From a bacterium (GTDB lineage: Bacteria; Patescibacteriota; Patescibacteriia; UBA1558; S5-K13), in the NCBI GenBank assembly GCA_029555085.1, contig JAKPTO010000026.1, positions 63,435-127,434 of the forward strand: a stretch of 64,000 nucleotides of DNA, given 5' to 3'. Positions 1-64,000 of this stretch are shown piece after piece. Under the pieces are notes generated by a model, which saw only the letters and a program-made list of their open reading frames with translations, had not been told where the DNA came from and did no database searches. The stretch's first letter is position 1. Each line of letters opens with the position of its first letter. The translations under genes and the position numbers were made by a program.

Positions 1-2
1 TA

Positions 3-1085
3 CTTGGAACTGATACTATAAGCATTATGCCTGGCAAAGCAGAAGAAAATGGACCACCAGCTTCTGTCATGGGGATAATAATTACAACCCTAACATACGA
101 AGATGCAAAGGCGCTTCTCGAGAAAAAAAATTCTCAGCACATTATTAATGTTGCTGCTTACTCAAACACAAATGCGAATGTTTCCTGGGGTTCCCAGAGT
201 TCAAACTTTGATATAATAGGAACAAATGTAGGTCACTTAACAATGAATAATTTTAATGTCGAAAGTGGGAGATTTTTTACAATCGACGAGGAGAGTAATT
301 TGGCAAAAATAGCAGTTTTGGGTAGTCAAGCGAAAGAAGATTTATTTGGGGATTCTGATGCTATAGGAGAAAAAATAAAAATTAAAAAACAGGTCTTTGA
401 GGTAATAGGGATACTAGAAGAAAAAGGAACAGTTGCTTTTCAAAATTATGATGACAAAATTTTTATTCCTATAAAAACAATGCAAAAATTAATTGTTTCC
501 TCAGATGCTGTTGGGATTATAAGAGCAAAAGTAGACAACGAGAAAAATCTTCCTCTTGCTATAAAAGATGCTGAAACTACACTTCGCGAAAGACATGATA
601 TAAGAGATAATTCTGGAGAGGATGATGATTTTACTGTTAGTAGTCCCGCAGAAGCACTTGAGGCGATTGAAACTGTTACGGGTGCTTTAAAATTTTTCTT
701 AGCTGCGATGGGGGCAATTTCACTTATTGTGGGTGGAATTGGAATTATGAATATAATGCTTGTAAATGTCAGCGAACGCACAAATGAAATAGGTCTTAGA
801 AAAGCAATCGGAGCAAAAAATAACAATATCTTAGTTCAATTTTTAATAGAATCAACAATAATAACACTTTCTGGTGGAATTATAGGAATAATATTTGGGA
901 TACTTGTTTCTCTGCTTGTTAGTGTTATTGCTCAAGCACTAGATTATAATTGGGGATTCCATGTTTCAATGCTCTCAATAATTATGGGAATTATTGTTTC
1001 AAGCTCTATAGGAATAATTTTTGGACTATACCCAGCGAAAAAAGCTAGTAAACTTGATCCAATAGAAGCATTAAGATATGAATAA
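3..1085 (+). CDS. MacB/FtsX-family ABC transporter permease (5'-truncated by window edge)
   Basis: Frame is open back to the window start (LGTDTISIMPG). Shows GRFF, VGGIGIMNIMLVNVSERTNEIGLRKAIGA and C-terminal LDPIEALRYE motifs with TM helices. Confidence 0.92.
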   Translation, partial: LGTDTISIMPGKAEENGPPASVMGIIITTLTYEDAKALLEKKNSQHIINVAAYSNTNANVSWGSQSSNFDIIGTNVGHLTMNNFNVESGRFFTIDEESNLAKIAVLGSQAKEDLFGDSDAIGEKIKIKKQVFEVIGILEEKGTVAFQNYDDKIFIPIKTMQKLIVSSDAVGIIRAKVDNEKNLPLAIKDAETTLRERHDIRDNSGEDDDFTVSSPAEALEAIETVTGALKFFLAAMGAISLIVGGIGIMNIMLVNVSERTNEIGLRKAIGAKNNNILVQFLIESTIITLSGGIIGIIFGILVSLLVSVIAQALDYNWGFHVSMLSIIMGIIVSSSIGIIFGLYPAKKASKLDPIEALRYE

Positions 1086-2364
1086 TATGATAAGAATAAA
1101 AAATTCAATAAAACTCGCTATTAATTCAATGAAAACAAATAAGGGAAGAACTCTTCTTACTATTTTAGGTATGGTAATTGGTGTAATGAGTATTGTTGTG
1201 GTTTTTTCAGCTGGAGAGGGATTAAAGAAATTAATCATAAAACAAATTGAATCCTTCGGTACTGATATTATTGAAATTGAAACAAGAATCCCTGTGGGGA
1301 AAAATAAAATGGGCAATGAATCACATGAATCAGCCATGAGTATGGCTCAAGGAGTTCGAATAACAACACTAACATTAAAAGATGTAGAAGATATAAAAAA
1401 AATACCAAATATAGATGGCGGTTATGGTGCGTTAATGGGGCAAGAACTCGCAACCTATGGTAGTAAAAGAAAAAAAGCGTCTCTTTTTGGAGTTAGTGCT
1501 GATTTTATAAACATTGATAAAAGTGAAATAAATAAAGGTAGATTTTTTACCAATGCAGAAGATGAGTCGCTCACAAAGGTTGTAGTACTAGGCGCTGGAA
1601 TAAAAGAAGATTTGTTTGGTGACTCAGATGCAATAGGAAATTATATAAATTTAGGAAAATCAAAATACAGAGTAATTGGAATAATGAAAGAAAAAGGAGC
1701 TGCCATGGGAATGGACTTTAACAGATATATATATCTTCCCGTGCAAACTCTTCAAAAAAAAATCATGGGGATAGATTATTTAATGTATACTATATATAAA
1801 TTAAAAAACTCTGAAATCACAGATGAAACAGTAAAAGAAGTAAAAATTATCTTAAGAGAAAATCATGATATAAATAATCCCGACGATATAGTGGGTGTAG
1901 ATGATTTTACTGTTGTAACAATGGAAGAAATGATGAAAACCGTCAATAGTATTACAAAATATGTAACCGGCTTACTTCTTGCAATAGTAATAGTTTCTCT
2001 TGTGGTTGGTGGTGTGGGGATTATGAATATAATGTATGTAATAATAAGCGAAAGGACATTTGAAATTGGCCTTAGAAAAGCACTAGGAGCAAAAAATAAA
2101 GATATTATGTGGCAATTTCTCATGGAAGCAATAATAATATCAATTCTAGGGGCAATTTTAGGTATTATTCTAGGTATTCTACTATCACTACTTATAACTT
2201 TTGCTGCAAATGCTTATGGTCTTTCCTCGAGTTTTAAAATACCCATTTACGCTCTTTTCATATCTCTAATATTTGCGGTTTCCACTGGTCTTTTATTTGG
2301 TGTTTTTCCTGCAAAAAAAGCTGCGGAACTTAATCCAATAACAGCTCTTAGAAATAAAAATTAA
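1078..2364 (+). CDS. MacB/FtsX-family ABC transporter permease (second paralogue)
   Basis: RTLLTILGMVIGV N-terminus, VGGVGIMNIM...ERTFEIGLRKALGA, LNPITALR. Overlaps the upstream paralogue. Confidence 0.93.
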   Translation: MNNMIRIKNSIKLAINSMKTNKGRTLLTILGMVIGVMSIVVVFSAGEGLKKLIIKQIESFGTDIIEIETRIPVGKNKMGNESHESAMSMAQGVRITTLTLKDVEDIKKIPNIDGGYGALMGQELATYGSKRKKASLFGVSADFINIDKSEINKGRFFTNAEDESLTKVVVLGAGIKEDLFGDSDAIGNYINLGKSKYRVIGIMKEKGAAMGMDFNRYIYLPVQTLQKKIMGIDYLMYTIYKLKNSEITDETVKEVKIILRENHDINNPDDIVGVDDFTVVTMEEMMKTVNSITKYVTGLLLAIVIVSLVVGGVGIMNIMYVIISERTFEIGLRKALGAKNKDIMWQFLMEAIIISILGAILGIILGILLSLLITFAANAYGLSSSFKIPIYALFISLIFAVSTGLLFGVFPAKKAAELNPITALRNKN

Positions 2365-2372
2365 CCTATGGG

Positions 2373-2387
2373 CAAGCTCGAAGGTTG
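2373..2387. repeat. Single copy of palindromic repeat CAA(G/C)CTCGAAGGTTG
   Basis: caagctcgaaggttg, one mismatch to the repeat at 43385 and 49204. Lies between convergent stop codons. Confidence 0.7.
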
Positions 2388-2393
2388 AAAAAA

Positions 2394-3290
2394 TTATTTA
2401 TACATTTCATCAACCCATTCACCAATTTTTACAACTGCATCTTCACTGTCACTTCTTTTATAAACCGACAAAACCGCAACACAAATTTTCTTTTTCATGG
2501 GAGTTATATAACCAGCTGTAACATGAAATCTTGTTTCATTCAAAAAACCAGTTTTAGCTCCAAAATAATTCTGGGGATTATTTCTTAAATCATATACAGT
2601 GTGTTTTAAATTTATTTGTCTCCCCTCTCTTGTTGTGAAAGTATATTGTGGCTTGGAAGAATACTCGCTTATGTTTTCATTTGAAAATGCATGACATGTT
2701 ACTATTGCCATGTCGCGAGCACTTGTTAAATTTTTCATTGACAATCCCGATGGATCGTCAATTAATGTTTTTGTAAGTCCCCACTCGCTTGCAATTTTTC
2801 CCATATTTTCTAAAAATTGAGTTTTTGAAATTTCTGTAATTTTTGATAATTTATTTGCAGAATTATTTGCTGAAGCAATTAAAGTCGAAGCAAAAATATC
2901 TTTTATTTTTATTCTTTCTGTTGATTTTAATTTCAGAGTTACAAAAGAATCCCTTGGTCCAACATATTGCCTAAGATCTCCTTCGCTGTCTTGCCATGTT
3001 AAATTATAAGTTTTATTCCATAATGGAAAATGTTTTACAAACTCACTTGCGGTTATTAATTTCATCAAACTTGCGCTTGGCATCTGACGCTCTTCTTGAT
3101 GAAAATATAGCGGTTTCAAAGTTTCATATTCTATAACAGCTGCAGAAATATATGGAACATCTTTTCCGGTTTTCTCTTTATACCAATTTGTAAAATCAAC
3201 ATAATTATCTTTTTTCTCTAAAGCAAAACAATTTGCAGGAATTGCAACTATTAAAATAAATAAAAAAATGATTAAAAATTTATTTCGCAT
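2394..3290 (-). CDS. D-alanyl-D-alanine carboxypeptidase / serine hydrolase (peptidase S11)
   Basis: Signal peptide, SxxK (PSASLMK), SxN (ASAN), KTG (GAKTGF), DPSGL and TSARDMA motifs. Confidence 0.88.
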   Translation of the reverse strand: MRNKFLIIFLFILIVAIPANCFALEKKDNYVDFTNWYKEKTGKDVPYISAAVIEYETLKPLYFHQEERQMPSASLMKLITASEFVKHFPLWNKTYNLTWQDSEGDLRQYVGPRDSFVTLKLKSTERIKIKDIFASTLIASANNSANKLSKITEISKTQFLENMGKIASEWGLTKTLIDDPSGLSMKNLTSARDMAIVTCHAFSNENISEYSSKPQYTFTTREGRQINLKHTVYDLRNNPQNYFGAKTGFLNETRFHVTAGYITPMKKKICVAVLSVYKRSDSEDAVVKIGEWVDEMYK

Positions 3291-3329
3291 AAAACAATTA
3301 TATCACAAAAATATTCTTTAGAAAATTAT

Positions 3330-3446
3330 TATAAATCTTCACATCCTGAACCATTCCAAAATATCCACTGTATTTAAATTATCCTCTCTTACAACTCACC
3401 CATTCAAAACAAAAATTAATCCTAAAAATAAAATTAATTTTTTCAT
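3330..3446 (-). pseudogene. Probable lipoprotein gene remnant
   Basis: MKKLILFLGLIFVLNG followed by TGA (3396-3398) at the position of a lipobox Cys. Short disrupted frames follow. Confidence 0.35.
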
Positions 3447-3501
3447 ATTATTTATTTTATTTACTTTTTATTATTATTTTTAATATATTCCTCCAATACT
3501 T

Positions 3502-3798
3502 TTATATGCTCCCCCCTATCGCATAAACGAACATTTCACTTTGCTTCTTAACAACATATCGCATAAGCACAAATCCAAATCCACTAGTAATGGTAATGGT
3601 CATATTAAGAAATTTCTTATTGTCAAAAATAAGAAAAGAAAATATTCCCCAAAATATTCCTAATTTAAAAATAAAAGAGAGGAAACGCGGAAACATTTTC
3701 ATGAAAAATTGATAAATATTTAGAACAATCAATACTGGTTTTTCTATGGGCAGATATTTAAATATCTCTAAAAAATTATCTTTTTCAACTTGATTCAT
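3502..3798 (-). CDS. Hypothetical small membrane protein
   Basis: 98-aa ORF with two hydrophobic segments and no recognisable motif. Confidence 0.4.
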   Translation of the reverse strand: MNQVEKDNFLEIFKYLPIEKPVLIVLNIYQFFMKMFPRFLSFIFKLGIFWGIFSFLIFDNKKFLNMTITITSGFGFVLMRYVVKKQSEMFVYAIGGSI

Positions 3799-3900
3799 TT
3801 AAATTAGCTATATTATTTATTTGAATTATCTTGATTTAATTATATCAATAATTTTAAGAAAATACATTATCCTCTTGTCATGTTTCATAGTGGGGAAAAT

Positions 3901-3930
3901 AAAAGCTCTCTGAAAATTTTTCAGAGAGCT
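3901..3930 (-). terminator. Intrinsic terminator after the M23 gene
   Basis: agctctctgaaaa-t-ttttcagagagct inverted repeat, followed by a T-rich tract on the minus strand. Confidence 0.75.
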
Positions 3931-3936
3931 CATGAA

Positions 3937-6528
3937 TTATTTACTAAAAACCAGTTTCTTGTCAAAAGAAAATCCGTTTACATTTACCCGACAAATATAA
4001 ACACCGCTTGAGCAAATTTTTCCTGAATCATCTTTTGAATCCCAGTTAATAGTTGCTGATTTGGATTTTGTGGGGACAAACTTTTTTACAAGTTGTCCTT
4101 TGATGTTATAAATCGAAATTTGAACTTCAGATGGTTCTTTTGTGTCTTCTATATCAAACATTAAGCTTACTGTGGAGTTAAATGGATTTGGAAATATTTC
4201 AAATTTCTTTTTTAATAAATTCACTGTTTGACTTGGTGCGAGTATAAGTGACACATCATCAATCCAAACAGGAACATCTTGTTCTCCCAAATTCCATGAA
4301 ATGCGTGCAATTCCAGAACTTGTGGCAGTAAAGCTCATTGTATAATTTTGCCAATCAGTTCCAGTGCTCACAACTTGCCATAGGCCAAAATTATTCCAGG
4401 GAGAATTTTCATTATATAACTCTACCTGGATTTGTCTTTGTGAGGTAGATTTCGCCCAGAAAGACAAAGTATAATTTTGACCCGATACAATGTTTAAATT
4501 CTGGTACAATTGAACCTCGAAGTGCAAACCATTTTGATTGGGATCAATAAATATTGAGTTATTCCCTGAATGGTAAATAGAATTATCAATATAATAACTC
4601 GCTGTGGAATTGAGATCGCCAACCTCAAATGGTGCAAAATTTCCTGTTTCAAAACCAGGATTTATTATTAAATTATCTCCTTCTGTTTCCATATCAGATA
4701 TTTTTTCAAAAACAACATTATCAAAATATTTACAACCAGCTGACTCGCCAATCATAAAATTCAAACGCGCTAATTGATCAGTTGTATTTGCTATAAAAAT
4801 ATACTGATATTTTTTCCAAGTTGAAGTGAGATTAATCTCTTTCCATAGACCATAATTATTCCATGGATCATTGTTGTTTTGTATGCAAAATTTAATTCCC
4901 GATGCAGGATTGGATTTTGCCCAAAAAGAAACATTATATGACTCGCCTGATTCAATTTCAACAAGTTGCATAAGTTCTTCTTCGTAAAATAATCCGGAAT
5001 CACCAATATTGATTTCTGCTTTAAAGTTTCCATCAACGCAATCACCGGATGTTATATCGAAACTTGCGCTATTTCTACTGTCATTTAAAATCCAATAATT
5101 ACAAATTCCAGAATCAAATCCACCGTCTTCGAAGTCACCACCCTGATAATCAACCATTCCACCACCAGCAAAATATTGAATATTTTCTCCGGATTGAAAT
5201 GAATTAACATCGCTATCGGAAACTTCTAAAACATTAGCAAAATTAAACCCATAGGTATTGAAGGTTGATTCGTCTATAATGAGACGACGCAATCCATTTT
5301 CTATATAATAACAAGCTGGACCTGGACCAGAAATTAATTTTCCATCCATGATTTTTTCATAGCTTACAAATGGCGCAATCTGATAATAATTTAAAACATT
5401 TTGAGTAACTACTATATTAAAATTTGAATGATAATAGTTAATCATATAAACATTGTCAGAAAGCAATCTCAGAAGAATCTTTTGTCCAGTGTATGAAGAA
5501 GAAACTTCAATCCCTCGTTTAATAACATATCGTTCGTTCATGTTATTTACATTTTGCAATACTGTTCCGTATGGATAATCGCTTGAAGATGTAAGTTCAG
5601 ATCCTTCCGCAAATTGAGATAAATATGAACTTGTTGTTGGAATCCAAACATCCGCAGAGTATCCTAATTGTTGCCAATTATTTACCCTTCGCTTCACAAT
5701 TGTCGTAGAATTGTTTGACTGATAATCAAATACCCATCTCTGAGAATTCTCATCATAAACACAAGTTCCAACTTTTGGACTAATATCAGGACCAATTGAA
5801 AATGAATTGAATTCTTCTTGACTAATTTCAACTGCATCAGACCAGTCAAATCCCCAAGTATAAAAAGGTGTCTCACTAGTAAATCGTTGCATTTGCCTGT
5901 CACGAATCCAATAATAATTTGGAGTATTAGTTACATGAACCAATAAATCATCTGGTAGAATTCTTGGTTGTGAAACAACAATGCCTGGGAGTGATGGCGG
6001 GTTTGATACGAAATAATGTTTATCTGGATTACAACCATTATTATATTGTTGTGTGTTGTTACTATACCAACCATAGGGATCAATTGGTTCATTATTATAG
6101 TAAACACCAAAGTGAAGGTGAGGGTTGGTTGAATAACCAGTGTCACCCACCTTTCCTATAAATTGTCCTTGGTAAACAAATTCTCCGACAGAAACAGTTG
6201 CAGTATGGTAAAGCATGTGCGCGTATATTGTTTTGTAACCATTTCCATGGTCTATTTTCACATAATTACCATAATCCGTTCCTGTTCCATCTGGAATATC
6301 TCTTTGCACCGCAATAACCTGTCCACCATAAGCAGAAAGAATTCTTGTTCCCTCTACTGCGGAATAATCAATTCCGTAATTATAGTTATAACTATAACTA
6401 GGTGGATATTGCCAACCAGATGAAATTATAAAATTTCCTTCAATGGGGAGTGTGAATATATGATCCACACCGAACAAATAACCACAACACATTGTGATTA
6501 TTACTAGAATTGTCATGAGAGTTTTCAT
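3937..6528 (-). CDS. Secreted M23 peptidase-domain protein with two CBM4/9-like carbohydrate-binding domains and a C-terminal T9SS-sorting/FlgD-Ig-like domain
   Basis: M23: YGIDY, YGNYVKIDH, YAHM, IGKVGDTGYSTNPHLHF. CBM: NLIINPGFETG, YTLSFWAKS, WIDDVSL. CTD: FPNPFN...IYNIKGQLVK...WDSKDDSGKICSSGVY. Strong SD AGGAGGT at 6533-6539. Confidence 0.85.
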   Translation of the reverse strand: MKTLMTILVIITMCCGYLFGVDHIFTLPIEGNFIISSGWQYPPSYSYNYNYGIDYSAVEGTRILSAYGGQVIAVQRDIPDGTGTDYGNYVKIDHGNGYKTIYAHMLYHTATVSVGEFVYQGQFIGKVGDTGYSTNPHLHFGVYYNNEPIDPYGWYSNNTQQYNNGCNPDKHYFVSNPPSLPGIVVSQPRILPDDLLVHVTNTPNYYWIRDRQMQRFTSETPFYTWGFDWSDAVEISQEEFNSFSIGPDISPKVGTCVYDENSQRWVFDYQSNNSTTIVKRRVNNWQQLGYSADVWIPTTSSYLSQFAEGSELTSSSDYPYGTVLQNVNNMNERYVIKRGIEVSSSYTGQKILLRLLSDNVYMINYYHSNFNIVVTQNVLNYYQIAPFVSYEKIMDGKLISGPGPACYYIENGLRRLIIDESTFNTYGFNFANVLEVSDSDVNSFQSGENIQYFAGGGMVDYQGGDFEDGGFDSGICNYWILNDSRNSASFDITSGDCVDGNFKAEINIGDSGLFYEEELMQLVEIESGESYNVSFWAKSNPASGIKFCIQNNNDPWNNYGLWKEINLTSTWKKYQYIFIANTTDQLARLNFMIGESAGCKYFDNVVFEKISDMETEGDNLIINPGFETGNFAPFEVGDLNSTASYYIDNSIYHSGNNSIFIDPNQNGLHFEVQLYQNLNIVSGQNYTLSFWAKSTSQRQIQVELYNENSPWNNFGLWQVVSTGTDWQNYTMSFTATSSGIARISWNLGEQDVPVWIDDVSLILAPSQTVNLLKKKFEIFPNPFNSTVSLMFDIEDTKEPSEVQISIYNIKGQLVKKFVPTKSKSATINWDSKDDSGKICSSGVYICRVNVNGFSFDKKLVFSK

Positions 6529-6716
6529 TTTTACCTCCTATGAAAATTTCTCAATTTCTTTAAAAATGTTTCGAGAATAAAAAATCGCCAAAAAAATCTG
6601 ATAAATCAAATTAAGTTTGGCGACCCTGATTTTGAAATTATAAAAACCCAAGTCTCTTGTTAAAATTTAACAAGAATTAATAAATCGCTTTTCCTCGCTT
6701 TTATTTAATTGTTAAT

Positions 6717-7262
6717 CTACTTATTTATTAAAAAATCTTTAAATATACCCAAACTACCCACTCTAAATAAACCTATATTTTCTACTGTTTCGCAACCAAC
6801 CATCACTGGGGCATATTCGTCTCTACATGTGCTAGCTCTACAATTATCACCTGCATATTTATACTCTACAAACATATTTTGCTTTATTAGTTGCTCTGTT
6901 AATGCAAACGGGAAAACACTACTAACAGAATAAATACCTCTTGGAACCTCTAATCTGTAACCTTTTTTATTTCTATATTTAGAATTAATTACTTGATTAG
7001 GTGTGCAATAATAATTATTTGTTTCTATATTTTTCGCGCAAACCAAAGATCCATCTGGAACAATTTCTGATGGATAGCTTAATTCTCCCTCAATTGCCCC
7101 CATACAATTTTCTGATTGTATTTTTGTTGCTTCTCTTTCATCTGAAATACTCTGTGTATTGTTTATAATATTTTCTTGATTTTTACTATCATAAATTACA
7201 ATATATATAACAAGTGATATAAATAGTATTATTGAAATAATTATTAATATTTTTTTCCACAT
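6717..7262 (-). CDS. Hypothetical membrane-anchored protein (Cys-containing extracellular domain)
   Basis: N-terminal TM helix, GAIEGELSYPSE motif and several Cys. Confidence 0.75.
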   Translation of the reverse strand: MWKKILIIISIILFISLVIYIVIYDSKNQENIINNTQSISDEREATKIQSENCMGAIEGELSYPSEIVPDGSLVCAKNIETNNYYCTPNQVINSKYRNKKGYRLEVPRGIYSVSSVFPFALTEQLIKQNMFVEYKYAGDNCRASTCRDEYAPVMVGCETVENIGLFRVGSLGIFKDFLINK

Positions 7263-7357
7263 AAATTTATTTAATTTTATTAATTATAAATTAAAAATAC
7301 TTTTATAAATTAAAGATACTTCGATTTTTAAAAAATGTAAATACCAATTATTAACAT

Positions 7358-7390
7358 AAAAAAAGGCGTCGTATTACTACGACGCCTTTT
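7358..7390 (-). terminator. Intrinsic terminator after the 1707-aa gene
   Basis: aaaaggcgtcgta-ttac-tacgacgcctttt perfect stem with A/T tracts on both sides. Confidence 0.85.
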
Positions 7391-7416
7391 AGATTTTAAT
7401 AAAAATAACCAAATTT

Positions 7417-10400
7417 TTATTTTTTATATAAAGTGGAAACAAATCTTTGCATTCTGTCATTCAATACATCTAAAGCAATTCTTGTACTTTCTGGTGCGTT
7501 TTTTGGTATGCTCTTTAATGTGAGTTCCCAAAATTTTATCTCAAAATTATTTAACTTACTACTACCTGTTCTTTCCAGCTTTATATCGCTTAATAATTTA
7601 AATGCTTTATCGTGTACAATGTCTTTATTAGCACTCTCCGTAATTATTCTATATAATTCAGTACCTCGTTCTCGGCTATAAAAAAATGTTCCAACTGAAC
7701 TAACATCTGATGTCTGTTTAATAATGGAACCATTTTCATCAAATACTTGTTTAAGTGTTCCGCTTCTTCCCGCCTCCTTAAAAGTAACGAGCTTTGTATA
7801 ATCATCGAGCCATTTCTCTGTTATTGTTCCTGTATTTGTTTTTATAATTTCTATATTTGGCTCGGAAATCAATTCTTGAAAATTATTCTCTGTAATTTGC
7901 TCTAAGCCGGGACTTTGTGGATCAAGATCTGCATAATATTCCCCATGGTCTTTTTGAATTTCCAACACCCGATTATTACCAACATTCGTTTCAAATTTAA
8001 CTGGAATATTGTCTTCAACATCTTTCAATGCCTCTTCCAACTCAGAAAATGTATTAACTCTTTTAACTCCTAGTATCTCTGTTTGATTTTGAGCTATAGG
8101 CACACGATCTAATATATCTTCGACAGGTGTCCGTCCTGATATACCTTTGGTAGGCACATGATCTGGCTCAATAGTCAAATTTTGAACTGAGGATACTTGG
8201 TCTGATATATCTTCTATATTTGACTCAGAAATCAATTCTTGAAAATTATTCTCTGTAATTTGCTCTAAACCAGGGAGATTAGGATTAAAGTCTGTGTAAT
8301 ATTCTCCATTGTCCTCTATAATCCGTACAACATTACCACCAATTTCTACATCAGCCGAAGCACCTGCCTCTTTAAACTGAAATACTTCTTTCAAATCAGA
8401 AAAATCCCTAACCACTGGAACCTCTGATGTTTCTATAGGTACATTAGTCAATGTATCTGGGGTGACTTCTATACTTTCTGTAGGTACATGATCTAACATA
8501 TCTTCAGTGGGTACATGATCTGGTTTAATAACTGGGATTTCTGTATTACCATTATTAAACTCATCTTGCAACCTCGCTATTTGAAAATTTAACTCCTCTC
8601 CAGTATTTTGCTGTTGTGAAAGTAATTCTCGAGTTGCATTTAGTTCCTCAGATATCTTCGCTTGTATATTGGATGGAATATTTGGATCATCTAGCATTTC
8701 TTCTAATCTGGTAATTGATAATTTTGACTTTATTATATCATCATTTAACTCAAAATATTTACTTTGTAGCTCTTCTATTTGCTCAGGATAATTTGACTTA
8801 ACTATATCTTCTACGGGTAGCACTTCTCTTACATTTGTTGGTCTGACAATTTCTGAAACATTAGGACCATGTTTGGGCTTAATGACGCCCATTACATTAT
8901 CTACATAATGTTTGTAAAAACTTTCATAAGACTTGGGTTTGACAAAGGCAAAAACCTCGTTAGTTTCTGGATCAACGACAACTCTTGCTCCCGGCGCAAC
9001 AACATTTGCATCAAAATTTTTAAGAATCAATGGTTCGCCATTAGGTCCAGAAGTAACAAGTGTCATTTTTGAACCACGAGGCATGCTTATACCCAAAGTT
9101 TCAGAAACACTAGAGCCCTTAGCTACTGGAACGCCTTGATCTGCCAACTCTTGAATACGTTGAGGGTTCAAACCCTTAATATCTTGAAAATTAGATACAT
9201 CTGATTTTTTTGGAGAAAAACTTTGTGATGCCTCATTTATATCATCCGCTCGACTTGTTGAGATAACCTGATCTTTTTTACCAAAAACAGAGTTCTTCAA
9301 ATTCTCAAAAGACTTTCCTAATCTCTCCATTCTTGAAACTATATCAGCATAACTTACAAAATTATCTTTCATGTTTTCCAATACATTACCCTGAGTAAAT
9401 GTTTTGGTAAAACATTGTACCATGTTATCCACACTTGCACCAGATGTTTGTATTCCTGATAAAGCTTGCGTTCCCATACCAAGAGCCATTAATAATTCCC
9501 CCCAAGCTCTCATCATGGTAGTTTTTTTATCAAAACCTTTTAATTTTCTAACATCACTATGTTTTTTTAATTTATCATTTTCTACATAAAAACTTGATTC
9601 ATATCGTTTTCCAGATAATCCATAATATGTTTCTAAAAACATTGTTTTAAATGCATCTCCAAGATATTGATGTGCTTTCATTTTTTCGCCAACCTTATTC
9701 CAGGAATATTCCTTTTGATATTTCAATGCTGATTTATCTAATTTTCCACCAAATGCAAATATTCCATACATAGCACCTCGAAGTCCAGCCGCACCTATCC
9801 CGCCACCAAAAACCATAGCCGTATTAAGTGCATCTTTTACAAGTATACTTCCATTTACTGTTCCTTGTATATAATCTTGCAAAATATAATCTATTTTTTT
9901 TGACCTTTGTTTTCTTAAATCATTTTTTGATTCCAAATTCGTAAGTAGAACTTTGTTTAATCTATTTCTCATTGTCATCTGATCATGATCAGAAATAATA
10001 TACAATAACTTTTCTTTATCTGTTAATGAACCTTCGTTAAACTTTTTTTCTATTTCTTGTCTTTTTTCTTTTGGTAAATCATAATAATTCTGAGATCTGG
10101 CATTCTTTATCATTTCATTATATTGCATTGCTTTTTCTTTTACATCATCTACAGAAATTTTTTCATTTTTTATAAAATTTTCTCTAATTTTATTATTCTC
10201 CATTGAAAGAGTTTTTATTTTACGCTCTAATTCTTCTCTTTCTGTTTCATCTTTTGTGTTTTTATATATCTCTACATATCTAGATATTGCAGCAACTCTT
10301 CTTTTGTAATTATCATCTTGGTAAAGCTTCTGAAATTTTTCCTTATTAGAAGAAATCAACTCTGCTAAATCGCTTGTTTTCTTTTCTGCCTCAACCCTAT

Positions 10401-12540
10401 CTTTCTTTGTTTCACTTTTTTGATCAAAATATTTATACACATCTGTTCTCTTGCCAAGAGCAAAATTAATTTTTCCTCCACTTATTTTATCAAGTCCATG
10501 CGCAAGTCCAGCGCCAATCCAATCACCAATGGCTTTAACACCAAACATTGAACCGATAATATTATATATTCCCTTACCTGTTGCTGCGCATAAGGCCCTC
10601 TTTTCTTCTTTTTCTTCTGGTGTTTTTGGTTTCTTAAAAATCAAATCAAAAGTTTTCTTAACCCTATCCTTAAATTTAACTTTTATCTGTTCTTCTTTTA
10701 ACTCTTCATTGATAATATGTTCTTCCGGCGTATTAGATTGAATTTCTTTTTCTGATTCAAAATTATTGTAAGTAGATGTCCATTTTATTTCTTGTCCCCA
10801 TTCTGGACTGGTATGGGTAGATGTCCATTTTGCTTCCTGTCTCTCTCCTTGACTCGTATTAGTTTCCCATTGTTGTTCTTGATTAGTATTAGATATTGTC
10901 TCTGGTTTTATTTCTTTTATTCCAAGTACATTGCTTATATATGTATTTGTATTTTCAAGAAGACTTGGTGCTATTTTTGTCACAAAATTTACAATAAAAG
11001 ACTCATTACCCTCCCTACCCTCATCTTCTACTCTATCCTTAGCTTCTAAAAATTTTCTTACCTCAATAATCTGATTATCGCTTAGTCTACTCAACTTGTA
11101 CTTTAAAATATCAACTCCGGTATTTTCTAATTCTAAATGTTTATTAAAAAATTTTTCCTCTGTTTTCGGCAAATCGTCTTCAAAGACTTGTTTTTCTTTA
11201 ATAACCTCCTCTTCTGATTTTTCAAAATTCTCTGATTTTGAAGTCTCTTCTTTTTCTGATTTAATCTTTTCTTCTGAATTTCCTAACAACTCTTTAACTT
11301 TATCTCTTAAACCGTATGCTCTAGTAACGAAATTAATATGATAGCTTTCGTGTCTCACTTGATCAATTATCTGCTTCAATTCCTCTGGACTATATTTTTC
11401 TTTGGTACCATCTATTGTCCCAATTTCTTCTATGGCAGAAAATAATTCCTCAAAATTTTTAGCATTGCTAATTTTTGCTTTTTGATTTTCTAGTAACTCT
11501 ACAACCTTATCTCTTAAACCGTATGTTCTAGTAACATAAGTATTGCGAAGATCTCCATTCCTTACTTGGTTAATGATCTGCTTCAATTCCTCTGGACTAT
11601 ATTTTTCTTTGGTACCATCTATTGTCCCAATTTCTTCTATGGCAGAAAATAATTCCTCAAAATTTTTAGCATTGCTAATTTTTGCTTTCCTATCTTCTTC
11701 TGTTTCTATTGTATTTTTTTTATTTTTCCCCTCAATTTCTTTTTTAGATTCACTTTCTCTCATCATTTCAATGAGTTTTTTTGCATGCATTTTAGCCCAT
11801 TGAATTTGTCCTTCATTATTTTCATAATCTAAACCTGCTTCTGGGTTAGGATGATTATCTTTTTCCCTATTTTCTATATCATGTTGTTTCCAACTCATAA
11901 GAATTTTATACGCAATAGCTGTTTCTAAATCATTTGTAGTATCTCTATACATGTCATAATGTTTGTAATAATCATTAAAAATGCCTTTATAATCTATACC
12001 CGTTTCCATATCTGGATTTTCAAAAAAATTCTTATACACTTTTTCAACTTCAGATTCCATATATTTATAATCTTCTGGATTGTCTGGTAATTCTGTTTTT
12101 ATAACTCTCTCTGGAACCTGATCTAAAACATTGAGATCTTTTTCTGATTCAAATTTTTCATCTATTTTTTCTTGTCCATCTTCGGGGATTTCTTTCGCAT
12201 ACTCGTCTGATGCTGATATAATTTCTTTTGCCCTTTTTATTCTCTTATTAATCTCAGGGACTAATTTTCTTAAATCTTCTAAATAATTAAAAAAAAGAGA
12301 ACGATCTTCATCAAATGTTTCTTGGTCACTCGATATAAGTATATATTGATCTGCACTAAATGATATATCCGACCTAATTTCTTCGAGTAATTCTTCACCC
12401 CTATTTAATATTTTCTCTAAAGCTTGTTTCTTAAATCTTATGAATCCATCTGGGTTATTATTATCTATAAATTCTCTGTATTGCTCATTCTTATCAACTA
12501 AATTTTTTAAATTCTCTGTAGGTTGTTTTATTTTATCCAT
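7417..12540 (-). CDS. Very large hypothetical protein (1707 aa) with internal repeats and central Gly/Ala-rich hydrophobic helices
   Basis: Uninterrupted 5.1-kb ORF, E/K-rich, with a 69-aa tandem duplication and PDHVPT and GLEQITENNFQELISE repeats. Confidence 0.85.
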   Translation of the reverse strand: MDKIKQPTENLKNLVDKNEQYREFIDNNNPDGFIRFKKQALEKILNRGEELLEEIRSDISFSADQYILISSDQETFDEDRSLFFNYLEDLRKLVPEINKRIKRAKEIISASDEYAKEIPEDGQEKIDEKFESEKDLNVLDQVPERVIKTELPDNPEDYKYMESEVEKVYKNFFENPDMETGIDYKGIFNDYYKHYDMYRDTTNDLETAIAYKILMSWKQHDIENREKDNHPNPEAGLDYENNEGQIQWAKMHAKKLIEMMRESESKKEIEGKNKKNTIETEEDRKAKISNAKNFEELFSAIEEIGTIDGTKEKYSPEELKQIINQVRNGDLRNTYVTRTYGLRDKVVELLENQKAKISNAKNFEELFSAIEEIGTIDGTKEKYSPEELKQIIDQVRHESYHINFVTRAYGLRDKVKELLGNSEEKIKSEKEETSKSENFEKSEEEVIKEKQVFEDDLPKTEEKFFNKHLELENTGVDILKYKLSRLSDNQIIEVRKFLEAKDRVEDEGREGNESFIVNFVTKIAPSLLENTNTYISNVLGIKEIKPETISNTNQEQQWETNTSQGERQEAKWTSTHTSPEWGQEIKWTSTYNNFESEKEIQSNTPEEHIINEELKEEQIKVKFKDRVKKTFDLIFKKPKTPEEKEEKRALCAATGKGIYNIIGSMFGVKAIGDWIGAGLAHGLDKISGGKINFALGKRTDVYKYFDQKSETKKDRVEAEKKTSDLAELISSNKEKFQKLYQDDNYKRRVAAISRYVEIYKNTKDETEREELERKIKTLSMENNKIRENFIKNEKISVDDVKEKAMQYNEMIKNARSQNYYDLPKEKRQEIEKKFNEGSLTDKEKLLYIISDHDQMTMRNRLNKVLLTNLESKNDLRKQRSKKIDYILQDYIQGTVNGSILVKDALNTAMVFGGGIGAAGLRGAMYGIFAFGGKLDKSALKYQKEYSWNKVGEKMKAHQYLGDAFKTMFLETYYGLSGKRYESSFYVENDKLKKHSDVRKLKGFDKKTTMMRAWGELLMALGMGTQALSGIQTSGASVDNMVQCFTKTFTQGNVLENMKDNFVSYADIVSRMERLGKSFENLKNSVFGKKDQVISTSRADDINEASQSFSPKKSDVSNFQDIKGLNPQRIQELADQGVPVAKGSSVSETLGISMPRGSKMTLVTSGPNGEPLILKNFDANVVAPGARVVVDPETNEVFAFVKPKSYESFYKHYVDNVMGVIKPKHGPNVSEIVRPTNVREVLPVEDIVKSNYPEQIEELQSKYFELNDDIIKSKLSITRLEEMLDDPNIPSNIQAKISEELNATRELLSQQQNTGEELNFQIARLQDEFNNGNTEIPVIKPDHVPTEDMLDHVPTESIEVTPDTLTNVPIETSEVPVVRDFSDLKEVFQFKEAGASADVEIGGNVVRIIEDNGEYYTDFNPNLPGLEQITENNFQELISESNIEDISDQVSSVQNLTIEPDHVPTKGISGRTPVEDILDRVPIAQNQTEILGVKRVNTFSELEEALKDVEDNIPVKFETNVGNNRVLEIQKDHGEYYADLDPQSPGLEQITENNFQELISEPNIEIIKTNTGTITEKWLDDYTKLVTFKEAGRSGTLKQVFDENGSIIKQTSDVSSVGTFFYSRERGTELYRIITESANKDIVHDKAFKLLSDIKLERTGSSKLNNFEIKFWELTLKSIPKNAPESTRIALDVLNDRMQRFVSTLYKK
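11283..11688. repeat. 207-bp-period tandem duplication inside the 1707-aa gene
   Basis: 11369-11481 and 11576-11688 are identical over 113 bp; the flanking parts have diverged. Confidence 0.9.
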
Positions 12541-12557
12541 ATTTTTGTAATTAAATT

Positions 12558-12746
12558 TTATTTATTTAAAAATTTCTTTCTAATATTTTCTAATTTTTTC
12601 TGAGTCATCAATGTTTCTATTTTTTTTACAATATCGTTTCTTTTTTTTGAAATAATAGATAATTCCGCCATTATAATATTTAATTCTTTATCAACTTCCT
12701 CTATAAGATCCTTATAATTCTTTATTTTTGTTTTTATTTCTTCCAT
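12558..12746 (-). CDS. Hypothetical small coiled-coil protein
   Basis: 62-aa ORF tightly packed in the operon. Confidence 0.6.
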   Translation of the reverse strand: MEEIKTKIKNYKDLIEEVDKELNIIMAELSIISKKRNDIVKKIETLMTQKKLENIRKKFLNK

Positions 12747-12756
12747 GTATTTATAT

Positions 12757-13074
12757 TTATTTTTTACTCCTTTTAAAAATAGAATCTAGTTCTGTTATTG
12801 TTTTTTCATCAATTTTTTTCTCTTTCTCGGCATATTCAATTGCCAATTGTTCTAATTTATTTTCCAATTCAATATTTAATAAGTCTAATTGCTCAGATGC
12901 AAATTTATTCTCAAGCGTCATTGCTACTTCTGCTACCTTTTCCGGAGGGAGATTATTTAATATCTCTATAAATAATTCCTTTGCATCATCGGATATATTC
13001 ATAGAAGCTAACAAAAAACCCAGCTTTTTACCAAAACCGCCTATCAATTCTTGGTCATTTATTTTTTTGCTCAT
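12757..13074 (-). CDS. Hypothetical protein
   Basis: 105-aa ORF tightly packed downstream of lgt. Confidence 0.7.
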   Translation of the reverse strand: MSKKINDQELIGGFGKKLGFLLASMNISDDAKELFIEILNNLPPEKVAEVAMTLENKFASEQLDLLNIELENKLEQLAIEYAEKEKKIDEKTITELDSIFKRSKK

Positions 13075-13078
13075 ATTG

Positions 13079-13855
13079 TTATTTTAATAATAAATTATAC
13101 AATTTTTTATATTTTTTGTCAATAAATAAAAAATAACTCGCAAATAATATAAAAATTAAAGCCATTATTTGCGGAAATCTAATTCCGAAAATATGAAGTG
13201 TTGTATCAATTCTTAAAAATTCCATAAAAAACCTAATAATTCCATAACCAAAAACATACAACAAAAATATTCTTCCTTCTTTGTAATGTCTCTTAAATAC
13301 TCTCATTAGTATAAAAAATAAAATTAAATTTAAAATAAATTCATATGCAAATATGGGATGATGATGAAACCCTGTTTTTTGTATATATATTGCCCATGGC
13401 ACATTTGAAACTTTTCCATACAATTCTGAGTTAAAAAAATTACCCCATCTCCCAATTGCTTGCCCAAGTGGAACAACAAGAGCAAAAATATCTAAATATT
13501 TTAGCGAATTCAATTTATGCTTTTTACAATAAAAATAAACAGTTAATATTCCAGCTATTATTGCTCCTTGAATTGCTATACCGCCACGCCAAATTCTAAA
13601 AATCTCCCAAAAATTATACTTATAATATTTAAAATCGAAAAACAATACTGAGTAAATTCTAGCCCCAATTATTCCAAAAATTATAATATAAAAATATAAA
13701 TTTTCTAAATGATTTTTATCAATTTCACTGCCCCTGGATAATCTTTCTATTAAATACATACACAATAAAATACCAAAAACTACTATAATTCCGTAAAAAT
13801 ATACATTGATTAACCCAAGGCGCAGTAATATTGGATGTGGATTTGCATTTATCAT
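13079..13855 (-). CDS. lgt: Prolipoprotein diacylglyceryl transferase
   Basis: IIGARIY, IWRGGIAIQG, GQAIGRWGNFFNSELYG, HPIFAYE and RFFMEFLR motifs. Confidence 0.96.
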   Translation of the reverse strand: MINANPHPILLRLGLINVYFYGIIVVFGILLCMYLIERLSRGSEIDKNHLENLYFYIIIFGIIGARIYSVLFFDFKYYKYNFWEIFRIWRGGIAIQGAIIAGILTVYFYCKKHKLNSLKYLDIFALVVPLGQAIGRWGNFFNSELYGKVSNVPWAIYIQKTGFHHHPIFAYEFILNLILFFILMRVFKRHYKEGRIFLLYVFGYGIIRFFMEFLRIDTTLHIFGIRFPQIMALIFILFASYFLFIDKKYKKLYNLLLK

Positions 13856-14565
13856 TGATTTGTTGTATTTTTAATTGCTTCTAAAATTTGTTCCCAAATT
13901 TGTTTATTTATAACACCCTGAAATAACTCCCCGTTTACAAAAAATGTTGGCGCTCCATTTACACCCGCTTTCAAGCCCAATTGAACATCAGAATAAATAA
14001 GGGATTCATATTTTTTCGAAAGATAACAGTCTTTAAATTTATTAACATCAAGATGAATATCCTTTGCAAACTGCATAAATGCAGATTCTCCTAAAATTCT
14101 CTGATTTTCAAATAATTTATCGTGCATTTCCCAAAACTTTCCTTGTTCATTTGCACAGCTTGATGCTAATGCGGGAGTTATATCATCCGATATTGGAAAA
14201 TATCTGTATATTAATTTTACACTATCTTTATTATCATTGACAAAATTTTTTAAATCTACATATGCAGACAAGCAGTATGGACAATTAAAATCTGAAAACT
14301 CAACTATCGTCATGATTGGAGATGAGGCCCCTCTCTGAGGAGAAGTTTTAGATTCCAACTCTTCTCTTTTAACTTTTTCTTTTGGGGTATTTGATGTGTT
14401 GCTATATGCAGAATAAAGAGTTAAGTCACTATTATGCATAATAATTGAACCGTCTTCTATTGCTTTTTTATAATCAAATACTTTTTTGACAAATAAAATA
14501 GCTACTGTCAAAAAAAAGATTAAAAAAACCCCTAAGAATATATGCCATTTTTTAATTTTAATCAT
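13852..14565 (-). CDS. DsbA-family thioredoxin-domain protein
   Basis: TM anchor, VEFSDFNCPYC, EQGKFWEMHDKLF and GVNGAPTFFVNG. Confidence 0.92.
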   Translation of the reverse strand: MIKIKKWHIFLGVFLIFFLTVAILFVKKVFDYKKAIEDGSIIMHNSDLTLYSAYSNTSNTPKEKVKREELESKTSPQRGASSPIMTIVEFSDFNCPYCLSAYVDLKNFVNDNKDSVKLIYRYFPISDDITPALASSCANEQGKFWEMHDKLFENQRILGESAFMQFAKDIHLDVNKFKDCYLSKKYESLIYSDVQLGLKAGVNGAPTFFVNGELFQGVINKQIWEQILEAIKNTTNQ

Positions 14566-14571
14566 ATGATT

Positions 14572-15996
14572 TTATTTATTTATAAAATTTTTTTCTAAAT
14601 TCCATGCTAATTTCAAAACATTTTCCTCGTCCATATATTTTCCCATAATTTGTAATCCTATTGGCAAGTCATTTGATTTTAGAGGTATTGAAATTGCTGG
14701 AATATCCGCGATACTTGCTGAAACTGTAAATATATCAGAAAAATACATTTTTAGTGGATCTTTTAATTTTTCTCCGATTTTAAAAGCTTTCGTTGGTGTG
14801 GTTGGAGTAATAATAAAATCTACATTTTTAAAAATTTCGTTCAATTTATTTTTTATATCGCCTTGAACTAACATTGCTCTATTATAATAAGCTTCTTTAT
14901 ATCCACTTGATAAAACATAATTTCCTATTAAAATTCTTCTTTTAACTTCATCTCCCATACCCATTGTTCTATTTTTTTTGTATGCATCGTCTAAAGAATC
15001 ATACACCTTGGAATCAAAACCATATCTAAACCCATCATATTTCGCTAGATTTGAGGAACTTTCCGCTGGCTGAATTATACAGTAGGCAGCAAGAGCTTCA
15101 TCAATAAAAGACATGTTTATTTCTTTTATTTTTATTTTTGCTCCCCTTAAATCTTTAATTAATTTGTCAAAAGACTCTAATATGTTTTTATCTGTTACAA
15201 AATTATCAAAATTTTTTGGTATTCCTATTGTTATATTTTTTATTTTTGATTTTATATTACGAATATTAACTTTTTTAGTATTTAAATTTGTTGCATCATC
15301 GTCGTCTTTACCAACAATTACATTAAATAAGATTGCACAATCAAGAGAAGAATTAGCAATTGGTCCTATTTGATCAAATGAGGAGGCAAGTGAAATAAGT
15401 CCATTTCTTGAAATTCTTCCATAGCTTGGTTTTAATCCACAAACTCCGCAAAAACTAGCCGGCTGTCTTATGGAACCGCTAGTATCACTTCCTAAAGCAA
15501 CAGCACAATGACCAGAGGCAACTGAAACAGCGCTACCACCAGACGAACCACCAGAAACTCTTTTTCTATCATGAGGATTTAATACAGGACCAAAAAATGA
15601 TGTCTCATTCGATGATCCCATTGCAAACTCATCCATATTTGTTTTACCAAGAATAATAACACCACTTTGTTTTAATTTTTTAATAACATATGCATCGTAC
15701 GAAGCCACATAATTAGACAACATTTTTGAACCAGCAGTTGTCTTGTGATCCTTAACTAAAATATTATCTTTTATGGCTATCGGAACTCCTTCTAATAATT
15801 CTAGTTTTTTACCGCTTTTAATTTTTTCATCAATTTTTTGTGCTTGTTCTATTGAATCATTCTCAAAAATAGTAATAAAATCATTCAAATTATCTGACTT
15901 AATTTTTTTTATACAATCTTTTATCAAATCAACACAAGAGATTATTTTATTGTTTAACTCTCTATTAATTTTCTCTATTGTAAAATTATTATTCAT
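14572..15996 (-). CDS. gatA: Glutamyl-tRNA(Gln) amidotransferase subunit A
   Basis: GKTNMDEFAMGSS, GGSSGGSA, GSDTSGSIRQPASFCG and EVKRRILIG. Confidence 0.97.
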   Translation of the reverse strand: MNNNFTIEKINRELNNKIISCVDLIKDCIKKIKSDNLNDFITIFENDSIEQAQKIDEKIKSGKKLELLEGVPIAIKDNILVKDHKTTAGSKMLSNYVASYDAYVIKKLKQSGVIILGKTNMDEFAMGSSNETSFFGPVLNPHDRKRVSGGSSGGSAVSVASGHCAVALGSDTSGSIRQPASFCGVCGLKPSYGRISRNGLISLASSFDQIGPIANSSLDCAILFNVIVGKDDDDATNLNTKKVNIRNIKSKIKNITIGIPKNFDNFVTDKNILESFDKLIKDLRGAKIKIKEINMSFIDEALAAYCIIQPAESSSNLAKYDGFRYGFDSKVYDSLDDAYKKNRTMGMGDEVKRRILIGNYVLSSGYKEAYYNRAMLVQGDIKNKLNEIFKNVDFIITPTTPTKAFKIGEKLKDPLKMYFSDIFTVSASIADIPAISIPLKSNDLPIGLQIMGKYMDEENVLKLAWNLEKNFINK

Positions 15997-16000
15997 AGAT

Positions 16001-16273
16001 TTACAAAACCTTCTTTACTCTTAGTAAATTATCCTTTTTGTCAGCAAATTGTGATATAAGTAAATCGCTTTGGGATGTTTTAATTTTATCTTTTCTTAAA
16101 TTTGTATATTTACTATTATTGGATTTTATTTTTTCTGAGATTGGATACTGCTGAACTTTTTTTACATAATTTAAAATATTGTTAATATCTTTCAATAAAG
16201 TACTTTCCTCTTTTTTAGAAAGTTGTATTTTTGAAAACTCAGCAAGTTTTAAAATTTCTTTTTTCGTTAACAT
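16001..16273 (-). CDS. gatC: Asp/Glu-tRNA amidotransferase subunit C
   Basis: 90 aa, ILKLAEFSKI...INNILNYV...LRKD...RVKKVL. Directly upstream of gatA. Confidence 0.88.
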   Translation of the reverse strand: MLTKKEILKLAEFSKIQLSKKEESTLLKDINNILNYVKKVQQYPISEKIKSNNSKYTNLRKDKIKTSQSDLLISQFADKKDNLLRVKKVL

Positions 16274-16277
16274 GTTT

Positions 16278-18293
<2,016 letters not shown>

Positions 18294-19130
18294 CTAATTA
18301 AAATCTTTTAACAAAGATTCTTCAGAAAATATAACATAATCAAATAACCCAGATAAAGGATCTTCTCTTCTTAAACTAACAGACAATGCTTGTCTATTAG
18401 CATTTTCTATATCTCCTCCGGGATATTGACCAATTGTTTTTATTACATATATATTTTTAAACTTCAGAGAATTATTATCTCCATCAAATGCTTGAATTTT
18501 TAAATCATGAATATCACAAAATAAAGCTTTGACTCTAAATTGATAAATCTTATTTGGATCTAAACTAGAACCGCCAATTTCAGTTATTGAATCACTTGAC
18601 TCGTTTAGTAAAGATTTATAAACATGTTGCGATTCGCCCCCCGCGCTCCAAACAATACTTCCTCCGGACTTCCATTCATTTACTGTAAGTTCTATCCAAG
18701 AACTATTTGGCGACTCTTCGGTGGAACAATTATCCTCCCAAGAAATTGAAAGATAAGATAGATTACTCGCCTCCCCTAAATCCTCTAAATTGTAAAGGTC
18801 GAATTGAAAAAATTGATTTTTTTTGAGACCTATATTTATACTTTGAATATCGTCATCTACTGTTCTAATTATGGAACTATCAAAGCCATTAAAAAAATAA
18901 CTGTCGGTATTTAATTTTTCTGGAATTATGTTTTTTTGCCTTAAATAGTATATTGCTTGTTCATTGCCTGATTCTGCAGCATAAAAAGCAATATTTGCAT
19001 TATCAACGCTTTTAGATTGCTTAATTTGCCTTAAAGAGAATCTTGATACATAAAGAACACTTACCAAAATAGAAGTCATAATTAAAAACGCTAATAAAAG
19101 AGCTGATCCATTTTTAACTTTAATTGTCAT
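18294..19130 (-). CDS. PilX-like minor pilin
   Basis: KNG/SALLLA prepilin-like N-terminus and AFYAAESG motif. Confidence 0.8.
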   Translation of the reverse strand: MTIKVKNGSALLLAFLIMTSILVSVLYVSRFSLRQIKQSKSVDNANIAFYAAESGNEQAIYYLRQKNIIPEKLNTDSYFFNGFDSSIIRTVDDDIQSINIGLKKNQFFQFDLYNLEDLGEASNLSYLSISWEDNCSTEESPNSSWIELTVNEWKSGGSIVWSAGGESQHVYKSLLNESSDSITEIGGSSLDPNKIYQFRVKALFCDIHDLKIQAFDGDNNSLKFKNIYVIKTIGQYPGGDIENANRQALSVSLRREDPLSGLFDYVIFSEESLLKDFN

Positions 19131-19132
19131 AA

Positions 19133-19693
19133 TTATTTTATATAATTTCTTGCACTTACTGTTGTTTGTAATAAAATTTCTGCACCATCTCTATTATCAA
19201 CAAATGTCATAACAATTGTTACAAGTGTTTGCTTGTTTAAATCCCCAGCAAGCTTTTCTGTTGATATAGTTGGGCTAATATAAAAATACATATCTTTCAC
19301 GCTAACACTATTTCCAGTTACATCACTCCAACCAGAATCATTATATTTAACTTGCAGAAAAGTATTGTTTTTTCCTCCAACTAATTTTACTTGTTTTCGA
19401 AAAAAAATCTTATTACCGGAATTATCTTCTAGAGCCAACTCTGTTATTGGGTTTTTTACTGTAAAATCTGGATAATAAGAATAATCAACATTACCCAATC
19501 TTACTTCTCTAGATATATAATCCATTGCGAACCTCATCTCATTTTGTACCCTTTGCATTGCTATAATCTTTGTATTTGCCTTCATTGTTAATATGTACAC
19601 ACCAATACAAATCGTTGAAACAATACTAAAAATAGCAGTCGCGACAATCATTTCAAGTAATGTAAATCCTGGTTTTTTATATATTTTTTCCAT
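19133..19693 (-). CDS. Prepilin-type N-terminal methylation domain protein (PilW-like)
   Basis: G/FTLLEMIVA prepilin motif and DYISREVR. Confidence 0.88.
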   Translation of the reverse strand: MEKIYKKPGFTLLEMIVATAIFSIVSTICIGVYILTMKANTKIIAMQRVQNEMRFAMDYISREVRLGNVDYSYYPDFTVKNPITELALEDNSGNKIFFRKQVKLVGGKNNTFLQVKYNDSGWSDVTGNSVSVKDMYFYISPTISTEKLAGDLNKQTLVTIVMTFVDNRDGAEILLQTTVSARNYIK

Positions 19694-19704
19694 AAATTAA
19701 AATA

Positions 19705-20364
19705 CTATTTCCAATTATATATCCTTTCTTGTATCTGGGTTGTTTTGATCGAACCTCCATCGTTCCAACCAACTAAAGAAGTTACCTGTAGGCCTATAAA
19801 ATTTGTAGGATCTTCGCATTCTGATTCTGGTGATGTATTAATTATTTCATCTTCCCATTCATCATTATAACAAATCGCATCTATATATATTATTCTATAA
19901 AAATTAGCATCCGACAATTGATAAGAATCTAATCCCTCCATAGAATCTTTATGAACATATATTTTTTGATTTGGCGATTCTTCTGGCCAAGCTAAGAACA
20001 ATTTACATTGTCCAGTCTCAAGACATTTATCCCAAGGTATGCTAATGTATTCTAAAATATATCCATCTTGATCTTCCCTGGGATACTTATTATCTAATAT
20101 AAATGTTCTTGAATCTCCATCAATTGCTAAATCCGGTAATAATCCACTGCTCCACGCTAATCCATCAATCCAATTTGAATCTCTTATATTTCTAACAACT
20201 TCCACTCCTTCTCTGGCTAAGTTCGTGGCTTTAAGCATATTATGATTGAAACGCTCAACCCTAAGATTCGCCACAACTAAATTCATAATAGATAAAATAC
20301 CTACCACTGCTATATAAATAGCTATTACTACCTCCAATATTCCCTGTGCTTTACTTTTTTTCAT
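19705..20364 (-). CDS. PilV-like minor pilin
   Basis: AQGILEVVIAI N-terminus and ATNLAREGVEVVRNIRDSNW motif. Confidence 0.8.
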   Translation of the reverse strand: MKKSKAQGILEVVIAIYIAVVGILSIMNLVVANLRVERFNHNMLKATNLAREGVEVVRNIRDSNWIDGLAWSSGLLPDLAIDGDSRTFILDNKYPREDQDGYILEYISIPWDKCLETGQCKLFLAWPEESPNQKIYVHKDSMEGLDSYQLSDANFYRIIYIDAICYNDEWEDEIINTSPESECEDPTNFIGLQVTSLVGWNDGGSIKTTQIQERIYNWK

Positions 20365-20366
20365 AT

Positions 20367-20948
20367 TTAATTATTTAAAAATTCAGACCATGTTTTACCA
20401 GAACCTGGAGTAATGTTTATTACCCATTTCCCCGGTGCCTTAGTACTGCCTAAAAATATCTGACAAGACAAAACATTTTCATCTTTATTTTCATCTATAA
20501 TAATAGACATTAAACCTTTTGGCATTGAAAAATTAATATCTAATGATTCTAATTCTTTTTCTTCGTATCCAAGTTCTGATTCATCTTTAATTTTACACCG
20601 TAACTGATCAAAATAAAACTGACTTTCTAAAATATTTTCTGAATAAATTAAATTTTCATTATAAAAACCATAAACACCAATATCTGCGTAAATATTATAT
20701 GAATATGAACCATTTACATCCTTTAAAAAAATTATTCCATAACCATTAATAGGTACTGTATTTTGAATTTTTTGACCTGTTAGTGAAAGATTTTTTGTAA
20801 ATCCTATTGAATCTTCTATGTCATAAGCTGTTAAACGAAATTCATTTATTCTTCTTGTATATCCATAATCAAGAATAACAACACTTAAGAGAATTACAAA
20901 TATACCAATCGCAACTACAACCTCTATTATTGTAAAAGCTTTTTTCAT
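20367..20948 (-). CDS. Prepilin-type protein (FimT/GspH-like)
   Basis: KA/FTIIEVVVAIGI prepilin motif; first gene of the minor-pilin series. Confidence 0.8.
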   Translation of the reverse strand: MKKAFTIIEVVVAIGIFVILLSVVILDYGYTRRINEFRLTAYDIEDSIGFTKNLSLTGQKIQNTVPINGYGIIFLKDVNGSYSYNIYADIGVYGFYNENLIYSENILESQFYFDQLRCKIKDESELGYEEKELESLDINFSMPKGLMSIIIDENKDENVLSCQIFLGSTKAPGKWVINITPGSGKTWSEFLNN

Positions 20949-21724
20949 ATAATTAATAAATTAATATACCAATTCAATAATTGCTCTCCGAAAAGAAAAG
21001 AAATAAACATTGCAAAAGAAATAAATGGTCCAAGAGGAATTTTTAATTTAGTTTTTTCTTTTTTAGATTTAGATAATAAAAGAAAAATACCAATTATTGC
21101 TCCGGAAAAGTAAGTAATCAATAACGCCACAATTGTAATTTTAAATCCCAAAAGCGCACCCATAAAAACCCCGAGCAATATGTCTCCACTACCAAGCCAT
21201 TTTCCTTTTGAAATAACATATTGTATACCAAAAAAAATTACTCCGAGAACAATCCCATAAAAAATATTTAAAATATTATTTTTCATTATTAAATTAAAAA
21301 TAATAGATAAAACTATCCCCAAATAAACTATAAAATCCACTATTAAATAGTATTTCAAATCATAAATAAATATAAAAGACAAAATAAATACAAGTATTAA
21401 ATAAAATATAAAGCTAATAATTAATTGACCATGAAGCCAAAGTCCAGAAACAAAGAAAAACCAATATCCGAATGAAAATAAAATTCCTAGAATTACCTCA
21501 ACAAAAAAATTCTCAAATTGAATCTTTGATTTACAATATCTACATTTCCCAAGTAAAACAATGTAAGAAAAAACTGGAATTAAATCTAAAATCCCCAATG
21601 TTTTTTTACAATTAAGACAATACGATCTATTAAGTATTGATTTTTCTTCATTTATTCGATAAATCAAGCAATCTAAAAAACTACCAAAAACAGCCCCTAA
21701 AATAAAAAATAGTATATAGAACAT
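20945..21724 (-). CDS. pilD: Prepilin peptidase
   Basis: GSFL..IYR, two CxxC (CLNC, CRYC), IYDLK, GSGD and PLGPFI. Start taken at the ATG 6 nt after TGCTATAAT. Confidence 0.94.
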   Translation of the reverse strand: MFYILFFILGAVFGSFLDCLIYRINEEKSILNRSYCLNCKKTLGILDLIPVFSYIVLLGKCRYCKSKIQFENFFVEVILGILFSFGYWFFFVSGLWLHGQLIISFIFYLILVFILSFIFIYDLKYYLIVDFIVYLGIVLSIIFNLIMKNNILNIFYGIVLGVIFFGIQYVISKGKWLGSGDILLGVFMGALLGFKITIVALLITYFSGAIIGIFLLLSKSKKEKTKLKIPLGPFISFAMFISFLFGEQLLNWYINLLII

Positions 21725-21778
21725 ACCATTATTATAGCACAAAATCTCGGATTATAATATTTATATTTTCATCCAAAA

Positions 21779-22396
21779 TTACTTCAAAATTGTACCTGTT
21801 TTTATATACCAGATATAAATATCTAACTCTCCCTGACTCATATCCAATTTTTTGCATATTTTATGCATTTTTTTCTCTATTTCAATATATCTCTTTGGTG
21901 TTAATGTTTTATATTCAGCTATTATTCCGTTATCAATCAAACTACTAATAATATGCCTATCTAAAATAGCATAATCAAAAAAACCAACATTTCTTAAAAA
22001 ATGCGACGATTCCTTCATCCCAAGACCTTTTATATTTTTCAAAAGCCACATTCTTTTATCATTTTCTTCTAATAAAATATCTTTGATGTTTTTATACTTT
22101 CTTGCCAAAACAATACGATTCGCGCGTTGAGGCCAAAATCTATGACCTGATTTTTTCAAAAATCTTGCTAATTTTTCTTCATTCCAATTTAAAAAACCAT
22201 TCGGAGTTAATTTTTTTTGAATTTCAATTGACTCTTTTGCTTTCCAATTTGAAGTTAATAAACAATAACAAAGTTCAAAAAACCATTCATTGTTTGATTT
22301 TTTGTTTAAAATTAAAAAATCTTTTAATCTTCTATCAATTTTATTTTTGATTTTTGATTTTCTTATTTCTTGAATTTTGTTTATTAATTTTTTCAT
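21779..22396 (-). CDS. ogg: 8-oxoguanine N-glycosylase/DNA lyase (Ogg2 type)
   Basis: FFELCYCLLT, GHRF, IKGLGMKESSHFLRNVG, AILDRHI and LDIYIWY..TG.ILK. Likely start MKKLINK. Confidence 0.9.
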   Translation of the reverse strand: MKKLINKIQEIRKSKIKNKIDRRLKDFLILNKKSNNEWFFELCYCLLTSNWKAKESIEIQKKLTPNGFLNWNEEKLARFLKKSGHRFWPQRANRIVLARKYKNIKDILLEENDKRMWLLKNIKGLGMKESSHFLRNVGFFDYAILDRHIISSLIDNGIIAEYKTLTPKRYIEIEKKMHKICKKLDMSQGELDIYIWYIKTGTILK

Positions 22397-23033
22397 AATG
22401 TAAACAATAATTTTTAATTTTACAAATATTACATTTTGGACCAATTGGCCTACAAATATTTTGACCAAACAATACTAATACAAAATTTATTTTTTTCCAG
22501 TACAACTTATCTAAATTTTTTCTTAAAAACATTTCGGTTTCATACGGAGTCCTTGTGTTTAAATATCCAATTCTATTTAATATTCTATGAACATGCGTAT
22601 CCACACAAATTGCTGGTTTTTTTAAAACTGTAGAAATATATAAATTTGCTGTTTTTCTCCCAATTCCTGGAAGTTTTATAAGTTCATCGATAGTTTCCGG
22701 AATTTTAGAATTGAAATCCTTATTTAAAACAAAACATAATTTTTTTAAATTTTTTGCTTTTGTTTTATAAAAACCAACTGGATAAATCAATTTTTGTATT
22801 TGTAGATTTGTTAATTTTTGCAAATCTTTACAGTTGCTTACTTTTTCAAATAATCTTAATGATGACTCAAGAGTTGTTTTGTCTTTTGTTCGTGACGATA
22901 AAATTATTGAAATTAAAATCTGAAAATTGTTAAATTTTTTAGAATACAAAAAATCAACAGCAGGAAGTTCAAATTCACTAACCTGCTGTGACAATAAATC
23001 AAGTATTTTTTCTATTTTTACTTTGATTTCCAT
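22341..23033 (-). CDS. nth: Endonuclease III
   Basis: ILSSRTKD, HhH LPGIGRKTAN, VDTHVHRI and 4Fe-4S motif CRPIGPKCNICKIKNYC. Confidence 0.95.
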   Translation of the reverse strand: MEIKVKIEKILDLLSQQVSEFELPAVDFLYSKKFNNFQILISIILSSRTKDKTTLESSLRLFEKVSNCKDLQKLTNLQIQKLIYPVGFYKTKAKNLKKLCFVLNKDFNSKIPETIDELIKLPGIGRKTANLYISTVLKKPAICVDTHVHRILNRIGYLNTRTPYETEMFLRKNLDKLYWKKINFVLVLFGQNICRPIGPKCNICKIKNYCLHYEKINKQNSRNKKIKNQK

Positions 23034-23398
23034 AATCCATGAAGATTGCAATATGCTCTAACCGTAACAATATTTGCTTTAGCGTAGAAGTCTGCTTCTG
23101 GTTTATCTCCTGGATTTAAAAATTTCTTCCCAGACTTTCCATCATCAGTATTAATTTCAATCCACTCTATAAAATGAGATTCTTCCATTGGATGTTCAGT
23201 TGATCCAACCTTAACTTTGTAACCAAATTCTGTTTTTTCTATAATTGGAACATGTTTTTCATTACCCTGATCTTGTGATTTTTCTCCTTCTAATCTCATA
23301 GCCGTCCCACAACAAACAAGTGATTCTGCTCCAATGTTTAAAACCTCAATAACATTGCCACAAATATCACATTTATAAATCTGTTTTTTCTTTGTCAT
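23018..23398 (-). CDS. dfx: Desulfoferrodoxin / superoxide reductase
   Basis: YKCDICGN, LVCCG, EKHVP, HPMEESHFIEWI and YCNLHGLW. Confidence 0.95.
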   Translation of the reverse strand: MTKKKQIYKCDICGNVIEVLNIGAESLVCCGTAMRLEGEKSQDQGNEKHVPIIEKTEFGYKVKVGSTEHPMEESHFIEWIEINTDDGKSGKKFLNPGDKPEADFYAKANIVTVRAYCNLHGLWKSK

Positions 23399-23474
23399 AA
23401 TATTTAAATTAATAATCAATTATAAAATTTTAAATACTAAGTAACCAAAATGGAAATTTGATTATTAGTTGTTG

Positions 23475-24044
23475 TTACTTGGACATTGTTTCAAAATATG
23501 CTTTTGGGTGTTTACATGCTGGACATTCTTCTGGGGCATTTTCTGATTCATGAACATAACCACAATTTCTACAAACCCAATAAACTTTTTCTGATCTTAC
23601 AAAAGTAGTATTGTTTTCTAAATGTTCTAAAAATTTCTTATACTTTTCTTCATGATGTCGTTCTGCCTCGGCAATACTCCTAAGTCTAATTGCAATATCT
23701 TTTAAACCCTCGCGTTCTGCTATATCAGCAAATTCTGGATACATTGATGTATGTTCATAATTTTCTCCAGCAATTGCTGCTTTTAAATTCGCAATTGTAT
23801 CACCTAAAACAGTAGGACATTCTGAATCAACTTTTATAGCTTCTCCACTATTTTGAGTTAATTCGTTTATAAGTTTCATTAGAACTTTTGCATGTTCTTT
23901 TTCTTGATCTGCTGTTAGTGTAAAGTTAGCTGAAATCTCTTCAAATCCCTCTTTTTTAGCAACAGAAGCATAATAAGTATATCTATTTCTAGCTTGTGAT
24001 TCACCTATAAAAGCTTTTGCTAAATTTTTAATTGTTTCTTGCAT
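23475..24044 (-). CDS. rbr: Rubrerythrin
   Basis: AFIGESQARNRY, QEKEHAK, GENYE, AERHHE and rubredoxin CRNCG...CPAC. Confidence 0.96.
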   Translation of the reverse strand: MQETIKNLAKAFIGESQARNRYTYYASVAKKEGFEEISANFTLTADQEKEHAKVLMKLINELTQNSGEAIKVDSECPTVLGDTIANLKAAIAGENYEHTSMYPEFADIAEREGLKDIAIRLRSIAEAERHHEEKYKKFLEHLENNTTFVRSEKVYWVCRNCGYVHESENAPEECPACKHPKAYFETMSK

Positions 24045-24121
24045 AATTTTTTAATTAATTATTAATATTTTAAGTATATCAAATTCAAACAGCATTATAA
24101 AGCGTTGTTAATAGCGTATAA

Positions 24122-25336
24122 TTATTGATAATATTTATTTCTATTATAGTTAAATTCAAAAGATTTATTAAAATCAGATACTAATGATGGAATATTTGAA
24201 ACCATAATTGACTCATCGTTTCTAAAAAATCCCCCAGAACTCCAATTATTTGTTCCAAAAAGAGCTATTTTATCATCAAAAATCATTAGATGATGGTGTA
24301 AAAAAGAATTTAAATTTTGTTCATTAAATATTTGTTTTAATTCTTTATTTCTATTTTCATCAGTCAAAATTTCTAAATTATCTAAATGATTTTGCTTTTT
24401 CTTTTTTATCATAAAATTAAATACGGAACCATCTACTGAAAAATTATAATCATCTGTTAAAATTTTTACACTAATCTTTTTTGATGCTAATAATAAATCT
24501 TCTGCAATATCTCTATCTGTCATAAGCCAAATCATGGATTTTATGTTGTCCTTTGAATTCTCAATCAGATTCAACATTCTATCCTTGATACCAGTATTTA
24601 TTCTTTGTGGAGTAAACCAAATTTCTAAAAATCCTTCTGGATATTTTATAAGAGCAGCGAATGGATTATATTCTTTTGATAATTTATCTCTTCCGCGTAA
24701 ACCAGAAAATATTCTATCAAATTCCTCTCCATATATTTCAATAATTTCTGGCCTGTCAGTTTCTAAAATAAAACTCGGATCATATTTATCTTGAATATAA
24801 GTAAAATTATAAGAACTAAAGAGTAATTTCTGGGTCTCCTCGCCTCTATCAATTATTATAAATTTATGATGCATGTATTCTGATTTTTGAGTATTAATGT
24901 TCCTAGACAAAATATCTTTTCTTGTAATATTATCTCGCTTTTCTGAAAACAATCTATTATTTATATCTCTATGCACATCACTAAAAACTAATTTTATATT
25001 CACTCCTCTGTCTGATGCTTTATAAATTGCATCTCTTATCCTTTCGTCGTTCATAGAATAAATAGCCACTTCAATGGTTTTTTGTGCAGAATTTATAGAA
25101 TCAATAACAATTTTTGACAAAATGTTTTGTCCAAATTCATCATTAAAATGTAAACTCCCTGAAAATGGTTCTGTGATTTCTATGATTTTCGCAGGCCTAA
25201 ATTCTACTATTCTTCTCTTCGAAAAAGATGTAAAAAATAAGTATATAAAAATTCCCATTGTAATTAATAAAAGAATTGGAATTGCCCAAAAAATAAATGT
25301 CTTATGTGATTTTTCTAATTTCATCACCCAGCTCAT
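24122..25336 (-). CDS. Membrane-anchored phospholipase D-superfamily protein (two PLD/Nuc-like domains)
   Basis: N-terminal TM helix. HKD motif 1 is MHHKFIIID...SSYNFT; motif 2 is LHHHLMIFD...GTNNWS...NDE. Confidence 0.88.
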   Translation of the reverse strand: MSWVMKLEKSHKTFIFWAIPILLLITMGIFIYLFFTSFSKRRIVEFRPAKIIEITEPFSGSLHFNDEFGQNILSKIVIDSINSAQKTIEVAIYSMNDERIRDAIYKASDRGVNIKLVFSDVHRDINNRLFSEKRDNITRKDILSRNINTQKSEYMHHKFIIIDRGEETQKLLFSSYNFTYIQDKYDPSFILETDRPEIIEIYGEEFDRIFSGLRGRDKLSKEYNPFAALIKYPEGFLEIWFTPQRINTGIKDRMLNLIENSKDNIKSMIWLMTDRDIAEDLLLASKKISVKILTDDYNFSVDGSVFNFMIKKKKQNHLDNLEILTDENRNKELKQIFNEQNLNSFLHHHLMIFDDKIALFGTNNWSSGGFFRNDESIMVSNIPSLVSDFNKSFEFNYNRNKYYQ

Positions 25337-27017
25337 ATTTTTGCTGATAAGTTAAATAATTATTATTTTCTTTTGAAAATACTATAATAATAGAATCTTC
25401 AAGTTTTTCACTTAATATTTCTATTATTTTTATAATATCATTATAATTCAAATCAATCCAAATATTGTCAATAATAATAAGTTGTTTTTTATTAACTATG
25501 CAATGGAGCGCTTGAAGAGCAAAGCATGAAACATTATTATTAAAAGCCAACACACAAGAAGAATTAACATTATTTATAGAAGATATTTTTGATGCAATAA
25601 ATTGATTTTCAGATATTACCTTGATCACATTTTCAATTTCAGAAGAATTAATTTGTTCTTTATCTTTCCCTAAAATAAACTCCATCAAACTTTTTTCTGA
25701 AAATATTTTAGGATCGAAAAAATATGCGCCACAGAATAATTTTTGCCATATTGGATAATCATATCTTTTATTGTCTATTTTCACCTTCATTGCCTTGGGA
25801 TTATAAATACGCATTCCTGCAAAAATTTTAGCCAAACTTGTTTTTCCTGAAAAATTCTCTCCAAAAAATAAAATTCTTTCTGATTTTTTAAAATGAAAAT
25901 CTAGATTTCTGAAATATTTACCATCTTTAAATAATTTTGTTTTTTTTGCGTGAAACAATATTTCATTATGAATTTTTAAAGTATTTTTTCTACGCAAAAC
26001 TGCTCCTTTTTGCAATACTGTTAAAAACAAACCCAATCTTGCTGGAAAAAAATATAAACCAACTCTTAGCGCTTGATTAAGTGTTCTTGGAAAATAGAAC
26101 ATTAAAAATAAAAATAAAAATCTATTATCTCTACCAAGTAAATTTATAAAAGAAAAAAACTCATTTGTAAAAAAATTGCTTAAAATTACAATTATCAAAA
26201 CTATCACAAATACAATTTTTGCGCTTATTCCAATCCAAAGATTTCTTCTAATGCGAAAAAAAGAATCTATATTAACAAGACGATCAAACTTTTGTAGCAC
26301 ACTATCTTCATTATTAAAATTTTTATTAAAATATTTTTCTGATAAGCTAATATCGATATGTTTTATTATTTGTGAATAAAAAGTGACTTCTTGCGAAATA
26401 TATTTTTTTGCAACATAATAAGCTATTATTCCTATAAGAATAGAAAGTGCCACGAAAAAAACGAAAACAATAAATAAATTTAATCCTATTAAATATGCAA
26501 TGAGCATTGCCACAGAAAAATATATGAACCATCTAATTATTCCAAAAAAAACAATTGATACACCCATTGAAACAAGCGATAATTGATAAGAAATTTTTGC
26601 TATTAACCTACCCTGCCTTTCGTTGTTCATTGTTTCAACGGGTCTATCAATAAATGATTTAAATATTCTGCGCCTAATATCATTTGCAAATAATACCACA
26701 ATAGTTTTTTCTTGTTTTATAGAAAAAAATGAACTTATGATAAACAACAATATAAAAATAGCAAAAAATTGCCAAAAAAATGGGTCTAAAATACTATTTA
26801 GCTGAGATAATTTATTTCTACTAAATACAATAAGAAACGCTTCTATTACACAGGAAACAAAAATTAAAAGAACAAGACGCAAAATATAAAATTTATATTT
26901 TTTAAAAAAATCTCGTAAATACCCGTAATGTAAAAACGATAATTTTATATCTTTGTATTTATTCCTTGTTTTTCTAATTTCTTTTATTAATCTAATTTGT
27001 TCTTTTATTTCTTTCAT
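25302..27017 (-). CDS. ABC exporter-like protein (TMD plus degenerate ATPase)
   Basis: About 6 TM helices with DIRRRIFKSF and GRLIAKI intracellular-loop-like segments. Walker A GENFSGKT, Walker B-like LIIIDN, no LSGGQ. Confidence 0.75.
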   Translation of the reverse strand: MKEIKEQIRLIKEIRKTRNKYKDIKLSFLHYGYLRDFFKKYKFYILRLVLLIFVSCVIEAFLIVFSRNKLSQLNSILDPFFWQFFAIFILLFIISSFFSIKQEKTIVVLFANDIRRRIFKSFIDRPVETMNNERQGRLIAKISYQLSLVSMGVSIVFFGIIRWFIYFSVAMLIAYLIGLNLFIVFVFFVALSILIGIIAYYVAKKYISQEVTFYSQIIKHIDISLSEKYFNKNFNNEDSVLQKFDRLVNIDSFFRIRRNLWIGISAKIVFVIVLIIVILSNFFTNEFFSFINLLGRDNRFLFLFLMFYFPRTLNQALRVGLYFFPARLGLFLTVLQKGAVLRRKNTLKIHNEILFHAKKTKLFKDGKYFRNLDFHFKKSERILFFGENFSGKTSLAKIFAGMRIYNPKAMKVKIDNKRYDYPIWQKLFCGAYFFDPKIFSEKSLMEFILGKDKEQINSSEIENVIKVISENQFIASKISSINNVNSSCVLAFNNNVSCFALQALHCIVNKKQLIIIDNIWIDLNYNDIIKIIEILSEKLEDSIIIVFSKENNNYLTYQQKYELGDEIRKIT

Positions 27018-28209
27018 AATGAAAGTCTAAATAAAAATTATATAATGATTTTATTTTTAAATATTCTATCTCTTTTCTTAACAACCTTCTGTTGCGTGGT
27101 GAATATTTACCAAATATAAAATCTGTTAAAATACGGAAAAAATCTTCTGATAATTTTTTTATTTGTTCTGAGTTATTGATTTGTGGTTTATCTTTTATAA
27201 TTTTTTGAAATTGGTAGTTAAAATTTTTTTCTGGATGTCCCATAATCCTTCTCAGTAAATACTTTTTTTTACTTAAATTATAATTTTTATATTTTAAAAT
27301 ACTTTTCCAACCAGCAATAATACGCTTAATATATGATTTTTCTAAACTAATAATTCCTGAATTAAAGCAGTAGCCTAAAAAAGAAAAATTTTCTTTTGCA
27401 TCACCAATAAATAATTTGCTATTATTTATTGTTAAATTTCTAATATTCAAATCTTTGATAATTTCTAATTTTAATTTATTTAGCTTGTCTATGTTATTAT
27501 CAAAAATACCTATATCATCTCCTATTCTTATATAAAATGAACATTGTTTTTGATATTTATGATCAAGGTCTGTTAAATATAAATTATTAAAAAGTGCTAT
27601 TAGTGGAACACCCTGGACAAGACCTATATCAGGTGCTTCTATCTTACCATTTTTATATATTTTATTAAAAATAAATAATTTTAATAAATCTAATATTTTT
27701 CTATCTTCAAAAATGTTTTCCAGTTGTGAGTATAAAACATTCTTATCAATCAAGTCAGAATAGTTTTCCAAATCTAACACTAATGCTTTGTCTGTAGAAA
27801 AATTTTTCCTATATCTATGGCAAAAATTTTTTGCTGCAAAATATGGTGGCTTGCCCGGCCTATATGAAAACAATCTTTTTGAAAAAACTTTTTCAAATTC
27901 TGGTAATAAAACTCTATAAATTGCCTGTGCTTTTATACGATCTTTTATATTATAAATAAAAATATCCCTGAATTTCTCGGGATTATTTTTTTTAGGAATT
28001 GAAACAATAAGTGCTGGCTCAATTTCCCTATTTTCAACTAATTCTTTTTGACAAATATCTATAAGCTCCTTTGAATTTAAATCTCTGTCTTGTATTGAAA
28101 TATTATCCAAACCGTGATATCTAAAACTTTTACTATCTATAGAAAATTTTTCCACTATATCTAAATAAGCAGATCGAATATTATCATAAGATACAATTTT
28201 ATTAAACAT
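26992..28209 (-). CDS. Divergent reverse transcriptase (group II-like core, IGDD catalytic motif)
   Basis: RT motifs in order: GLDN, IPKKN, RDIFIYNIKDRIKAQA, FSYRPGK, LDLENYSDLID, GLVQGVPL..LFNNLYL..LD, YIRIGDDI, LTINNSK and FSFLGY. Confidence 0.9.
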   Translation of the reverse strand: MFNKIVSYDNIRSAYLDIVEKFSIDSKSFRYHGLDNISIQDRDLNSKELIDICQKELVENREIEPALIVSIPKKNNPEKFRDIFIYNIKDRIKAQAIYRVLLPEFEKVFSKRLFSYRPGKPPYFAAKNFCHRYRKNFSTDKALVLDLENYSDLIDKNVLYSQLENIFEDRKILDLLKLFIFNKIYKNGKIEAPDIGLVQGVPLIALFNNLYLTDLDHKYQKQCSFYIRIGDDIGIFDNNIDKLNKLKLEIIKDLNIRNLTINNSKLFIGDAKENFSFLGYCFNSGIISLEKSYIKRIIAGWKSILKYKNYNLSKKKYLLRRIMGHPEKNFNYQFQKIIKDKPQINNSEQIKKLSEDFFRILTDFIFGKYSPRNRRLLRKEIEYLKIKSLYNFYLDFHYERNKRTN

Positions 28210-28407
28210 ATTTTTAAAAATCGTCCTCAGGATATATAATAAAAATACTATATATTAATAAATCTAATGAAGACCCCCGTCCACAAACTGGTTACAACCG
28301 TTTCCATTTTAATTAATTCGATATTAACGAATATAAAAAATTAAAACTAAAACGATTATTAATATCTCCTAAAATAGGAGTTTTGAGGATGATTTTTAAA
28401 AGTACAT
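28206..28407 (-). ncRNA. Candidate structured RT-associated ncRNA / 5' leader (retron a1/a2-like closure)
   Basis: Inverted repeat 28384-28401 vs 28212-28229 (17/18 match), nested stem 28354-28365 vs 28252-28264 and several internal hairpins. Lies between a promoter and the RT start. Confidence 0.65.
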
Positions 28408-28412
28408 AATAT

Positions 28413-28421
28413 ATTATAGCA
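28413..28421 (-). promoter_or_regulatory. Extended -10 promoter (TGCTATAAT) for the RT operon
   Basis: Perfect TGnTATAAT on the minus strand, just upstream of the 5' inverted-repeat arm. Confidence 0.65.
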
Positions 28422-28461
28422 TGTCAATAAAGCGTATGTAAAGAATAAATATATAATTTTG

Positions 28462-28470
28462 TGATATAAT
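28462..28470 (+). promoter_or_regulatory. Extended -10 promoter for a leaderless recG transcript
   Basis: TGATATAAT 6 nt before the recG ATG. Confidence 0.6.
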
Positions 28471-28476
28471 TAATCT

Positions 28477-30540
28477 ATGAATCTAGATACAACACTTGAT
28501 AAAATCTACGGAATAGGTCCAACAATCTATAAAAAATTACAAAAAATCGGATTAAATACAATATCTGATGCTATTTTTTATTATCCATTTAGATATGAAG
28601 ATTTTTCCCATTTAAAACAAATAAATGAGCTTGTAAATGAAGAATCTGCCACTATAAAAGGAAAAATCATACTTTTAAACAATAAGAGATCTCCTAGAAA
28701 AAAAATGAATATCACTGAAATGCTTTTAGGAGATGATTCCGGACAAATTCAGATAATTTGGTTTAATCAACCATATATTAAAAATATATTACAAATTGGA
28801 GATGAGATATTTGTTTCAGGTGTTGTAAAAAAATCACTTTTGGGATTATCACTTATAAATCCAAATTATGAAAAAACTAATAGAGACACATCACACACTG
28901 CAAGAATTATTCCTATATATCCATCAACAGAGCATTTATCACAGAAACAACTTAGATACATAATAAAACAATCCTTGTCTTGTATAAATGAATTACATGA
29001 AAGGTTACCAAGTCAAATTATTAAAAAAGAAAATTTAATAGAAATAAAAGAGGCAATAAAACAAATTCACTTTCCAGATAATTATAAAAAATTAGATCTT
29101 GCAAAAAAAAGATTATCATTTGATGAAATATTTTTATTATCATGTTTATCAAAATTTATTAAAAAACAAAATATTGAATTAAGCGCTCCTCAAATTAATT
29201 TCAAGGAAAAACAGATAAAAGATTTAGTAAAAAAAATTCCATTTAAATTAACAGAAGATCAAAGAAAGGCAACCTGGCAAATTCTAAAAGATATTAGCCA
29301 CAAAATTCCAATGAATAGACTTCTTGAAGGCGATGTAGGAAGTGGAAAGACAATTGTTTCTTTTATCTGCGCTTACAATGTAATCTTGAACAAATATCAA
29401 GCAATTTTAATGTCTCCTACTCAGATTTTAACAAAACAACACTTTGAAAATGCTGTAAAATTTTTCAAGGACTATGATATTAATATTTTACTTTTTACAA
29501 ACTCTGACAGATTATTATTTAATGGAAAAAAACAATTAGCACAAAAATTAACAAAAAAAGAAATTAATAAGTTTGTCAAAAAATCTGATTTTATAATAGG
29601 AACTCATTCTTTAATTCAGCAAAATGTAGAATTCAAAAATATTGGGCTCATAATAATTGACGAGCAACACAGATTCGGAGTTAAGCAGCGTCAAGAATTA
29701 ACAAAAAAATCAGATATTAGTCCACACTTTTTATCAATGACTGCAACTCCAATTCCAAGATCTCTAGCGCTTACAATTTATGGAGATTTAGATATTTCAA
29801 AAATTTTACAAAAACCAGCAAACAGAAAAAAAATTATTACAAAATTTGTATATTCTCGCAACAGAACAAAAGCTTATGAATTTATTTATAACCAGATCCA
29901 AAACGGCAGACAAGTTTTTGTTGTGTGTCCACTTATAAATGAATCGGATAAATTAGGAGTAAAATCCGTAATGAGTGAATATGAAAAATTAAGCAACGAC
30001 ATTTTTCCAAATTTAAAAATAGAATATTTACATGGAAAAATGAAAGAAACAGAAAAGCAAAAAATTCTAAAAAGTTTTTCTGACAATGAAACAAAAATTT
30101 TAGTATCAACTTCTGTTATTGAGGTTGGAATTGATTTTCCAAATGTAACAATAATGATAATTGAAGGTGCTGATAGATTTGGATTGGCATCACTCCATCA
30201 ATTTCGAGGTCGTGTTGGTCGCGGAGAACATCAATCATTTTGCTTTTTATTTTCTGAATCAAACTCAGAAAAATCCCGTAAACGTTTAGAAATATTAACA
30301 AAAACAGATAATGGATTTGAACTCGCAGAATATGATTTAAAATTTCGTGGAAGTGGAGATTTGTATGGAATAAAACAATCAGGATTTATGAATGGAGTGA
30401 AAATTGCAGATTTATCAGATTTAGAATTAATCAAAAAATGCAATATTTGGGCTCAATATATTTTTGAAAAAGGTCTTGAAAAATTCCCTCAAATAAAAAA
30501 AGAGATAGAATTACTATCTTCTGATATTCACTTGGAATAA
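28477..30540 (+). CDS. recG: ATP-dependent DNA helicase RecG
   Basis: MNRLLEGDVGSGKT, DEQHRFGV, MTATPIPRSL and LHQFRGRVGRG. Confidence 0.98.
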   Translation: MNLDTTLDKIYGIGPTIYKKLQKIGLNTISDAIFYYPFRYEDFSHLKQINELVNEESATIKGKIILLNNKRSPRKKMNITEMLLGDDSGQIQIIWFNQPYIKNILQIGDEIFVSGVVKKSLLGLSLINPNYEKTNRDTSHTARIIPIYPSTEHLSQKQLRYIIKQSLSCINELHERLPSQIIKKENLIEIKEAIKQIHFPDNYKKLDLAKKRLSFDEIFLLSCLSKFIKKQNIELSAPQINFKEKQIKDLVKKIPFKLTEDQRKATWQILKDISHKIPMNRLLEGDVGSGKTIVSFICAYNVILNKYQAILMSPTQILTKQHFENAVKFFKDYDINILLFTNSDRLLFNGKKQLAQKLTKKEINKFVKKSDFIIGTHSLIQQNVEFKNIGLIIIDEQHRFGVKQRQELTKKSDISPHFLSMTATPIPRSLALTIYGDLDISKILQKPANRKKIITKFVYSRNRTKAYEFIYNQIQNGRQVFVVCPLINESDKLGVKSVMSEYEKLSNDIFPNLKIEYLHGKMKETEKQKILKSFSDNETKILVSTSVIEVGIDFPNVTIMIIEGADRFGLASLHQFRGRVGRGEHQSFCFLFSESNSEKSRKRLEILTKTDNGFELAEYDLKFRGSGDLYGIKQSGFMNGVKIADLSDLELIKKCNIWAQYIFEKGLEKFPQIKKEIELLSSDIHLE

Positions 30541-30575
30541 ATTAAGAATATAAAATAAGCTAAACAATTCAAAAC

Positions 30576-31913
30576 TTAAATTAAAAACTTTTTAAGTTCT
30601 TTTATATTTTTGATACAATTCAAATTAATTCCTTTTACATCAACTGCTTTTTCAAAACTTGGAATAATTATATTTTTAAATCCTAAATTCACTGCTTCTT
30701 TTATTCTCTCTTTTGTTTTTGGTATTTGTCTAATTTCTCCATTGAGTCCTACTTCACCAAAAAATACTGAATTTTCCATAATTTTTTTATTTTCATATGA
30801 TGAATAAATTGCCACCGCAACCGCTAAATCAAGCGCGCGGTCCGAAACTTTGAAGCCACCAGTTAAATTAATATAAACATCATATAAATTTAATTTTAAA
30901 TCTAATTTTGATTGAAGTACTGCTATAAGTAATTCTAATCTTTTCTGATCATAACCAGATACGGTTCTTTTTGGATAACCAAAATTTGTTTTTGATACAA
31001 GTGCTTGAAGTTCTAACATTAAAACCTGATTTCCTTCTATAATAGAAGTAATTGCCGTGCCTGAACTTTCTGGATTAATTGATGACAAATAAATTTTTGA
31101 TGGATTTATCACTTCTTTAAATCCTGATTTTGTCATCTCTAAAATTACCGACTCATCAGTTGCTCCAAATCTATTTTTAACAGATTTCAAAATTCTAAAT
31201 CTATGCAATCTATCACCTTCAAGACTCAGTACGCAATCAACTAAATGTTCCATTGTTTTAGGTCCCGCTAAATCACCTGATTTATTTACATGACTTATGA
31301 TGAGAGTTGCAATATTAAATTTTCTTGCAATTTCCATAATTTTTACAGTACAAGCCCTTACTTGCGCGACTCCACCTGGATCGCTTTCAATCTCACTCGT
31401 GTAAAGTGTTTGAATTGAATCTATAATTAAAAAATCTGGTTTGATTTTTAATATTCCAGCTAGAATTATTTCTATATTATTTTCTGCCAAAAACTTTACT
31501 ACTTTACTATCAACTTCCAATCTATCAAAACGAGATTTTACTGAACTTGCACTCTCTTCTCCTGAAACATATAAAGTATTTAAACTCTTGTTTATAATTT
31601 GAGAAATAATTGTAGATTTTCCAATCCCCGGCTCACCACCAAGTAAAACCAAAGAAGAAGGAACTAATCCTCCTCCGACTACTTTATCAAAATAAGTTAA
31701 TCCTGTTTTTATTTTTTTAACTTGTTCATTTTTTATTTTTGACAAATCTATGAAATCAACTTTTAAATCTTTTAAATTTTCTGTTTTGTCTTTTCTTTCG
31801 TCTTCGATAAATGTTTCTTTTTCTAATGTTCCCCAAGCACCACACTCAATACACTTTCCAGCCCATTTCGGAAATTGTGCTCCACATTTTGAACATGAAT
31901 ATATTGTTTTCAT
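30576..31913 (-). CDS. radA: DNA repair protein RadA/Sms
   Basis: Zn finger CSKCG...CIECG, GEPGIGKST, DSIQT, KNRFG and Lon-like GEVGLNGEIR. Confidence 0.97.
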   Translation of the reverse strand: MKTIYSCSKCGAQFPKWAGKCIECGAWGTLEKETFIEDERKDKTENLKDLKVDFIDLSKIKNEQVKKIKTGLTYFDKVVGGGLVPSSLVLLGGEPGIGKSTIISQIINKSLNTLYVSGEESASSVKSRFDRLEVDSKVVKFLAENNIEIILAGILKIKPDFLIIDSIQTLYTSEIESDPGGVAQVRACTVKIMEIARKFNIATLIISHVNKSGDLAGPKTMEHLVDCVLSLEGDRLHRFRILKSVKNRFGATDESVILEMTKSGFKEVINPSKIYLSSINPESSGTAITSIIEGNQVLMLELQALVSKTNFGYPKRTVSGYDQKRLELLIAVLQSKLDLKLNLYDVYINLTGGFKVSDRALDLAVAVAIYSSYENKKIMENSVFFGEVGLNGEIRQIPKTKERIKEAVNLGFKNIIIPSFEKAVDVKGINLNCIKNIKELKKFLI

Positions 31914-31939
31914 TTAATTATATTAGTTTTATATTTATA

Positions 31940-33352
31940 TTATCTACCGATTCCCTTTCTTGCTATATTCTCAAATCCTAATTCTTTGCATTTATTATAA
32001 CGAGCTAATTTTAAATTACCAGTAGAAATAGCCCACTGACTCGTTGTGCCTCCAGCATATCTTCTAAAACAAAGTTCCAAGTTACCATCTTTACAATACT
32101 GATGTTTCCATCCTAAAACAAAAGCTTCTAAATTAGAATCAATAGTTAATAATGAATCAAAACTAAAACACTTATTTTGATATATAAAACCATTATTATT
32201 ATTACATAAAATATCTTGTTTAGAATGGTAAGTAATTTGACCCAAACCCAATCCAAATGTATAACCTTTTTTATTTATATAGTTTTTCCAATTAGAAATA
32301 GAGACCCCTGGAATATTTTTATCATAAACATACTTAGAGCAATTAGGATTATTACACAACTCTCTTTTATTGCTATTAATTTTTCCTGCCAACCAATCCT
32401 TGCAACAAGAAGGATAAAGATTACATATATGTGCCCTGCGAGCAATAATATCACAAGCCGTGTCTCTAGTAACAGCCGAGTCATTGCCAAATGCTCTTGG
32501 GTCTCCTCCTGATTCTTGATGAATTACAGCATAATAAATACACTCATCTATATTGTTCCACTTAGCAGACTTTTGAATACCAACAATTACTTCCTCAGAA
32601 AAAATATGACTATCACCAACAGATTTTATATTAGACCCAGATCCAATATAAGAACCACTACTAGCTAATTCATATCTATCAACTTCAATAGGTATAATCT
32701 TCTCCACCTTTATTGGTACTATATTCAACAAGGCTGGATTTATTGTTTGGAGTATCAAAACAGAAGAAACGCATAAAACAAACCCTATTAAAGCATTTTG
32801 TAGTCTTGATTTAGCTTCCCCTATTTTACTCTGATTTCCTCCTGCTAATACCCACTGAAAACCAGCCAATATTATTGCTAAAACAGCCACGATTCCTGAT
32901 AAATATATTAAATATCTAAAAAGTACTACTAAAAAATCTCCAATCAAAGCACCGCTTACCTCTACTTCACTTCTAAAACCTGGTATTCCGACTTCTGGAG
33001 TAAATGATATAGATTTTGGTTCCCCAGGAGTTTCATCTACGCCTTCATTTGAATTATTTTGACAATCAGAAGCCCATTGTTTAATAGCCTCCTGTTTATA
33101 GTGATTACGAAATTCAATATCATGCACAACTTCAGCTGGAAATCCAGCTGCCGTATTCTGCAACTCCCTATCCATCCAAGTCGTATACAAACCCTGATAA
33201 TCAACGCTAGATTTATTTAAATCAGTGGCCGGACAATAACTCGGCCTTAAGTATTTTAAATTGGGATCATCCGGTAACTGTGCCTCTACGCCTCTAAAAA
33301 AAAACAGAAACGCTACACTAAAAATAAATAAATATCTCCTTATCTTATTCAT
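31940..33352 (-). CDS. TrbC/VirB2-like pilin domain fused to a lytic transglycosylase (SLT)-like domain
   Basis: Pilin segment LSGIVAVLAIILAGFQWVLAGGNQSKIGEAKSRLQNALIG...ILQTINP, plus SLT motifs AVIHQESGGDP and GLGQIT. Confidence 0.75.
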   Translation of the reverse strand: MNKIRRYLFIFSVAFLFFFRGVEAQLPDDPNLKYLRPSYCPATDLNKSSVDYQGLYTTWMDRELQNTAAGFPAEVVHDIEFRNHYKQEAIKQWASDCQNNSNEGVDETPGEPKSISFTPEVGIPGFRSEVEVSGALIGDFLVVLFRYLIYLSGIVAVLAIILAGFQWVLAGGNQSKIGEAKSRLQNALIGFVLCVSSVLILQTINPALLNIVPIKVEKIIPIEVDRYELASSGSYIGSGSNIKSVGDSHIFSEEVIVGIQKSAKWNNIDECIYYAVIHQESGGDPRAFGNDSAVTRDTACDIIARRAHICNLYPSCCKDWLAGKINSNKRELCNNPNCSKYVYDKNIPGVSISNWKNYINKKGYTFGLGLGQITYHSKQDILCNNNNGFIYQNKCFSFDSLLTIDSNLEAFVLGWKHQYCKDGNLELCFRRYAGGTTSQWAISTGNLKLARYNKCKELGFENIARKGIGR

Positions 33353-33356
33353 ATTT

Positions 33357-34019
33357 TCATTTGATAATTGATTTTATAATATTTTCCAAATTTTCTTGAG
33401 TTATCTCACCTTCAAATTTTTGTTGATTTATAAAAATTGTTGGAATTTGCTCTACTTTAAGCACATATGCCTCCACTATATTATTATCTATATCTTCCAA
33501 GTACTTCTGCGAAGAATAACATGATACAAATTTATTTGTATCCATTTTTAATTTTTCTGAAATTCTTTTATATAAATCTAAAGAAAATTTTTCATCGGTA
33601 TTTAGTAACTCATTATTATATTCCCAATATTTATCCTGCTCAAGAGAACAACGAGCCGCTAGAGCTGAACCCTTTGAAAAAATATTTGTAGAAAGTGGCA
33701 AATCTTTCCAAACCAAATTAACATCTTTTGGATATTTTTTTATTATTTCATCTATAATATTCAAAATATTTTTTGTTTCACTTGTTTCATAATCAGTAAA
33801 TAAATAAATACTAACCTGTGTATTCCTCTCTCCTTTAATTGGATCATTTATAAATGATGATAATAAATATTTTTCTTGGGTCGTGGTTTCCACAATTTGC
33901 TTTTCATTTTTAATTTTTATAATCTTATAAAAATTAAACAAATTATAAAATAAAAAACTAAGACCTATTAGAATAAAAATCATTACAATAATTGAAATTA
34001 TTTTGTCTTGCTTGTTCAT
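33357..34019 (-). CDS. DsbA-like thioredoxin-fold protein lacking CxxC
   Basis: DPIKG, FTDYETSET (CxxC absent), WKDLPL, AARCSLEQDKYWEY and IPTIFIN. Confidence 0.8.
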   Translation of the reverse strand: MNKQDKIISIIVMIFILIGLSFLFYNLFNFYKIIKIKNEKQIVETTTQEKYLLSSFINDPIKGERNTQVSIYLFTDYETSETKNILNIIDEIIKKYPKDVNLVWKDLPLSTNIFSKGSALAARCSLEQDKYWEYNNELLNTDEKFSLDLYKRISEKLKMDTNKFVSCYSSQKYLEDIDNNIVEAYVLKVEQIPTIFINQQKFEGEITQENLENIIKSIIK

Positions 34020-34047
34020 TTTTTTATCAAATATTGAATATTAAATT

Positions 34048-35283
34048 TTATTTCAAATCAATACTATATAGATACCCAGTAGATGAATCTATATAATACA
34101 TCTGTGAATCATTCTGATTCGTATATATCTTATCTATTGAAATTCTATTATTATTTACCATTGGCTGGGCAATTATTTGCTGATTTCCTGTTGATATATT
34201 TATTTTATAAATAGAATAAGGAATTCCACTTGCTAAACCCGGATTAAGCCCAGCTCCTCTTGGCATAGAATCTGGCACAGCACAATAAACAACATCATTA
34301 TTTGATTGACTAAAAGAACATTTATTTATCCAGGTATTTATTCCCATAGATACCTTCCCATAACCCAAATCGTCTCCCTGACCATTTGCAAACCACAAAG
34401 TTGGCTTAAAATCGCTTCTCTGTGATGTAACATTATATAGAAGTTTATCGCCTTGCGTATTCCACATACCATCAAAATTAAAACCATCAACAACCAATGA
34501 TCTTAAATTTTTATCATCTTCATTGATAAAATATATTTCCTGTCTTTCTAAATCATATTGTTTTCTAAAGGTTGCCATCACCTCGCCATTTGGGCTCCAA
34601 ATATTTTTTATATTCCTTGCCTGATCAGCTATCGGCCTTATAAATTTGAAATTACTCGCGTCTGAATTAGAAGTGACTAAATAATTCTGATCTTCATAAT
34701 CACCCATCCATTTATAAGACAATTTATCACCTGTTTCAGAAAAAGCAAAGTCTTGAGTTTCTTGTGGAAATCTTGCTATAAATTCTTCTCTTTCAAAATC
34801 ATACAATACTTTTGTATTATCTGGATATTCTAAAATTGCTTGATTTTTTGTGGGTGAAAAAGTTGCATTAGTTACAGAATAAAATTTCCTATCAGATAAT
34901 TTAGAAATAGTACCATCCCCTGAAACCTTGAAAAAACTCTGATTCAAATTATCATAATACACAACTCCATTATTTACTGCGCTATAAGTGTTTATGCTTG
35001 CTATATTTTTACCAACAACTTCTTGAGAATTTGTTACTAGCTCTTCATCTGTTCCCATAATTTCTGGTTTAGTTGTGATAATTGTCTCGCCTCCAGTATC
35101 TATTATCTGCGGACCACCAATACCAACATCTGGAAACCCTACATCACTAGGCGTGGTATCAATTGGTGAAGAAATTGGTTCTTGCTTTCTTGCAAAAAAT
35201 GTAAAATAAATAAGAAAAGCCATTCCGATACTAACCGCTAAAAAAAGTAATATTAAAATTATTTTTTTTGTATTTTCAGGCAT
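34048..35283 (-). CDS. Membrane-anchored beta-propeller-like hypothetical protein
   Basis: N-terminal TM, Pro/Thr linker and TolB-like FSP/WSP repeats. Confidence 0.7.
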   Translation of the reverse strand: MPENTKKIILILLFLAVSIGMAFLIYFTFFARKQEPISSPIDTTPSDVGFPDVGIGGPQIIDTGGETIITTKPEIMGTDEELVTNSQEVVGKNIASINTYSAVNNGVVYYDNLNQSFFKVSGDGTISKLSDRKFYSVTNATFSPTKNQAILEYPDNTKVLYDFEREEFIARFPQETQDFAFSETGDKLSYKWMGDYEDQNYLVTSNSDASNFKFIRPIADQARNIKNIWSPNGEVMATFRKQYDLERQEIYFINEDDKNLRSLVVDGFNFDGMWNTQGDKLLYNVTSQRSDFKPTLWFANGQGDDLGYGKVSMGINTWINKCSFSQSNNDVVYCAVPDSMPRGAGLNPGLASGIPYSIYKINISTGNQQIIAQPMVNNNRISIDKIYTNQNDSQMYYIDSSTGYLYSIDLK

Positions 35284-35401
35284 TGTAATTTTATTATTTT
35301 ATAAAATATTTAAATTAATTTTTTATAATTTATCATCAATCGCCACCAAATATTGATAAAAAATACTATCCATTCTTTCACAGTTAAACTTTTCAACGTT
35401 T

Positions 35402-36295
35402 CTAAGTAACCCCTAGTAAATCCCCTATTGCAGACTTTAGTAAGTCTAATAAATCTTTTATAGCATCGATAGGATCTGTTAAAATATACCCTATTAAAAA
35501 TAATAGTAAAAATATAATTGTCAAAAGTGCTATAATTATAGCTCCTATAAGAACAAAAGCTATCATTGCTCCATGGTTCATTTTATCCTTACCTTCTAAT
35601 ATTTCTTTTGTCGCTAGGGCTGGATTTGTTATAGAAACAAAATGACAAAATAACTGACTACCCATTATATATTTACCTATAAAATGAAATGCCAAATAAA
35701 ACCATGTTAAACCATAACTATCGATTAAATGTTCATAAGAAAACTTATAGGCGGCAAAAGATGCTAACTTTAATTTGTTTTTAGCTTTTGTTTTAGCATC
35801 AGCTGCCTTTTTCTTAATATTAGCAATTCCCTGTCCTAATTTACTATTTCTTAATTTCTCTTTTTGTCTTTCTAAAAATCTTGCCTTTTGTTTTGCCTGT
35901 TCAAGAGCTGCTTTTGGATTTTCATCTGGATCAATGGTTTGAGAAATTTCTGAATTATCATTCTGAGCATTGACATTATCTGAATTATCTTGATTTGTAT
36001 CTGATTGCCTGTAGTCTGGTTGTTGATTTATTGCACCAATGGTACTTAAAGGTAAATCGCTATTGCTTGGCCTAACTAATCCACTCTCACCCTCTCTTTT
36101 CGCAGTCTCCCTACCCTGTCTTAACTGTGAAATAGGCCCCCTTAAATCTTCTGGGGTCGACGCCTCTTCCAAAAATTCTGTTCCATATTTTATAGAGGAT
36201 TTAACTCCCCCAGTAATACCACCAACTTCATTTCTAACTGCACCAGCAACAGTTTTAAAGCGTCTCCCAATAGTTGATGATGCTTTACTTGGCAT
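35402..36295 (-). CDS. Hypothetical membrane protein
   Basis: 297-aa ORF with a low-complexity N-terminus and C-terminal TM helices. Confidence 0.7.
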   Translation of the reverse strand: MPSKASSTIGRRFKTVAGAVRNEVGGITGGVKSSIKYGTEFLEEASTPEDLRGPISQLRQGRETAKREGESGLVRPSNSDLPLSTIGAINQQPDYRQSDTNQDNSDNVNAQNDNSEISQTIDPDENPKAALEQAKQKARFLERQKEKLRNSKLGQGIANIKKKAADAKTKAKNKLKLASFAAYKFSYEHLIDSYGLTWFYLAFHFIGKYIMGSQLFCHFVSITNPALATKEILEGKDKMNHGAMIAFVLIGAIIIALLTIIFLLLFLIGYILTDPIDAIKDLLDLLKSAIGDLLGVT

Positions 36296-36299
36296 AATA

Positions 36300-36863
36300 T
36301 TATTTCCATGAAACAGAATCTACTAACCATTTATCATTTACAAAAACTAATGACAAATCTGCTTTTTTATAAAAAGTTGCTTCTTCTCCGTTTTTCGATT
36401 CTATTTGCTGTAATTGAAGAGAAACAAGCGCCGAATTATTATCTAACTCTAAAATCGTTGCATTTATAAGTTTAGTAGTTATTCCATAATAATTTTTATT
36501 ATCTGAAAAATTAGCATTACTTGATATATAATTTTTTGCCTGACTATACATATGATCAGTTATCATTGGAGAAATAAGTTCATAAAAATCTTCTGTTTGA
36601 TTTGACCACGATCCATAGCGTTCTATAAAATTTCTCGCAGTTTCGATTACTAATGAATTTTCATCAATTTTTGCATTAGATTCAAATTCTAATGAGTTAA
36701 ATTCTTCTTTTTTAGGTTCTTCCATAACCTGCTGTGGCGGAATCTGATCCTCTGGTTTTATAATTTCCTGTTTTGGTTTTTTAAAAAATATAATTAAAAA
36801 AGTCAGCAATATAATTATTATTAAAATAACCAAGATAATTATTTGTTTTTTATTTATTTGCAT
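36300..36863 (-). CDS. Hypothetical bitopic protein (possible NTF2/VirB8-like fold)
   Basis: TM anchor, ARNFIERYGSWSNQ and C-terminal WLVD. Next to the VirB4-like gene. Confidence 0.65.
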   Translation of the reverse strand: MQINKKQIIILVILIIIILLTFLIIFFKKPKQEIIKPEDQIPPQQVMEEPKKEEFNSLEFESNAKIDENSLVIETARNFIERYGSWSNQTEDFYELISPMITDHMYSQAKNYISSNANFSDNKNYYGITTKLINATILELDNNSALVSLQLQQIESKNGEEATFYKKADLSLVFVNDKWLVDSVSWK

Positions 36864-36895
36864 ACAATTTTATTTCAATTAATTATTATATTAAA

Positions 36896-38761
36896 TTAAT
36901 TTTGAATCCTATTTAATTGTTCAAATTCTTTTTTTGCGGCTTCTATTTCAAGTAATTGTCTTGGATCTGATGTGATTAGTTGATCCTCTGTGTACGATGC
37001 TTCAATTTGAATAGCAACATGTTTATTTCCAGCAAAAAATATTCCCTGACCAACTTTTCCTTGTAATAATAAATATTTTTCTTCCTGGGTTAATAAAAAT
37101 GTTTTTTGTATTAACTCAATAGCCGCTGGAGATTGTTTTAATAATAATTGCAAAGCCGAATTTGTAACTATTGCTTGTCCATACGGAGAAATCAAGAAAT
37201 CATTCACATCCTGAGTTATAGTTGTCACTCCTAAATAATATTTTCTACATCTTTTGACAAGTGAAAAAATAAACTTAGCGCTATCTTCGTGTTGCATTAA
37301 CCACCAAGCCTCATCAATAATTAATATTCTTTTTTTCATACTTGACCGAACTATATTCCATATATAATTTATTATTGTATAAATTGCTATAGGACGAAGT
37401 TCATCTTCTAAATCTCTAACACTGAAAACCACTAACTGATTTGATATATTAACATTGGTTGGGCTATTAAATAATCCGGAAAATGTTCCTTCTGTATATT
37501 TTTTAATTCTCTGAGCTAAATTTTCTCCCCCCTGAATTCCTTCTAAAACTTCCTCAAAATCTTTCATAAGTGGAGATTCTATATTGTCTATATCACTGTC
37601 TTCAGTTATATCTTTTTTTGCGTATGTTTCTACTAATGCTCTATCAACAATTGAATCTTCCAGATGCGTCAAATCTCCAACCATTAATCTAGTCAATCCC
37701 TTTAGAGTTATAACTGCGCTTCTTATTATATCACCAATTCTCATTTCCTTTGTAAGTCCACGCGGTAAATCAAATGGATTTAATTTACTTTCTGAATTAA
37801 GAGATAAATTAATATATGTTCCTCCAACTGCCTCGCATAAATGTTCATATTCCTTTTCTGGATCTATAATTATTATATCCGTTCCCAACATCATACTACG
37901 CAAAACTTCTAATTTCACTGCATATGATTTACCGGCGCCAGATGTAGCAAAAACAACGGAATTTGCATTTTGAAGAGAAAATCTGTCAAAAAGTATTAAA
38001 CTATTATTGTGTCTATTTATACCATATAAAATTCCGTCATTACTTGTAAGTTCCGAGGAAATAAACGGAAAAGATGCCGAAGCAGGAGATGAATTCATGT
38101 TACTTACTATATACAACTCGTCATTACCCATAGGAAGCGTGCTATTAAATCCCTGTTTTGAGGTAAACAAAGAACGCTTTGTGAAAATTAATTTTGATCC
38201 AAAAATATTTTCAACAGTTTCTAATCTTTTATCTAAATCTTCCTTATTATCAGCATAAATTGTTACATAAAATCCTATTTGAAAAAATCTCTCAACACCC
38301 TGTGTTAAATTATCTCTTAATTGTTCTATATCTGATAATGCTGTTTCAAGTTGTGGATCACGCGGTGAACCCTTTTCAGCATCAAGAGATAATTGAGCTT
38401 CTATGTTTCCAACTTTATTCTTTAATTTTTTCAAAATTTTAGGAGAATCAACCGGATAATAATAAATAGCTACATCAAGAGGAATTGAATAATTAATAAC
38501 CGGCGCAAACCAACCTATTTGTATAAATCTTGGATATGTTACCACATAAAGAGTACTTATAAATTTATCATTTAATCTCAAAAAAGAACTCTCAACCCTA
38601 TATGCTGATGGGGAAATAAGATCTTTAACAAAAATAGCGCCTCTTCTATAAATCTTTTCAGCCTCAAGAAGTTCTTTTTGTTCTTGAATATTTACAGAGG
38701 ATTTCTTTACTTTCTGCTCTTTTATCTGTAGTTGTTTTTCTAATTTTTTTGTTTTAAACAT
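36896..38761 (-). CDS. VirB4/TraC-family ATPase
   Basis: Walker A ATSGAGKS, IIDPEKEY, LNPFD, Walker B IIDEAW, KRCRKY and ITQDVNDF. Confidence 0.9.
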   Translation of the reverse strand: MFKTKKLEKQLQIKEQKVKKSSVNIQEQKELLEAEKIYRRGAIFVKDLISPSAYRVESSFLRLNDKFISTLYVVTYPRFIQIGWFAPVINYSIPLDVAIYYYPVDSPKILKKLKNKVGNIEAQLSLDAEKGSPRDPQLETALSDIEQLRDNLTQGVERFFQIGFYVTIYADNKEDLDKRLETVENIFGSKLIFTKRSLFTSKQGFNSTLPMGNDELYIVSNMNSSPASASFPFISSELTSNDGILYGINRHNNSLILFDRFSLQNANSVVFATSGAGKSYAVKLEVLRSMMLGTDIIIIDPEKEYEHLCEAVGGTYINLSLNSESKLNPFDLPRGLTKEMRIGDIIRSAVITLKGLTRLMVGDLTHLEDSIVDRALVETYAKKDITEDSDIDNIESPLMKDFEEVLEGIQGGENLAQRIKKYTEGTFSGLFNSPTNVNISNQLVVFSVRDLEDELRPIAIYTIINYIWNIVRSSMKKRILIIDEAWWLMQHEDSAKFIFSLVKRCRKYYLGVTTITQDVNDFLISPYGQAIVTNSALQLLLKQSPAAIELIQKTFLLTQEEKYLLLQGKVGQGIFFAGNKHVAIQIEASYTEDQLITSDPRQLLEIEAAKKEFEQLNRIQN

Positions 38762-38780
38762 CTATATTAAATAAAAATTA

Positions 38781-39452
38781 TTATTGATCTATTTGTAATT
38801 TATCTATATCTTTCAACTTCTGACTTTTTGCGACTTCTGGATTATAAGAATTATAATATAACTCTATCAAACTAGTTGTATCAAGTGGCACTGCCTGTAA
38901 ACCTATGGATTCTAGTCCGTCTTGAACCTGAACAACCCTTCTATATAATTGATCTCTATATTCAATTAATTGTTTTTTCTTCATGGAAATTTCTCCTGAT
39001 GCGGAAAATAAATCAGACAAGCGTGTAAAAAAATTTCTTTTAAATTGGGTTGCAACTGAGTAAGGGACTACAACATAAAACTTTTTTGTCATAATTGCCT
39101 GAAGTTCAAGTAATTCGTTTATAAATTGTAAATAATCTAGAGTTTGCATTCTTAACAATTCGTTAGTTTGTTGCTTGGCCAATTTATCTAATTTTTCAAT
39201 GTATGAATCTATATCAATATTTCTTGATTGAATCACAATTTGCAATGGATATGAAAGGGAATTTAAAAAAGAATAATATCCACTGATCATGCTTTCTTGT
39301 TCGTCTTGATTTTTAAGCGCAAAATTAATAGAAGAAACCATAAGCACAGCTCTTACTGTTCCGTCTTTTAGTATGACCATATCATCAACAATATCTGATA
39401 TATTGAGTATTTCTTGTGTTGATTTTTGAGTTGGTAATTTTTTATTATTCAT
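38781..39452 (-). CDS. Conserved protein of PrgI/VirB4 clusters (TraC-associated)
   Basis: STQE.L.I..I.DD, RAVLMVSSINFALK, FLNSL.YPLQI and KKFYVVVPY. Lies between PrgI and VirB4. Confidence 0.75.
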   Translation of the reverse strand: MNNKKLPTQKSTQEILNISDIVDDMVILKDGTVRAVLMVSSINFALKNQDEQESMISGYYSFLNSLSYPLQIVIQSRNIDIDSYIEKLDKLAKQQTNELLRMQTLDYLQFINELLELQAIMTKKFYVVVPYSVATQFKRNFFTRLSDLFSASGEISMKKKQLIEYRDQLYRRVVQVQDGLESIGLQAVPLDTTSLIELYYNSYNPEVAKSQKLKDIDKLQIDQ

Positions 39453-39506
39453 ATTATATTAAATGCGATTCAGCTATAAATATTATTGTAAATTTTATCA
39501 TTTTGT

Positions 39507-39944
39507 TTAATTTATATTATTTTCCTCTTCACCAACATATGCTCCACCAGTATCAATAATTAAAGATATTTCATTCAATCTTGCTCTCGGTAAAGCCTTG
39601 GGTTGAAAAACATAATTATCTTTTTTCACATCTTCTTTTATAGTTTTCTTTACAATTACTTCTTTTTTCTGCCAAACTGCCATACGAGGAACTTTAAAAA
39701 GAAAAATTAGTATATCTAAGAAAAAATTATGAAAATTCTTTCCATTAACTTTTACAAATGCAAAAACAATAGTGAGTGGGGCTATGAATGCCGTCTGTAG
39801 TAAAAATAAACTAAAATCACTTAATTTAAATGATGCAAAAATCAAAATTCCACCAACAGTACAAATTAAAAATTGTCTCACTGTAATAGGACCAAATATT
39901 CTATCTTCTACTTCAATAAATTGTGGAATAATAAAGTTGCTCAT
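39507..39944 (-). CDS. PrgI-family protein
   Basis: IPQFIEVEDRIFGPITVRQF followed by two TM helices. Confidence 0.85.
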   Translation of the reverse strand: MSNFIIPQFIEVEDRIFGPITVRQFLICTVGGILIFASFKLSDFSLFLLQTAFIAPLTIVFAFVKVNGKNFHNFFLDILIFLFKVPRMAVWQKKEVIVKKTIKEDVKKDNYVFQPKALPRARLNEISLIIDTGGAYVGEEENNIN

Positions 39945-39962
39945 AAATTAAATTATAATATT

Positions 39963-41042
39963 CTAAAATTTTATTTTTTTATTTATATCAGAAATTGCTT
40001 GAAACTCCTCTAATGTTATTGTTTTTTCGTTCGCGAGAATTTTTTGTTCTATAATTTTATTCACCGGAATATTTTTCTCCATACTTTCCCTCCCTAGCAT
40101 TAAATAAATTTTATAAATTTCACTATTTCTCCAATTTTTTATTGCAAGAACTTTTTTCAAGACAGATTCTTTTCCAAAAGAATTTATTATATCCATAATA
40201 CGCTGCGCTGCTTCGATTGGATTATTTGATATTCTCCTAAAAATACTTATATTTATTTCTCCAAGTTCCTCTACTGGGCTTATAACTTTGGGCTTTTGCT
40301 TTACGTCTCTTATTTTTTTTCTATTTATAGATGAAGTACCTATATTTCTTTTTACAAAAGGAATATTTGAATTAATTGGTTTAATTTGTATTTGCTGGCG
40401 TGGATCTAAATTTGAAAGATGTTCTGTTTTTTGTATCTCTTCTTCTTGTTGCGAAAATTCTTGAGCGTTTAAATCATTCTGAATTGTTCCGCGTGTTTCA
40501 TCAATCTTGTCTCTTATTTCTGAAAGTAATTTTAAAATATTCTCTGCTTTATTTTTATCCAAACCTATACCAGAATCATTAATTCTTTTAGTTAATAATT
40601 CCTGCACATCTAATTTTTCTCTTGTGTGTTTTAAAAACGAAAAAATTATATTATAAAATCTTGACTCAAGTTGCGGAATCAATTCAACCTGATTTGATTC
40701 TATAATTCTTTCTAGAATTTTTTTTAAACTATATCTTTTAACTTGTGAATCTAATTTTTCTAATTTTTGCTTGTGCTTTGCAATTTCATCTTTATCATCA
40801 ATATTAAAATAAAATTCGGCTTTCTTTTTATCAAAAACCATTGGAGGTGGAGGTGGCAAAATTTTTTCTTCAAGACCAGTGTCTAAAACAGCAGGAGTTG
40901 ATTTCTCTTCTTTTATTTCCATATCAAAATCTGATAAACTTCCCTGAGAAAAAATCTTAAAAGAATCATTTTGCTTTATCAATATTTCGTCATCTATATC
41001 AGAAAAACTGCCAAGTGAGTTATTTGTATTTTCGTCTGGCAT
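39963..41042 (-). CDS. Hypothetical protein
   Basis: 359-aa ORF heading the PrgI/VirB4 cluster; PVEEL and WRNSEIYKIY motifs. Confidence 0.75.
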   Translation of the reverse strand: MPDENTNNSLGSFSDIDDEILIKQNDSFKIFSQGSLSDFDMEIKEEKSTPAVLDTGLEEKILPPPPPMVFDKKKAEFYFNIDDKDEIAKHKQKLEKLDSQVKRYSLKKILERIIESNQVELIPQLESRFYNIIFSFLKHTREKLDVQELLTKRINDSGIGLDKNKAENILKLLSEIRDKIDETRGTIQNDLNAQEFSQQEEEIQKTEHLSNLDPRQQIQIKPINSNIPFVKRNIGTSSINRKKIRDVKQKPKVISPVEELGEINISIFRRISNNPIEAAQRIMDIINSFGKESVLKKVLAIKNWRNSEIYKIYLMLGRESMEKNIPVNKIIEQKILANEKTITLEEFQAISDINKKIKF

Positions 41043-41113
41043 TTTGTTTTTGTTACACTATTTATTATTCTTTAATTATAACATATTTTAAGACTTTTTG
41101 GTAAAATAAAGTC

Positions 41114-41776
41114 CTAATTCTTTGACAAAATAGTAATAATGTTTCTTTTACTGTTAGAATATGCATTTTTTAACACATTAAAACCGTGATTTTTAGCTAA
41201 TTTTTTTAATTCTTTTAACATAAATCCATGATAAAATCTATTCGCAACTACGCTTCCTTTTTTATCTTTCCAGGGAATCAAAAAATCATTCCAGGATTGT
41301 TTTTCTGGATTAAAAATATATTTTATATATTTCTTTTGAAATAAATTCCAATTTGTCATTATAATTAGACCATCTTTTTTAAGCCATTTTTTCATTTTTA
41401 ATAAAATTTCAATTCTTTGCAATTTTGTTCTAAGATGATGATAAGATGCGATTAAAAAAATTATATCAAAATTATCATCAGGAAGTTCTAAATCAAGCAT
41501 GTCGGATTCTATAAATTGAAAATTTTTAATTTTACCAAAGTCCTGTTTTTTGGCATAATTAAGTAAGTCAGAAGAAATATCCGATCCCACATATTGAATA
41601 TCATAATTTTTTAGCAAATTAACAAGTCGACCATTTCCACATCCGAGATCTAAAATTTTCTGACCATCTTTAATATATTTTTCAAACTCTAAAAGTTCTG
41701 GCCACAAATTTTGACGAGTCGCATTAAATTCACTTGAAAATTCATTATAATTCATATTCATTAAATTAGATAACAA
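41114..41776 (-). CDS. Class I SAM-dependent methyltransferase, Trm9/ALKBH8-MTase-like
   Basis: FNATRQNLWP, ILDLGCGNGR, FDIIFLIASYHHL, DFLIPW and RFYHGF. Exact start uncertain. Confidence 0.8.
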   Translation of the reverse strand: MLSNLMNMNYNEFSSEFNATRQNLWPELLEFEKYIKDGQKILDLGCGNGRLVNLLKNYDIQYVGSDISSDLLNYAKKQDFGKIKNFQFIESDMLDLELPDDNFDIIFLIASYHHLRTKLQRIEILLKMKKWLKKDGLIIMTNWNLFQKKYIKYIFNPEKQSWNDFLIPWKDKKGSVVANRFYHGFMLKELKKLAKNHGFNVLKNAYSNSKRNIITILSKN

Positions 41777-41783
41777 ATATTTT

Positions 41784-43379
41784 ATGTCTTTATTATATCA
41801 AAAAATTATTGAAAAACTAATCTCTCTAAAATTTAAAAATAGAGCTGATTTTGAATTAAAGAAAAAAAGACTTTGCGGAGAGTTCAGTATAAAACCAACT
41901 ACAAATCAATTATTATTAAAAGCATATAATGATCTTCTAAAATCTAAAAAAATAAAAAAAGATGAATCTTTTGAAAAATTTTTAACAACGAGAAATACGA
42001 GAACAATATCTGGTGTTACTCCTCTTACAGTTCTTACAAAACCATATAATTGTCCTGGAACTTGTATTTATTGTCCGAAGGAAACTGATATGCCAGTGAG
42101 TTATCTATCAAACGAACCAGCCGCTCAACGCGCAAAAGGATTAAAGTTTGATCCATACAATCAAGTTCAATACAGAATAAAAGCTCTTGAAGTAAATGGT
42201 CACGATGTCGATAAAATTGAGCTTTTAGTTCTTGGCGGTTCTTGGAATGCATATACAAAAAAATATCAAAATTGGTTTATTGCTAGATGTTTCAAGGGTG
42301 TAAATGATTATCCGAAAAATAACTATAAAAAAGAAGCGGTTTTAGAAAAAGAATTAAAGAAAAATGAAACTGCAAAATACAGAATCATTGGCGTTACTCT
42401 TGAAACAAGACCAGATTTAATTAACGAGAAAGAATTAATTACAATGCGACATCAGGCCTGTACAAGAATTCAGTTTGGGGTTCAGCACACAGATGATAAA
42501 ATACTAAAAAAAGTAAAGCGTGGTCACGATCAAAAAGATATTATAAAGGCAACTCGACTATGCAAAGAAATTGGGTTAAAAGTTGACTATCACCTAATGC
42601 CTGATTTACCATTTTCAAATCCAAAAAAGGACTTTAAAATGTTTAAAGAAATTTTTGAAAATCCGAACTATCGTCCCGACCAAATAAAAATTTATCCGTG
42701 TGTCGTAACTAAGGAAGCAAAAATACTCTATAAAATGTTTAAAGATTGTTCCTATGTTCCATATACAAAAAATGAACTACTTGATTTATTAGTTGATGTA
42801 AAAACAAAATTAATTCCATACTATGTAAGAATTAATAGATTAATTCGTGATATTCCAAAAGAATCAATTATTGGAGGAAATGATATTACGAATTTAAGAC
42901 AAAATATTGAGCGAGAAATGAAACTTCGTCATTTAAAATGCAAATGTATAAGATGCCGTGAGATAAAAGACAAAAAAATAAAATTAAAAGACATAAAATT
43001 ATTTATAGAAAAATATAGCGCATCAAATGGTACAGAATTTTTTATAAGTTATGAAAATTATGAAAGAAATAAATTATATGGATTTTTAAGATTAAGATTT
43101 AATAAAAATTCAAAAGATAATATTTTTCCTGAACTAAAAAATTGTTCAATCGTAAGAGAGATTCATGTATACGGAAAATTGGTGGCTCATAATAAAAAAG
43201 CTAGTTCATCCTCTACTCAACACACTGGTTTTGGTAAAAAATTAATGCAAGAAGCTGAGAAAATATCCCGTGAAAATAAATACAAAAAAATCGCTGTTAT
43301 ATCTGGAATTGGCGTGAGAGAATATTATAGAAAATTAGGATATAAATTGCAGGGTGAATATATGGTAAAGAAGTTGTAA
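41784..43379 (+). CDS. elp3: Elp3-like tRNA uridine(34) carboxymethyltransferase (radical SAM + KAT)
   Basis: RTISGV, CPGTCIYC, ETRPD, HLMPDLP, RLIRDIP, VREIHVYG, QHTGFGK and ISGIGVREYYRKLGY. Confidence 0.93.
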   Translation: MSLLYQKIIEKLISLKFKNRADFELKKKRLCGEFSIKPTTNQLLLKAYNDLLKSKKIKKDESFEKFLTTRNTRTISGVTPLTVLTKPYNCPGTCIYCPKETDMPVSYLSNEPAAQRAKGLKFDPYNQVQYRIKALEVNGHDVDKIELLVLGGSWNAYTKKYQNWFIARCFKGVNDYPKNNYKKEAVLEKELKKNETAKYRIIGVTLETRPDLINEKELITMRHQACTRIQFGVQHTDDKILKKVKRGHDQKDIIKATRLCKEIGLKVDYHLMPDLPFSNPKKDFKMFKEIFENPNYRPDQIKIYPCVVTKEAKILYKMFKDCSYVPYTKNELLDLLVDVKTKLIPYYVRINRLIRDIPKESIIGGNDITNLRQNIEREMKLRHLKCKCIRCREIKDKKIKLKDIKLFIEKYSASNGTEFFISYENYERNKLYGFLRLRFNKNSKDNIFPELKNCSIVREIHVYGKLVAHNKKASSSSTQHTGFGKKLMQEAEKISRENKYKKIAVISGIGVREYYRKLGYKLQGEYMVKKL

Positions 43380-43384
43380 ATTTT

Positions 43385-43415
43385 CAACCTCGAAGGTTGG
43401 CAACCTCGAAGGTTG
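43385..43415. repeat. Two tandem copies of palindromic CAACCTCGAAGGTTG
   Basis: caacctcgaaggttg-g-caacctcgaaggttg between elp3 and glyA. Confidence 0.9.
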
Positions 43416-43430
43416 TGCTATAATAAAATA

Positions 43431-44729
43431 ATGATAAATAAACAAGATAAAAAACTATTTGATCTCATTAATAAAGAACTTACTCGTCAACAAGATGGAC
43501 TTGAGATGATTGCTTCCGAAAACTATGTTTCAGAAAATGTGCTTCGCGTAATGGGCTCAATTTTAACAAATAAATATTCAGAGGGTTATCCTGGAAAAAG
43601 ATATTATGGTGGCAACAAATATATCGATGAAATAGAAAATTTAGCAAAAAATTATGCGAAAAAATTATTTGGCGTAACTCATATAAATGTTCAACCTTAT
43701 TCTGGATCACCTGCAAATCAAGCAGTTTATTTTGCGCTATGTAAACCTGGCGACAAAATAATGGGAATGAATTTGCTCTATGGCGGACACTTAACTCACG
43801 GATGGAAAGTAAATTTTAGCGGAAAACATTATGAGTCAATTCAATACACAACTGATAAAAACGGATTCCTAGATTATGACTCGATCGAAAATTTAGTTAA
43901 AAAAGAAAAACCAAAATTAATTTTTGTAGGAACTACTGCATACTCACGCATTATTGATTTTGAAAGATTAGCTAAAATCGCGCATGACTCTAATGCATTT
44001 TTAGTTGCAGATATTGCTCATATTGCTGGACTTGTAGTAGCTGGAATTCATCCATCTCCTGTTGGTTATACAGATGTAATAACAACCACAACTCACAAAA
44101 CTCTACGCGGACCAAGAGGCGCAATGATAATGTGTAATGGAGAGCAATTAAATCCAACTCGAAAAATTGACTCTGTTATTGGTTGGAGAGAATCAAAACA
44201 AAATATTCCGACACTTATTGATAGAGCGGTTTTCCCCGGACTTCAAGGTGGGCCACACAATCACACAACCGCAGGAATTGCTCAAGCATTATTTGAAGCT
44301 GACACAGATGAATTTAAAAAATACGCAAAACAAATTGTAAAAAATGCTCAAAAATTATCACAAGAACTATCAAATAATGGACTTAAAATTATAACTGGCG
44401 GAACTGATAATCATTTAATTTTAATTGATGTAACGACTTTTAATATTACTGGCTCTCAAGCTGAAAAATCATTAGAACTTGCTGGGATTACAGTAAATAA
44501 AAATGCAATTCCATTTGATACGCGTTCCCCGTTTGATCCATCTGGCATAAGAATTGGAACTCCAGCACTAACTACTCGCGGAATGAAAGAACTTGAAATG
44601 ACACAAATTGCGCAATTAATTGTAAAAGCTCTAAAAAATCATAATGATGAAAAGATTCTTAAAAACATAAAATCAGAAGTTAAAAAAATTTGTAAAAAAT
44701 TTCCAATTTATAAAAAAGTAAAATATTAA
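43431..44729 (+). CDS. glyA: Serine hydroxymethyltransferase
   Basis: IASEN, NKYSEGYPGKRYYGG, GGHLTHG, TTTTHKTLRGPRG and SGIRIGTPA. ATG lies 6 nt after TGCTATAAT. Confidence 0.98.
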   Translation: MINKQDKKLFDLINKELTRQQDGLEMIASENYVSENVLRVMGSILTNKYSEGYPGKRYYGGNKYIDEIENLAKNYAKKLFGVTHINVQPYSGSPANQAVYFALCKPGDKIMGMNLLYGGHLTHGWKVNFSGKHYESIQYTTDKNGFLDYDSIENLVKKEKPKLIFVGTTAYSRIIDFERLAKIAHDSNAFLVADIAHIAGLVVAGIHPSPVGYTDVITTTTHKTLRGPRGAMIMCNGEQLNPTRKIDSVIGWRESKQNIPTLIDRAVFPGLQGGPHNHTTAGIAQALFEADTDEFKKYAKQIVKNAQKLSQELSNNGLKIITGGTDNHLILIDVTTFNITGSQAEKSLELAGITVNKNAIPFDTRSPFDPSGIRIGTPALTTRGMKELEMTQIAQLIVKALKNHNDEKILKNIKSEVKKICKKFPIYKKVKY

Positions 44730-44730
44730 A

Positions 44731-45579
44731 ATGGAAAATCAAGAAAATAAAATAATAGATGGAATTGAAATTTCTAATAGAATAAAGCACGAAATAAGAC
44801 ATGAAATTGTTAATTCTAATTTTACCCCAGGGCTCGCAATAATACTCGTGGGAAATGATGCTGCATCGCATTTATATGTAACAAAAAAAGAAAAAGCTTG
44901 CGCCAAAGTAGGAATTGGTTTTCATAAATATCTTTTTCAGGAAAACGAAGAGGAAAAAAATATACTAGATTGTATAAATTTTTTAAATAATGATAGCGAA
45001 ATTCATGCAATCATAGTTCAATTACCGCTTCCTAAAAAATTTAATACTCAAAAAATTATTGACCTAATTAATCCCAAAAAAGATGTTGACGGATTTCATC
45101 CTGAAAATGTAAAAAAATTCTTAAATAATCAAACTTATATAGAGCCAGTACTTGCTCAATCAATTAGAGAAGCATTAATTTATACAAATGAAAATTTAGA
45201 AAATAAAACTGCTGTTATTTTAGGGAATAGTCATGAATTTATAGAACCAGTTGAAAAAATGCTTCAAAATTTAAAAATAAAAACATCTCATACTCATATC
45301 ACAAAAAACGACTGGGGAGAAAAAATCATTAGCGCTGATATATTAATTACAGCTGTTGGTAAACCATTTTTGATAAAAGCAGATATGATAAAGCAAGACG
45401 CAATCATAATTGATGTGGGGATTAATAAAATTCAAAACGCTACAGTTGGAGATGTTGACTATACTGATGTTTTTGAAAAATGCTCTCATATCACTCCAGT
45501 TCCCGGAGGAATCGGACCAATTACAATTTCCTACTTACTAAAAAACACATTAGAGCTTTGTAAAAAAAACTCCCAATAA
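44731..45579 (+). CDS. folD: Methylenetetrahydrofolate dehydrogenase/cyclohydrolase
   Basis: PGLAIILVG, YVTKK, VQLPLP, KDVDGFH, DVGIN and ITPVPGGIGP. Confidence 0.96.
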   Translation: MENQENKIIDGIEISNRIKHEIRHEIVNSNFTPGLAIILVGNDAASHLYVTKKEKACAKVGIGFHKYLFQENEEEKNILDCINFLNNDSEIHAIIVQLPLPKKFNTQKIIDLINPKKDVDGFHPENVKKFLNNQTYIEPVLAQSIREALIYTNENLENKTAVILGNSHEFIEPVEKMLQNLKIKTSHTHITKNDWGEKIISADILITAVGKPFLIKADMIKQDAIIIDVGINKIQNATVGDVDYTDVFEKCSHITPVPGGIGPITISYLLKNTLELCKKNSQ

Positions 45580-45591
45580 TGGGAGTTTTTT
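45562..45591 (+). terminator. Intrinsic terminator after folD (possibly bidirectional)
   Basis: aaaaaactccca-ataa-tgggagtttttt. Confidence 0.8.
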
Positions 45592-45688
45592 AATAAAAAT
45601 ACTGCGATTATTTATTATAAGATTCAAATTCTTTGAAGTTTGACATCTATAAAATTCAAACACATAAAAACTAAATTGAAAATTTTCA

Positions 45689-45850
45689 TTATTTATATTT
45701 TGGAAATTTAGAATATAACTCTTTAATTTTTTCTTCAATTATTAAGTTATCTGAAAAAGTTTTTCTAATATTTGCTTTTTGTCTTGCAATATACTTTCTT
45801 ACGCTTTTTGGCAATCTTTTTTTAGTATGAGTTTTAATTTGTTCCACCAT
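45689..45850 (-). CDS. Small basic hypothetical protein (53 aa, absent from the ORF track)
   Basis: ATG at 45850 to TAA at 45689: MVEQIKTHTKKRLPKSVRKYIARQKANIRKTFSDNLIIEEKIKELYSKFPKYK. Starts 4 nt after the translin-like stop. Confidence 0.6.
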   Translation of the reverse strand: MVEQIKTHTKKRLPKSVRKYIARQKANIRKTFSDNLIIEEKIKELYSKFPKYK

Positions 45851-45854
45851 ATAA

Positions 45855-46433
45855 TTATTTCCTTATTGTTAAATTAATTTCATATATAATTGTTTCTAAT
45901 CTTTTTAGATTTCTTTTTGCGTCATCGAATTTCATTCTTAATTTTCCAGATAAATATAATTTCATCATGAATCCAACTATATCCTTTGTTATTTCTCTAT
46001 AATTTTGTAATAATTTTAAATTTTTTTCATCAGCGCGCAAAACTGCTTGTCTCACTAATTCTCCAGTCATATCGCACAATCCACCAATATATTCCTCTCC
46101 ATTGAATTTAAATTCCTTATCTATTGAAAGTGTTTTCTTCTCTAAAACATCTATAAAAAATTTTGCCTCTAAAAATTCTTCTGATGCCGCTTGATATGAT
46201 CCCTCAAAATCCAATCTATTGCTTTTGTTATATTTTTTATTTAGTTCTCTAAATTTTTCACAAGCTTCTTCTAATGTTTTTTTCGCTTCTTCTGTGTTTC
46301 CATCATGCGCTAAAAAAATCGATTGTTTGCTTTTTGAAAGAATTGAATTTGAAATATGATTTATCACTCCTCTTTCTTTCTGATAAAGTGACAATTCTTT
46401 TGAAATCTTATTAAATAATTTATTGTTTTTCAT
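45855..46433 (-). CDS. Translin/TRAX-family protein
   Basis: SKQSIFLAH, EEFLEA, YIGGLCDMTGELVRQAV and LRMKFD. Confidence 0.82.
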   Translation of the reverse strand: MKNNKLFNKISKELSLYQKERGVINHISNSILSKSKQSIFLAHDGNTEEAKKTLEEACEKFRELNKKYNKSNRLDFEGSYQAASEEFLEAKFFIDVLEKKTLSIDKEFKFNGEEYIGGLCDMTGELVRQAVLRADEKNLKLLQNYREITKDIVGFMMKLYLSGKLRMKFDDAKRNLKRLETIIYEINLTIRK

Positions 46434-46600
46434 GAAGTTTTACCTAAAATAACGGCATTTAATATTAATTTTGGCAAACAAAACTGCTCTTTTGGGGCAG
46501 TAAATAATAATAACATATTAACATATTAAATTATAAAAAACAATTCCGCAATAACTCAATATCTTGCAAGGCCCTAAATACAATAATTAAATACACAATT

Positions 46601-46630
46601 TTAAAAGTCCTATCAAAATAGGACTTTTAA
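46601..46630 (-). terminator. Intrinsic terminator after the 838-aa surface protein
   Basis: ttaaaagtcctat-caaa-ataggacttttaa. Confidence 0.8.
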
Positions 46631-46648
46631 TAATAAATATAATAAAAC

Positions 46649-49165
46649 TTATTCTATATTCTCTCCAATAGTATAATCTTTAAAGAATATTGCACTTATA
46701 TCTCTAATTAACTTATTCCATGTTTTACCAAATAATCTTTCTGCAACATTTTCATTTATAATCCATCTTAATATTTTATTATCTGTAACTTTGTATATTT
46801 TTGGACTTTCTGGTGTTTTAATTAAAGAACCTGTTTTGTGTGGAACATTATCTCCTGTTAGATAACTATCAAATTCTTGTTTTGATACTATTTTAACTCT
46901 TGAAAAATCATCTTCAAAATATGATTCCCATGTTCCCCTATCTGGATATGCATGCTTTATATTGCTACTATCTACAAAATATACAGTATCTTTTTCTTTT
47001 AATTTTATAAATTTACCATCTGTCCAAAAGTTTAATTCTGATGTTTGATTATTGTTTTCATTATTGCTTTGTTGTTCATTGCTTTGTTCTGTGCTTGTAC
47101 TTGTATTAGTATTTTGATTATTATTCATTGATTCTAATATGTATGGTGGTATTGTAGAACCAGGTGCAGATACTACATTTACTATTCTTGTTGAACTAAC
47201 TGTATTTCCAACCGTATCAGATACTTCATAAATAACAGAATAAATTCCAATATTAGATGTATTTACATTATTTGTTACAATTATATTATTTGTTATATCT
47301 CCATCTATATCATCTACTGCTGTTGCTCCTTCATCTGTATAACTACTTCCTTTGAATACTGATGCTGGATTAGAACCTAGAATTGTGATGGTTGGATTAA
47401 CATTATCTATCCAATAATTAACAGGATAACCATTATTTACAAGATGATTTATATCATGATACCAAATATTATCAAAATCCCATCCTACATATGTTGTAGC
47501 ACTTGTTACATCGTATGGATATGTCATCTCAGCTGTTGTTCTAGGAAGTCCCCTTCCATCATTATCTGATTGACCTGATGTTTCACTGTTGTAGTATGAG
47601 TTTGATATTGTTCCTATTCTATTATATCCCGCCAATCCACCAATATTACTTGTTCCACTTACACTTCCAGTGGAATATGAATTTGATATAACTCCTCTAT
47701 AATTACTTCCCGCTAATCCACCAACATAATTAGTTCCACTTACACTTCCCATGGAATATGAGTTTGATACTGTTCCATAGGGATTATCCCCCACTAATCC
47801 ACCAACATAATTAGTTCCACTTACACTTCCCATGGAATATGAGTTTGATACTGTTCCATAGTAATTATATCCCACCAATCCACCAACATAATCCCATATC
47901 CCACTTACACTTCCCATGGAATATGAGTTTGATACTGTTCCATAGTAATTATATCCCACCAATCCACCAACATAATCTCTATCTCCCGTTGCCTTTACTG
48001 ATCCTGCGAAATATGAATTAGATATTGTGCCACAATTAATACCGACTAATCCACCAACACTATAATTATATGTGCTGTCATATGTTGATGTTATATCAGT
48101 ACCTTCTAAATGTACATTTGTAAGAGTGGATGCACCACAAGCATATCCAAATAGACCAATGTTGTTATCTTGATTAGTTTTTATATACAAATTTGATATT
48201 TTATATATATCACCGTTAAATGTTCCAGCAAAACAATCATTACTAGTACCTCTTATTGGAATCCAACCGGAATCACTTGTCATTGCTGTTTTAAATTCAG
48301 CAACTGATGAATATCCAGCTGGTATTGTTTCATCATAACTATTTATATCATTAAAATCTAAATCTTTAGTTAAAGAATAAATTCCAAATAAATCATTTCT
48401 TATATTGTATAAATCTTGAATACTGTCTATTTCATAAGAACTTGGTCTCCACAATGTTTCAGATGTATATTTCATTACGGTTGCTTTATGTCTATTTATA
48501 ACATCCCTATACACAACATAAGGTGTTCCTGTTGCATCAATAGCAATGGAGGTGTCACCTACTGATCCAGTGGAAAACCCAGCATTACCAACATTTATCC
48601 AAGAAGAGCCATCATATTTCATTACTGTTGCTTTTTGATTATTTCCATAATCTTGATATACAACATACGGAGTTCCTGTTGCGTCAATAGCAATGGAGGT
48701 ATTATCTACTCTCCCAGCAGAAAAACCAGGACTTCCAACATCTTCCCATAAAGAACCATTATATTTCTTAACTGTTGCCTTACCGCTATTTCCCCAATCC
48801 CCATACACAACATATGGTGTTCCAGATGAGTCAAGGGCTATAAAAGTGGAATTTACTGACCCAGCAGAAAACCCAGCATTACCAACATTTACCCATTCAG
48901 AACCATTGTATTTCATTACTGTTGCTTTTTGATTATTTCCATGATCTCGATATACAACATACGGAGTTCCTGTTGCGTCAATAGCAATGGAGGTATAAGC
49001 TACTGATCCAGTGGAAAATGTGGGTTGACCTAAATATTGCCAGGATTCTCCTTCTGCGATAGATTTTTTAGGCGATATTTCAAATAAAGATATTATTAAT
49101 AAAAAAATTATAAAAACAAAAAACAACAAATAATTAAATATTTTTGATTTATTTTCAGGATTCAT
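46649..49165 (-). CDS. Surface protein with beta-propeller repeats, GLUG repeats, a DUF5011-like Ig domain and a CPR-type C-terminal domain
   Basis: TSIAIDATGTPYVVY repeats, VGGLVG.N...SNSYSMGSV repeats, PTITILGSNP...GATAVDDIDGD and C-terminal LIKTPESPKIY. Confidence 0.85.
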   Translation of the reverse strand: MNPENKSKIFNYLLFFVFIIFLLIISLFEISPKKSIAEGESWQYLGQPTFSTGSVAYTSIAIDATGTPYVVYRDHGNNQKATVMKYNGSEWVNVGNAGFSAGSVNSTFIALDSSGTPYVVYGDWGNSGKATVKKYNGSLWEDVGSPGFSAGRVDNTSIAIDATGTPYVVYQDYGNNQKATVMKYDGSSWINVGNAGFSTGSVGDTSIAIDATGTPYVVYRDVINRHKATVMKYTSETLWRPSSYEIDSIQDLYNIRNDLFGIYSLTKDLDFNDINSYDETIPAGYSSVAEFKTAMTSDSGWIPIRGTSNDCFAGTFNGDIYKISNLYIKTNQDNNIGLFGYACGASTLTNVHLEGTDITSTYDSTYNYSVGGLVGINCGTISNSYFAGSVKATGDRDYVGGLVGYNYYGTVSNSYSMGSVSGIWDYVGGLVGYNYYGTVSNSYSMGSVSGTNYVGGLVGDNPYGTVSNSYSMGSVSGTNYVGGLAGSNYRGVISNSYSTGSVSGTSNIGGLAGYNRIGTISNSYYNSETSGQSDNDGRGLPRTTAEMTYPYDVTSATTYVGWDFDNIWYHDINHLVNNGYPVNYWIDNVNPTITILGSNPASVFKGSSYTDEGATAVDDIDGDITNNIIVTNNVNTSNIGIYSVIYEVSDTVGNTVSSTRIVNVVSAPGSTIPPYILESMNNNQNTNTSTSTEQSNEQQSNNENNNQTSELNFWTDGKFIKLKEKDTVYFVDSSNIKHAYPDRGTWESYFEDDFSRVKIVSKQEFDSYLTGDNVPHKTGSLIKTPESPKIYKVTDNKILRWIINENVAERLFGKTWNKLIRDISAIFFKDYTIGENIE
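47590..48060. repeat. Tandem GLUG-coding repeats
   Basis: Near-identical ccacttacacttcccatggaatatgagtttgatactgttccatag units recur at ~69-75 bp spacing. Confidence 0.85.
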
Positions 49166-49203
49166 GATTATGATTTTTAATTCTTATATAGATTATTATA
49201 TCA

Positions 49204-49282
49204 CAACCTCGAAGGTTGGCAACCTCGAAGGTTGGCAACCTCGAAGGTGTTCGACCTCGAAGGTTGGCAACCTCGAAGGTTG
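49204..49282. repeat. Five tandem copies (16-bp period) of palindromic CAACCTCGAAGGTTG
   Basis: Copies start at 49204, 49220, 49236, 49252 and 49268; copies 3 and 4 are slightly degenerate. The array abuts the stop codon at 49283. Confidence 0.95.
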
Positions 49283-50875
49283 TTACTCTATACTAAATCC
49301 AATTTTATAATCTTTAAACGATGCCTCGCTTAAATCATGAATCATTTTATTCCAATTAGGACCATATAATCTAGTAGCTGTATTTTCTGTTTTTATCCAT
49401 TGAAGTACTCCGGTGGCAGAAACTCTATATACTTTTGGCGAATTTGGTACTTTTACTAAAGAATTGGCATTAAATGGTACATTTTTTCCAAGTGGGTATG
49501 ATTCTAACTTATTCTTTGATATTGTTCTAACATTGTAAAAATAACTACTGTCAAAATATGAATACCATATAGCCTCATTAATATAGGCATGTCTTACATT
49601 TTTAGTGTCTAAAAAATATACGGATGAACTATTTTCTACTCTAATCCATGAACCTCTAGTCCAGAAAGATAAATTTTGTTTATTAAAACTATTATCCAAA
49701 GATGCGTCTGAATTTATTCTTGCTATATAATTTCTCATTTGTCCATTATACATTGTGAAATTTCCAACAATAACTATTCTACCGCCCATATCAGTACTTG
49801 AGAAAAAAATCGCGTCATCTGCGCCGATATTTGGATCAAAACTTGTATCAAGCGAGCCATCTGAGTTTAATCTCGCAATACGATTTCTAGACACTCCATT
49901 GTATTGAGAAAAATACCCATTTATTATCAACTTGTTATCCGGTTGTCTATATATAGAAAAAATCGCATAGTCTGCTCCTGTGCCTGGATTAAAACTTGTA
50001 TCAAGCGAGCCATCTGAGTTTAATCTTGCAATACGATTCCTAGGTGTTCCATTGTATTTTGTAAAATCACCGACTATTATTATTTTTGAATCCAATCCAA
50101 TTGTCAAAAATCTAATAAATTGATCTGCTCCAGTACCTGGATTAAAACTTGTATCAAGCGAGCCATCTGAGTTTAATCTTGCAATACGATTTCTAGACAC
50201 TCCATTGTATGTTGTAAAATTCCCAGCAATAATTATTTTTCCGTCTTGTTGTGTAGCAACAGTATAAACAGAATATCTTGCTCCTGTGCCTGGATTAAAA
50301 CTTGTATCAAGCGAGCCATCTGAGTTTAATCTTGCAATTCCATCTCTCCCAACATCATTATATGTTATAAAATCACCGGCTATTATTATTTTTCCATCGG
50401 ACTGGATAGAACAACTATAAACAGAATTATCAACTCCAGCACCTGGATTAAAACTTGTATCAAGCGAGCCATCTGAGTTCAATCTCGCAATACGATTTCT
50501 AGACACTCCATTGTATGTTGTAAAATCACCGCCTATTATTATTTTTCCATCCGGTTGAATACATATAGAACGAATTACATTTGTTAATCCAGTACCTGGA
50601 TTAAAACTTGTATCAAGCGATCCATCTGAGTTTAATCTCGCAATACGATTTCTAGACACTCCATTGTATTGAGAAAAATTCCCGCCTATTATTATTTTTC
50701 CATCCGGTTGAATAGCATAAATATATACAGAAGCATCAGATCCTTGATATATGTTTTCTGACAAAATTGTTTCTGCTAACGACTTACTAACAAATAATGA
50801 CTTACCAACAAAATAAATACCCACACCCAAAACCATTAAGAATACTATCAATAGTATTTTATTTATTTTTTTCAT
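49283..50875 (-). CDS. Delta-60 repeat (DUF5122-like) beta-propeller surface protein with a CPR-type C-terminal domain
   Basis: About 7 repeats of QPDGKIIIGG.F..YNG..RNRIARLNSDGSLDTSFNPG, an N-terminal signal/TM and C-terminal LVKVPNSPKVY. Confidence 0.9.
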   Translation of the reverse strand: MKKINKILLIVFLMVLGVGIYFVGKSLFVSKSLAETILSENIYQGSDASVYIYAIQPDGKIIIGGNFSQYNGVSRNRIARLNSDGSLDTSFNPGTGLTNVIRSICIQPDGKIIIGGDFTTYNGVSRNRIARLNSDGSLDTSFNPGAGVDNSVYSCSIQSDGKIIIAGDFITYNDVGRDGIARLNSDGSLDTSFNPGTGARYSVYTVATQQDGKIIIAGNFTTYNGVSRNRIARLNSDGSLDTSFNPGTGADQFIRFLTIGLDSKIIIVGDFTKYNGTPRNRIARLNSDGSLDTSFNPGTGADYAIFSIYRQPDNKLIINGYFSQYNGVSRNRIARLNSDGSLDTSFDPNIGADDAIFFSSTDMGGRIVIVGNFTMYNGQMRNYIARINSDASLDNSFNKQNLSFWTRGSWIRVENSSSVYFLDTKNVRHAYINEAIWYSYFDSSYFYNVRTISKNKLESYPLGKNVPFNANSLVKVPNSPKVYRVSATGVLQWIKTENTATRLYGPNWNKMIHDLSEASFKDYKIGFSIE

Positions 50876-51132
50876 ATTATTGTGTTATTAATTTTTATAT
50901 ACAATAAATCGCATTAATTCCATATATTAATATAACATCATACATAAAGTCAAATCAAGTATTAAGGATTAATCAAAATGCCTCGCTACTATGAACTGTT
51001 TTTTTGAGTTAAAAATCAAGCATTTAGACAATATTATCAATAAATCGCTATTTTATTTGAAATTTAATGTAATATTCTATATACTAAAATCAATTATAAA
51101 TTATATAAATACAATATTTAAGTAATTAATAT

Positions 51133-52188
51133 ATGTCTTTTGCCATAGGAATTGTGGGGCTACCAAATGTTGGGAAATCAACACTTTTTAGGGCTCTTAC
51201 AAAAAAACAAGTTGACGCATCAAATTACCCATTTTGTACAATAGAACCAAATGTTGGCGTTGTTGCTGTACCCGATGAAAGATTAGATAAATTATCAAAA
51301 TTAAATAATTCAGAAAAAACAATTTACACAACAATTGAATTTGTTGATATTGCCGGACTCGTGAAAGGCGCTTCAAAAGGAGAAGGACTTGGAAATAAAT
51401 TTCTAGCAAATATCCGAGAAGTAGATGCAATTCTACAAGTAATCAGAAGATTCAATGATCCAAACATAGTTCATGTACATGGAGTTGTAAATCCCGTAAG
51501 CGACAGAGAAGTAATTAACATGGAATTAATTCTTGCTGACCTGGAAGTTTTAAATAAATCACTAGAAAAAATAAACTCTCAAATGAAAGGACCTCATGAT
51601 AAATTTTTAGATAAACAAAAAACATTACTTGAAAAAATAAAATCAAATCTAGAAACTGGAAAATTAATGTCTGAAATTGACTTAGATACAGAAGAAAAGT
51701 TTATTATAAAATCATTTAATTTTTTAACTCTTAAACCAATGCTTTATGTGTATAATGTTGACGAAGATGAAGTTAATGATCATTCGGATAATGGAATTGC
51801 AATTTGCGCAAAAATAGAATCAGAACTAGCGGAACTTGATGATCAAAGCGCTAAAGAGTATATGCAAACACTTGGAATGCAAGAAACAGGACTCAACAAA
51901 TTAATAAAAGAATCCTACAAAGCTCTTAATTTAATAACATTTCTCACTAGTGGGCCAAAAGAGTCTCGCGCATGGACAATTGAACGCGGGACAAAAGCAC
52001 CACAAGCAGCAGGGAAAATTCATACTGATTTTGAAAAAGGTTTTATAAGAGCAGAGGTAATAAATTGGCAAGATTTATTAGACTGCGGAGGTGAAGTTCG
52101 CGCCAAAGAAAAAGGACTAATCCGACTCGAGGGAAAAGATTATGTATTTCAAGATGGAGATGTAGCTGTTTTTAGATTTAACAATTAA
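51133..52188 (+). CDS. ychF: Redox-regulated ATPase YchF
   Basis: [38 protein letters not shown] and TGS domain with [10 protein letters not shown]. Confidence 0.98.
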
Positions 52189-53221
52189 AAAAATCGCAAA
52201 GCATTGTTGCATCACCAAATGAGTAGAATCTATACTCATTTTTTATTGCTTCATTATATAATTTAAAAATAAATTTTCTCCCAACTAATGCCGATACAAG
52301 CATTATGAGAGTGCTTTTTGGTAAGTGAAAATTTGTAATTAAATTCTTAACAAATTTAAATTTATACCCTGGATAAATAAATATTTTTATCCAATTTTTT
52401 TGAGGAATTAATTCTCCTTTATTATTTGAAAAAGCTTCTAAAACTCTAAGCGCTGTTGTTCCTACCACAATAATTCTTTTATTTTGTTTTTTTGCTCTGT
52501 TTAAAAATTTAGCAGTTGGCTCATCAAGAATTCCAAATTCGCTATGAATTTTATGATCCTCTATTTTATCAGTTTTTACTGGTTCAAAAGTTCCAAGTCC
52601 AACATGAAGAGTAACATATTTAAAAATAATTCCCTTTTTCTTTAATTTATCTAATAATTTTTTTGTAAAATGAAATCCTGCTGTTGGCGCCGCAACTGAT
52701 CCACGATTCTTTGCATATACTGTTTGGTATTCTTTTTTTAATTTATTTTCACTATCGGGATTTTTTATATATGGTGGAATTGGAACATGACCAAACTTTT
52801 CAATCATTTGATTTAATTTATTTTCGCTTAAATTAAATTGAACTTGCCAAATATTATTTTCAATTTGTTTTATAATTTCACAATAAAAATTTTTAGAAAA
52901 TAATATTTTCATTTTATCTCTGATTCTTTTTCCGCCAATAATTACTTGCCATGAATTATTATTTATTTGTTGCAATAAAAAAACTTCTACTTTTCCAGAA
53001 CTTTCCTTATTTCCAATGAGTCGCGCTGGAAAAACTTTTGTATCATTAAAAACTAAAATATCGCCTCTCTCTAAAATATCATAAATATCTCTAAAAATAT
53101 GATGAGAATATTTTTTATCTATATAATTTACGACTAAAAATTTAGAAGAATCACGCGGTGAAGCGAGTTTATTTGCAATTAAATTTTTAGGTAAATTGTA
53201 ATCAAATTCAGATGTTTTCAT
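52178..53221 (-). CDS. queA: S-adenosylmethionine:tRNA ribosyltransferase-isomerase
   Basis: FDYNLP, NDTKVFPARL, PIPPYI, YQTVYA, GSVAAPTAGFHF, TNFHLPKST and YRFYSFGDA. Confidence 0.98.
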   Translation of the reverse strand: MKTSEFDYNLPKNLIANKLASPRDSSKFLVVNYIDKKYSHHIFRDIYDILERGDILVFNDTKVFPARLIGNKESSGKVEVFLLQQINNNSWQVIIGGKRIRDKMKILFSKNFYCEIIKQIENNIWQVQFNLSENKLNQMIEKFGHVPIPPYIKNPDSENKLKKEYQTVYAKNRGSVAAPTAGFHFTKKLLDKLKKKGIIFKYVTLHVGLGTFEPVKTDKIEDHKIHSEFGILDEPTAKFLNRAKKQNKRIIVVGTTALRVLEAFSNNKGELIPQKNWIKIFIYPGYKFKFVKNLITNFHLPKSTLIMLVSALVGRKFIFKLYNEAIKNEYRFYSFGDATMLCDFFNC

Positions 53222-53236
53222 ATCATTAATATTTGG

Positions 53237-53421
53237 AATAAAAAATCACGCGACATTATACAAGCTTGTCATCCTGAACTTGAAATCGCTCTCACCTATC
53301 ATCCTGAACTTGAAATCGCTCTCACCTGTCATCCTGAATTTATTTCAGGATCTTGATGTTTTACATTCTCTCAATGGGATTCTGAAATAAATCCAAAATA
53401 ACATGTATGTGATTTTTTATT
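53237..53421. repeat. Nested inverted/direct repeat element (REP/MITE-like) between queH and queA
   Basis: 13-bp perfect outer IR (53237-53249 / 53409-53421), 30-bp tandem units at 53267 and 53297, palindrome 53327-53353 and a degenerate inverted arm 53378-53403. Confidence 0.75.
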
Positions 53422-53453
53422 TTCCACTTTTTTCTAATAACTTAAAATTTTCA

Positions 53454-53984
53454 CTACCTAATACTAAACTCACACCCACAATAATTTTGACGATAAAAAT
53501 TATTATCACGCGAAATCTCGCATGACTTTTTAAATCCCCCATCTTTTTTCCAATCAACTTCTAAATATTCAACATTTAAACTTTTTGAAATTTCATATCC
53601 GACATTGTTTATCATTTCAGCGCTCTTGTGCGGGCTAATTGATAATGTAGTTGTAAATATATCAAAATTATTTTGTTTTGCATATTTCGCAGTTTCTTCT
53701 AACCTATATTTATAACAAATAAAACATCTTTTTCCTCTTTCGGGTTCGTTTTCAAATCCTTTTATTTTATCCAACCAAATACTATGATTTAATTTCTTCT
53801 CAATGAATTCGATTTTTAATTTTTTAGCATAATTTTCTGACTCATTCTTCCTTGTTTCATACTCGGTCTCTGGATAAATATTCGGATTAAAATAAAAAAG
53901 AGAGATATTATAATTTTCTCTTAATTTTTCTATAACATATGCGCTACAAGGTGCGCAACAAACATGAAGTAATAATTTTTTCAT
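53454..53984 (-). CDS. queH: Epoxyqueuosine reductase QueH
   Basis: LLLHVCCAPCS, FYFNPNIYP, RCFICY..RL, FTTTLSISPHK and YRQNYCGCEFS. Confidence 0.96.
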   Translation of the reverse strand: MKKLLLHVCCAPCSAYVIEKLRENYNISLFYFNPNIYPETEYETRKNESENYAKKLKIEFIEKKLNHSIWLDKIKGFENEPERGKRCFICYKYRLEETAKYAKQNNFDIFTTTLSISPHKSAEMINNVGYEISKSLNVEYLEVDWKKDGGFKKSCEISRDNNFYRQNYCGCEFSIR

Positions 53985-53997
53985 AAATTACTATTTT

Positions 53998-54699
53998 CTA
54001 TTTTATTATAGATTCCAAATCAGATTCTAAATAATAAGAAGGTAAAATTTTTATTCCATAATCAACTAATTTATCAAAGTCTCTTAATTTTGTCCAGTAG
54101 CTAAGTAATTCATTTCTCAATTCTCTATGAATTTCATATCCCTTGTCTTCAGCATACATTAAGTCCCTAAATTCATAATTTAAAATAATAGTCATAGCTT
54201 CTTTCAAAAATTCAAATTGTTCATCATTTAGACTAACCCTATCTTTAAAATACCTTATAAATTGAAAATGTAATAATTCGTGTAAAAATACATCTATACA
54301 TCTCTCTGCTGATAGATTTATATAAAACCAAACATAAGCACTTTTATAATCATACGCACACCTTGGGAATGTAGTTAAAAAACAAGTAAAATTTTTTCTA
54401 TACAATTTTCTTTTAGTCAACTCCTCCATTCTATAAAATATTACTTTCGTTTTTTCATCAAAAATATCTTGTGTTTTATCCAATACACTATTTAAAATTT
54501 TATTATTTTCTTTATAATAGTTATTCAGATATGGAACTAAAAATATGTAAGCATCTTTTTTGTTTTTGCTGATAATATTTTTTGATATACTTTCATCTAT
54601 TCTAGTTCTCCAATCAACCCCGTGGGAAATTTTATTGCAAGCATGCCAAAAATTCCAAGCGTCTTTCTTAATATTTATTTTTACTTTTATTTTAAACAT
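53998..54699 (-). CDS. Hypothetical protein with HExxH zinc-metallopeptidase-like motif
   Basis: LTTFPRCAY, FLHELLHFQF, KEAMTIILN and GYEIH. Confidence 0.7.
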   Translation of the reverse strand: MFKIKVKINIKKDAWNFWHACNKISHGVDWRTRIDESISKNIISKNKKDAYIFLVPYLNNYYKENNKILNSVLDKTQDIFDEKTKVIFYRMEELTKRKLYRKNFTCFLTTFPRCAYDYKSAYVWFYINLSAERCIDVFLHELLHFQFIRYFKDRVSLNDEQFEFLKEAMTIILNYEFRDLMYAEDKGYEIHRELRNELLSYWTKLRDFDKLVDYGIKILPSYYLESDLESIIK

Positions 54700-54824
54700 T
54701 TTAGATATTTATATATTATTTATAAAAACATAAAAATACAATAATTACAATAAGCACTATTAATAAAAAAATAGACACTTCTGTCTATAAAATACATACA
54801 AAATATAAATCTTTAAAATAACCT

Positions 54825-54878
54825 ATTTTTCTATAATATATAAGGCACACAAAAAGCATGAAATAACAATTTTTTCAT
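54825..54878 (-). pseudogene. Relic duplicate of the queH 5' end
   Basis: Reads MKKLLFHAFCVP and aligns to the queH start at 46/54 nt with a 7-nt deletion. Confidence 0.7.
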
Positions 54879-55564
54879 TATTTTTTTATCAATAATTTGC
54901 TGATGTACTTTTTAGCTTTAAGTTGTTCCTCTATACTATTTTCAACTTCAAAGGCAATATATTTCGGCAAATATTTTTTGTATTTTTTTAAATAATCAAA
55001 TTCAGTTAATGAATGAAATGTATGATCATCATATCTTAAAACTTTGGAATGTGAACATTTATATGCTTTTCTCCTTATTGCGCTCACATGCCAAACGCCA
55101 CATTTATAATTTTTTAATATTTCACTGACTATTTTATAAGACTTTTTCTTACATCTTCTTGCGTTTTCTAAATGCGACACATCAAGACAAATTCCGGCAT
55201 AATTATTTATTTCATTTTTTATATATTGATTTGTGTTTTCTAAATAGATTAAATTCTTATATTTTTTAAAAATGCGCTTATCTTTTATTCCGTGATCTTG
55301 TTTCGTATGAGTATTAAAAAGTTTTGTATTAAATTTTTTTATCAAATAATCAATTTCCTCGAGTTTCATATCATCTCTCAAATGAACGAATGGCACATTT
55401 TTAATATTGTTTTTGTAAAGTTCTTTATAGATTTTTTCTCTAACGCTTTTTGTAGCATATAAAGTAAGAAACAAGGCTACTTCCTTGACTTTTAATTTTT
55501 TTAATTCTTGAATTTTTTTAAAATAATTCTTATTTGTTGTAACTATGGAAACTAAAATTTTCAT
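54878..55564 (-). CDS. Hypothetical protein (possible xylose-isomerase-like TIM barrel)
   Basis: FVHLR, IYLEN, GICLDVSH, WHVS and IAFEVEN metal-ligand-like pattern. Confidence 0.7.
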   Translation of the reverse strand: MKILVSIVTTNKNYFKKIQELKKLKVKEVALFLTLYATKSVREKIYKELYKNNIKNVPFVHLRDDMKLEEIDYLIKKFNTKLFNTHTKQDHGIKDKRIFKKYKNLIYLENTNQYIKNEINNYAGICLDVSHLENARRCKKKSYKIVSEILKNYKCGVWHVSAIRRKAYKCSHSKVLRYDDHTFHSLTEFDYLKKYKKYLPKYIAFEVENSIEEQLKAKKYISKLLIKK

Positions 55565-55583
55565 AATTTATTAATATTATCAA

Positions 55584-56054
55584 TTATTTTTTCTTATCAA
55601 TAAAACCACCAATATATTTTGCTCTGTAAATCTCCTCTCCTTTGTATGTTATAATTTCTTCTCCTGAAAAATTATCGACCTCGCCAATAAAATTATTTGC
55701 ATAAATATAATCTCCATCAATATATTCTTTTGGACCGCGATATGGGTTTTCTTCTGGAATTAATAATAAAGCTCCTCTTAAAACTTTATAAACATCTTTA
55801 AAGTCATTTATCTTTTCATTAACATATCCATAATAAACCATCATATAAACTGCTTGGTTTTGAAAAAACACCACTTCTCTCCCTCCGTATGGCTCTCCGC
55901 CAAAATAATTATCATGATACTTAAAATCGCCTTTTTCAAAAATTAAAGTTTTTGATTTATTTTCTTCTTTTATTTCTTTAGTTGCATCGCCACTTGCATA
56001 AGTAGATTTTTTTGCTTCAACTAAAAATTTACATAGTTCTTTTTTGTTAAACAT
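55584..56054 (-). CDS. DUF5680-like hypothetical protein
   Basis: FLVEAKKSTYA, YHDNYFGGEPYGGREVV, PYRGP and FSGEE. Confidence 0.75.
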   Translation of the reverse strand: MFNKKELCKFLVEAKKSTYASGDATKEIKEENKSKTLIFEKGDFKYHDNYFGGEPYGGREVVFFQNQAVYMMVYYGYVNEKINDFKDVYKVLRGALLLIPEENPYRGPKEYIDGDYIYANNFIGEVDNFSGEEIITYKGEEIYRAKYIGGFIDKKK

Positions 56055-56067
56055 ATTTTTGAATTAT

Positions 56068-57093
56068 TTATAATAATTTATTTTGAGAATCATTAAAGTC
56101 TCTTCCTAGGTGTTTATAACCTAACTCTGTAACAACTCTTCCTCTAGGCGTTCTCGCTAAAAATCCCACTCTCATTAAATATGGTTCATAAACCTCTTCA
56201 ATTGTTCCAACCTCTTCACTCACTGATGCGGCAATAGTAGAAATTCCGACCGGACCACCATTAAATTTATCAATAATATTTTCTAAAATTCTCCTATCTA
56301 TATAATCAAGTCCATAGCTATCGACATTCAACATTTCTAGCGCGCTATTGGCTAAATCACTTGTTATAATTCCATCTCCTTTTACTTGAACATAATCCCT
56401 CACGCGTTTCAATAATCTATTTGCAATTCTTGGAGTAAGACGAGACCTACTAGATAATAATTTTGCACCTTCATCCTCAACTTCTATGTTTAATTTTTTA
56501 GCGCTATTTTTTATAATTCTCTCTATTTCACTTTCGTTGTAGTAATCAAGACGAAAAACATGACCAAATCTATCACGAAATGGAGATGAAAGTAAGTCAT
56601 ATCTAGTTGTAGCGCCAATTAATGTAAATTTTGGTAAATCAAGTCGAAGAGTTCTTGCGCTTGGTCCTTTGCCAATTATAATATCTAAGGCATAATCTTC
56701 CATTGCTGGATACAGAACTTCTTCTATAACCTTATTTAATCTATGAACTTCATCAATAAATAAAACATCGCCTTCTTGTAAATTTGTAAGAATCGCCGCT
56801 AAATCACCAACCTTTTCTATTGCTGGACCTGATGTAACTTTTATATTTGAATTAATTTCACTTGAAATAATATAAGCCAAAGTTGTTTTACCAAGTCCAG
56901 GAGGACCATAAAGAAGCACATGCTCAATTGGCTCATTTCTTTTTCTCGCAGCTTCAATAGAAATATTTAAATTATCTTTTACATTTTGCTGACCAATGTA
57001 TTCACTAAAATTTTTGGGTCGAAGTGAAAACTCAAAAGATTTTTCATCCTCTTTTTGAGAGGTGCTTAAAACTTGTTTATCTTCTTGTATCAT
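56068..57093 (-). CDS. ruvB: Holliday junction branch migration helicase RuvB
   Basis: [40 protein letters not shown] and RTPRGR. Confidence 0.98.
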
Positions 57094-57158
57094 ACATTAT
57101 CTTTTTTAACATATATTAATTATATTCTATAACAACTTTAAGATAAAGCAAAATAAAT

Positions 57159-57186
57159 TTGACATTATTAATAAAAATTGTATAAT
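57159..57186 (+). promoter_or_regulatory. Consensus sigma70 promoter
   Basis: TTGACA (57159-57164), 16-nt spacer, TATAAT (57181-57186). SD GGAGGA at 57205-57210. Confidence 0.7.
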
Positions 57187-57213
57187 GATTTCTACGCTAA
57201 AAATGGAGGAAAT

Positions 57214-57375
57214 ATGGTTAAATCAAAAAACAAATTCAAACCCTTAAGCGATGCGGAGATTAAAAAAATGATCGAGGATGTCAATTTCGATCCAGATGCA
57301 AAAAATCTGGACCTACAAGACATCGACGACGAACTTCTGATAAATCAAATGCACAAAGATTTTAAAGAAGATTGA
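57214..57375 (+). CDS. Small acidic hypothetical protein (53 aa)
   Basis: Has its own promoter, SD and terminator; sequence begins MVKSKNKFKPLSDAEIKKMIED. Confidence 0.65.
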   Translation: MVKSKNKFKPLSDAEIKKMIEDVNFDPDAKNLDLQDIDDELLINQMHKDFKED

Positions 57376-57401
57376 CCGTTTTTCAAACTCTTATATTACA
57401 C

Positions 57402-57427
57402 GCCCACACACAAGTGTGGGCTTTTTT
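57402..57427 (+). terminator. Intrinsic terminator
   Basis: gcccacac-acaa-gtgtgggc-tttttt. Confidence 0.85.
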
Positions 57428-57516
57428 ATTTATTATAAATACTAGTATTGACTAAATAAAAATTAGGTATTAATATTCTATAAATCAAAATACAATAATA
57501 AACACTGGGAGGAACA

Positions 57517-57825
57517 ATGACAATTAAAGAAATAAGGGTGAAAATCACGGAAACAATTGTGAATATAATTAGAAAAGAGATTGATTCACAAGAAGAGACC
57601 AGCGCAGATCTTGTTATAAGCGAAGACACTAGTTTTAAAAAAAACCTTAAAATGGATCTTGAATGTTTGAAAAACATTATCCAAAAGATAGGAACAAAAT
57701 TTGGTGTAAACTTGAGCAGATTTGATACTAACGAAATTCAAACAGTAAAAGATCTTGCTACTCTAGTCATAGTCAGAGCAGACCAGCAAAATATAAACCT
57801 TGAAGAAATGCTAGAGAAACGATAA
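57517..57825 (+). CDS. Acyl-carrier-protein-like protein lacking the phosphopantetheine Ser
   Basis: ISEDTSFKKNLKMDLECL...KFGVNL...IQTVKDL matches the ACP pattern, but DSL is replaced by DLE. SD GGGAGG at 57507-57512. Confidence 0.6.
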   Translation: MTIKEIRVKITETIVNIIRKEIDSQEETSADLVISEDTSFKKNLKMDLECLKNIIQKIGTKFGVNLSRFDTNEIQTVKDLATLVIVRADQQNINLEEMLEKR

Positions 57826-57846
57826 CTATTTTTTTATCCAACACAC

Positions 57847-57877
57847 AAAAGACAGGTTAAACCACCTGTCTTTTTTT
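57847..57877. terminator. Bidirectional intrinsic terminator
   Basis: aaaagacaggt-taaacc-acctgtcttttttt between convergent genes. Confidence 0.85.
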
Positions 57878-57916
57878 ATATTATAATTCAAAATCTCAAA
57901 TTCTAATTCTTGAATC

Positions 57917-58891
57917 CTATTTTGTAATTTTATTTCTAGAATGTCTTATAAATCCCGAACATGGGATAATTTCAATTCCTTTTTTAGCTAATTCATCACA
58001 GAATAAATTCATACCAATAGAATCAGATGACATGTGACCCGCAATTATAACATTTAAATGAGCTTTCTCTGCGTATTTTCTATGCTCTTCTGACATGTGC
58101 ATTCCTAAAACTGTCCCTATTCCTGCGTTTGCAATTTTTTCATATGAATCTTTGGAGGCAGATGTACCGCCAGTAATTTCCGTTACTGCAATACGCCCCA
58201 AATATCTATCCTCACTTCCTACAAACAATTTTGGTCCGACTTTTATTTTACTTGCTTCACGATATTCTGGAATTTCTTTTAAGAGCTTCATTAAATCCTT
58301 AACTATTTCAAGTTTTTTCTCATTTTTCTTGATCAAATCAGATAAAAATTTTGCAACCATATTGTCTGCAATTGTATGTGTACACATTAATTCAAATCCA
58401 AGTAATTTAGCACTATCTACTACCTTATTGTGATTTGATGCGTTTACTCCGCGACTTACTTCACTCATACGAAGCTTTGTAATGTCTTCTGCAATATTAA
58501 TTGGAACTCCGTATTTATGCAATAATTCAATTTGTAAATCCACTACCTCTCCCAATCCCGCAAGACCTACTCCAACTGGATGATGAGAAATAATTAAATC
58601 AATTGGTTTTTTCTTACTCAATTCATTTGCAAGAAGAACCTCGGAGGTATCAATATCAATTCCAACCATTGCTCTTTTTACTTGTTTGTTTAATCCACTT
58701 GTTAAAATCCTTGTATCAGCGTATGGATTCTTCATTGACTCAATATCAAAGTCAAGCCTCTCGCTTGTTTTTAATTCTTCAAACTTTTCCTTTGCTCTTT
58801 TTAATTTTCTATTTACAACATTAATTCCTCTTAAATCATTTTTGATTCCAAGAGAAACAGCTAATTCATATATCTGTTTTACTGTCATCAT
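57917..58891 (-). CDS. NIF3 / NGG1p-interacting-factor (DUF34-like) protein
   Basis: NPYADTRI, VGIDID, ISHHP, HTIADN, GMHMSE and AGHMSSDSIGMN. Confidence 0.85.
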   Translation of the reverse strand: MMTVKQIYELAVSLGIKNDLRGINVVNRKLKRAKEKFEELKTSERLDFDIESMKNPYADTRILTSGLNKQVKRAMVGIDIDTSEVLLANELSKKKPIDLIISHHPVGVGLAGLGEVVDLQIELLHKYGVPINIAEDITKLRMSEVSRGVNASNHNKVVDSAKLLGFELMCTHTIADNMVAKFLSDLIKKNEKKLEIVKDLMKLLKEIPEYREASKIKVGPKLFVGSEDRYLGRIAVTEITGGTSASKDSYEKIANAGIGTVLGMHMSEEHRKYAEKAHLNVIIAGHMSSDSIGMNLFCDELAKKGIEIIPCSGFIRHSRNKITK

Positions 58892-58909
58892 AATATTTAT
58901 AAGTTAATT

Positions 58910-61723
58910 TTAAATTGTTGTTACAGAAGCAACTTTATCATCATTAAGTTTAAATCTCATTAGTCGCACTCCTTGTGTGTCTCTTCCAATGGTTGGAATA
59001 GCATTAAGCGCCAATCTTATAACCTGAGCACCTTCTGAAATTATTATAATATCTTTGTCTTTATTTGTTTCATCTTCTACGAAAGTCGAAACAATTGCTC
59101 CGGTTTTTTCTGTTATTTTTGCAGTTTTCACCCCCGAACCGCCACGTCCCTGAACTTTATATGCTTTGAGTGGGGTTTTTTTACCAAATCCGTTTTTCAT
59201 CACTATTACAATTTTATAACCATTTGTCTCACCATTTTCAATTACATCCATTCCAACAACTTCGTCTTTTGATTTTAGTCGAATTCCACGAACTCCAGCC
59301 GCAGACCTACCCATTGGACGAACATCTTTTTCTTTCATTCTTATTGATTGACCAAATTTTGTAACTAAAATTATATCATCCTTGCCACTCGTTGGTTTTA
59401 CCCAACGCAAAGCATCTCCGTCTTTTAATTTTATTGAAATAATTCCAGATCTTCTTACATTAGAATATTTTGCAAGTTCTGTTTTCTTTATAAGTCCATT
59501 TTTTGTAACAAATATTAAAAACTTCTTCGCTGATTGATCATTTGGAAACACTGCATTTACTTTTTCCTCTGGCGCAAGTTGTAAAAAGTTTACAATATTT
59601 TGTCCCTTCGCTTGTCTACTTGCTACTGGAATCTCGTATGCTTTTAATTGAAATACTCTTCCTCTGCTTGTGAAAAACAATAAATCTGAATGAGTAGTAC
59701 ATGAAAACAATTTATCAATTATGTCTTCTTCTTTTGTTGTTGATCCAATTACTCCCTTTCCACCCCTATTTTGAATTTGAAAAGTGTCAGAAGCCATTCT
59801 CTTGATATACCCATCTTGAGTCATAAGTATCACAACATCTTCTTTTGCTATTAAATCCTCAGTGGAAATTTCATCAATTTTTGATTTTACAATTTTCGTT
59901 CTTCTTTCGTCTCCAAATTTGACTTTCATTTCAATAAGTTCGTCTTTTATAATTTTCAAAACTTTCTTTGGATCTTTTAATATATCTGTTAACTCTTTGA
60001 TAATTTTTTTCTTTTCTTTTAATTCTTCTTCTAATCTTATTCTTTCTAAGTTGGCTAATTGCTGTAATTTCATCTCAAGAATTGCAATTGCCTGACGCTC
60101 TGATAATTTAAATTGTTTTATTAAATTTAATTTTGCAACATCTTTATCTTTTGATTGTTTAATTGTTTTTATAATCGCATCAATATGCTCAAGTGCCATA
60201 ACCAATCCTTCTAAAATATGGGCTCTATCTTTTGCCTTGTTTAAATCAAAAGTAACTCTACGGGTTACAACTTCTTGTCTATGTTTTACAAATTCAGATA
60301 ATATTGACTTAAGTGATAATAATTTTGGTTGGATTCCGTTCGTAAGAGCAACCATGTTAAAGTGAAATTTTTCTTGAAGTTGTGTGTATTTATATAAATT
60401 ATTTAAAACTTTCTTTGGATATGAATCATCCTTTAAGGAAATTACAATTCTTACACCGTCTTTATTTGATTCATCTCTTAAATCTGTAATTCCTTGAATT
60501 TTTTTATTTTTCACCAAATCTGCAATTTTTTCTACTAATGCTGATTTATTCACTTGATATGGAATTTCTGAAACTATAATTTTAAATCCCTTTTTACCTT
60601 CAACTATATCTGCTTTTGCGCGAACTACTACTCCGCCCTTTCCAGTAGAGTATGCGGATTTCATTTCTTTTATATCATAAGCAATTCCGCCAGTTGGAAA
60701 ATCTGGTCCTTTTATAAACTCCATTAATCCATCAGTGTCGGTTTCTGGATTATCAATTAAATGACATATTGCATCAACTAACTCGCCTAAATTATGTGGG
60801 GCAATACTTGTTGCCATCCCCACTGCAATTCCCATTGAACCATTTAAAAGTAAATTTGGGAGTTTCGCAGGAAGAACCATTGGTTCTTTTTGACTTCCAT
60901 CATAGTTTGGCATGAAGTCAACTGTTTCTTTCTCTATATCAAATAACATTTCCTCCGCTGTTTTTTGTAATTTTGCTTCTGTATAACGCATAGCAGCTGC
61001 ATTGTCACCATCCATTGAGCCAAAATTTCCCTGGCCATTTACAAGCGGATATCTCATAGAAAAATCCTGCGCCATTCTAACCATGGAATCATAAACTGCT
61101 GTATCTCCATGAGGATGGTATTTACCCAAAACCTCTCCAACGACTGTTGCGGATTTTCTAAATTTACCACCAGATCTAAGTCCTAATTTCCACATTGCAT
61201 AAAGAATCCTACGATGCACTGGTTTCATACCATCTCTAACATCAGGAAGCGCACGAGCTACAATAACACTCATAGCATAATCAAGATACGAGGTTTTCAT
61301 TTCCTCAACAAGTGGTTGATCTATAACATTTTTTTCATCAGGAGTTCTTACAATAACTGGTTTATTGTCTCCATTTAAATAATCTACTTCGTTATTTTCC
61401 AATGTTTGTTTTTTATCTTTTTTAACAACTTTTTCTTTCTCTTTGGGTATTTCCTGCATGTCTTGTTCTTTTAGAACCTTTTCTTTTTTTTCTACGAGTT
61501 CTTTAATTTCTTCTTCTATGAGTTTTTCCTTGTGTTTGGTTCTTGGTTTAACAAGCTTTTTAACAATTTTTGCTTCTGGTTTTTTTGCAACCTTAACAGA
61601 TTTCAATTTTTTAGTTTTTTGAATTTTTGGTACTACTTTTTTAGTTGATTTACCTTTATTTTCTTTCTTTTTTGGGGTAGTTTTTAATGGTTTTTTTACT
61701 ACCTTTTTTATTGTCCAAGCCAT
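58910..61723 (-). CDS. gyrA: DNA gyrase subunit A with Lys-rich N-terminal extension
   Basis: [37 protein letters not shown] and GyrA-box QNRGGKG. Confidence 0.97.
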
Positions 61724-61869
61724 AATATTAGATCTATAAAATAAATAAAAAATGACTATTTCGTCACTATTATTTTACTAAAAAATAGGTAAAAAATCAA
61801 CTATTTTTTAAGAATAAAAAATAATAAAAAAAGCCACAAAAATAAGCTTTTTATTTGTTTTATTAAAAC

Positions 61870-62772
61870 CTATTTTAGTATTTTAAACAAAATTTCTCGG
61901 AGTTCTTCTTTTGAATAATAATCAATCACTATTGTCCCTTTGCCATTTTTATAATTCAATTTTACTTTTGTATTTAAATGTTCTTTTAACGAATCCTCCA
62001 TCGAAACAATATTCGGATCTTTTTCTAAAATTCTTTTATGAGATTTTACATTAATTTTTTTGAGCGCCCCACTTGTTTCACTCACATTTAAATTTTCTGA
62101 TAAAATTCTGTCTAATAGTACTTTTTGTTTTTTCTCATCATCAAGTGATAATAATAATTTAGCATGACCAAAAGTAATTTTATCATTATTTAAATATTTT
62201 TTAATTGATTCTGGCAAATTCCTAAGACGAAGTATGTTTGCAACCGACGAACGTGACTTACCAACTCTTTTCGCAACCTCCTCTTGGGTTAATTGAAATT
62301 CTTCCATCAATCTATAATATGCGTCTGACTCTTCGAGTAAGTGTAAATTTTGTCTTTGTATGTTTTCTATAATAGCGAGTTCTAATTTTTTTGAATCATC
62401 AATTTCTTTCACAATTCCTGGCACTTTAAATAATTTTAATATTTTTGCTGCTTTTAATCTACGCTCTCCTGCTATAAGTTCATAAAAATCCCCATTTTTT
62501 GTAACAATAATTGGCTGAAGTATTCCGTGTTCCCTAATTGAATTAACTAATTCCTCCAACTTGTTTTCATCAAAATTACTTCTTGGTTGATATGGATTTG
62601 ATTTAATTTTATTTATATCAATATTAATAACCCTATCTTTATCAGAAACATTTATTTCATCAGATACGGAAGAAACGCCTGAAAAATCTATATGTTGTTT
62701 TTTAATTTCTGATTTTTTTGGTATAAGAGAACCCAGTCCCCTTCCCAATCCATATTTAGAATTATTACTCAT
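61870..62772 (-). CDS. parB: Chromosome partitioning protein ParB/Spo0J
   Basis: LGRGLGSLI, NPYQPR, GILQPI, IAGERR, IENIQR and HTH. Confidence 0.96.
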   Translation of the reverse strand: MSNNSKYGLGRGLGSLIPKKSEIKKQHIDFSGVSSVSDEINVSDKDRVINIDINKIKSNPYQPRSNFDENKLEELVNSIREHGILQPIIVTKNGDFYELIAGERRLKAAKILKLFKVPGIVKEIDDSKKLELAIIENIQRQNLHLLEESDAYYRLMEEFQLTQEEVAKRVGKSRSSVANILRLRNLPESIKKYLNNDKITFGHAKLLLSLDDEKKQKVLLDRILSENLNVSETSGALKKINVKSHKRILEKDPNIVSMEDSLKEHLNTKVKLNYKNGKGTIVIDYYSKEELREILFKILK

Positions 62773-62792
62773 ATTATTATTTAATTTTTGTT

Positions 62793-63563
62793 TTATAAAA
62801 TATATGAATCAATTATTTCTCTTGCTAATCTTTCGTAAGCGCGACCACCGGGAGAATTTTTATCATATTCTAAAATTGTTTTTCCATGAGATGGTGCTTC
62901 AGCAAGACGAACACTTCTTGGTATTACTGTCCTAAAAATTTTATTAGGAAAATATTTATACAATTCATTAAAAACCTCTTCGCTTAATTTATTTCTCCTA
63001 TCATACATTGTTAAAACAGCGCCGAGTATATTTAATTTATCGTTTAAATTTTCTTGAATTAAATTAACAGTATTAAGCAACTGACCCAATCCCTCAAGAG
63101 CATAATATTCTGATTGAACGGGAATTAATACATTATCAGCTGCAGTTAGGGCGTTTATAGTTAAAAGTCCAAGAGACGGAGGACAATCAATTAATATAAA
63201 GTCATAAAAACTATAAACCTCCTTCAAATGATTCAATAAAACAAATTCTCTTTCACTTAAATTTACTAAATCAACTGTTGCGCCAGCTAAGTTTGGAGTT
63301 GCAGGCGCTAAATGTAAACCTTCTAAACTAGTTGCAAGTATTATATTTTTCAAATTTACTGGCCCCGGAATTAAAACTTCATACATTCCAGAATCTAGCT
63401 CTTTGTAATTTATACCCAATCCCGATGAAGCATTGCCCTGAGAATCCAAATCAACAATTAAAACTCTCTTTCCAAAATAAGCCAAATAAGCCGCGAGATT
63501 AATCGTGGTTGTTGTTTTTCCAACCCCACCCTTCTGATTTACAATTGCTATTACTTGTGACAT
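62793..63563 (-). CDS. parA: Chromosome partitioning ATPase ParA/Soj
   Basis: NQKGGVGKTTT, DLDSQGNAS, IDCPPSLG, EYYALEG and RLAEAPSHG. Start taken at MSQVIA. Confidence 0.97.
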   Translation of the reverse strand: MSQVIAIVNQKGGVGKTTTTINLAAYLAYFGKRVLIVDLDSQGNASSGLGINYKELDSGMYEVLIPGPVNLKNIILATSLEGLHLAPATPNLAGATVDLVNLSEREFVLLNHLKEVYSFYDFILIDCPPSLGLLTINALTAADNVLIPVQSEYYALEGLGQLLNTVNLIQENLNDKLNILGAVLTMYDRRNKLSEEVFNELYKYFPNKIFRTVIPRSVRLAEAPSHGKTILEYDKNSPGGRAYERLAREIIDSYIL

Positions 63564-63626
63564 ATACTTAATTATAGCAAAAAGAAAGATAATAATAAAA
63601 CAAAAAAACACCTACTGAAGTGTTTA

Positions 63627-63703
63627 TGGTAGCAGGGGCGAGGATCGAACTCGCGACCTCGGGCTTATGAGTCCCGCGCTCTAACCAACTGAGCTACCCT
63701 GCC
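63627..63703 (-). tRNA. tRNA-Met(CAT), probably elongator
   Basis: GGCAGGGTAGCTCAGTTGGTTAGAGCGCGGGACTCATAAGCCCGAGGTCGCGAGTTCGATCCTCGCCCCTGCTACCA. G2-C71 and C3-G70 favour Met over Ile2. Confidence 0.9.
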
Positions 63704-63739
63704 CTGCAAATAAAAAATATATATAAAGGTTATAAATTT

Positions 63740-63816
63740 TGGTAGCGGGGGCGGGATTTGAACCCACGACCTCCAGGTTATGGGCCTGGCGAGCTGCCGG
63801 ACTGCTCTACCCCGCG
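63740..63816 (-). tRNA. Initiator tRNA-fMet(CAT)
   Basis: CGCGGGGTAGAGCAGTCCGGCAGCTCGCCAGGCCCATAACCTGGAGGTCGTGGGTTCAAATCCCGCCCCCGCTACCA. Unpaired C1:72 and A11-U24. Confidence 0.92.
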
Positions 63817-64000
63817 TCGTTTTATAAGGATACACTAATTTACTATAAATTGCAACCCTCCGTTCTCTCTAAGGTCAAATGCGACATAGAAACAAATTCA
63901 TAGGGTGTTTTCATATTTAATGATAAGTGGGGTCTAACCTTATGATAATATTCAATATATTTATTAACTTTGTTTTGAACCATATCTAAATCTTCTTTTT

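What the first reader, a model, noticed from the sequence alone, without database searches (positions are those of the whole stretch)
24122..28421. Candidate new reverse-transcriptase system: structured ncRNA + RT + ABC-exporter-like ATPase + membrane-anchored PLD
Seen in the sequence: one minus-strand unit with a TGCTATAAT promoter (28413-28421), a ~200-nt highly paired leader, and three genes with overlapping ends (RT/ABC overlap 26 nt, ABC/PLD overlap 35 nt), which implies translational coupling. It sits between housekeeping genes (recG, rbr) with no transposase, integrase, cas gene, avd or intron flanks. Established: retrons are ncRNA + RT + effector, DRT systems are ncRNA + RT, and PLD-superfamily proteins include Nuc-type nucleases. 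I know of no described retron, DRT, Abi or DGR type whose partners are a TMD-NBD exporter plus a membrane-anchored PLD. Inference: the RT makes a cDNA from the leader RNA. That cDNA either gates the membrane ATPase/PLD effector (anti-phage defence) or is exported and processed at the surface, which would be interesting in an episymbiotic CPR cell.
Basis: partly seen in the sequence, partly recalled or inferred. Interest (0 to 1): 0.93.

Follow-up and report, generated by a model that had tools for sequence, protein, structure and literature searches.

The report
New RNA-guided reverse transcriptase membrane module
A tiny-genome bacterium carries a conserved unit of a folded RNA, a reverse transcriptase, a crippled ABC-transporter-like membrane protein and a membrane-anchored nuclease; no published match was found and its function is untested.

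Summary
Three minus-strand ORFs overlap by 26 and 35 nt: RT 26992-28209, ABC-like 25302-27017 and PLD 24122-25336. They follow a ~190-nt structured leader and the best promoter-like site of the region.

The order RT, ABC, PLD is kept in 57/57 and 46/46 related loci that have enough DNA. All three genes occur in the same 6 of 86 genomes of the order. A same-genus genome has an empty recG-rbr site.

The leader is a genuine RNA family. On a structure-blind alignment 93% of cells pair and 31/43 pairs carry compensatory changes. A 6-bp pseudoknot is 98% paired with only double changes. It matches no Rfam family and was found only beside this RT.

The RT is a free-standing group-II-intron-like (G2L-type) enzyme with invariant catalytic aspartates. 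It is not a retron, UG/Abi, DGR, CRISPR or intron RT. The ABC protein has the exporter fold, but its ATPase motifs are consistently degenerate. The PLD is a Nuc/Zucchini/PLD3-like double-HKD nuclease, predicted to face outward.

Function is inferred, not shown. My best reading (0.45) is a new RT-RNA conflict (defence-like) module that acts at the membrane. No description was found in the literature searched.

The parts
28413..28442 (-). Promoter-like site: TTTACA (28442-28437), an 18-nt spacer, then TG-extended TATAAT (TGCTATAAT = 28421-28413).
   Evidence: 11 of 12 matches, the best of 53 sites in 23400-28700. Shuffles give 42.1 +/- 6, so sites as a class are not enriched; a -10-like hexamer (>=5/6) lies within 60 nt upstream of the RNA in 40 of 40 places examined, and a perfect TATAAT in 19 of 40. 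This is weak evidence in AT-rich DNA.
28211..28401 (-). Structured, pseudoknotted RNA (covariance-model hit 28214-28398).
- P1: 28395-28384 with 28229-28218.
- P2: 28380-28377 with 28369-28366.
- P3: 28356-28344 with 28310-28298.
- P3b hairpin: 28331-28328 with 28320-28317.
- P5: 28255-28246 with 28242-28232.
- Pseudoknot: J2/3 28365-28360 with the P3b loop 28326-28321.

It ends about 10 nt before the RT start codon.
   Evidence: Fold z = -4.41. RNAalifold gives 44 pairs, 32 of them with compensatory changes. On the MAFFT alignment A4, 93.3% of 772 cells pair, 31/43 pairs change on both sides, and 0/500 shuffles reach this. The pseudoknot is 98.0% paired over 204 cells, 5/6 pairs change on both sides, and there are no one-sided changes. 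There is no Rfam match.
26992..28209 (-). Reverse transcriptase, 405 aa. It is a free-standing, group-II-intron-like (G2L-type) enzyme with active-site motif R-[I/V]-G-D-D. D146, D231 and D232 are invariant.
25302..27017 (-). ABC-exporter-like membrane protein, 571 aa: a basic N-terminal tail, a type IV exporter TMD and a degenerate NBD. Walker A and the Walker B Asp are kept. The catalytic Glu is Asn, and there is no LSGGQ signature, no Q-loop Gln and no H-loop His.
24122..25336 (-). Membrane-anchored PLD-superfamily protein, 404 aa. It has an N-terminal helix/TM (about residues 15-33) and two HKD-type lobes. The first lobe has H-x-K-x4-D. The second has H-x-H-x4-D, with His invariably in place of Lys. 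The catalytic domain is predicted to lie outside the cytoplasm.
24082..28476 (.). Extent of the cassette relative to the empty recG-rbr site of a same-genus genome.
   Evidence: Similarity to G465 (L079) runs to window 24081 on the rbr side and resumes at 28477 (recG). In G465 recG and rbr are 133 nt apart.

Best explanation
This is a self-contained four-part module: a roughly 190-nt pseudoknotted RNA, a G2L-type reverse transcriptase, an ABC-exporter-shaped membrane protein that probably binds but does not hydrolyse ATP, and an outward-facing, membrane-anchored PLD-family nuclease.

Shown:
- The four parts are inherited, lost and kept in order together.
- The RNA fold is under selection.
- The RT keeps its polymerase residues.
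- The NBD motifs needed for hydrolysis are uniformly replaced.
- Both PLD lobes keep their catalytic histidines.

Inferred:
- The RT binds its own leader RNA, as group II intron RTs bind the RNA next to their start codon. In the window's clade the P1 helix buries the Shine-Dalgarno-like GGGG/GAGG stretch, so binding would also throttle translation of the three overlapping ORFs.
- The RNA-RT particle, with or without cDNA copied from the RNA, docks on the cytoplasmic face of the ABC-like protein.
- That protein passes a signal or a nucleic-acid product across the membrane to the PLD nuclease.

The most likely biological role is conflict with phages or other invading nucleic acids. It would be a retron- or DRT-like surveillance system whose effector arm sits in and outside the membrane.
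For: Module:
- RT, ABC and PLD lie in that order on one strand in 47/47 loci that hold all three.
- ABC is present in 57/57 loci with at least 600 nt after the RT, and PLD in 46/46 with at least 2300 nt.
- In 86 genomes of the order, the same 6 hold RT, ABC and PLD, always adjacent.
- ORF overlaps recur in related loci.

RNA:
- Covariation is strong, including a pseudoknot that the covariance model cannot encode.
- The RNA was found upstream of the RT in 54 of 63 places with enough upstream DNA.
- In the order it occurs only in 3 RT-bearing genomes and in none of the 80 RT-less ones.
- Tandem copies occur in L028, L032 and L037.
- In L055 the RNA is separated from the RT by two opposite-strand genes. 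It therefore behaves as a unit of its own and not only as a 5' UTR.

RT:
- The AF2 model (pLDDT 90.3) matches the full-length GsI-IIC group II RT with TM 0.75-0.80.
- The catalytic Asp residues are invariant in 30 sequences.
- The nearest non-family relatives are RT-Cas1 fusions and RT-TPR-primase 'TOTE conflict system' fusions.

Accessory nature:
- Other same-genus genomes lack it (0/3).
- The recG-rbr slot is empty in one of them and holds a 1278-aa surface protein in two.
- Two paralogues are named from one Falkowbacteria MAG.

PLD:
- The profile hits Zucchini, NucT and Nuc nucleases.
- The fold hits the PLD3/PLD4 ssDNA exonucleases.
- DrmC, DpdK and MkoB defence models hit weakly.
Against: - There is no functional, RNA or cDNA evidence at all.
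- The neighbourhood gives no defence signal. Flanks in 25 loci are a housekeeping mix with one DNA methylase and no known defence system among the 25 commonest families.
- No PADLOC system model fits the ABC protein; the best is mad8 at 0.0016.
- Within the family of genomes the cassette looks vertically kept at the recG site. RT identity is 71-73% against RecG identity of 65-67%, so there is no sign of fast turnover or accelerated evolution.
- An outward-facing nuclease is an odd effector for abortive infection. K+R counts are 264 before the TM helix and 95 in the 15 residues after it, over 44 orthologues.
- An SD-burying P1 and a position just 5' of the start codon would also fit a purely regulatory leader.
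- The P1 strand is SD-like only in the window's clade.
Confidence: 0.45

Rival explanations
1. Surface nucleic-acid traffic, not defence. The RT-RNA particle makes a cDNA or RNA-DNA product that the ABC-shaped protein passes outward to be trimmed or attached by the external PLD. Alternatively the PLD and the channel take up external nucleic acid, which the RT then copies. The purpose would be cell-cell or host interaction, or scavenging, in a reduced-genome bacterium.
For: - The PLD domain is predicted to lie outside.
- Its fold resembles the membrane-anchored ssDNA exonucleases PLD3/4, and its sequence resembles the NucT/Nuc nucleases.
- The ABC protein has the whole exporter fold.
- A distant clade adds a fifth N-terminally anchored protein next to the module in 13 loci.
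- Pilin-type N_methyl proteins are the commonest neighbour family, 4 of 86.
- There is no defence-island context.
Against: - The NBD lacks every hydrolysis motif, so active transport by the usual cycle is unlikely.
- Distribution is patchy: 6/86 in the order and 1/401 in the phylum sample. That is not expected of a core lifestyle function.
- No transport of nucleic acid by a type IV ABC fold is known to me (recalled).
Confidence: 0.2
2. The RNA is only a cis-acting autoregulatory leader. The RT binds it and blocks its own ribosome-binding site, and the RT works on other substrates, for example DNA ends as G2L4 RT does in double-strand-break repair. ABC and PLD would then be partners for an unrelated membrane task.
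For: - P1 pairs an anti-SD-like CCUC stretch with the GGGG/GAGG stretch 9-13 nt before the ATG in the window's clade.
- The RNA ends 10-20 nt before the start codon in most loci.
- In this genome the cassette sits among repair genes: recG, radA, nth, ogg.
- G2L4 is among the structural matches, E 2e-15.
- Group II intron RTs are known to bind RNA at their own start codon (recalled).
Against: - Five helices plus a conserved pseudoknot is more than an operator needs.
- Tandem RNA copies exist, and L055 has a copy 1.8 kb away across two opposite-strand genes.
- P1 is not SD-like in distant clades.
- The repair-gene context is not conserved in other loci.
- G2L4 is only a remote sequence match, E 0.27.
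- Strict linkage to ABC and PLD is not explained.
Confidence: 0.2
3. It is an already described system (retron, UG/Abi DRT, DGR or CRISPR-associated RT) that has been misread.
For: PADLOC models RT_UG26 (2.1e-31), the RT part of Cas1_IIIb (1.8e-29) and RT_UG17 (4.3e-25) hit the RT. DRT9 and DGR RT structures are among the fold matches.
Against: - The generic RT model (6.8e-39) and the group II equivalog (124.9 bits) score higher than the UG models.
- PDB sequence hits are group II RTs and Cas6-RT-Cas1. The search returned no retron, Abi or DRT chain.
- The family forms its own clade of 36-43 representatives with SH-like support of 98.
- There is no Cas1 in the genome and no TR/VR repeats.
- The main text of the UG/Abi paper reports other partners for UG26 (Vsr) and UG17 (SLATT), and contains no 'ABC' or 'PLD'.
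Confidence: 0.03
4. It is a chance adjacency or a decayed group II intron ORF.
For: The RT is most like group II intron RTs.
Against: - Synteny is 57/57 and 46/46 down to 35-40% RT identity.
- There is a single copy in the genome.
- The TIGR04416 score is 124.9 against a cut-off of 300.
- No intron RNA family was detected.
- The ABC gene overlaps the RT stop, which leaves no room for intron domains V-VI.
- Catalytic residues and protein length are conserved in 47 representative clusters.
Confidence: 0.01

Closest known systems
Retron type I-A (Retron-Eco7/Ec78: ncRNA + RT + PtuA ATPase + PtuB HNH nuclease)
   Same: The logic is the same: a structured RNA just upstream, an RT, a P-loop/ABC-type ATPase partner and a nuclease partner in one operon. 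Retron I-A and Retron-Eco7 RT chains appear among the fold matches.
   Different: - The RT lineage differs: G2L here, not retron.
- The RNA is a five-helix pseudoknot, not an msr/msd pair.
- The ATPase here is a TMD-NBD exporter fold with a dead catalytic site.
- The nuclease is PLD-type, membrane-anchored and predicted external.
- That PtuA is an ABC-type ATPase is recalled, not tested.
UG/Abi class 2 DRT systems with ncRNA (DRT2, DRT9)
   Same: An RT of about 400-500 aa has a cognate structured ncRNA encoded just 5' of it. DRT9 RT-ncRNA structures are fold matches at E 3.9e-16. UG26 and UG17 profiles hit the RT.
   Different: - Group II-type models and structures score better.
- DRT2 and DRT9 need no membrane partners.
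- The UG/Abi paper lists no ABC or PLD partner in its main text. Its supplements could not be opened.
G2L RTs (G2L4 of Pseudomonas; other G2L clades)
   Same: These are free-standing RTs closest to group II intron RTs, without an intron ribozyme. The review defines G2L in this way.
   Different: - G2L4 is only a remote sequence match, E 0.27.
- G2L4 has YIDD where this family has R[IV]GDD.
- G2L RTs are defined by the lack of an associated RNA structure, whereas this family has its own conserved RNA.
- The G2L gene association reported in print is with queuosine genes, not ABC/PLD.
Mobile group II intron RT (GsI-IIC RT, LtrA)
   Same: This is the best sequence and fold match over the whole length: phmmer 4e-17, Foldseek 1.8e-19, TM up to 0.80. 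The RT is encoded next to an RNA structure that abuts its start codon.
   Different: There are no ribozyme domains, no En domain and only one copy per genome. Downstream genes overlap the RT, and its score is below the equivalog cut-off.
RT-Cas1 fusions and RT-TPR-AEP 'TOTE' fusions
   Same: These are the nearest non-family sequence relatives of the RT domain, at E about 1e-25 to 1e-22. All are domesticated group-II-type RTs in conflict systems.
   Different: This RT is fused to nothing. The genome has no Cas1, and no primase domain is present.
PLD-family nucleases: Zucchini/MitoPLD, NucT, Nuc, PLD3/PLD4
   Same: Each lobe matches Zucchini (2.9e-17), NucT (2.7e-16) and Nuc (1.3e-14). The whole model matches the two-lobed PLD3/PLD4 ssDNA exonucleases with TM 0.60-0.64. 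It has a single N-terminal anchor helix.
   Different: The second motif has His in place of Lys in 44/44 sequences. The substrate is untested. That PLD3/4 and Zucchini are N-terminally anchored is recalled.
Type IV ABC exporters (MsbA, Sav1866, PglK, TM287/288, PCAT1)
   Same: The overall TMD-NBD fold is shared, with TM 0.72-0.80 over about 530-547 residues. Profile hits are at 1e-11.
   Different: The signature motif, catalytic Glu, Q-loop Gln and H-loop His are all replaced across 47 orthologues. In a homodimer both sites would be dead, unlike heterodimers that have one degenerate site.

Membership tests
Retron | RT belongs to the retron RT lineage | tested here: not met
   PDB phmmer returned no retron RT at E<=1. 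PADLOC retron-type models scored only 8.2e-06 (RT_IX) and 2.6e-05 (RT_II-A), against 6.8e-39 for the generic or group-II-like RT model.
Retron | msr/msd RNA with flanking a1/a2 repeats and a branching G; msDNA made | tested here: inconclusive
   A closing helix P1 exists, but the RNA is a five-helix pseudoknot with conserved AAAAC after P1 and no conserved G there. There is no Rfam match. msDNA cannot be tested with these tools.
UG/Abi (DRT) RTs | RT falls in a UG/Abi group | tested here: not met
   The best UG profile is UG26 at 107 bits, below the generic RT model (131.9) and the group II equivalog (124.9). In a FastTree of 137 RT domains the family is its own clade, next to free-standing RTs, RT-Cas1 and TOTE RTs. 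No curated UG reference set was available, so this is not a full phylogeny.
Group II intron | Ribozyme domains I-VI around the ORF | tested here: not met
   No Rfam intron family matched at E<=1 in 22000-31000. The ABC ORF overlaps the RT stop by 26 nt.
Group II intron | RT/maturase reaches the equivalog score | tested here: not met
   TIGR04416 scores 124.9 bits against a cut-off of 300.
G2L (group II-like free-standing RT) | Closest to group II intron and CRISPR RTs, with no intron RNA | tested here: met
   It is not G2L4: the sequence match is E 0.27 and the motif is R[IV]GDD, not YIDD.
DGR | Template and variable repeats, plus avd | tested here: not met
   18000-34000 holds only AT-rich repeats of 30-46 nt at 68-81% identity. 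Avd was not searched by profile.
CRISPR-associated RT | cas1 or a CRISPR array linked to the RT | tested here: not met
   PF01867 gave no match in the 99.4%-complete genome, and the search controls responded.
ABC exporter (type IV) | TMD of the ABC_membrane type plus an NBD fold | tested here: met
   ABC_membrane scores 31 bits (cut-off 28) and ABC_tran 25.8 (cut-off 25). Atlas structure TM is 0.72-0.80.
ABC exporter (type IV) | Catalytic set: Walker A, Q-loop, LSGGQ, Walker B D-E, H-loop | tested here: not met
   Walker A is kept (K392 in 44/47) and D517 is 47/47. The Glu position is Asn in 44/47 and never Glu. There is no LSGGQ, no Q-loop Gln and no H-loop His.
PLD superfamily (HKD) | Two H-x-K-x4-D motifs with a downstream G-S/T-x-N | tested here: inconclusive
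   Motif 1 is intact in 44/44. Motif 2 is H-x-H-x4-D, with His for Lys in 44/44, followed by GTNNWS. PLDc_2 scores 3.8e-31 and the fold is confirmed.
Known anti-phage system (PADLOC 2.0) | A system model fits the gene set | tested here: not met
   Only single-protein similarities were found: RT models, weak DrmC/DpdK/MkoB hits for the PLD, and mad8 at 0.0016 for the ABC protein.

The most novel reading that the evidence does not exclude
A reverse transcriptase particle is wired through a non-hydrolysing ABC-shaped conduit to a nuclease on the outside of the cell. RT-made nucleic acid, or a signal from it, would cross the membrane and be processed at the surface. This would be the first RT system whose output acts outside the cytoplasm. 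It could intercept phage or foreign nucleic acid at the envelope, or mediate contact with a host cell.
Probability: 0.15. Interest if true: 0.95.

Novelty: new variant of a known kind. Interest (0 to 1): 0.8.

Why it matters
Bacterial RT systems (retrons, DRTs, DGRs, RT-Cas1) have each revealed unexpected nucleic-acid chemistry and have become tools. This module adds four things:
- A G2L-type RT that has its own conserved, pseudoknotted RNA. G2L RTs are defined as lacking one.
- An RNA family absent from Rfam.
- A partner pair not reported with any RT: a pseudo-ABC exporter and an outward-facing PLD nuclease.
- A home in Patescibacteria, where few defence or RT systems other than DGRs are described.

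The cassette is small (4.4 kb) and self-contained, so the hypotheses can be tested directly by heterologous expression.

Tried and rejected
- tRNA-primer idea. The longest complementarity between the RNA and the 3' ends of the genome's 39 tRNAs is 7 nt. Shuffled RNAs reach 7 nt or more in 160 of 200 trials. Rejected.
- Complex prediction, ABC plus PLD with alignments. The result was 'no answer' with scores 0.00 and 0.00, and controls were not run. I do not use it either way.
- Sequencing runs. No RNA holder is listed. Two runs guessed to be RNA hold only two 151-nt contigs inside the ABC gene. DNA contigs of runs X1 and X9 span 23900-28700 without differences, but either may be the source of the window. 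Only contigs were available, so cDNA over-representation could not be examined.
- Rfam. No match at E<=1.
- DGR, CRISPR-RT, retron, UG/Abi, intron remnant: see the membership tests.
- Phage and plasmid collections. There are no family members. The best hits have 24-28% identity, and those in plasmids are group II ltrA. The one IMG/VR hit (L069) gives the same RNA hit coordinates and score as L036, which comes from a 976-kb contig. I read it as a chromosomal fragment rather than a virus. This was not tested further.
- Neighbour tally. No enrichment of defence or mobile-element genes.
- Literature. Searches found no paper on an RT with ABC and PLD partners or on Falkowbacteria RTs. I read passages only (find mode) of PMC9226505, PMC8632793, PMC2602772 and PMC4244168.
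The context of the sister RTs (for example P0160 from a Deltaproteobacteria MAG) could therefore not be seen.

Caveats on counts:
- Loci were not de-replicated. L023, L024 and L025 give identical match coordinates, as do L050 and L068. L036 = L069 and L039 = L040 are inferred from identical RNA hit scores. L009, L010 and L051 are near-identical upstream of the RT.
- The 47-sequence ABC set includes short read-through tails after the true stop in L004, L032 and L047. The 44-sequence PLD set includes such a tail in L029, and L045 with one internal stop.
- The RNA tally of 54/63 combines R1 at E<0.01 with R2 at E<0.05 and was counted by hand. The nine misses are L009, L010, L044, L045, L051, L059, L060, L064 and L066. 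By eye, L009 has the P2 hairpin and a 7-bp J2/3-loop complement.

Full report
**Observation**

The three minus-strand ORFs and their overlaps are exactly as described. The RT is 26992-28209 (405 aa), the ABC-like protein 25302-27017 (571 aa) and the PLD 24122-25336 (404 aa). The overlaps are 26 nt and 35 nt.

Pfam finds RVT_1 (3e-13), ABC_membrane plus ABC_tran (both just above their cut-offs) and two PLDc_2 stretches (3.8e-31).

TGCTATAAT (28421-28413), with TTTACA 18 nt upstream, is the top promoter-like site of the region. Such sites are not enriched overall in this 25% GC DNA.

The 272-nt stretch before the RT start folds far better than shuffles, with z = -4.41. The neighbours are RecG and rubrerythrin, and beyond them desulfoferrodoxin, an Nth-like protein, an Ogg-type glycosylase and RadA.

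**A real module, not an adjacency**

The RT has 188 database homologues of about 400 aa. All those that carry a name come from Patescibacteria, Falkowbacteria or Magasanikbacteria, or are labelled simply 'bacterium'.

I fetched 67 related loci from genomes, metagenomes and one viral collection.
- Every locus with at least 600 nt after the RT encodes the ABC homologue (57/57).
- Every locus with at least 2300 nt after the RT encodes the PLD homologue (46/46).
- The order and strand are RT, ABC, PLD in 47/47 loci that hold all three. This holds down to 35-40% RT identity.
- Overlapping ORF ends recur.

In the 86 genomes of the order, RT, ABC and PLD are each found in the same six genomes and are adjacent there. 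In a 401-genome sample of the phylum only the window's genome has the RT.

Three other genomes of the same genus lack it.
- In one, recG and rbr are 133 nt apart, which is an empty site.
- In two, the slot holds a 1278-aa Ig-like surface protein.
- Two other genera of the family carry the cassette. One (G456, L002) has it at the same recG-rbr site. In the other (G464) the RT and recG both lie at contig ends, so adjacency there is unproven.
- Their RT divergence (71-73% identity) is similar to their RecG divergence (65-67%).

The cassette is therefore accessory. Within this family of genomes it looks vertically kept and repeatedly lost, and not freshly mobile. Flanks elsewhere are a mix of housekeeping genes. 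Integrases, transposases and known defence systems are absent from the 25 commonest families of 86 flanking ORFs.

**The RNA**

Upstream regions align well. RNAalifold on a structure-blind MAFFT alignment of 20 sequences gives 44 pairs, 32 with compensatory changes.

On the trimmed 18-sequence alignment:
- 93.3% of 772 cells pair.
- 31 of 43 pairs change on both sides.
- None of 500 shuffles reaches any of the five measures.
- Slid registers pair at only 37-50%.

The architecture is:
- a closing helix P1;
- a conserved AAAAC;
- a short hairpin P2;
- a conserved J2/3;
- a long helix P3 capped by hairpin P3b;
- a variable hairpin;
- a conserved AU-rich single strand;
- hairpin P5.

Window coordinates are given.

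J2/3 (ATATTA) is complementary to the P3b loop (TAATAT). Over 36 model-aligned sequences this 6-bp pseudoknot is 98.0% paired. Five of six pairs show double changes and there is not one single-sided change. Examples are GCATTA/TAATGC, GTGTTA/TAACAC, ATACTA/TAGTAT and ATATCA/TGATAT. Slid controls give 18.6-58.3%. A covariance model cannot encode a pseudoknot, so this test does not depend on the model's fitting. RNAalifold on the 5' core even chose this helix as its consensus.

The RNA is found upstream of the RT, on the same strand, in 54 of 63 places with enough upstream DNA. No Rfam family matches.

In the order, the model hits only three RT-bearing genomes, once each and next to the RT, and none of the 80 RT-less genomes. 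That search used stricter filters and scored only 30 candidates per genome.

Three lineages have tandem copies (L028, L032, L037). In L055 the RNA lies 1.8 kb upstream of the RT, across two opposite-strand genes. The RNA is thus a cognate partner of this RT and behaves as a unit of its own.

In the window's clade the 3' strand of P1 is the Shine-Dalgarno-like stretch 9-13 nt before the ATG, so a regulatory role is also likely there. In distant clades P1 is not SD-like.

**The RT**

The best matches are group II intron RTs.
- NCBIfam group_II_RT_mat scores 124.9 bits, below its cut-off of 300.
- PDB phmmer gives GsI-IIC at 4e-17, the E. rectale and R. intestinalis RTs at about 2.5e-14 and Cas6-RT-Cas1 at 4.5e-12. 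G2L4 reaches only 0.27, and no retron, Abi or DRT chain is returned.
- The AF2 model (pLDDT 90.3) superposes on GsI-IIC RT over its whole length, with TM 0.75-0.80. DRT9, G2L4, DGR and intron RNP RTs follow.

D146, D231 and D232 are invariant in 30 sequences. The motif is R-[I/V]-G-D-D.

Against 1.84 billion representatives, 47 reach E<=1e-30. All but a few short fragments of these are 390-470 aa and align over nearly their whole length. The next hits are RT-Cas1 fusions and RT-TPR-primase 'TOTE' fusions.

A FastTree of 137 RT domains puts the window in a clade of 36 (support 98), inside one of 43 (support 98). Free-standing RTs are the next sisters, one of them from a Deltaproteobacteria MAG. 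This tree has no curated reference groups, so it is a placement by neighbours and not a full phylogeny.

The genome has one copy of the RT, no Cas1 and no TR/VR repeats. I file the RT as a new G2L-type lineage.

**The ABC-like protein**

The profile and the Atlas model show a complete type IV exporter fold, like MsbA, Sav1866, PglK, TM288 and PCAT1.

Across 47 orthologues:
- Walker A is kept: G391 in 42, K392 in 44 and T/S393 in 46.
- The Walker B Asp is invariant.
- The catalytic Glu position is Asn in 44, His in 2, Pro in 1, and never Glu.
- The LSGGQ signature, the Q-loop Gln and the H-loop His are all replaced.

The protein probably binds nucleotide but cannot run the usual hydrolytic cycle. 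This is an inference from the motifs.

**The PLD**

Motif 1 (H-x-K-x4-D ... S-x-N-x-T) is intact in 44/44 sequences. Motif 2 is H-x-H-x4-D ... G-T-N-N-W-S, with His invariably replacing Lys.

The profile hits Zucchini/MitoPLD, NucT and Nuc. The AF2 model (pLDDT 93.1) has one long N-terminal helix and a two-lobed body. It matches a bacterial PLD and the PLD3/PLD4 ssDNA exonucleases.

Over 44 orthologues the segment before the TM helix holds 264 Lys+Arg, against 95 in the 15 residues after it. By the positive-inside rule the catalytic domain therefore faces outward. This is an inference and was not tested.

**How it most likely works**

The shown facts fit a ribonucleoprotein, made of the RT and its RNA, that is coupled to a membrane pair.

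By analogy with retrons and DRTs, and given that the RT's nearest relatives sit in conflict systems, I favour a defence-like role (0.45). In this reading the RNP, with or without cDNA, controls or feeds the ABC-shaped protein, and the PLD nuclease acts at the outer face.

Four points count against the defence reading:
- The neighbourhood shows no defence context.
- Retention within the family looks vertical.
- The nuclease faces outward.
- The leader is also compatible with simple autoregulation.

Rivals are surface nucleic-acid traffic unrelated to defence (0.2) and a purely regulatory leader with the RT working on other substrates (0.2). Known systems and a decayed intron are essentially excluded.

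**Novelty**

Six full-text searches and passages of four RT survey papers gave no description of this gene set. Their supplements could not be opened. I rate it a new variant of the known kind 'RT + cognate ncRNA + effector genes'. It has a new RT lineage, a new RNA family and a new partner pair.

Noticed in passing
L080:2298-6134 (G467) and L078:2229-4310 (G466); L079:2848-2982 (G465): The recG-rbr intergenic slot is a variable site in this genus. It is empty (133 nt) in one genome. In two it is filled by a 1278-aa secreted protein with a bacterial surface Ig-like domain, and in the window by the RT cassette.
   Followed up: partly
L033:9149-9736, L036:9218-9829, L037:9240-9821, L047:9189-9764, L053:8410-8979, L063:9229-9816; L067:4119-4712 and L048:746-1345 (upstream of the RNA): In a distant clade of the module (RT 37-41% identical) a fifth protein lies next to it in 13 loci: 11 after the PLD and 2 before the RNA. 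It is 190-204 aa, with an N-terminal hydrophobic anchor, two helical repeats and a conserved C-terminal SSR. It has no Pfam match and no homologue in the window's genome.
   Followed up: partly
L028:4606-4777 and 4792-4994; L032:1666-1749 and 1972-2055; L037:4409-4491 and 4713-4797: Two tandem copies of the RNA precede the RT in three lineages.
   Followed up: partly
L055:154-374 versus RT at 2174: The RNA copy is separated from its RT by two opposite-strand ORFs (468 aa and 75 aa). The RT then has its own TATAAT-like site.
   Followed up: partly
L069 (IMG/VR UViG, 10.3 kb) versus L036 (976-kb contig): The only 'viral' hit gives the same RNA coordinates and score as a locus from a near-genome-size contig, so it is probably a chromosomal fragment filed as viral.
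   Followed up: no
G464:C7:3238-4440; L045:3059-4321; L023-L025 ABC; L063 RT: Possible broken copies. There is one TAA inside the PLD match in G464 and an internal stop in the PLD of L045. The ABC (L023-25) and the RT (L063) each match in two pieces.
   Followed up: no
P0018 and P0078: Two paralogues of the RT (60% and 48% identical to the window's) carry locus tags CVU82_03705 and CVU82_03210 of one Falkowbacteria MAG, and both list a longest contig of 568,144 nt. Some genomes therefore hold two modules.
   Followed up: no
L003:10140-10712, L004:6781-7368, L005:10566-11156: In one sub-clade an ECF-type sigma-70 (191-197 aa) follows the PLD. In L004 and L005 a 143-aa ORF without a Pfam match precedes it.
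   Followed up: partly
window 21779-24044 and 28477-31913: The cassette sits in a cluster of oxidative-stress and DNA-repair genes: Ogg-type glycosylase, Nth-like, desulfoferrodoxin, rubrerythrin, RecG and RadA. The longest ORFs of the ogg and nth genes overlap at 22341-22468.
   Followed up: partly
L002, L003 record titles: Two MAG records that carry the module are titled 'uncultured Gammaproteobacteria bacterium'. L002's contig is the one that the genome search places in the window's own family (G456), so that label at least looks wrong.
   Followed up: no

What the first reader, a model, noticed from the sequence alone, without database searches (positions are those of the whole stretch)
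28206..28421. Retron-like self-closing ncRNA upstream of the RT that also sequesters the RT start codon
Seen on the minus strand: 5' arm UUUUAAAAAUCAUCCUCA (28401-28384) pairs with 3' arm UGAGGACGAUUUUUAAAA (28229-28212) at 17/18. After one mismatch the helix extends by AUGUA/UAUGU (28407-28403 with 28210-28206, two G-U pairs), which covers the RT AUG. Inside are hairpin CUCCUA-UUU-UAGGAG (28380-28366), a nested stem 28365-28354 with 28264-28252, hairpins at 28332-28316, 28303-28285 and 28255-28232, and a GC-rich patch GUGGACGGGGGUC. The predicted transcription start (~28407) coincides with the helix 5' end. Several other genes here look leaderless, so a 200-nt leader stands out. Unlike classical retrons, no G follows the 5' arm directly (AAAC), so priming may differ (inference).
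Basis: partly seen in the sequence, partly recalled or inferred. Interest (0 to 1): 0.85.

Follow-up and report, generated by a model that had tools for sequence, protein, structure and literature searches.

The report
Conserved structured RNA beside reverse transcriptase
A folded RNA of about 200 bases sits in front of a reverse-transcriptase gene in tiny Patescibacteria genomes and is kept with that gene across dozens of species, so it probably marks a new RNA-plus-enzyme system and is not a classical retron.

Summary
The leader at 28206-28407 (- strand) closes on itself and folds far better than shuffles (z -5.6). It is one member of a conserved RNA family. A covariance model finds it upstream of the homologous RT in 52 of 59 usable loci. 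On structure-blind MAFFT alignments, 30 of 33 pairs (clade A) and 53 of 59 pairs (clade B) show compensatory changes, with 0 of 500 shuffles as good. The fold has a long closing helix P1, hairpin P2, a long hairpin P3 whose tip loop pairs with the strand just 5' of its own base (covarying pseudoknot), a variable P4 and hairpin P5.

The RT is group-II-intron-like, not retron-type. It heads a conserved RT / degenerate ABC (membrane + ATPase) / PLD cassette, complete in 56 of 60 loci. The cassette is sporadic: 7 of 401 genomes of the class.

"Retron-like" holds for the architecture only. There is no conserved priming G, no retron RT and no msDNA evidence. My best reading is a dedicated RT partner RNA (scaffold or template) that also occludes the RT start. 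I found no Rfam match and no paper describing it.

The parts
28413..28442 (-). Promoter-like site: -35 TTTACA (28442-28437), 18-nt spacer, TG-extended -10 TATAAT (28418-13). Predicted start is about 28406, at the 5' end of P1.
   Evidence: 11 of 12 matches, TG present; not tested experimentally
28206..28407 (-). Whole structured RNA (about 200 nt), a member of a conserved RT-associated RNA family
   Evidence: R1 hit on window 28204-28410, 125.7 bits, E 1.6e-25
28384..28407 (-). P1 5' arm of the closing helix
   Evidence: covaries: 14 of 15 core pairs have compensatory changes
28206..28229 (-). P1 3' arm; includes the RT start codon 28209-28207
28380..28384 (-). J1/2 linker AAAAC. It is single-stranded and nearly invariant across the family (AAAAC, AACAC, ACAAC).
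   Evidence: alignments
28366..28380 (-). P2 hairpin CUCCUA-UUU-UAGGAG
28360..28366 (-). Pseudoknot 5' strand GAUAUUA, directly 5' of the base of P3
   Evidence: 6 of 7 pairs compensatory; 6 of 6
28320..28326 (-). Pseudoknot 3' strand UAAUAUC, in the apical loop of P3
28294..28359 (-). P3 long hairpin: 20 + 5 pairs, with the tip hairpin at 28332-28316
   Evidence: a P3-type long hairpin with the PK strand in its loop in 41 of 49 family members; 14 of 16 pairs compensatory in clade B
28260..28293 (-).
   Evidence: P4 is the main difference between tandem copies
28232..28255 (-). P5 hairpin next to the P1 3' arm
   Evidence: 10 of 11 pairs compensatory
26992..28209 (-). Reverse transcriptase, 405 aa, group-II-intron-like, catalytic motif RIGDD
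25302..27017 (-). ABC-exporter-like protein (membrane domain + ATPase), 571 aa. Walker A GKT is kept; Walker B reads D-N instead of D-E. It overlaps the RT end by 26 nt.
24122..25336 (-). PLD-family protein with an N-terminal hydrophobic helix, 404 aa. The first HKD motif is canonical; the second reads HxH..D. It overlaps the ABC end by 35 nt.

Best explanation
The region is a conserved pseudoknotted non-coding RNA. It is about 200 nt here and up to about 300 nt in relatives. It is the dedicated RNA partner of a previously undescribed clade of group-II-intron-like reverse transcriptases.

Together with the three overlapping genes RT, degenerate ABC (membrane + ATPase) and PLD, it forms one accessory cassette that is scattered among Patescibacteria.

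Shown:
- The RNA fold (P1, P2, pseudoknot, P3, P5) is under selection.
- It is found with the RT across the whole RT family.
- It was not found in the RT-less genomes or non-family RT loci that were searched.

Inferred:
- It is transcribed from its own promoter together with the RT mRNA.
- The RT binds the conserved core (P1 / J1-2 AAAAC / P2 / pseudoknot / P3).
- The RT uses the RNA as scaffold and probably as template. The variable P4 hairpin(s), flanked by the conserved CUCAUUG junction, are the most likely template for a short cDNA, by analogy with retrons and with UG27, DRT2, DRT9 and DRT10.
- The long P1 helix keeps RT translation low, because it buries the start region.
- RNase III, which the genome encodes, could cut P1 and separate the RNA from the mRNA.
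- The ABC-like and PLD proteins would be effectors or co-factors.
For: Fold stability: z -5.59.

Clade A, 35 sequences on a structure-blind MAFFT alignment: 91.0% of cells paired, against 37-50% when partners are slid. 30 of 33 pairs have changes on both sides. 0 of 500 shuffles reach any measure.

Clade B, 16 sequences that did not train the model: RNAalifold finds the same P1, P2, P3 and P5 on its own. 94.7% of cells are paired, 53 of 59 pairs are compensatory, 0 of 500 shuffles are as good, and the pseudoknot is 100% paired with 6 of 6 pairs compensatory.

Pseudoknot sequence changes in step: GAUAUUA/UAAUAUC, GAUGCCG/CGGCAUU, GAUAUCA/UGAUAUC, GGCAUUA/UAAUGCC, GGUGUUA/UAACACC, GGUAUCG/CGAUACC.

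Linkage to the RT:
- Model R1 hits upstream of the RT on its strand in 52 of 59 loci at E <= 0.001.
- It has no hit in the 18 non-family RT loci L063-L080.
- It has 0 hits in 73 RT-less genomes of the class, and hits in 3 of 7 RT-bearing ones under strict filters.

Module behaviour:
- Tandem second copies occur in L009, L037 and L062.
- In L003 the RNA sits 2 kb from the RT, behind two pilin-like genes.
- The tandem copies of L037 and L009 are near-identical in the core (L037 79/83; L009 79/88) and least alike in P4 (L037 70/110; L009 2/11).

Cassette:
- All three ORFs are present in 56 of 60 loci; the other 4 are cut by contig ends.
- Flanking genes differ.
- Distribution is sporadic: 7 of 401 genomes.

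The RT keeps its catalytic residues (D146, D231, D232 invariant). The structure model is confident (pLDDT 90.9).

Precedent: UG27, DRT2, DRT9 and DRT10 RTs use adjacent structured ncRNAs as templates (PMC12632851, sections read; bioRxiv 10.64898/2026.09.22.753630, passages and section 10).
Against: There is no direct evidence that the RNA exists as a separate molecule, binds the RT or is copied into DNA.

The only RNA-library signal is one 160-nt contig at depth 2. It covers 28202-28297 and then diverges. That is not proof of transcription.

In 51 of the 52 loci with a hit the RNA abuts the RT gene on the same strand, with no terminator seen between them. P1 buries the start region. This is also what a cis-regulatory leader looks like.

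Group-II-like RTs are not known to need a template ncRNA, and G2L4 works without one (search-listing abstracts only).

No defence-island context was seen. The neighbours are housekeeping genes.

P4 hypervariability is not universal: L015 and L018 are 30/30 identical there.

Four RT-bearing genomes gave no hit in the 80-genome search. In the filter-free follow-up of their upstream regions, G128 scored E 0.0026, G089 scored 0.032, and G339 and G394 gave no hit. Seven of the 59 loci gave no significant hit.
Confidence: 0.6

Rival explanations
1. The RNA is purely a cis-acting regulatory leader of the RT-ABC-PLD operon. It would be either a binding site through which the RT represses its own translation (as the group II intron protein LtrA does at domain IVa; recalled, not read here) or a riboswitch-like sensor. 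It would have no role as template or RNP scaffold.
For: The RNA is always on the RT strand and touches the RT start in 51 of 52 detected loci. P1 covers the 12 nt before the AUG in most clade-A members. The AUG is paired with probability above 0.5 in 20 of 34. The promoter lies directly upstream. No terminator-like site lies between the RNA and the RT on the - strand.
Against: In L003 the RNA is 2 kb from the RT. In L031-L034 the helix ends 20-35 nt before the AUG. Tandem copies differ mainly in P4. No alternative 'on' fold is evident. The pseudoknot and P1 sequences drift with the RT clade, unlike a ligand pocket, which stays fixed. This rival is compatible with the best explanation as a second role.
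Confidence: 0.22
2. It is a true retron. P1 would be a1/a2, P2-P3 the msr and P4-P5 the msd. The RT would prime from a 2'-OH in the J1/2 linker and make branched msDNA.
For: The layout matches a retron: inverted repeats close the RNA, conserved stem-loops come first, a variable hairpin region comes last, and the RT gene lies directly downstream with accessory genes.
Against: The RT is not of the retron clade. Retron models score 21-23 bits against 132 for a generic RT model. Fold TM is 0.47-0.49 against 0.75-0.81 for group II RT. A G is present in the linker in only 3 of 35 and 1 of 16 sequences. No msDNA evidence exists.
Confidence: 0.08
3. It is a remnant of a group II intron: a piece of intron RNA left upstream of a domesticated intron RT.
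For: The RT is nearest to group II intron RTs.
Against: No Rfam intron family matches, even at E up to 10. The fold has no domain V/VI-like element. The ABC ORF overlaps the RT end, so there is no 3' intron part. Covariation shows current selection on this specific fold.
Confidence: 0.03
4. It is chance self-complementarity of AT-rich spacer DNA without function.
For: The region has 24% G+C. AT-rich sequence gives many short inverted repeats: 24 pairs in 331 nt.
Against: z -5.59 against dinucleotide shuffles. There are compensatory changes in 30 of 33 and 53 of 59 pairs. Family members with 44-55% G+C keep the same fold.
Confidence: 0.01

Closest known systems
Retrons (msr-msd RNA + retron RT + effectors)
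   Same: The structured RNA lies directly upstream of the RT on the same strand. Its two ends pair (a1/a2-like P1). A conserved 5' part is followed by a variable hairpin region. Accessory genes lie downstream. Distribution is patchy.
   Different: The RT belongs to another clade. There is no conserved branching G. P1 is much longer (15-25 bp). A covarying pseudoknot is present. The accessory genes are a membrane ABC-like ATPase and a PLD protein. No msDNA has been shown.
UG27 RT systems (bioRxiv 10.64898/2026.09.22.753630; passages and section 10 read)
   Same: An RT plus two accessory proteins plus ncRNA units. The units keep their structure while a central hairpin, flanked by conserved motifs, varies in sequence. 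Units can be repeated. In UG27 that hairpin is copied into 50-100-nt cDNA.
   Different: Our RT scores only 61 bits on the UG27 model. The accessory proteins are unrelated. There are one or two RNA units, not arrays. The hosts are Patescibacteria chromosomes, not prophages: 1 hit in IMG/VR.
DRT10/UG17, DRT9 and DRT2 (class 2 UG RTs with template ncRNAs; PMC12632851 sections read)
   Same: An RT that depends on an adjacent structured ncRNA. UG17 was once classed as group-II-like G2L3 (PMC8632793 section 12). The RNA has a closing helix and a pseudoknot or stem-loops around single-stranded conserved segments.
   Different: UG17 model 86 bits and Drt9 model 56 bits. No SLATT partner. In DRT10 the gene order is ncRNA-SLATT-RT, here ncRNA-RT-ABC-PLD. 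No repeat-type template (A-B-A') was recognised.
Free-standing group-II-like RTs (G2L4) and CRISPR-associated RTs
   Same: Nearest in sequence and fold: GsI-IIC TM 0.75-0.81, G2L4 0.72. The nearest non-family relatives in genomes are RT-Cas1 fusions, an RT-PrimPol and stand-alone G2L-type RTs.
   Different: Those RTs have no dedicated upstream ncRNA on record in the texts I saw. True CRISPR-type RTs score 227-305 bits on PDLC01136, against 132 here. No Cas1 domain is in or beside this RT.

Membership tests
Retron | RT belongs to the retron RT clade | tested here: not met
   The best retron models, RT_IX and RT_II-A, score 23 and 21 bits, against 131.9 for PDLC01136. Foldseek TMq to retron RTs is 0.47-0.49, against 0.75-0.81 to GsI-IIC. 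No retron RT appears in the PDB sequence search at E <= 0.001.
Retron | ncRNA flanked by inverted repeats a1/a2, upstream of the RT | tested here: met
   P1 is 22 pairs in the window and covaries in both clades.
Retron | Conserved priming G directly after a1 | tested here: not met
   The linker is AAAAC, AACAC or ACAAC. A G occurs in it in 3 of 35 clade-A and 1 of 16 clade-B sequences.
Retron | Branched msDNA is made | not testable with these tools
   Only assembled contigs of public runs were available.
Group II intron | RT/maturase reaches the family threshold | tested here: not met
   TIGR04416 scores 124.9 bits; the curated cut-off is 300.
Group II intron | Intron RNA domains around the ORF | tested here: not met
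   No Rfam match at E <= 10 in 27000-29500 other than two chance hits elsewhere. The ABC ORF overlaps the RT stop.
UG26 (class 2 UG/Abi RT) | Full-length match to the group's model | tested here: not met
   107 bits here, against 508-520 bits for true members L067 and L080.
UG17 / DRT10 | UG17 RT with SLATT partner and upstream ncRNA | tested here: not met
   86 bits on RT_UG17. The partners are ABC-like and PLD, with no SLATT hit.
UG27 | UG27 RT with its two accessory ORFs and an ncRNA array | tested here: not met
   61 bits on RT_UG27. The accessory proteins here have ABC and PLD domains, while those of UG27 have no known domain. Tandem RNA units occur in 3 loci only.
CRISPR-associated RT | RT fused to or next to Cas1, with a strong match to the cas-RT model | tested here: not met
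   131.9 bits, against 227-305 for RT-Cas1-type proteins. No Cas1 domain is in the RT or in the four neighbouring ORFs scanned.
Rfam families (any) | Match to a curated covariance model | tested here: not met
   No hit on the element at E <= 10.

The most novel reading that the evidence does not exclude
This may be a new class of reverse-transcriptase system, the first specific to the ultra-small Patescibacteria. A group-II-intron-like RT would copy the variable hairpin of a pseudoknotted RNA into short cDNA. This RNP would control, or work with, a membrane-bound degenerate ABC ATPase and a PLD nuclease, in phage defence or in handling foreign nucleic acid at the membrane. The fixed length of P3, and a tip loop that pairs with the strand at its own base, would then reflect either a fold-back or a symmetric RNA dimer at the heart of the complex.
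Probability: 0.35. Interest if true: 0.85.

Novelty: new variant of a known kind. Interest (0 to 1): 0.72.

Why it matters
RT-plus-ncRNA systems (retrons, DRT2, DRT9, DRT10, UG27) have each revealed a new way of making DNA, and some have become genome-engineering tools. All characterised ones come from retron or UG/Abi RTs.

This RNA would extend the principle to a group-II-intron-like RT clade, with different partners: a membrane ABC-like ATPase and a PLD protein. It would also extend it to Patescibacteria, whose 1-Mb genomes carry few accessory systems and whose biology is largely unknown.

The RNA gives a concrete and testable handle. It has defined ends, a covarying pseudoknot that can be broken and restored, and a candidate template (P4).

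Tried and rejected
1. I rejected both as conserved helices. The exact AUGUA/UAUGU register is 61% paired on the MAFFT alignment, whose 5' flank is poorly aligned. Thermodynamic folding was used instead.

2. Public runs. 19 DNA runs hold the stretch and may be its source. One RNA-library run held 5% of the words. Laid on the window, it gave a single 160-nt contig at depth 2 on 28202-28297, with a 64-nt unrelated end. This shows nothing about transcription, RNA ends or cDNA. A 'joint' 27310 to 28526 in one DNA contig rests on 22-28-nt matches at 88% likeness and is taken as spurious.

3. Synteny test for an empty site. recG of two RT-less genomes of the same family was fetched. No rubrerythrin lies within 1.5 kb, so cassette borders could not be set this way.

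4. Viral contigs gave only 1 relative, so there is no sign of a phage-borne element.

5. Upstream neighbours are housekeeping genes or large proteins without Pfam domains. No defence island was seen.

6. Model R1 was trained on clade A only.
   - It gave no hit for L045, L047, L051, G339 (L086) and G394 (L087) even without filters.
   - L042 scored E 0.26 and L085 scored E 0.032.
   - L059 and L061 gave no hit with default filters and were not run without filters.
   - L052 has only 116 nt upstream and L058 lacks the RT start; both were left out of the count of 59.
   - L035 contains N and was left out.

7. Small ORFs in the region (22-28 aa) and tRNAs (none) were considered and dropped.

9. 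Literature searches and look-ups found no description of this RNA or of an RT-ABC-PLD cassette. Supplementary tables were closed and were not seen. Those of PMC9226505, PMC8632793 and the DRT10 and UG27 preprints may list related RT groups.

10. Many locus records are titled 'uncultured Gammaproteobacteria'. I did not verify their taxonomy. The named ones are Patescibacteria groups.
Full report
**The observation**

The arms 28401-28384 and 28229-28212 pair at 17 of 18. With the AUGUA/UAUGU extension, the minimum-free-energy fold has a 22-pair closing helix, 28407-28384 with 28229-28206. The repeat finder reports it as the longest inverted repeat of the region: 21 nt, 90% complementary.

The RT ORF is 26992..28209, so its AUG (28209-28207) lies in the helix. 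The 211-nt stretch folds at -54.7 kcal/mol, against -32.6 +/- 3.95 for 200 dinucleotide-preserving shuffles (z -5.59, none as good).

A promoter-like site lies at 28442..28413: TTTACA, 18 nt, TG-extended TATAAT (11 of 12). It is the best in the region and places a start next to the 5' end of the helix. Such sites are not enriched overall: 5 found, 8.7 expected. Rfam has no match on the element. No ORF above 28 aa and no tRNA lies there.

**The genes**

The ORF after the leader is a 405-aa reverse transcriptase (Pfam RVT_1). Two overlapping ORFs follow on the same strand.
- 25302..27017 is an ABC-exporter-like protein with a membrane domain and an ATPase domain.
- 24122..25336 is a PLD-family protein with an N-terminal hydrophobic helix.

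recG lies divergently upstream and rubrerythrin lies downstream. The window belongs to a 1.02-Mb genome of 53 contigs with a single copy of this RT. The named homologues are Patescibacteria: Falkowbacteria, Magasanikbacteria, Parcubacteria.

**What kind of RT**

| Model | Bits |
|---|---|
| Generic/cas-type RT (PDLC01136) | 132 |
| Group II intron RT/maturase (TIGR04416, cut-off 300) | 125 |
| UG26 | 107 |
| RT-Cas1 | 101 |
| UG17 | 86 |
| UG27 | 61 |
| Retron RT models | 21-23 |

For calibration, true UG26 proteins score 508-520 bits on their model. RT-Cas1-type proteins score 227-305 bits on PDLC01136.

By sequence, the only solved relatives are group II intron RTs and a Cas6-RT-Cas1. The AlphaFold model (pLDDT 90.9) matches:
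- GsI-IIC group II RT at TM 0.75-0.81
- G2L4 at 0.72
- DRT9 and DGR RTs at about 0.68
- retron RTs at 0.47-0.49

The catalytic aspartates are invariant. The motif reads R-[IV]-G-D-D. So this is a distinct group-II-intron-like clade, and it is not a retron RT.

**The cassette**

- 60 related loci were fetched from species-representative genomes. 56 carry RT, ABC-like and PLD ORFs in the same order with overlaps. The other four are cut by contig ends.
- Flanking genes differ. recG recurs once and rubrerythrin once. Other upstream neighbours are a DEAD helicase, GMP synthase, a glycosyltransferase, an FAD oxidase, or large proteins without domains.
- Every locus keeps at least 183 nt of non-coding DNA before the RT.
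- The RT occurs in 7 of 401 sampled genomes of the class, the window's own included. It occurs once in IMG/VR.
- Four genomes carry two paralogous cassettes.
- Across the family the ABC-like protein keeps the Walker A GKT but has D-N where Walker B normally has D-E. No conserved signature motif was seen. The PLD protein has one canonical HKD motif and one HxH..D motif.

**The RNA is conserved and covaries**

Upstream regions of the closer homologues share the same elements. In order:
1. 5' arm of P1
2. single-stranded AAAAC
3. hairpin P2
4. GAUAUUA
5. a long hairpin P3 whose apical loop carries UAAUAUC
6. a variable P4
7. the conserved junction CCUCAUUGGAUUUAAU
8. hairpin P5
9. 3' arm of P1

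On a MAFFT alignment of 35 sequences made without regard to structure, RNAalifold picks P1, the GAUAUUA/UAAUAUC pairing and P5. Counting those 33 pairs gives:
- 91.0% of cells paired, against 37-50% when the partners are slid
- 30 pairs with changes on both sides
- 0 of 500 shuffles reaching any measure

A covariance model of this alignment (R1) gave these results:
- It finds the RNA upstream of the RT in 47 loci with default filters and in 5 more without filters. That is 52 of 59 loci that have an RT start and enough upstream DNA.
- It finds nothing in the 18 loci of other RT families.
- It finds nothing in 73 RT-less genomes of the class. It hits 3 of 7 RT-bearing genomes in that stricter search.
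- Filter-free searches of the other four RT-bearing genomes gave E 0.0026 and 0.032 for two and nothing for the other two.

The distant clade B has RTs 32-45% identical to ours and was not used for training. There, P1 and the pseudoknot hold row by row, with new sequences. An independent MAFFT + RNAalifold run on 16 clade-B sequences returns the same P1 (22 pairs), P2, P3 with its tip hairpin, and P5. The count on that alignment is:
- 94.7% of cells paired
- 53 of 59 pairs compensatory
- 0 of 500 shuffles as good
- 6 of 6 pseudoknot pairs compensatory at 100% pairing

**An odd topology**

The loop at the tip of P3 pairs with the strand that directly precedes the base of P3. P3 is long and of nearly constant size: 15-24 enclosing pairs, in segments of mostly 78-92 nt. 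In 41 of 49 members the loop strand is left free by the local fold.

A straight helix of that length cannot reach its own base. Three readings remain, and all are inference:
- P3 folds back at its internal loops.
- The two pairings alternate.
- The contact is made between two RNA molecules, giving a symmetric dimer.

**The variable part**

Three loci carry two tandem copies of the RNA: L009, L037 and L062. I compared the tandem pairs of L037 and L009.
- In L037 the copies are 79/83, 29/30, 20/20 and 44/49 identical in the conserved parts, but 70/110 in P4.
- In L009, P4 is 2/11 identical.

Some close pairs show the same pattern (L005/L006, 5/13). Others do not (L015/L018, 30/30). The segment borders in this measurement are approximate.

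In L003 the RNA lies 2 kb upstream of the RT, with two type-IV-pilin-like genes in between.

**Start-codon occlusion**

In a thermodynamic model of 34 clade-A sequences, the 12 nt before the AUG lie in P1 in most. The AUG has mean pairing probability above 0.5 in 20. The 5' ends used for these folds are guesses. In L031-L034 the helix ends 20-35 nt before the AUG.

So burial of the start region is a frequent feature of the family but not an obligatory one. The genome encodes RNase III. A helix of 20-25 bp is a plausible substrate, and cutting it would free the RNA and leave a short-leader RT mRNA. This is inference.

**Interpretation**

The combination fits a dedicated RT partner RNA better than a plain leader. 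The points are:
- a large covarying fold with a pseudoknot
- strict linkage to one RT clade
- drift of helix sequences with that clade
- occasional tandem copies that differ in one hairpin region
- one case of physical separation from the RT
- a cassette with two fixed accessory proteins and patchy distribution

This matches the general pattern of retrons and of the class 2 UG systems. The closest formal analogue I found is UG27. There, an RT with two accessory proteins copies the variable central hairpin of each structurally conserved ncRNA unit into 50-100-nt cDNA, between conserved flanking motifs (bioRxiv 10.64898/2026.09.22.753630; passages and section 10). DRT10/UG17 uses a 137-nt ncRNA as a telomerase-like template (PMC12632851; sections 5.1 and 5.3 read). 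UG17 was formerly classed as group-II-like G2L3 (PMC8632793 section 12).

By analogy I propose that the conserved core binds the RT and that P4, flanked by the CUCAUUG junction, is the template. This is not shown.

A cis-regulatory role of P1 on RT translation is likely in addition, and it could be the whole story (rival, 0.22). A classical retron mechanism is unlikely (0.08): the RT is of the wrong clade and there is no conserved G.

**Evidence I could not get**

There are no raw reads. The one RNA-library contig (160 nt, depth 2, 28202-28297 and then unrelated sequence) proves nothing. The function of the ABC-like and PLD proteins is open. Their membrane anchoring and the degenerate ATPase suggest an effector or sensor pair, but lipid-related roles are not excluded.

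**Novelty**

I found no Rfam family. I found no paper describing the RNA or the RT-ABC-PLD cassette, in seven full-text searches and in the RT surveys I looked into.

I rate this a new variant of a known kind: an RT with a dedicated structured ncRNA and accessory proteins.

Noticed in passing
L003:794-3992: Three tandem paralogous type-IV-pilin-like genes (N-terminus KAFTLIELLVVIAIIGILA). The RT-associated RNA lies between the first and the second, so two pilin genes separate it from the RT.
   Followed up: partly
L009:3512-4006; L037:917-1514; L062:3386-4006: Two tandem copies of the RNA lie before a single RT. The L037 and L009 pairs, which were compared, differ mostly in the P4 region.
   Followed up: partly
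L044:378-3680, L047:48-3716, L048:108-3689, L062:172-3339: Large ORFs (1055-1222 aa) without any Pfam domain lie directly upstream of four clade-B cassettes on the same strand. Whether they are homologous to each other or linked to the cassette was not tested.
   Followed up: no
window 25302-27017 and 24122-25336: The ABC-like protein has a family-wide D-N in place of the Walker B D-E, and no conserved signature motif was seen. The second HKD motif of the PLD protein reads HxH..D family-wide.
   Followed up: partly
window 28202-28297: A 160-nt contig of an RNA library matches the 3' half of the RNA and the first 8 nt of the RT ORF exactly. It then continues for 64 nt with unrelated sequence that includes an A-run. 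This may be a chimera, a strain variant or a processed/tailed RNA; the question is unresolved.
   Followed up: no
L007 and L031 (same contig); L013/L043; L006/L060; L037/L049: Four genomes carry two paralogous cassettes. Within each genome the two RNAs differ in pseudoknot and P1 sequence. This could keep the systems apart, or it could simply reflect their different clades.
   Followed up: partly
record titles: Many MAG records that carry this Patescibacteria-type cassette are titled 'uncultured Gammaproteobacteria bacterium'. This is probably a generic or wrong label.
   Followed up: no
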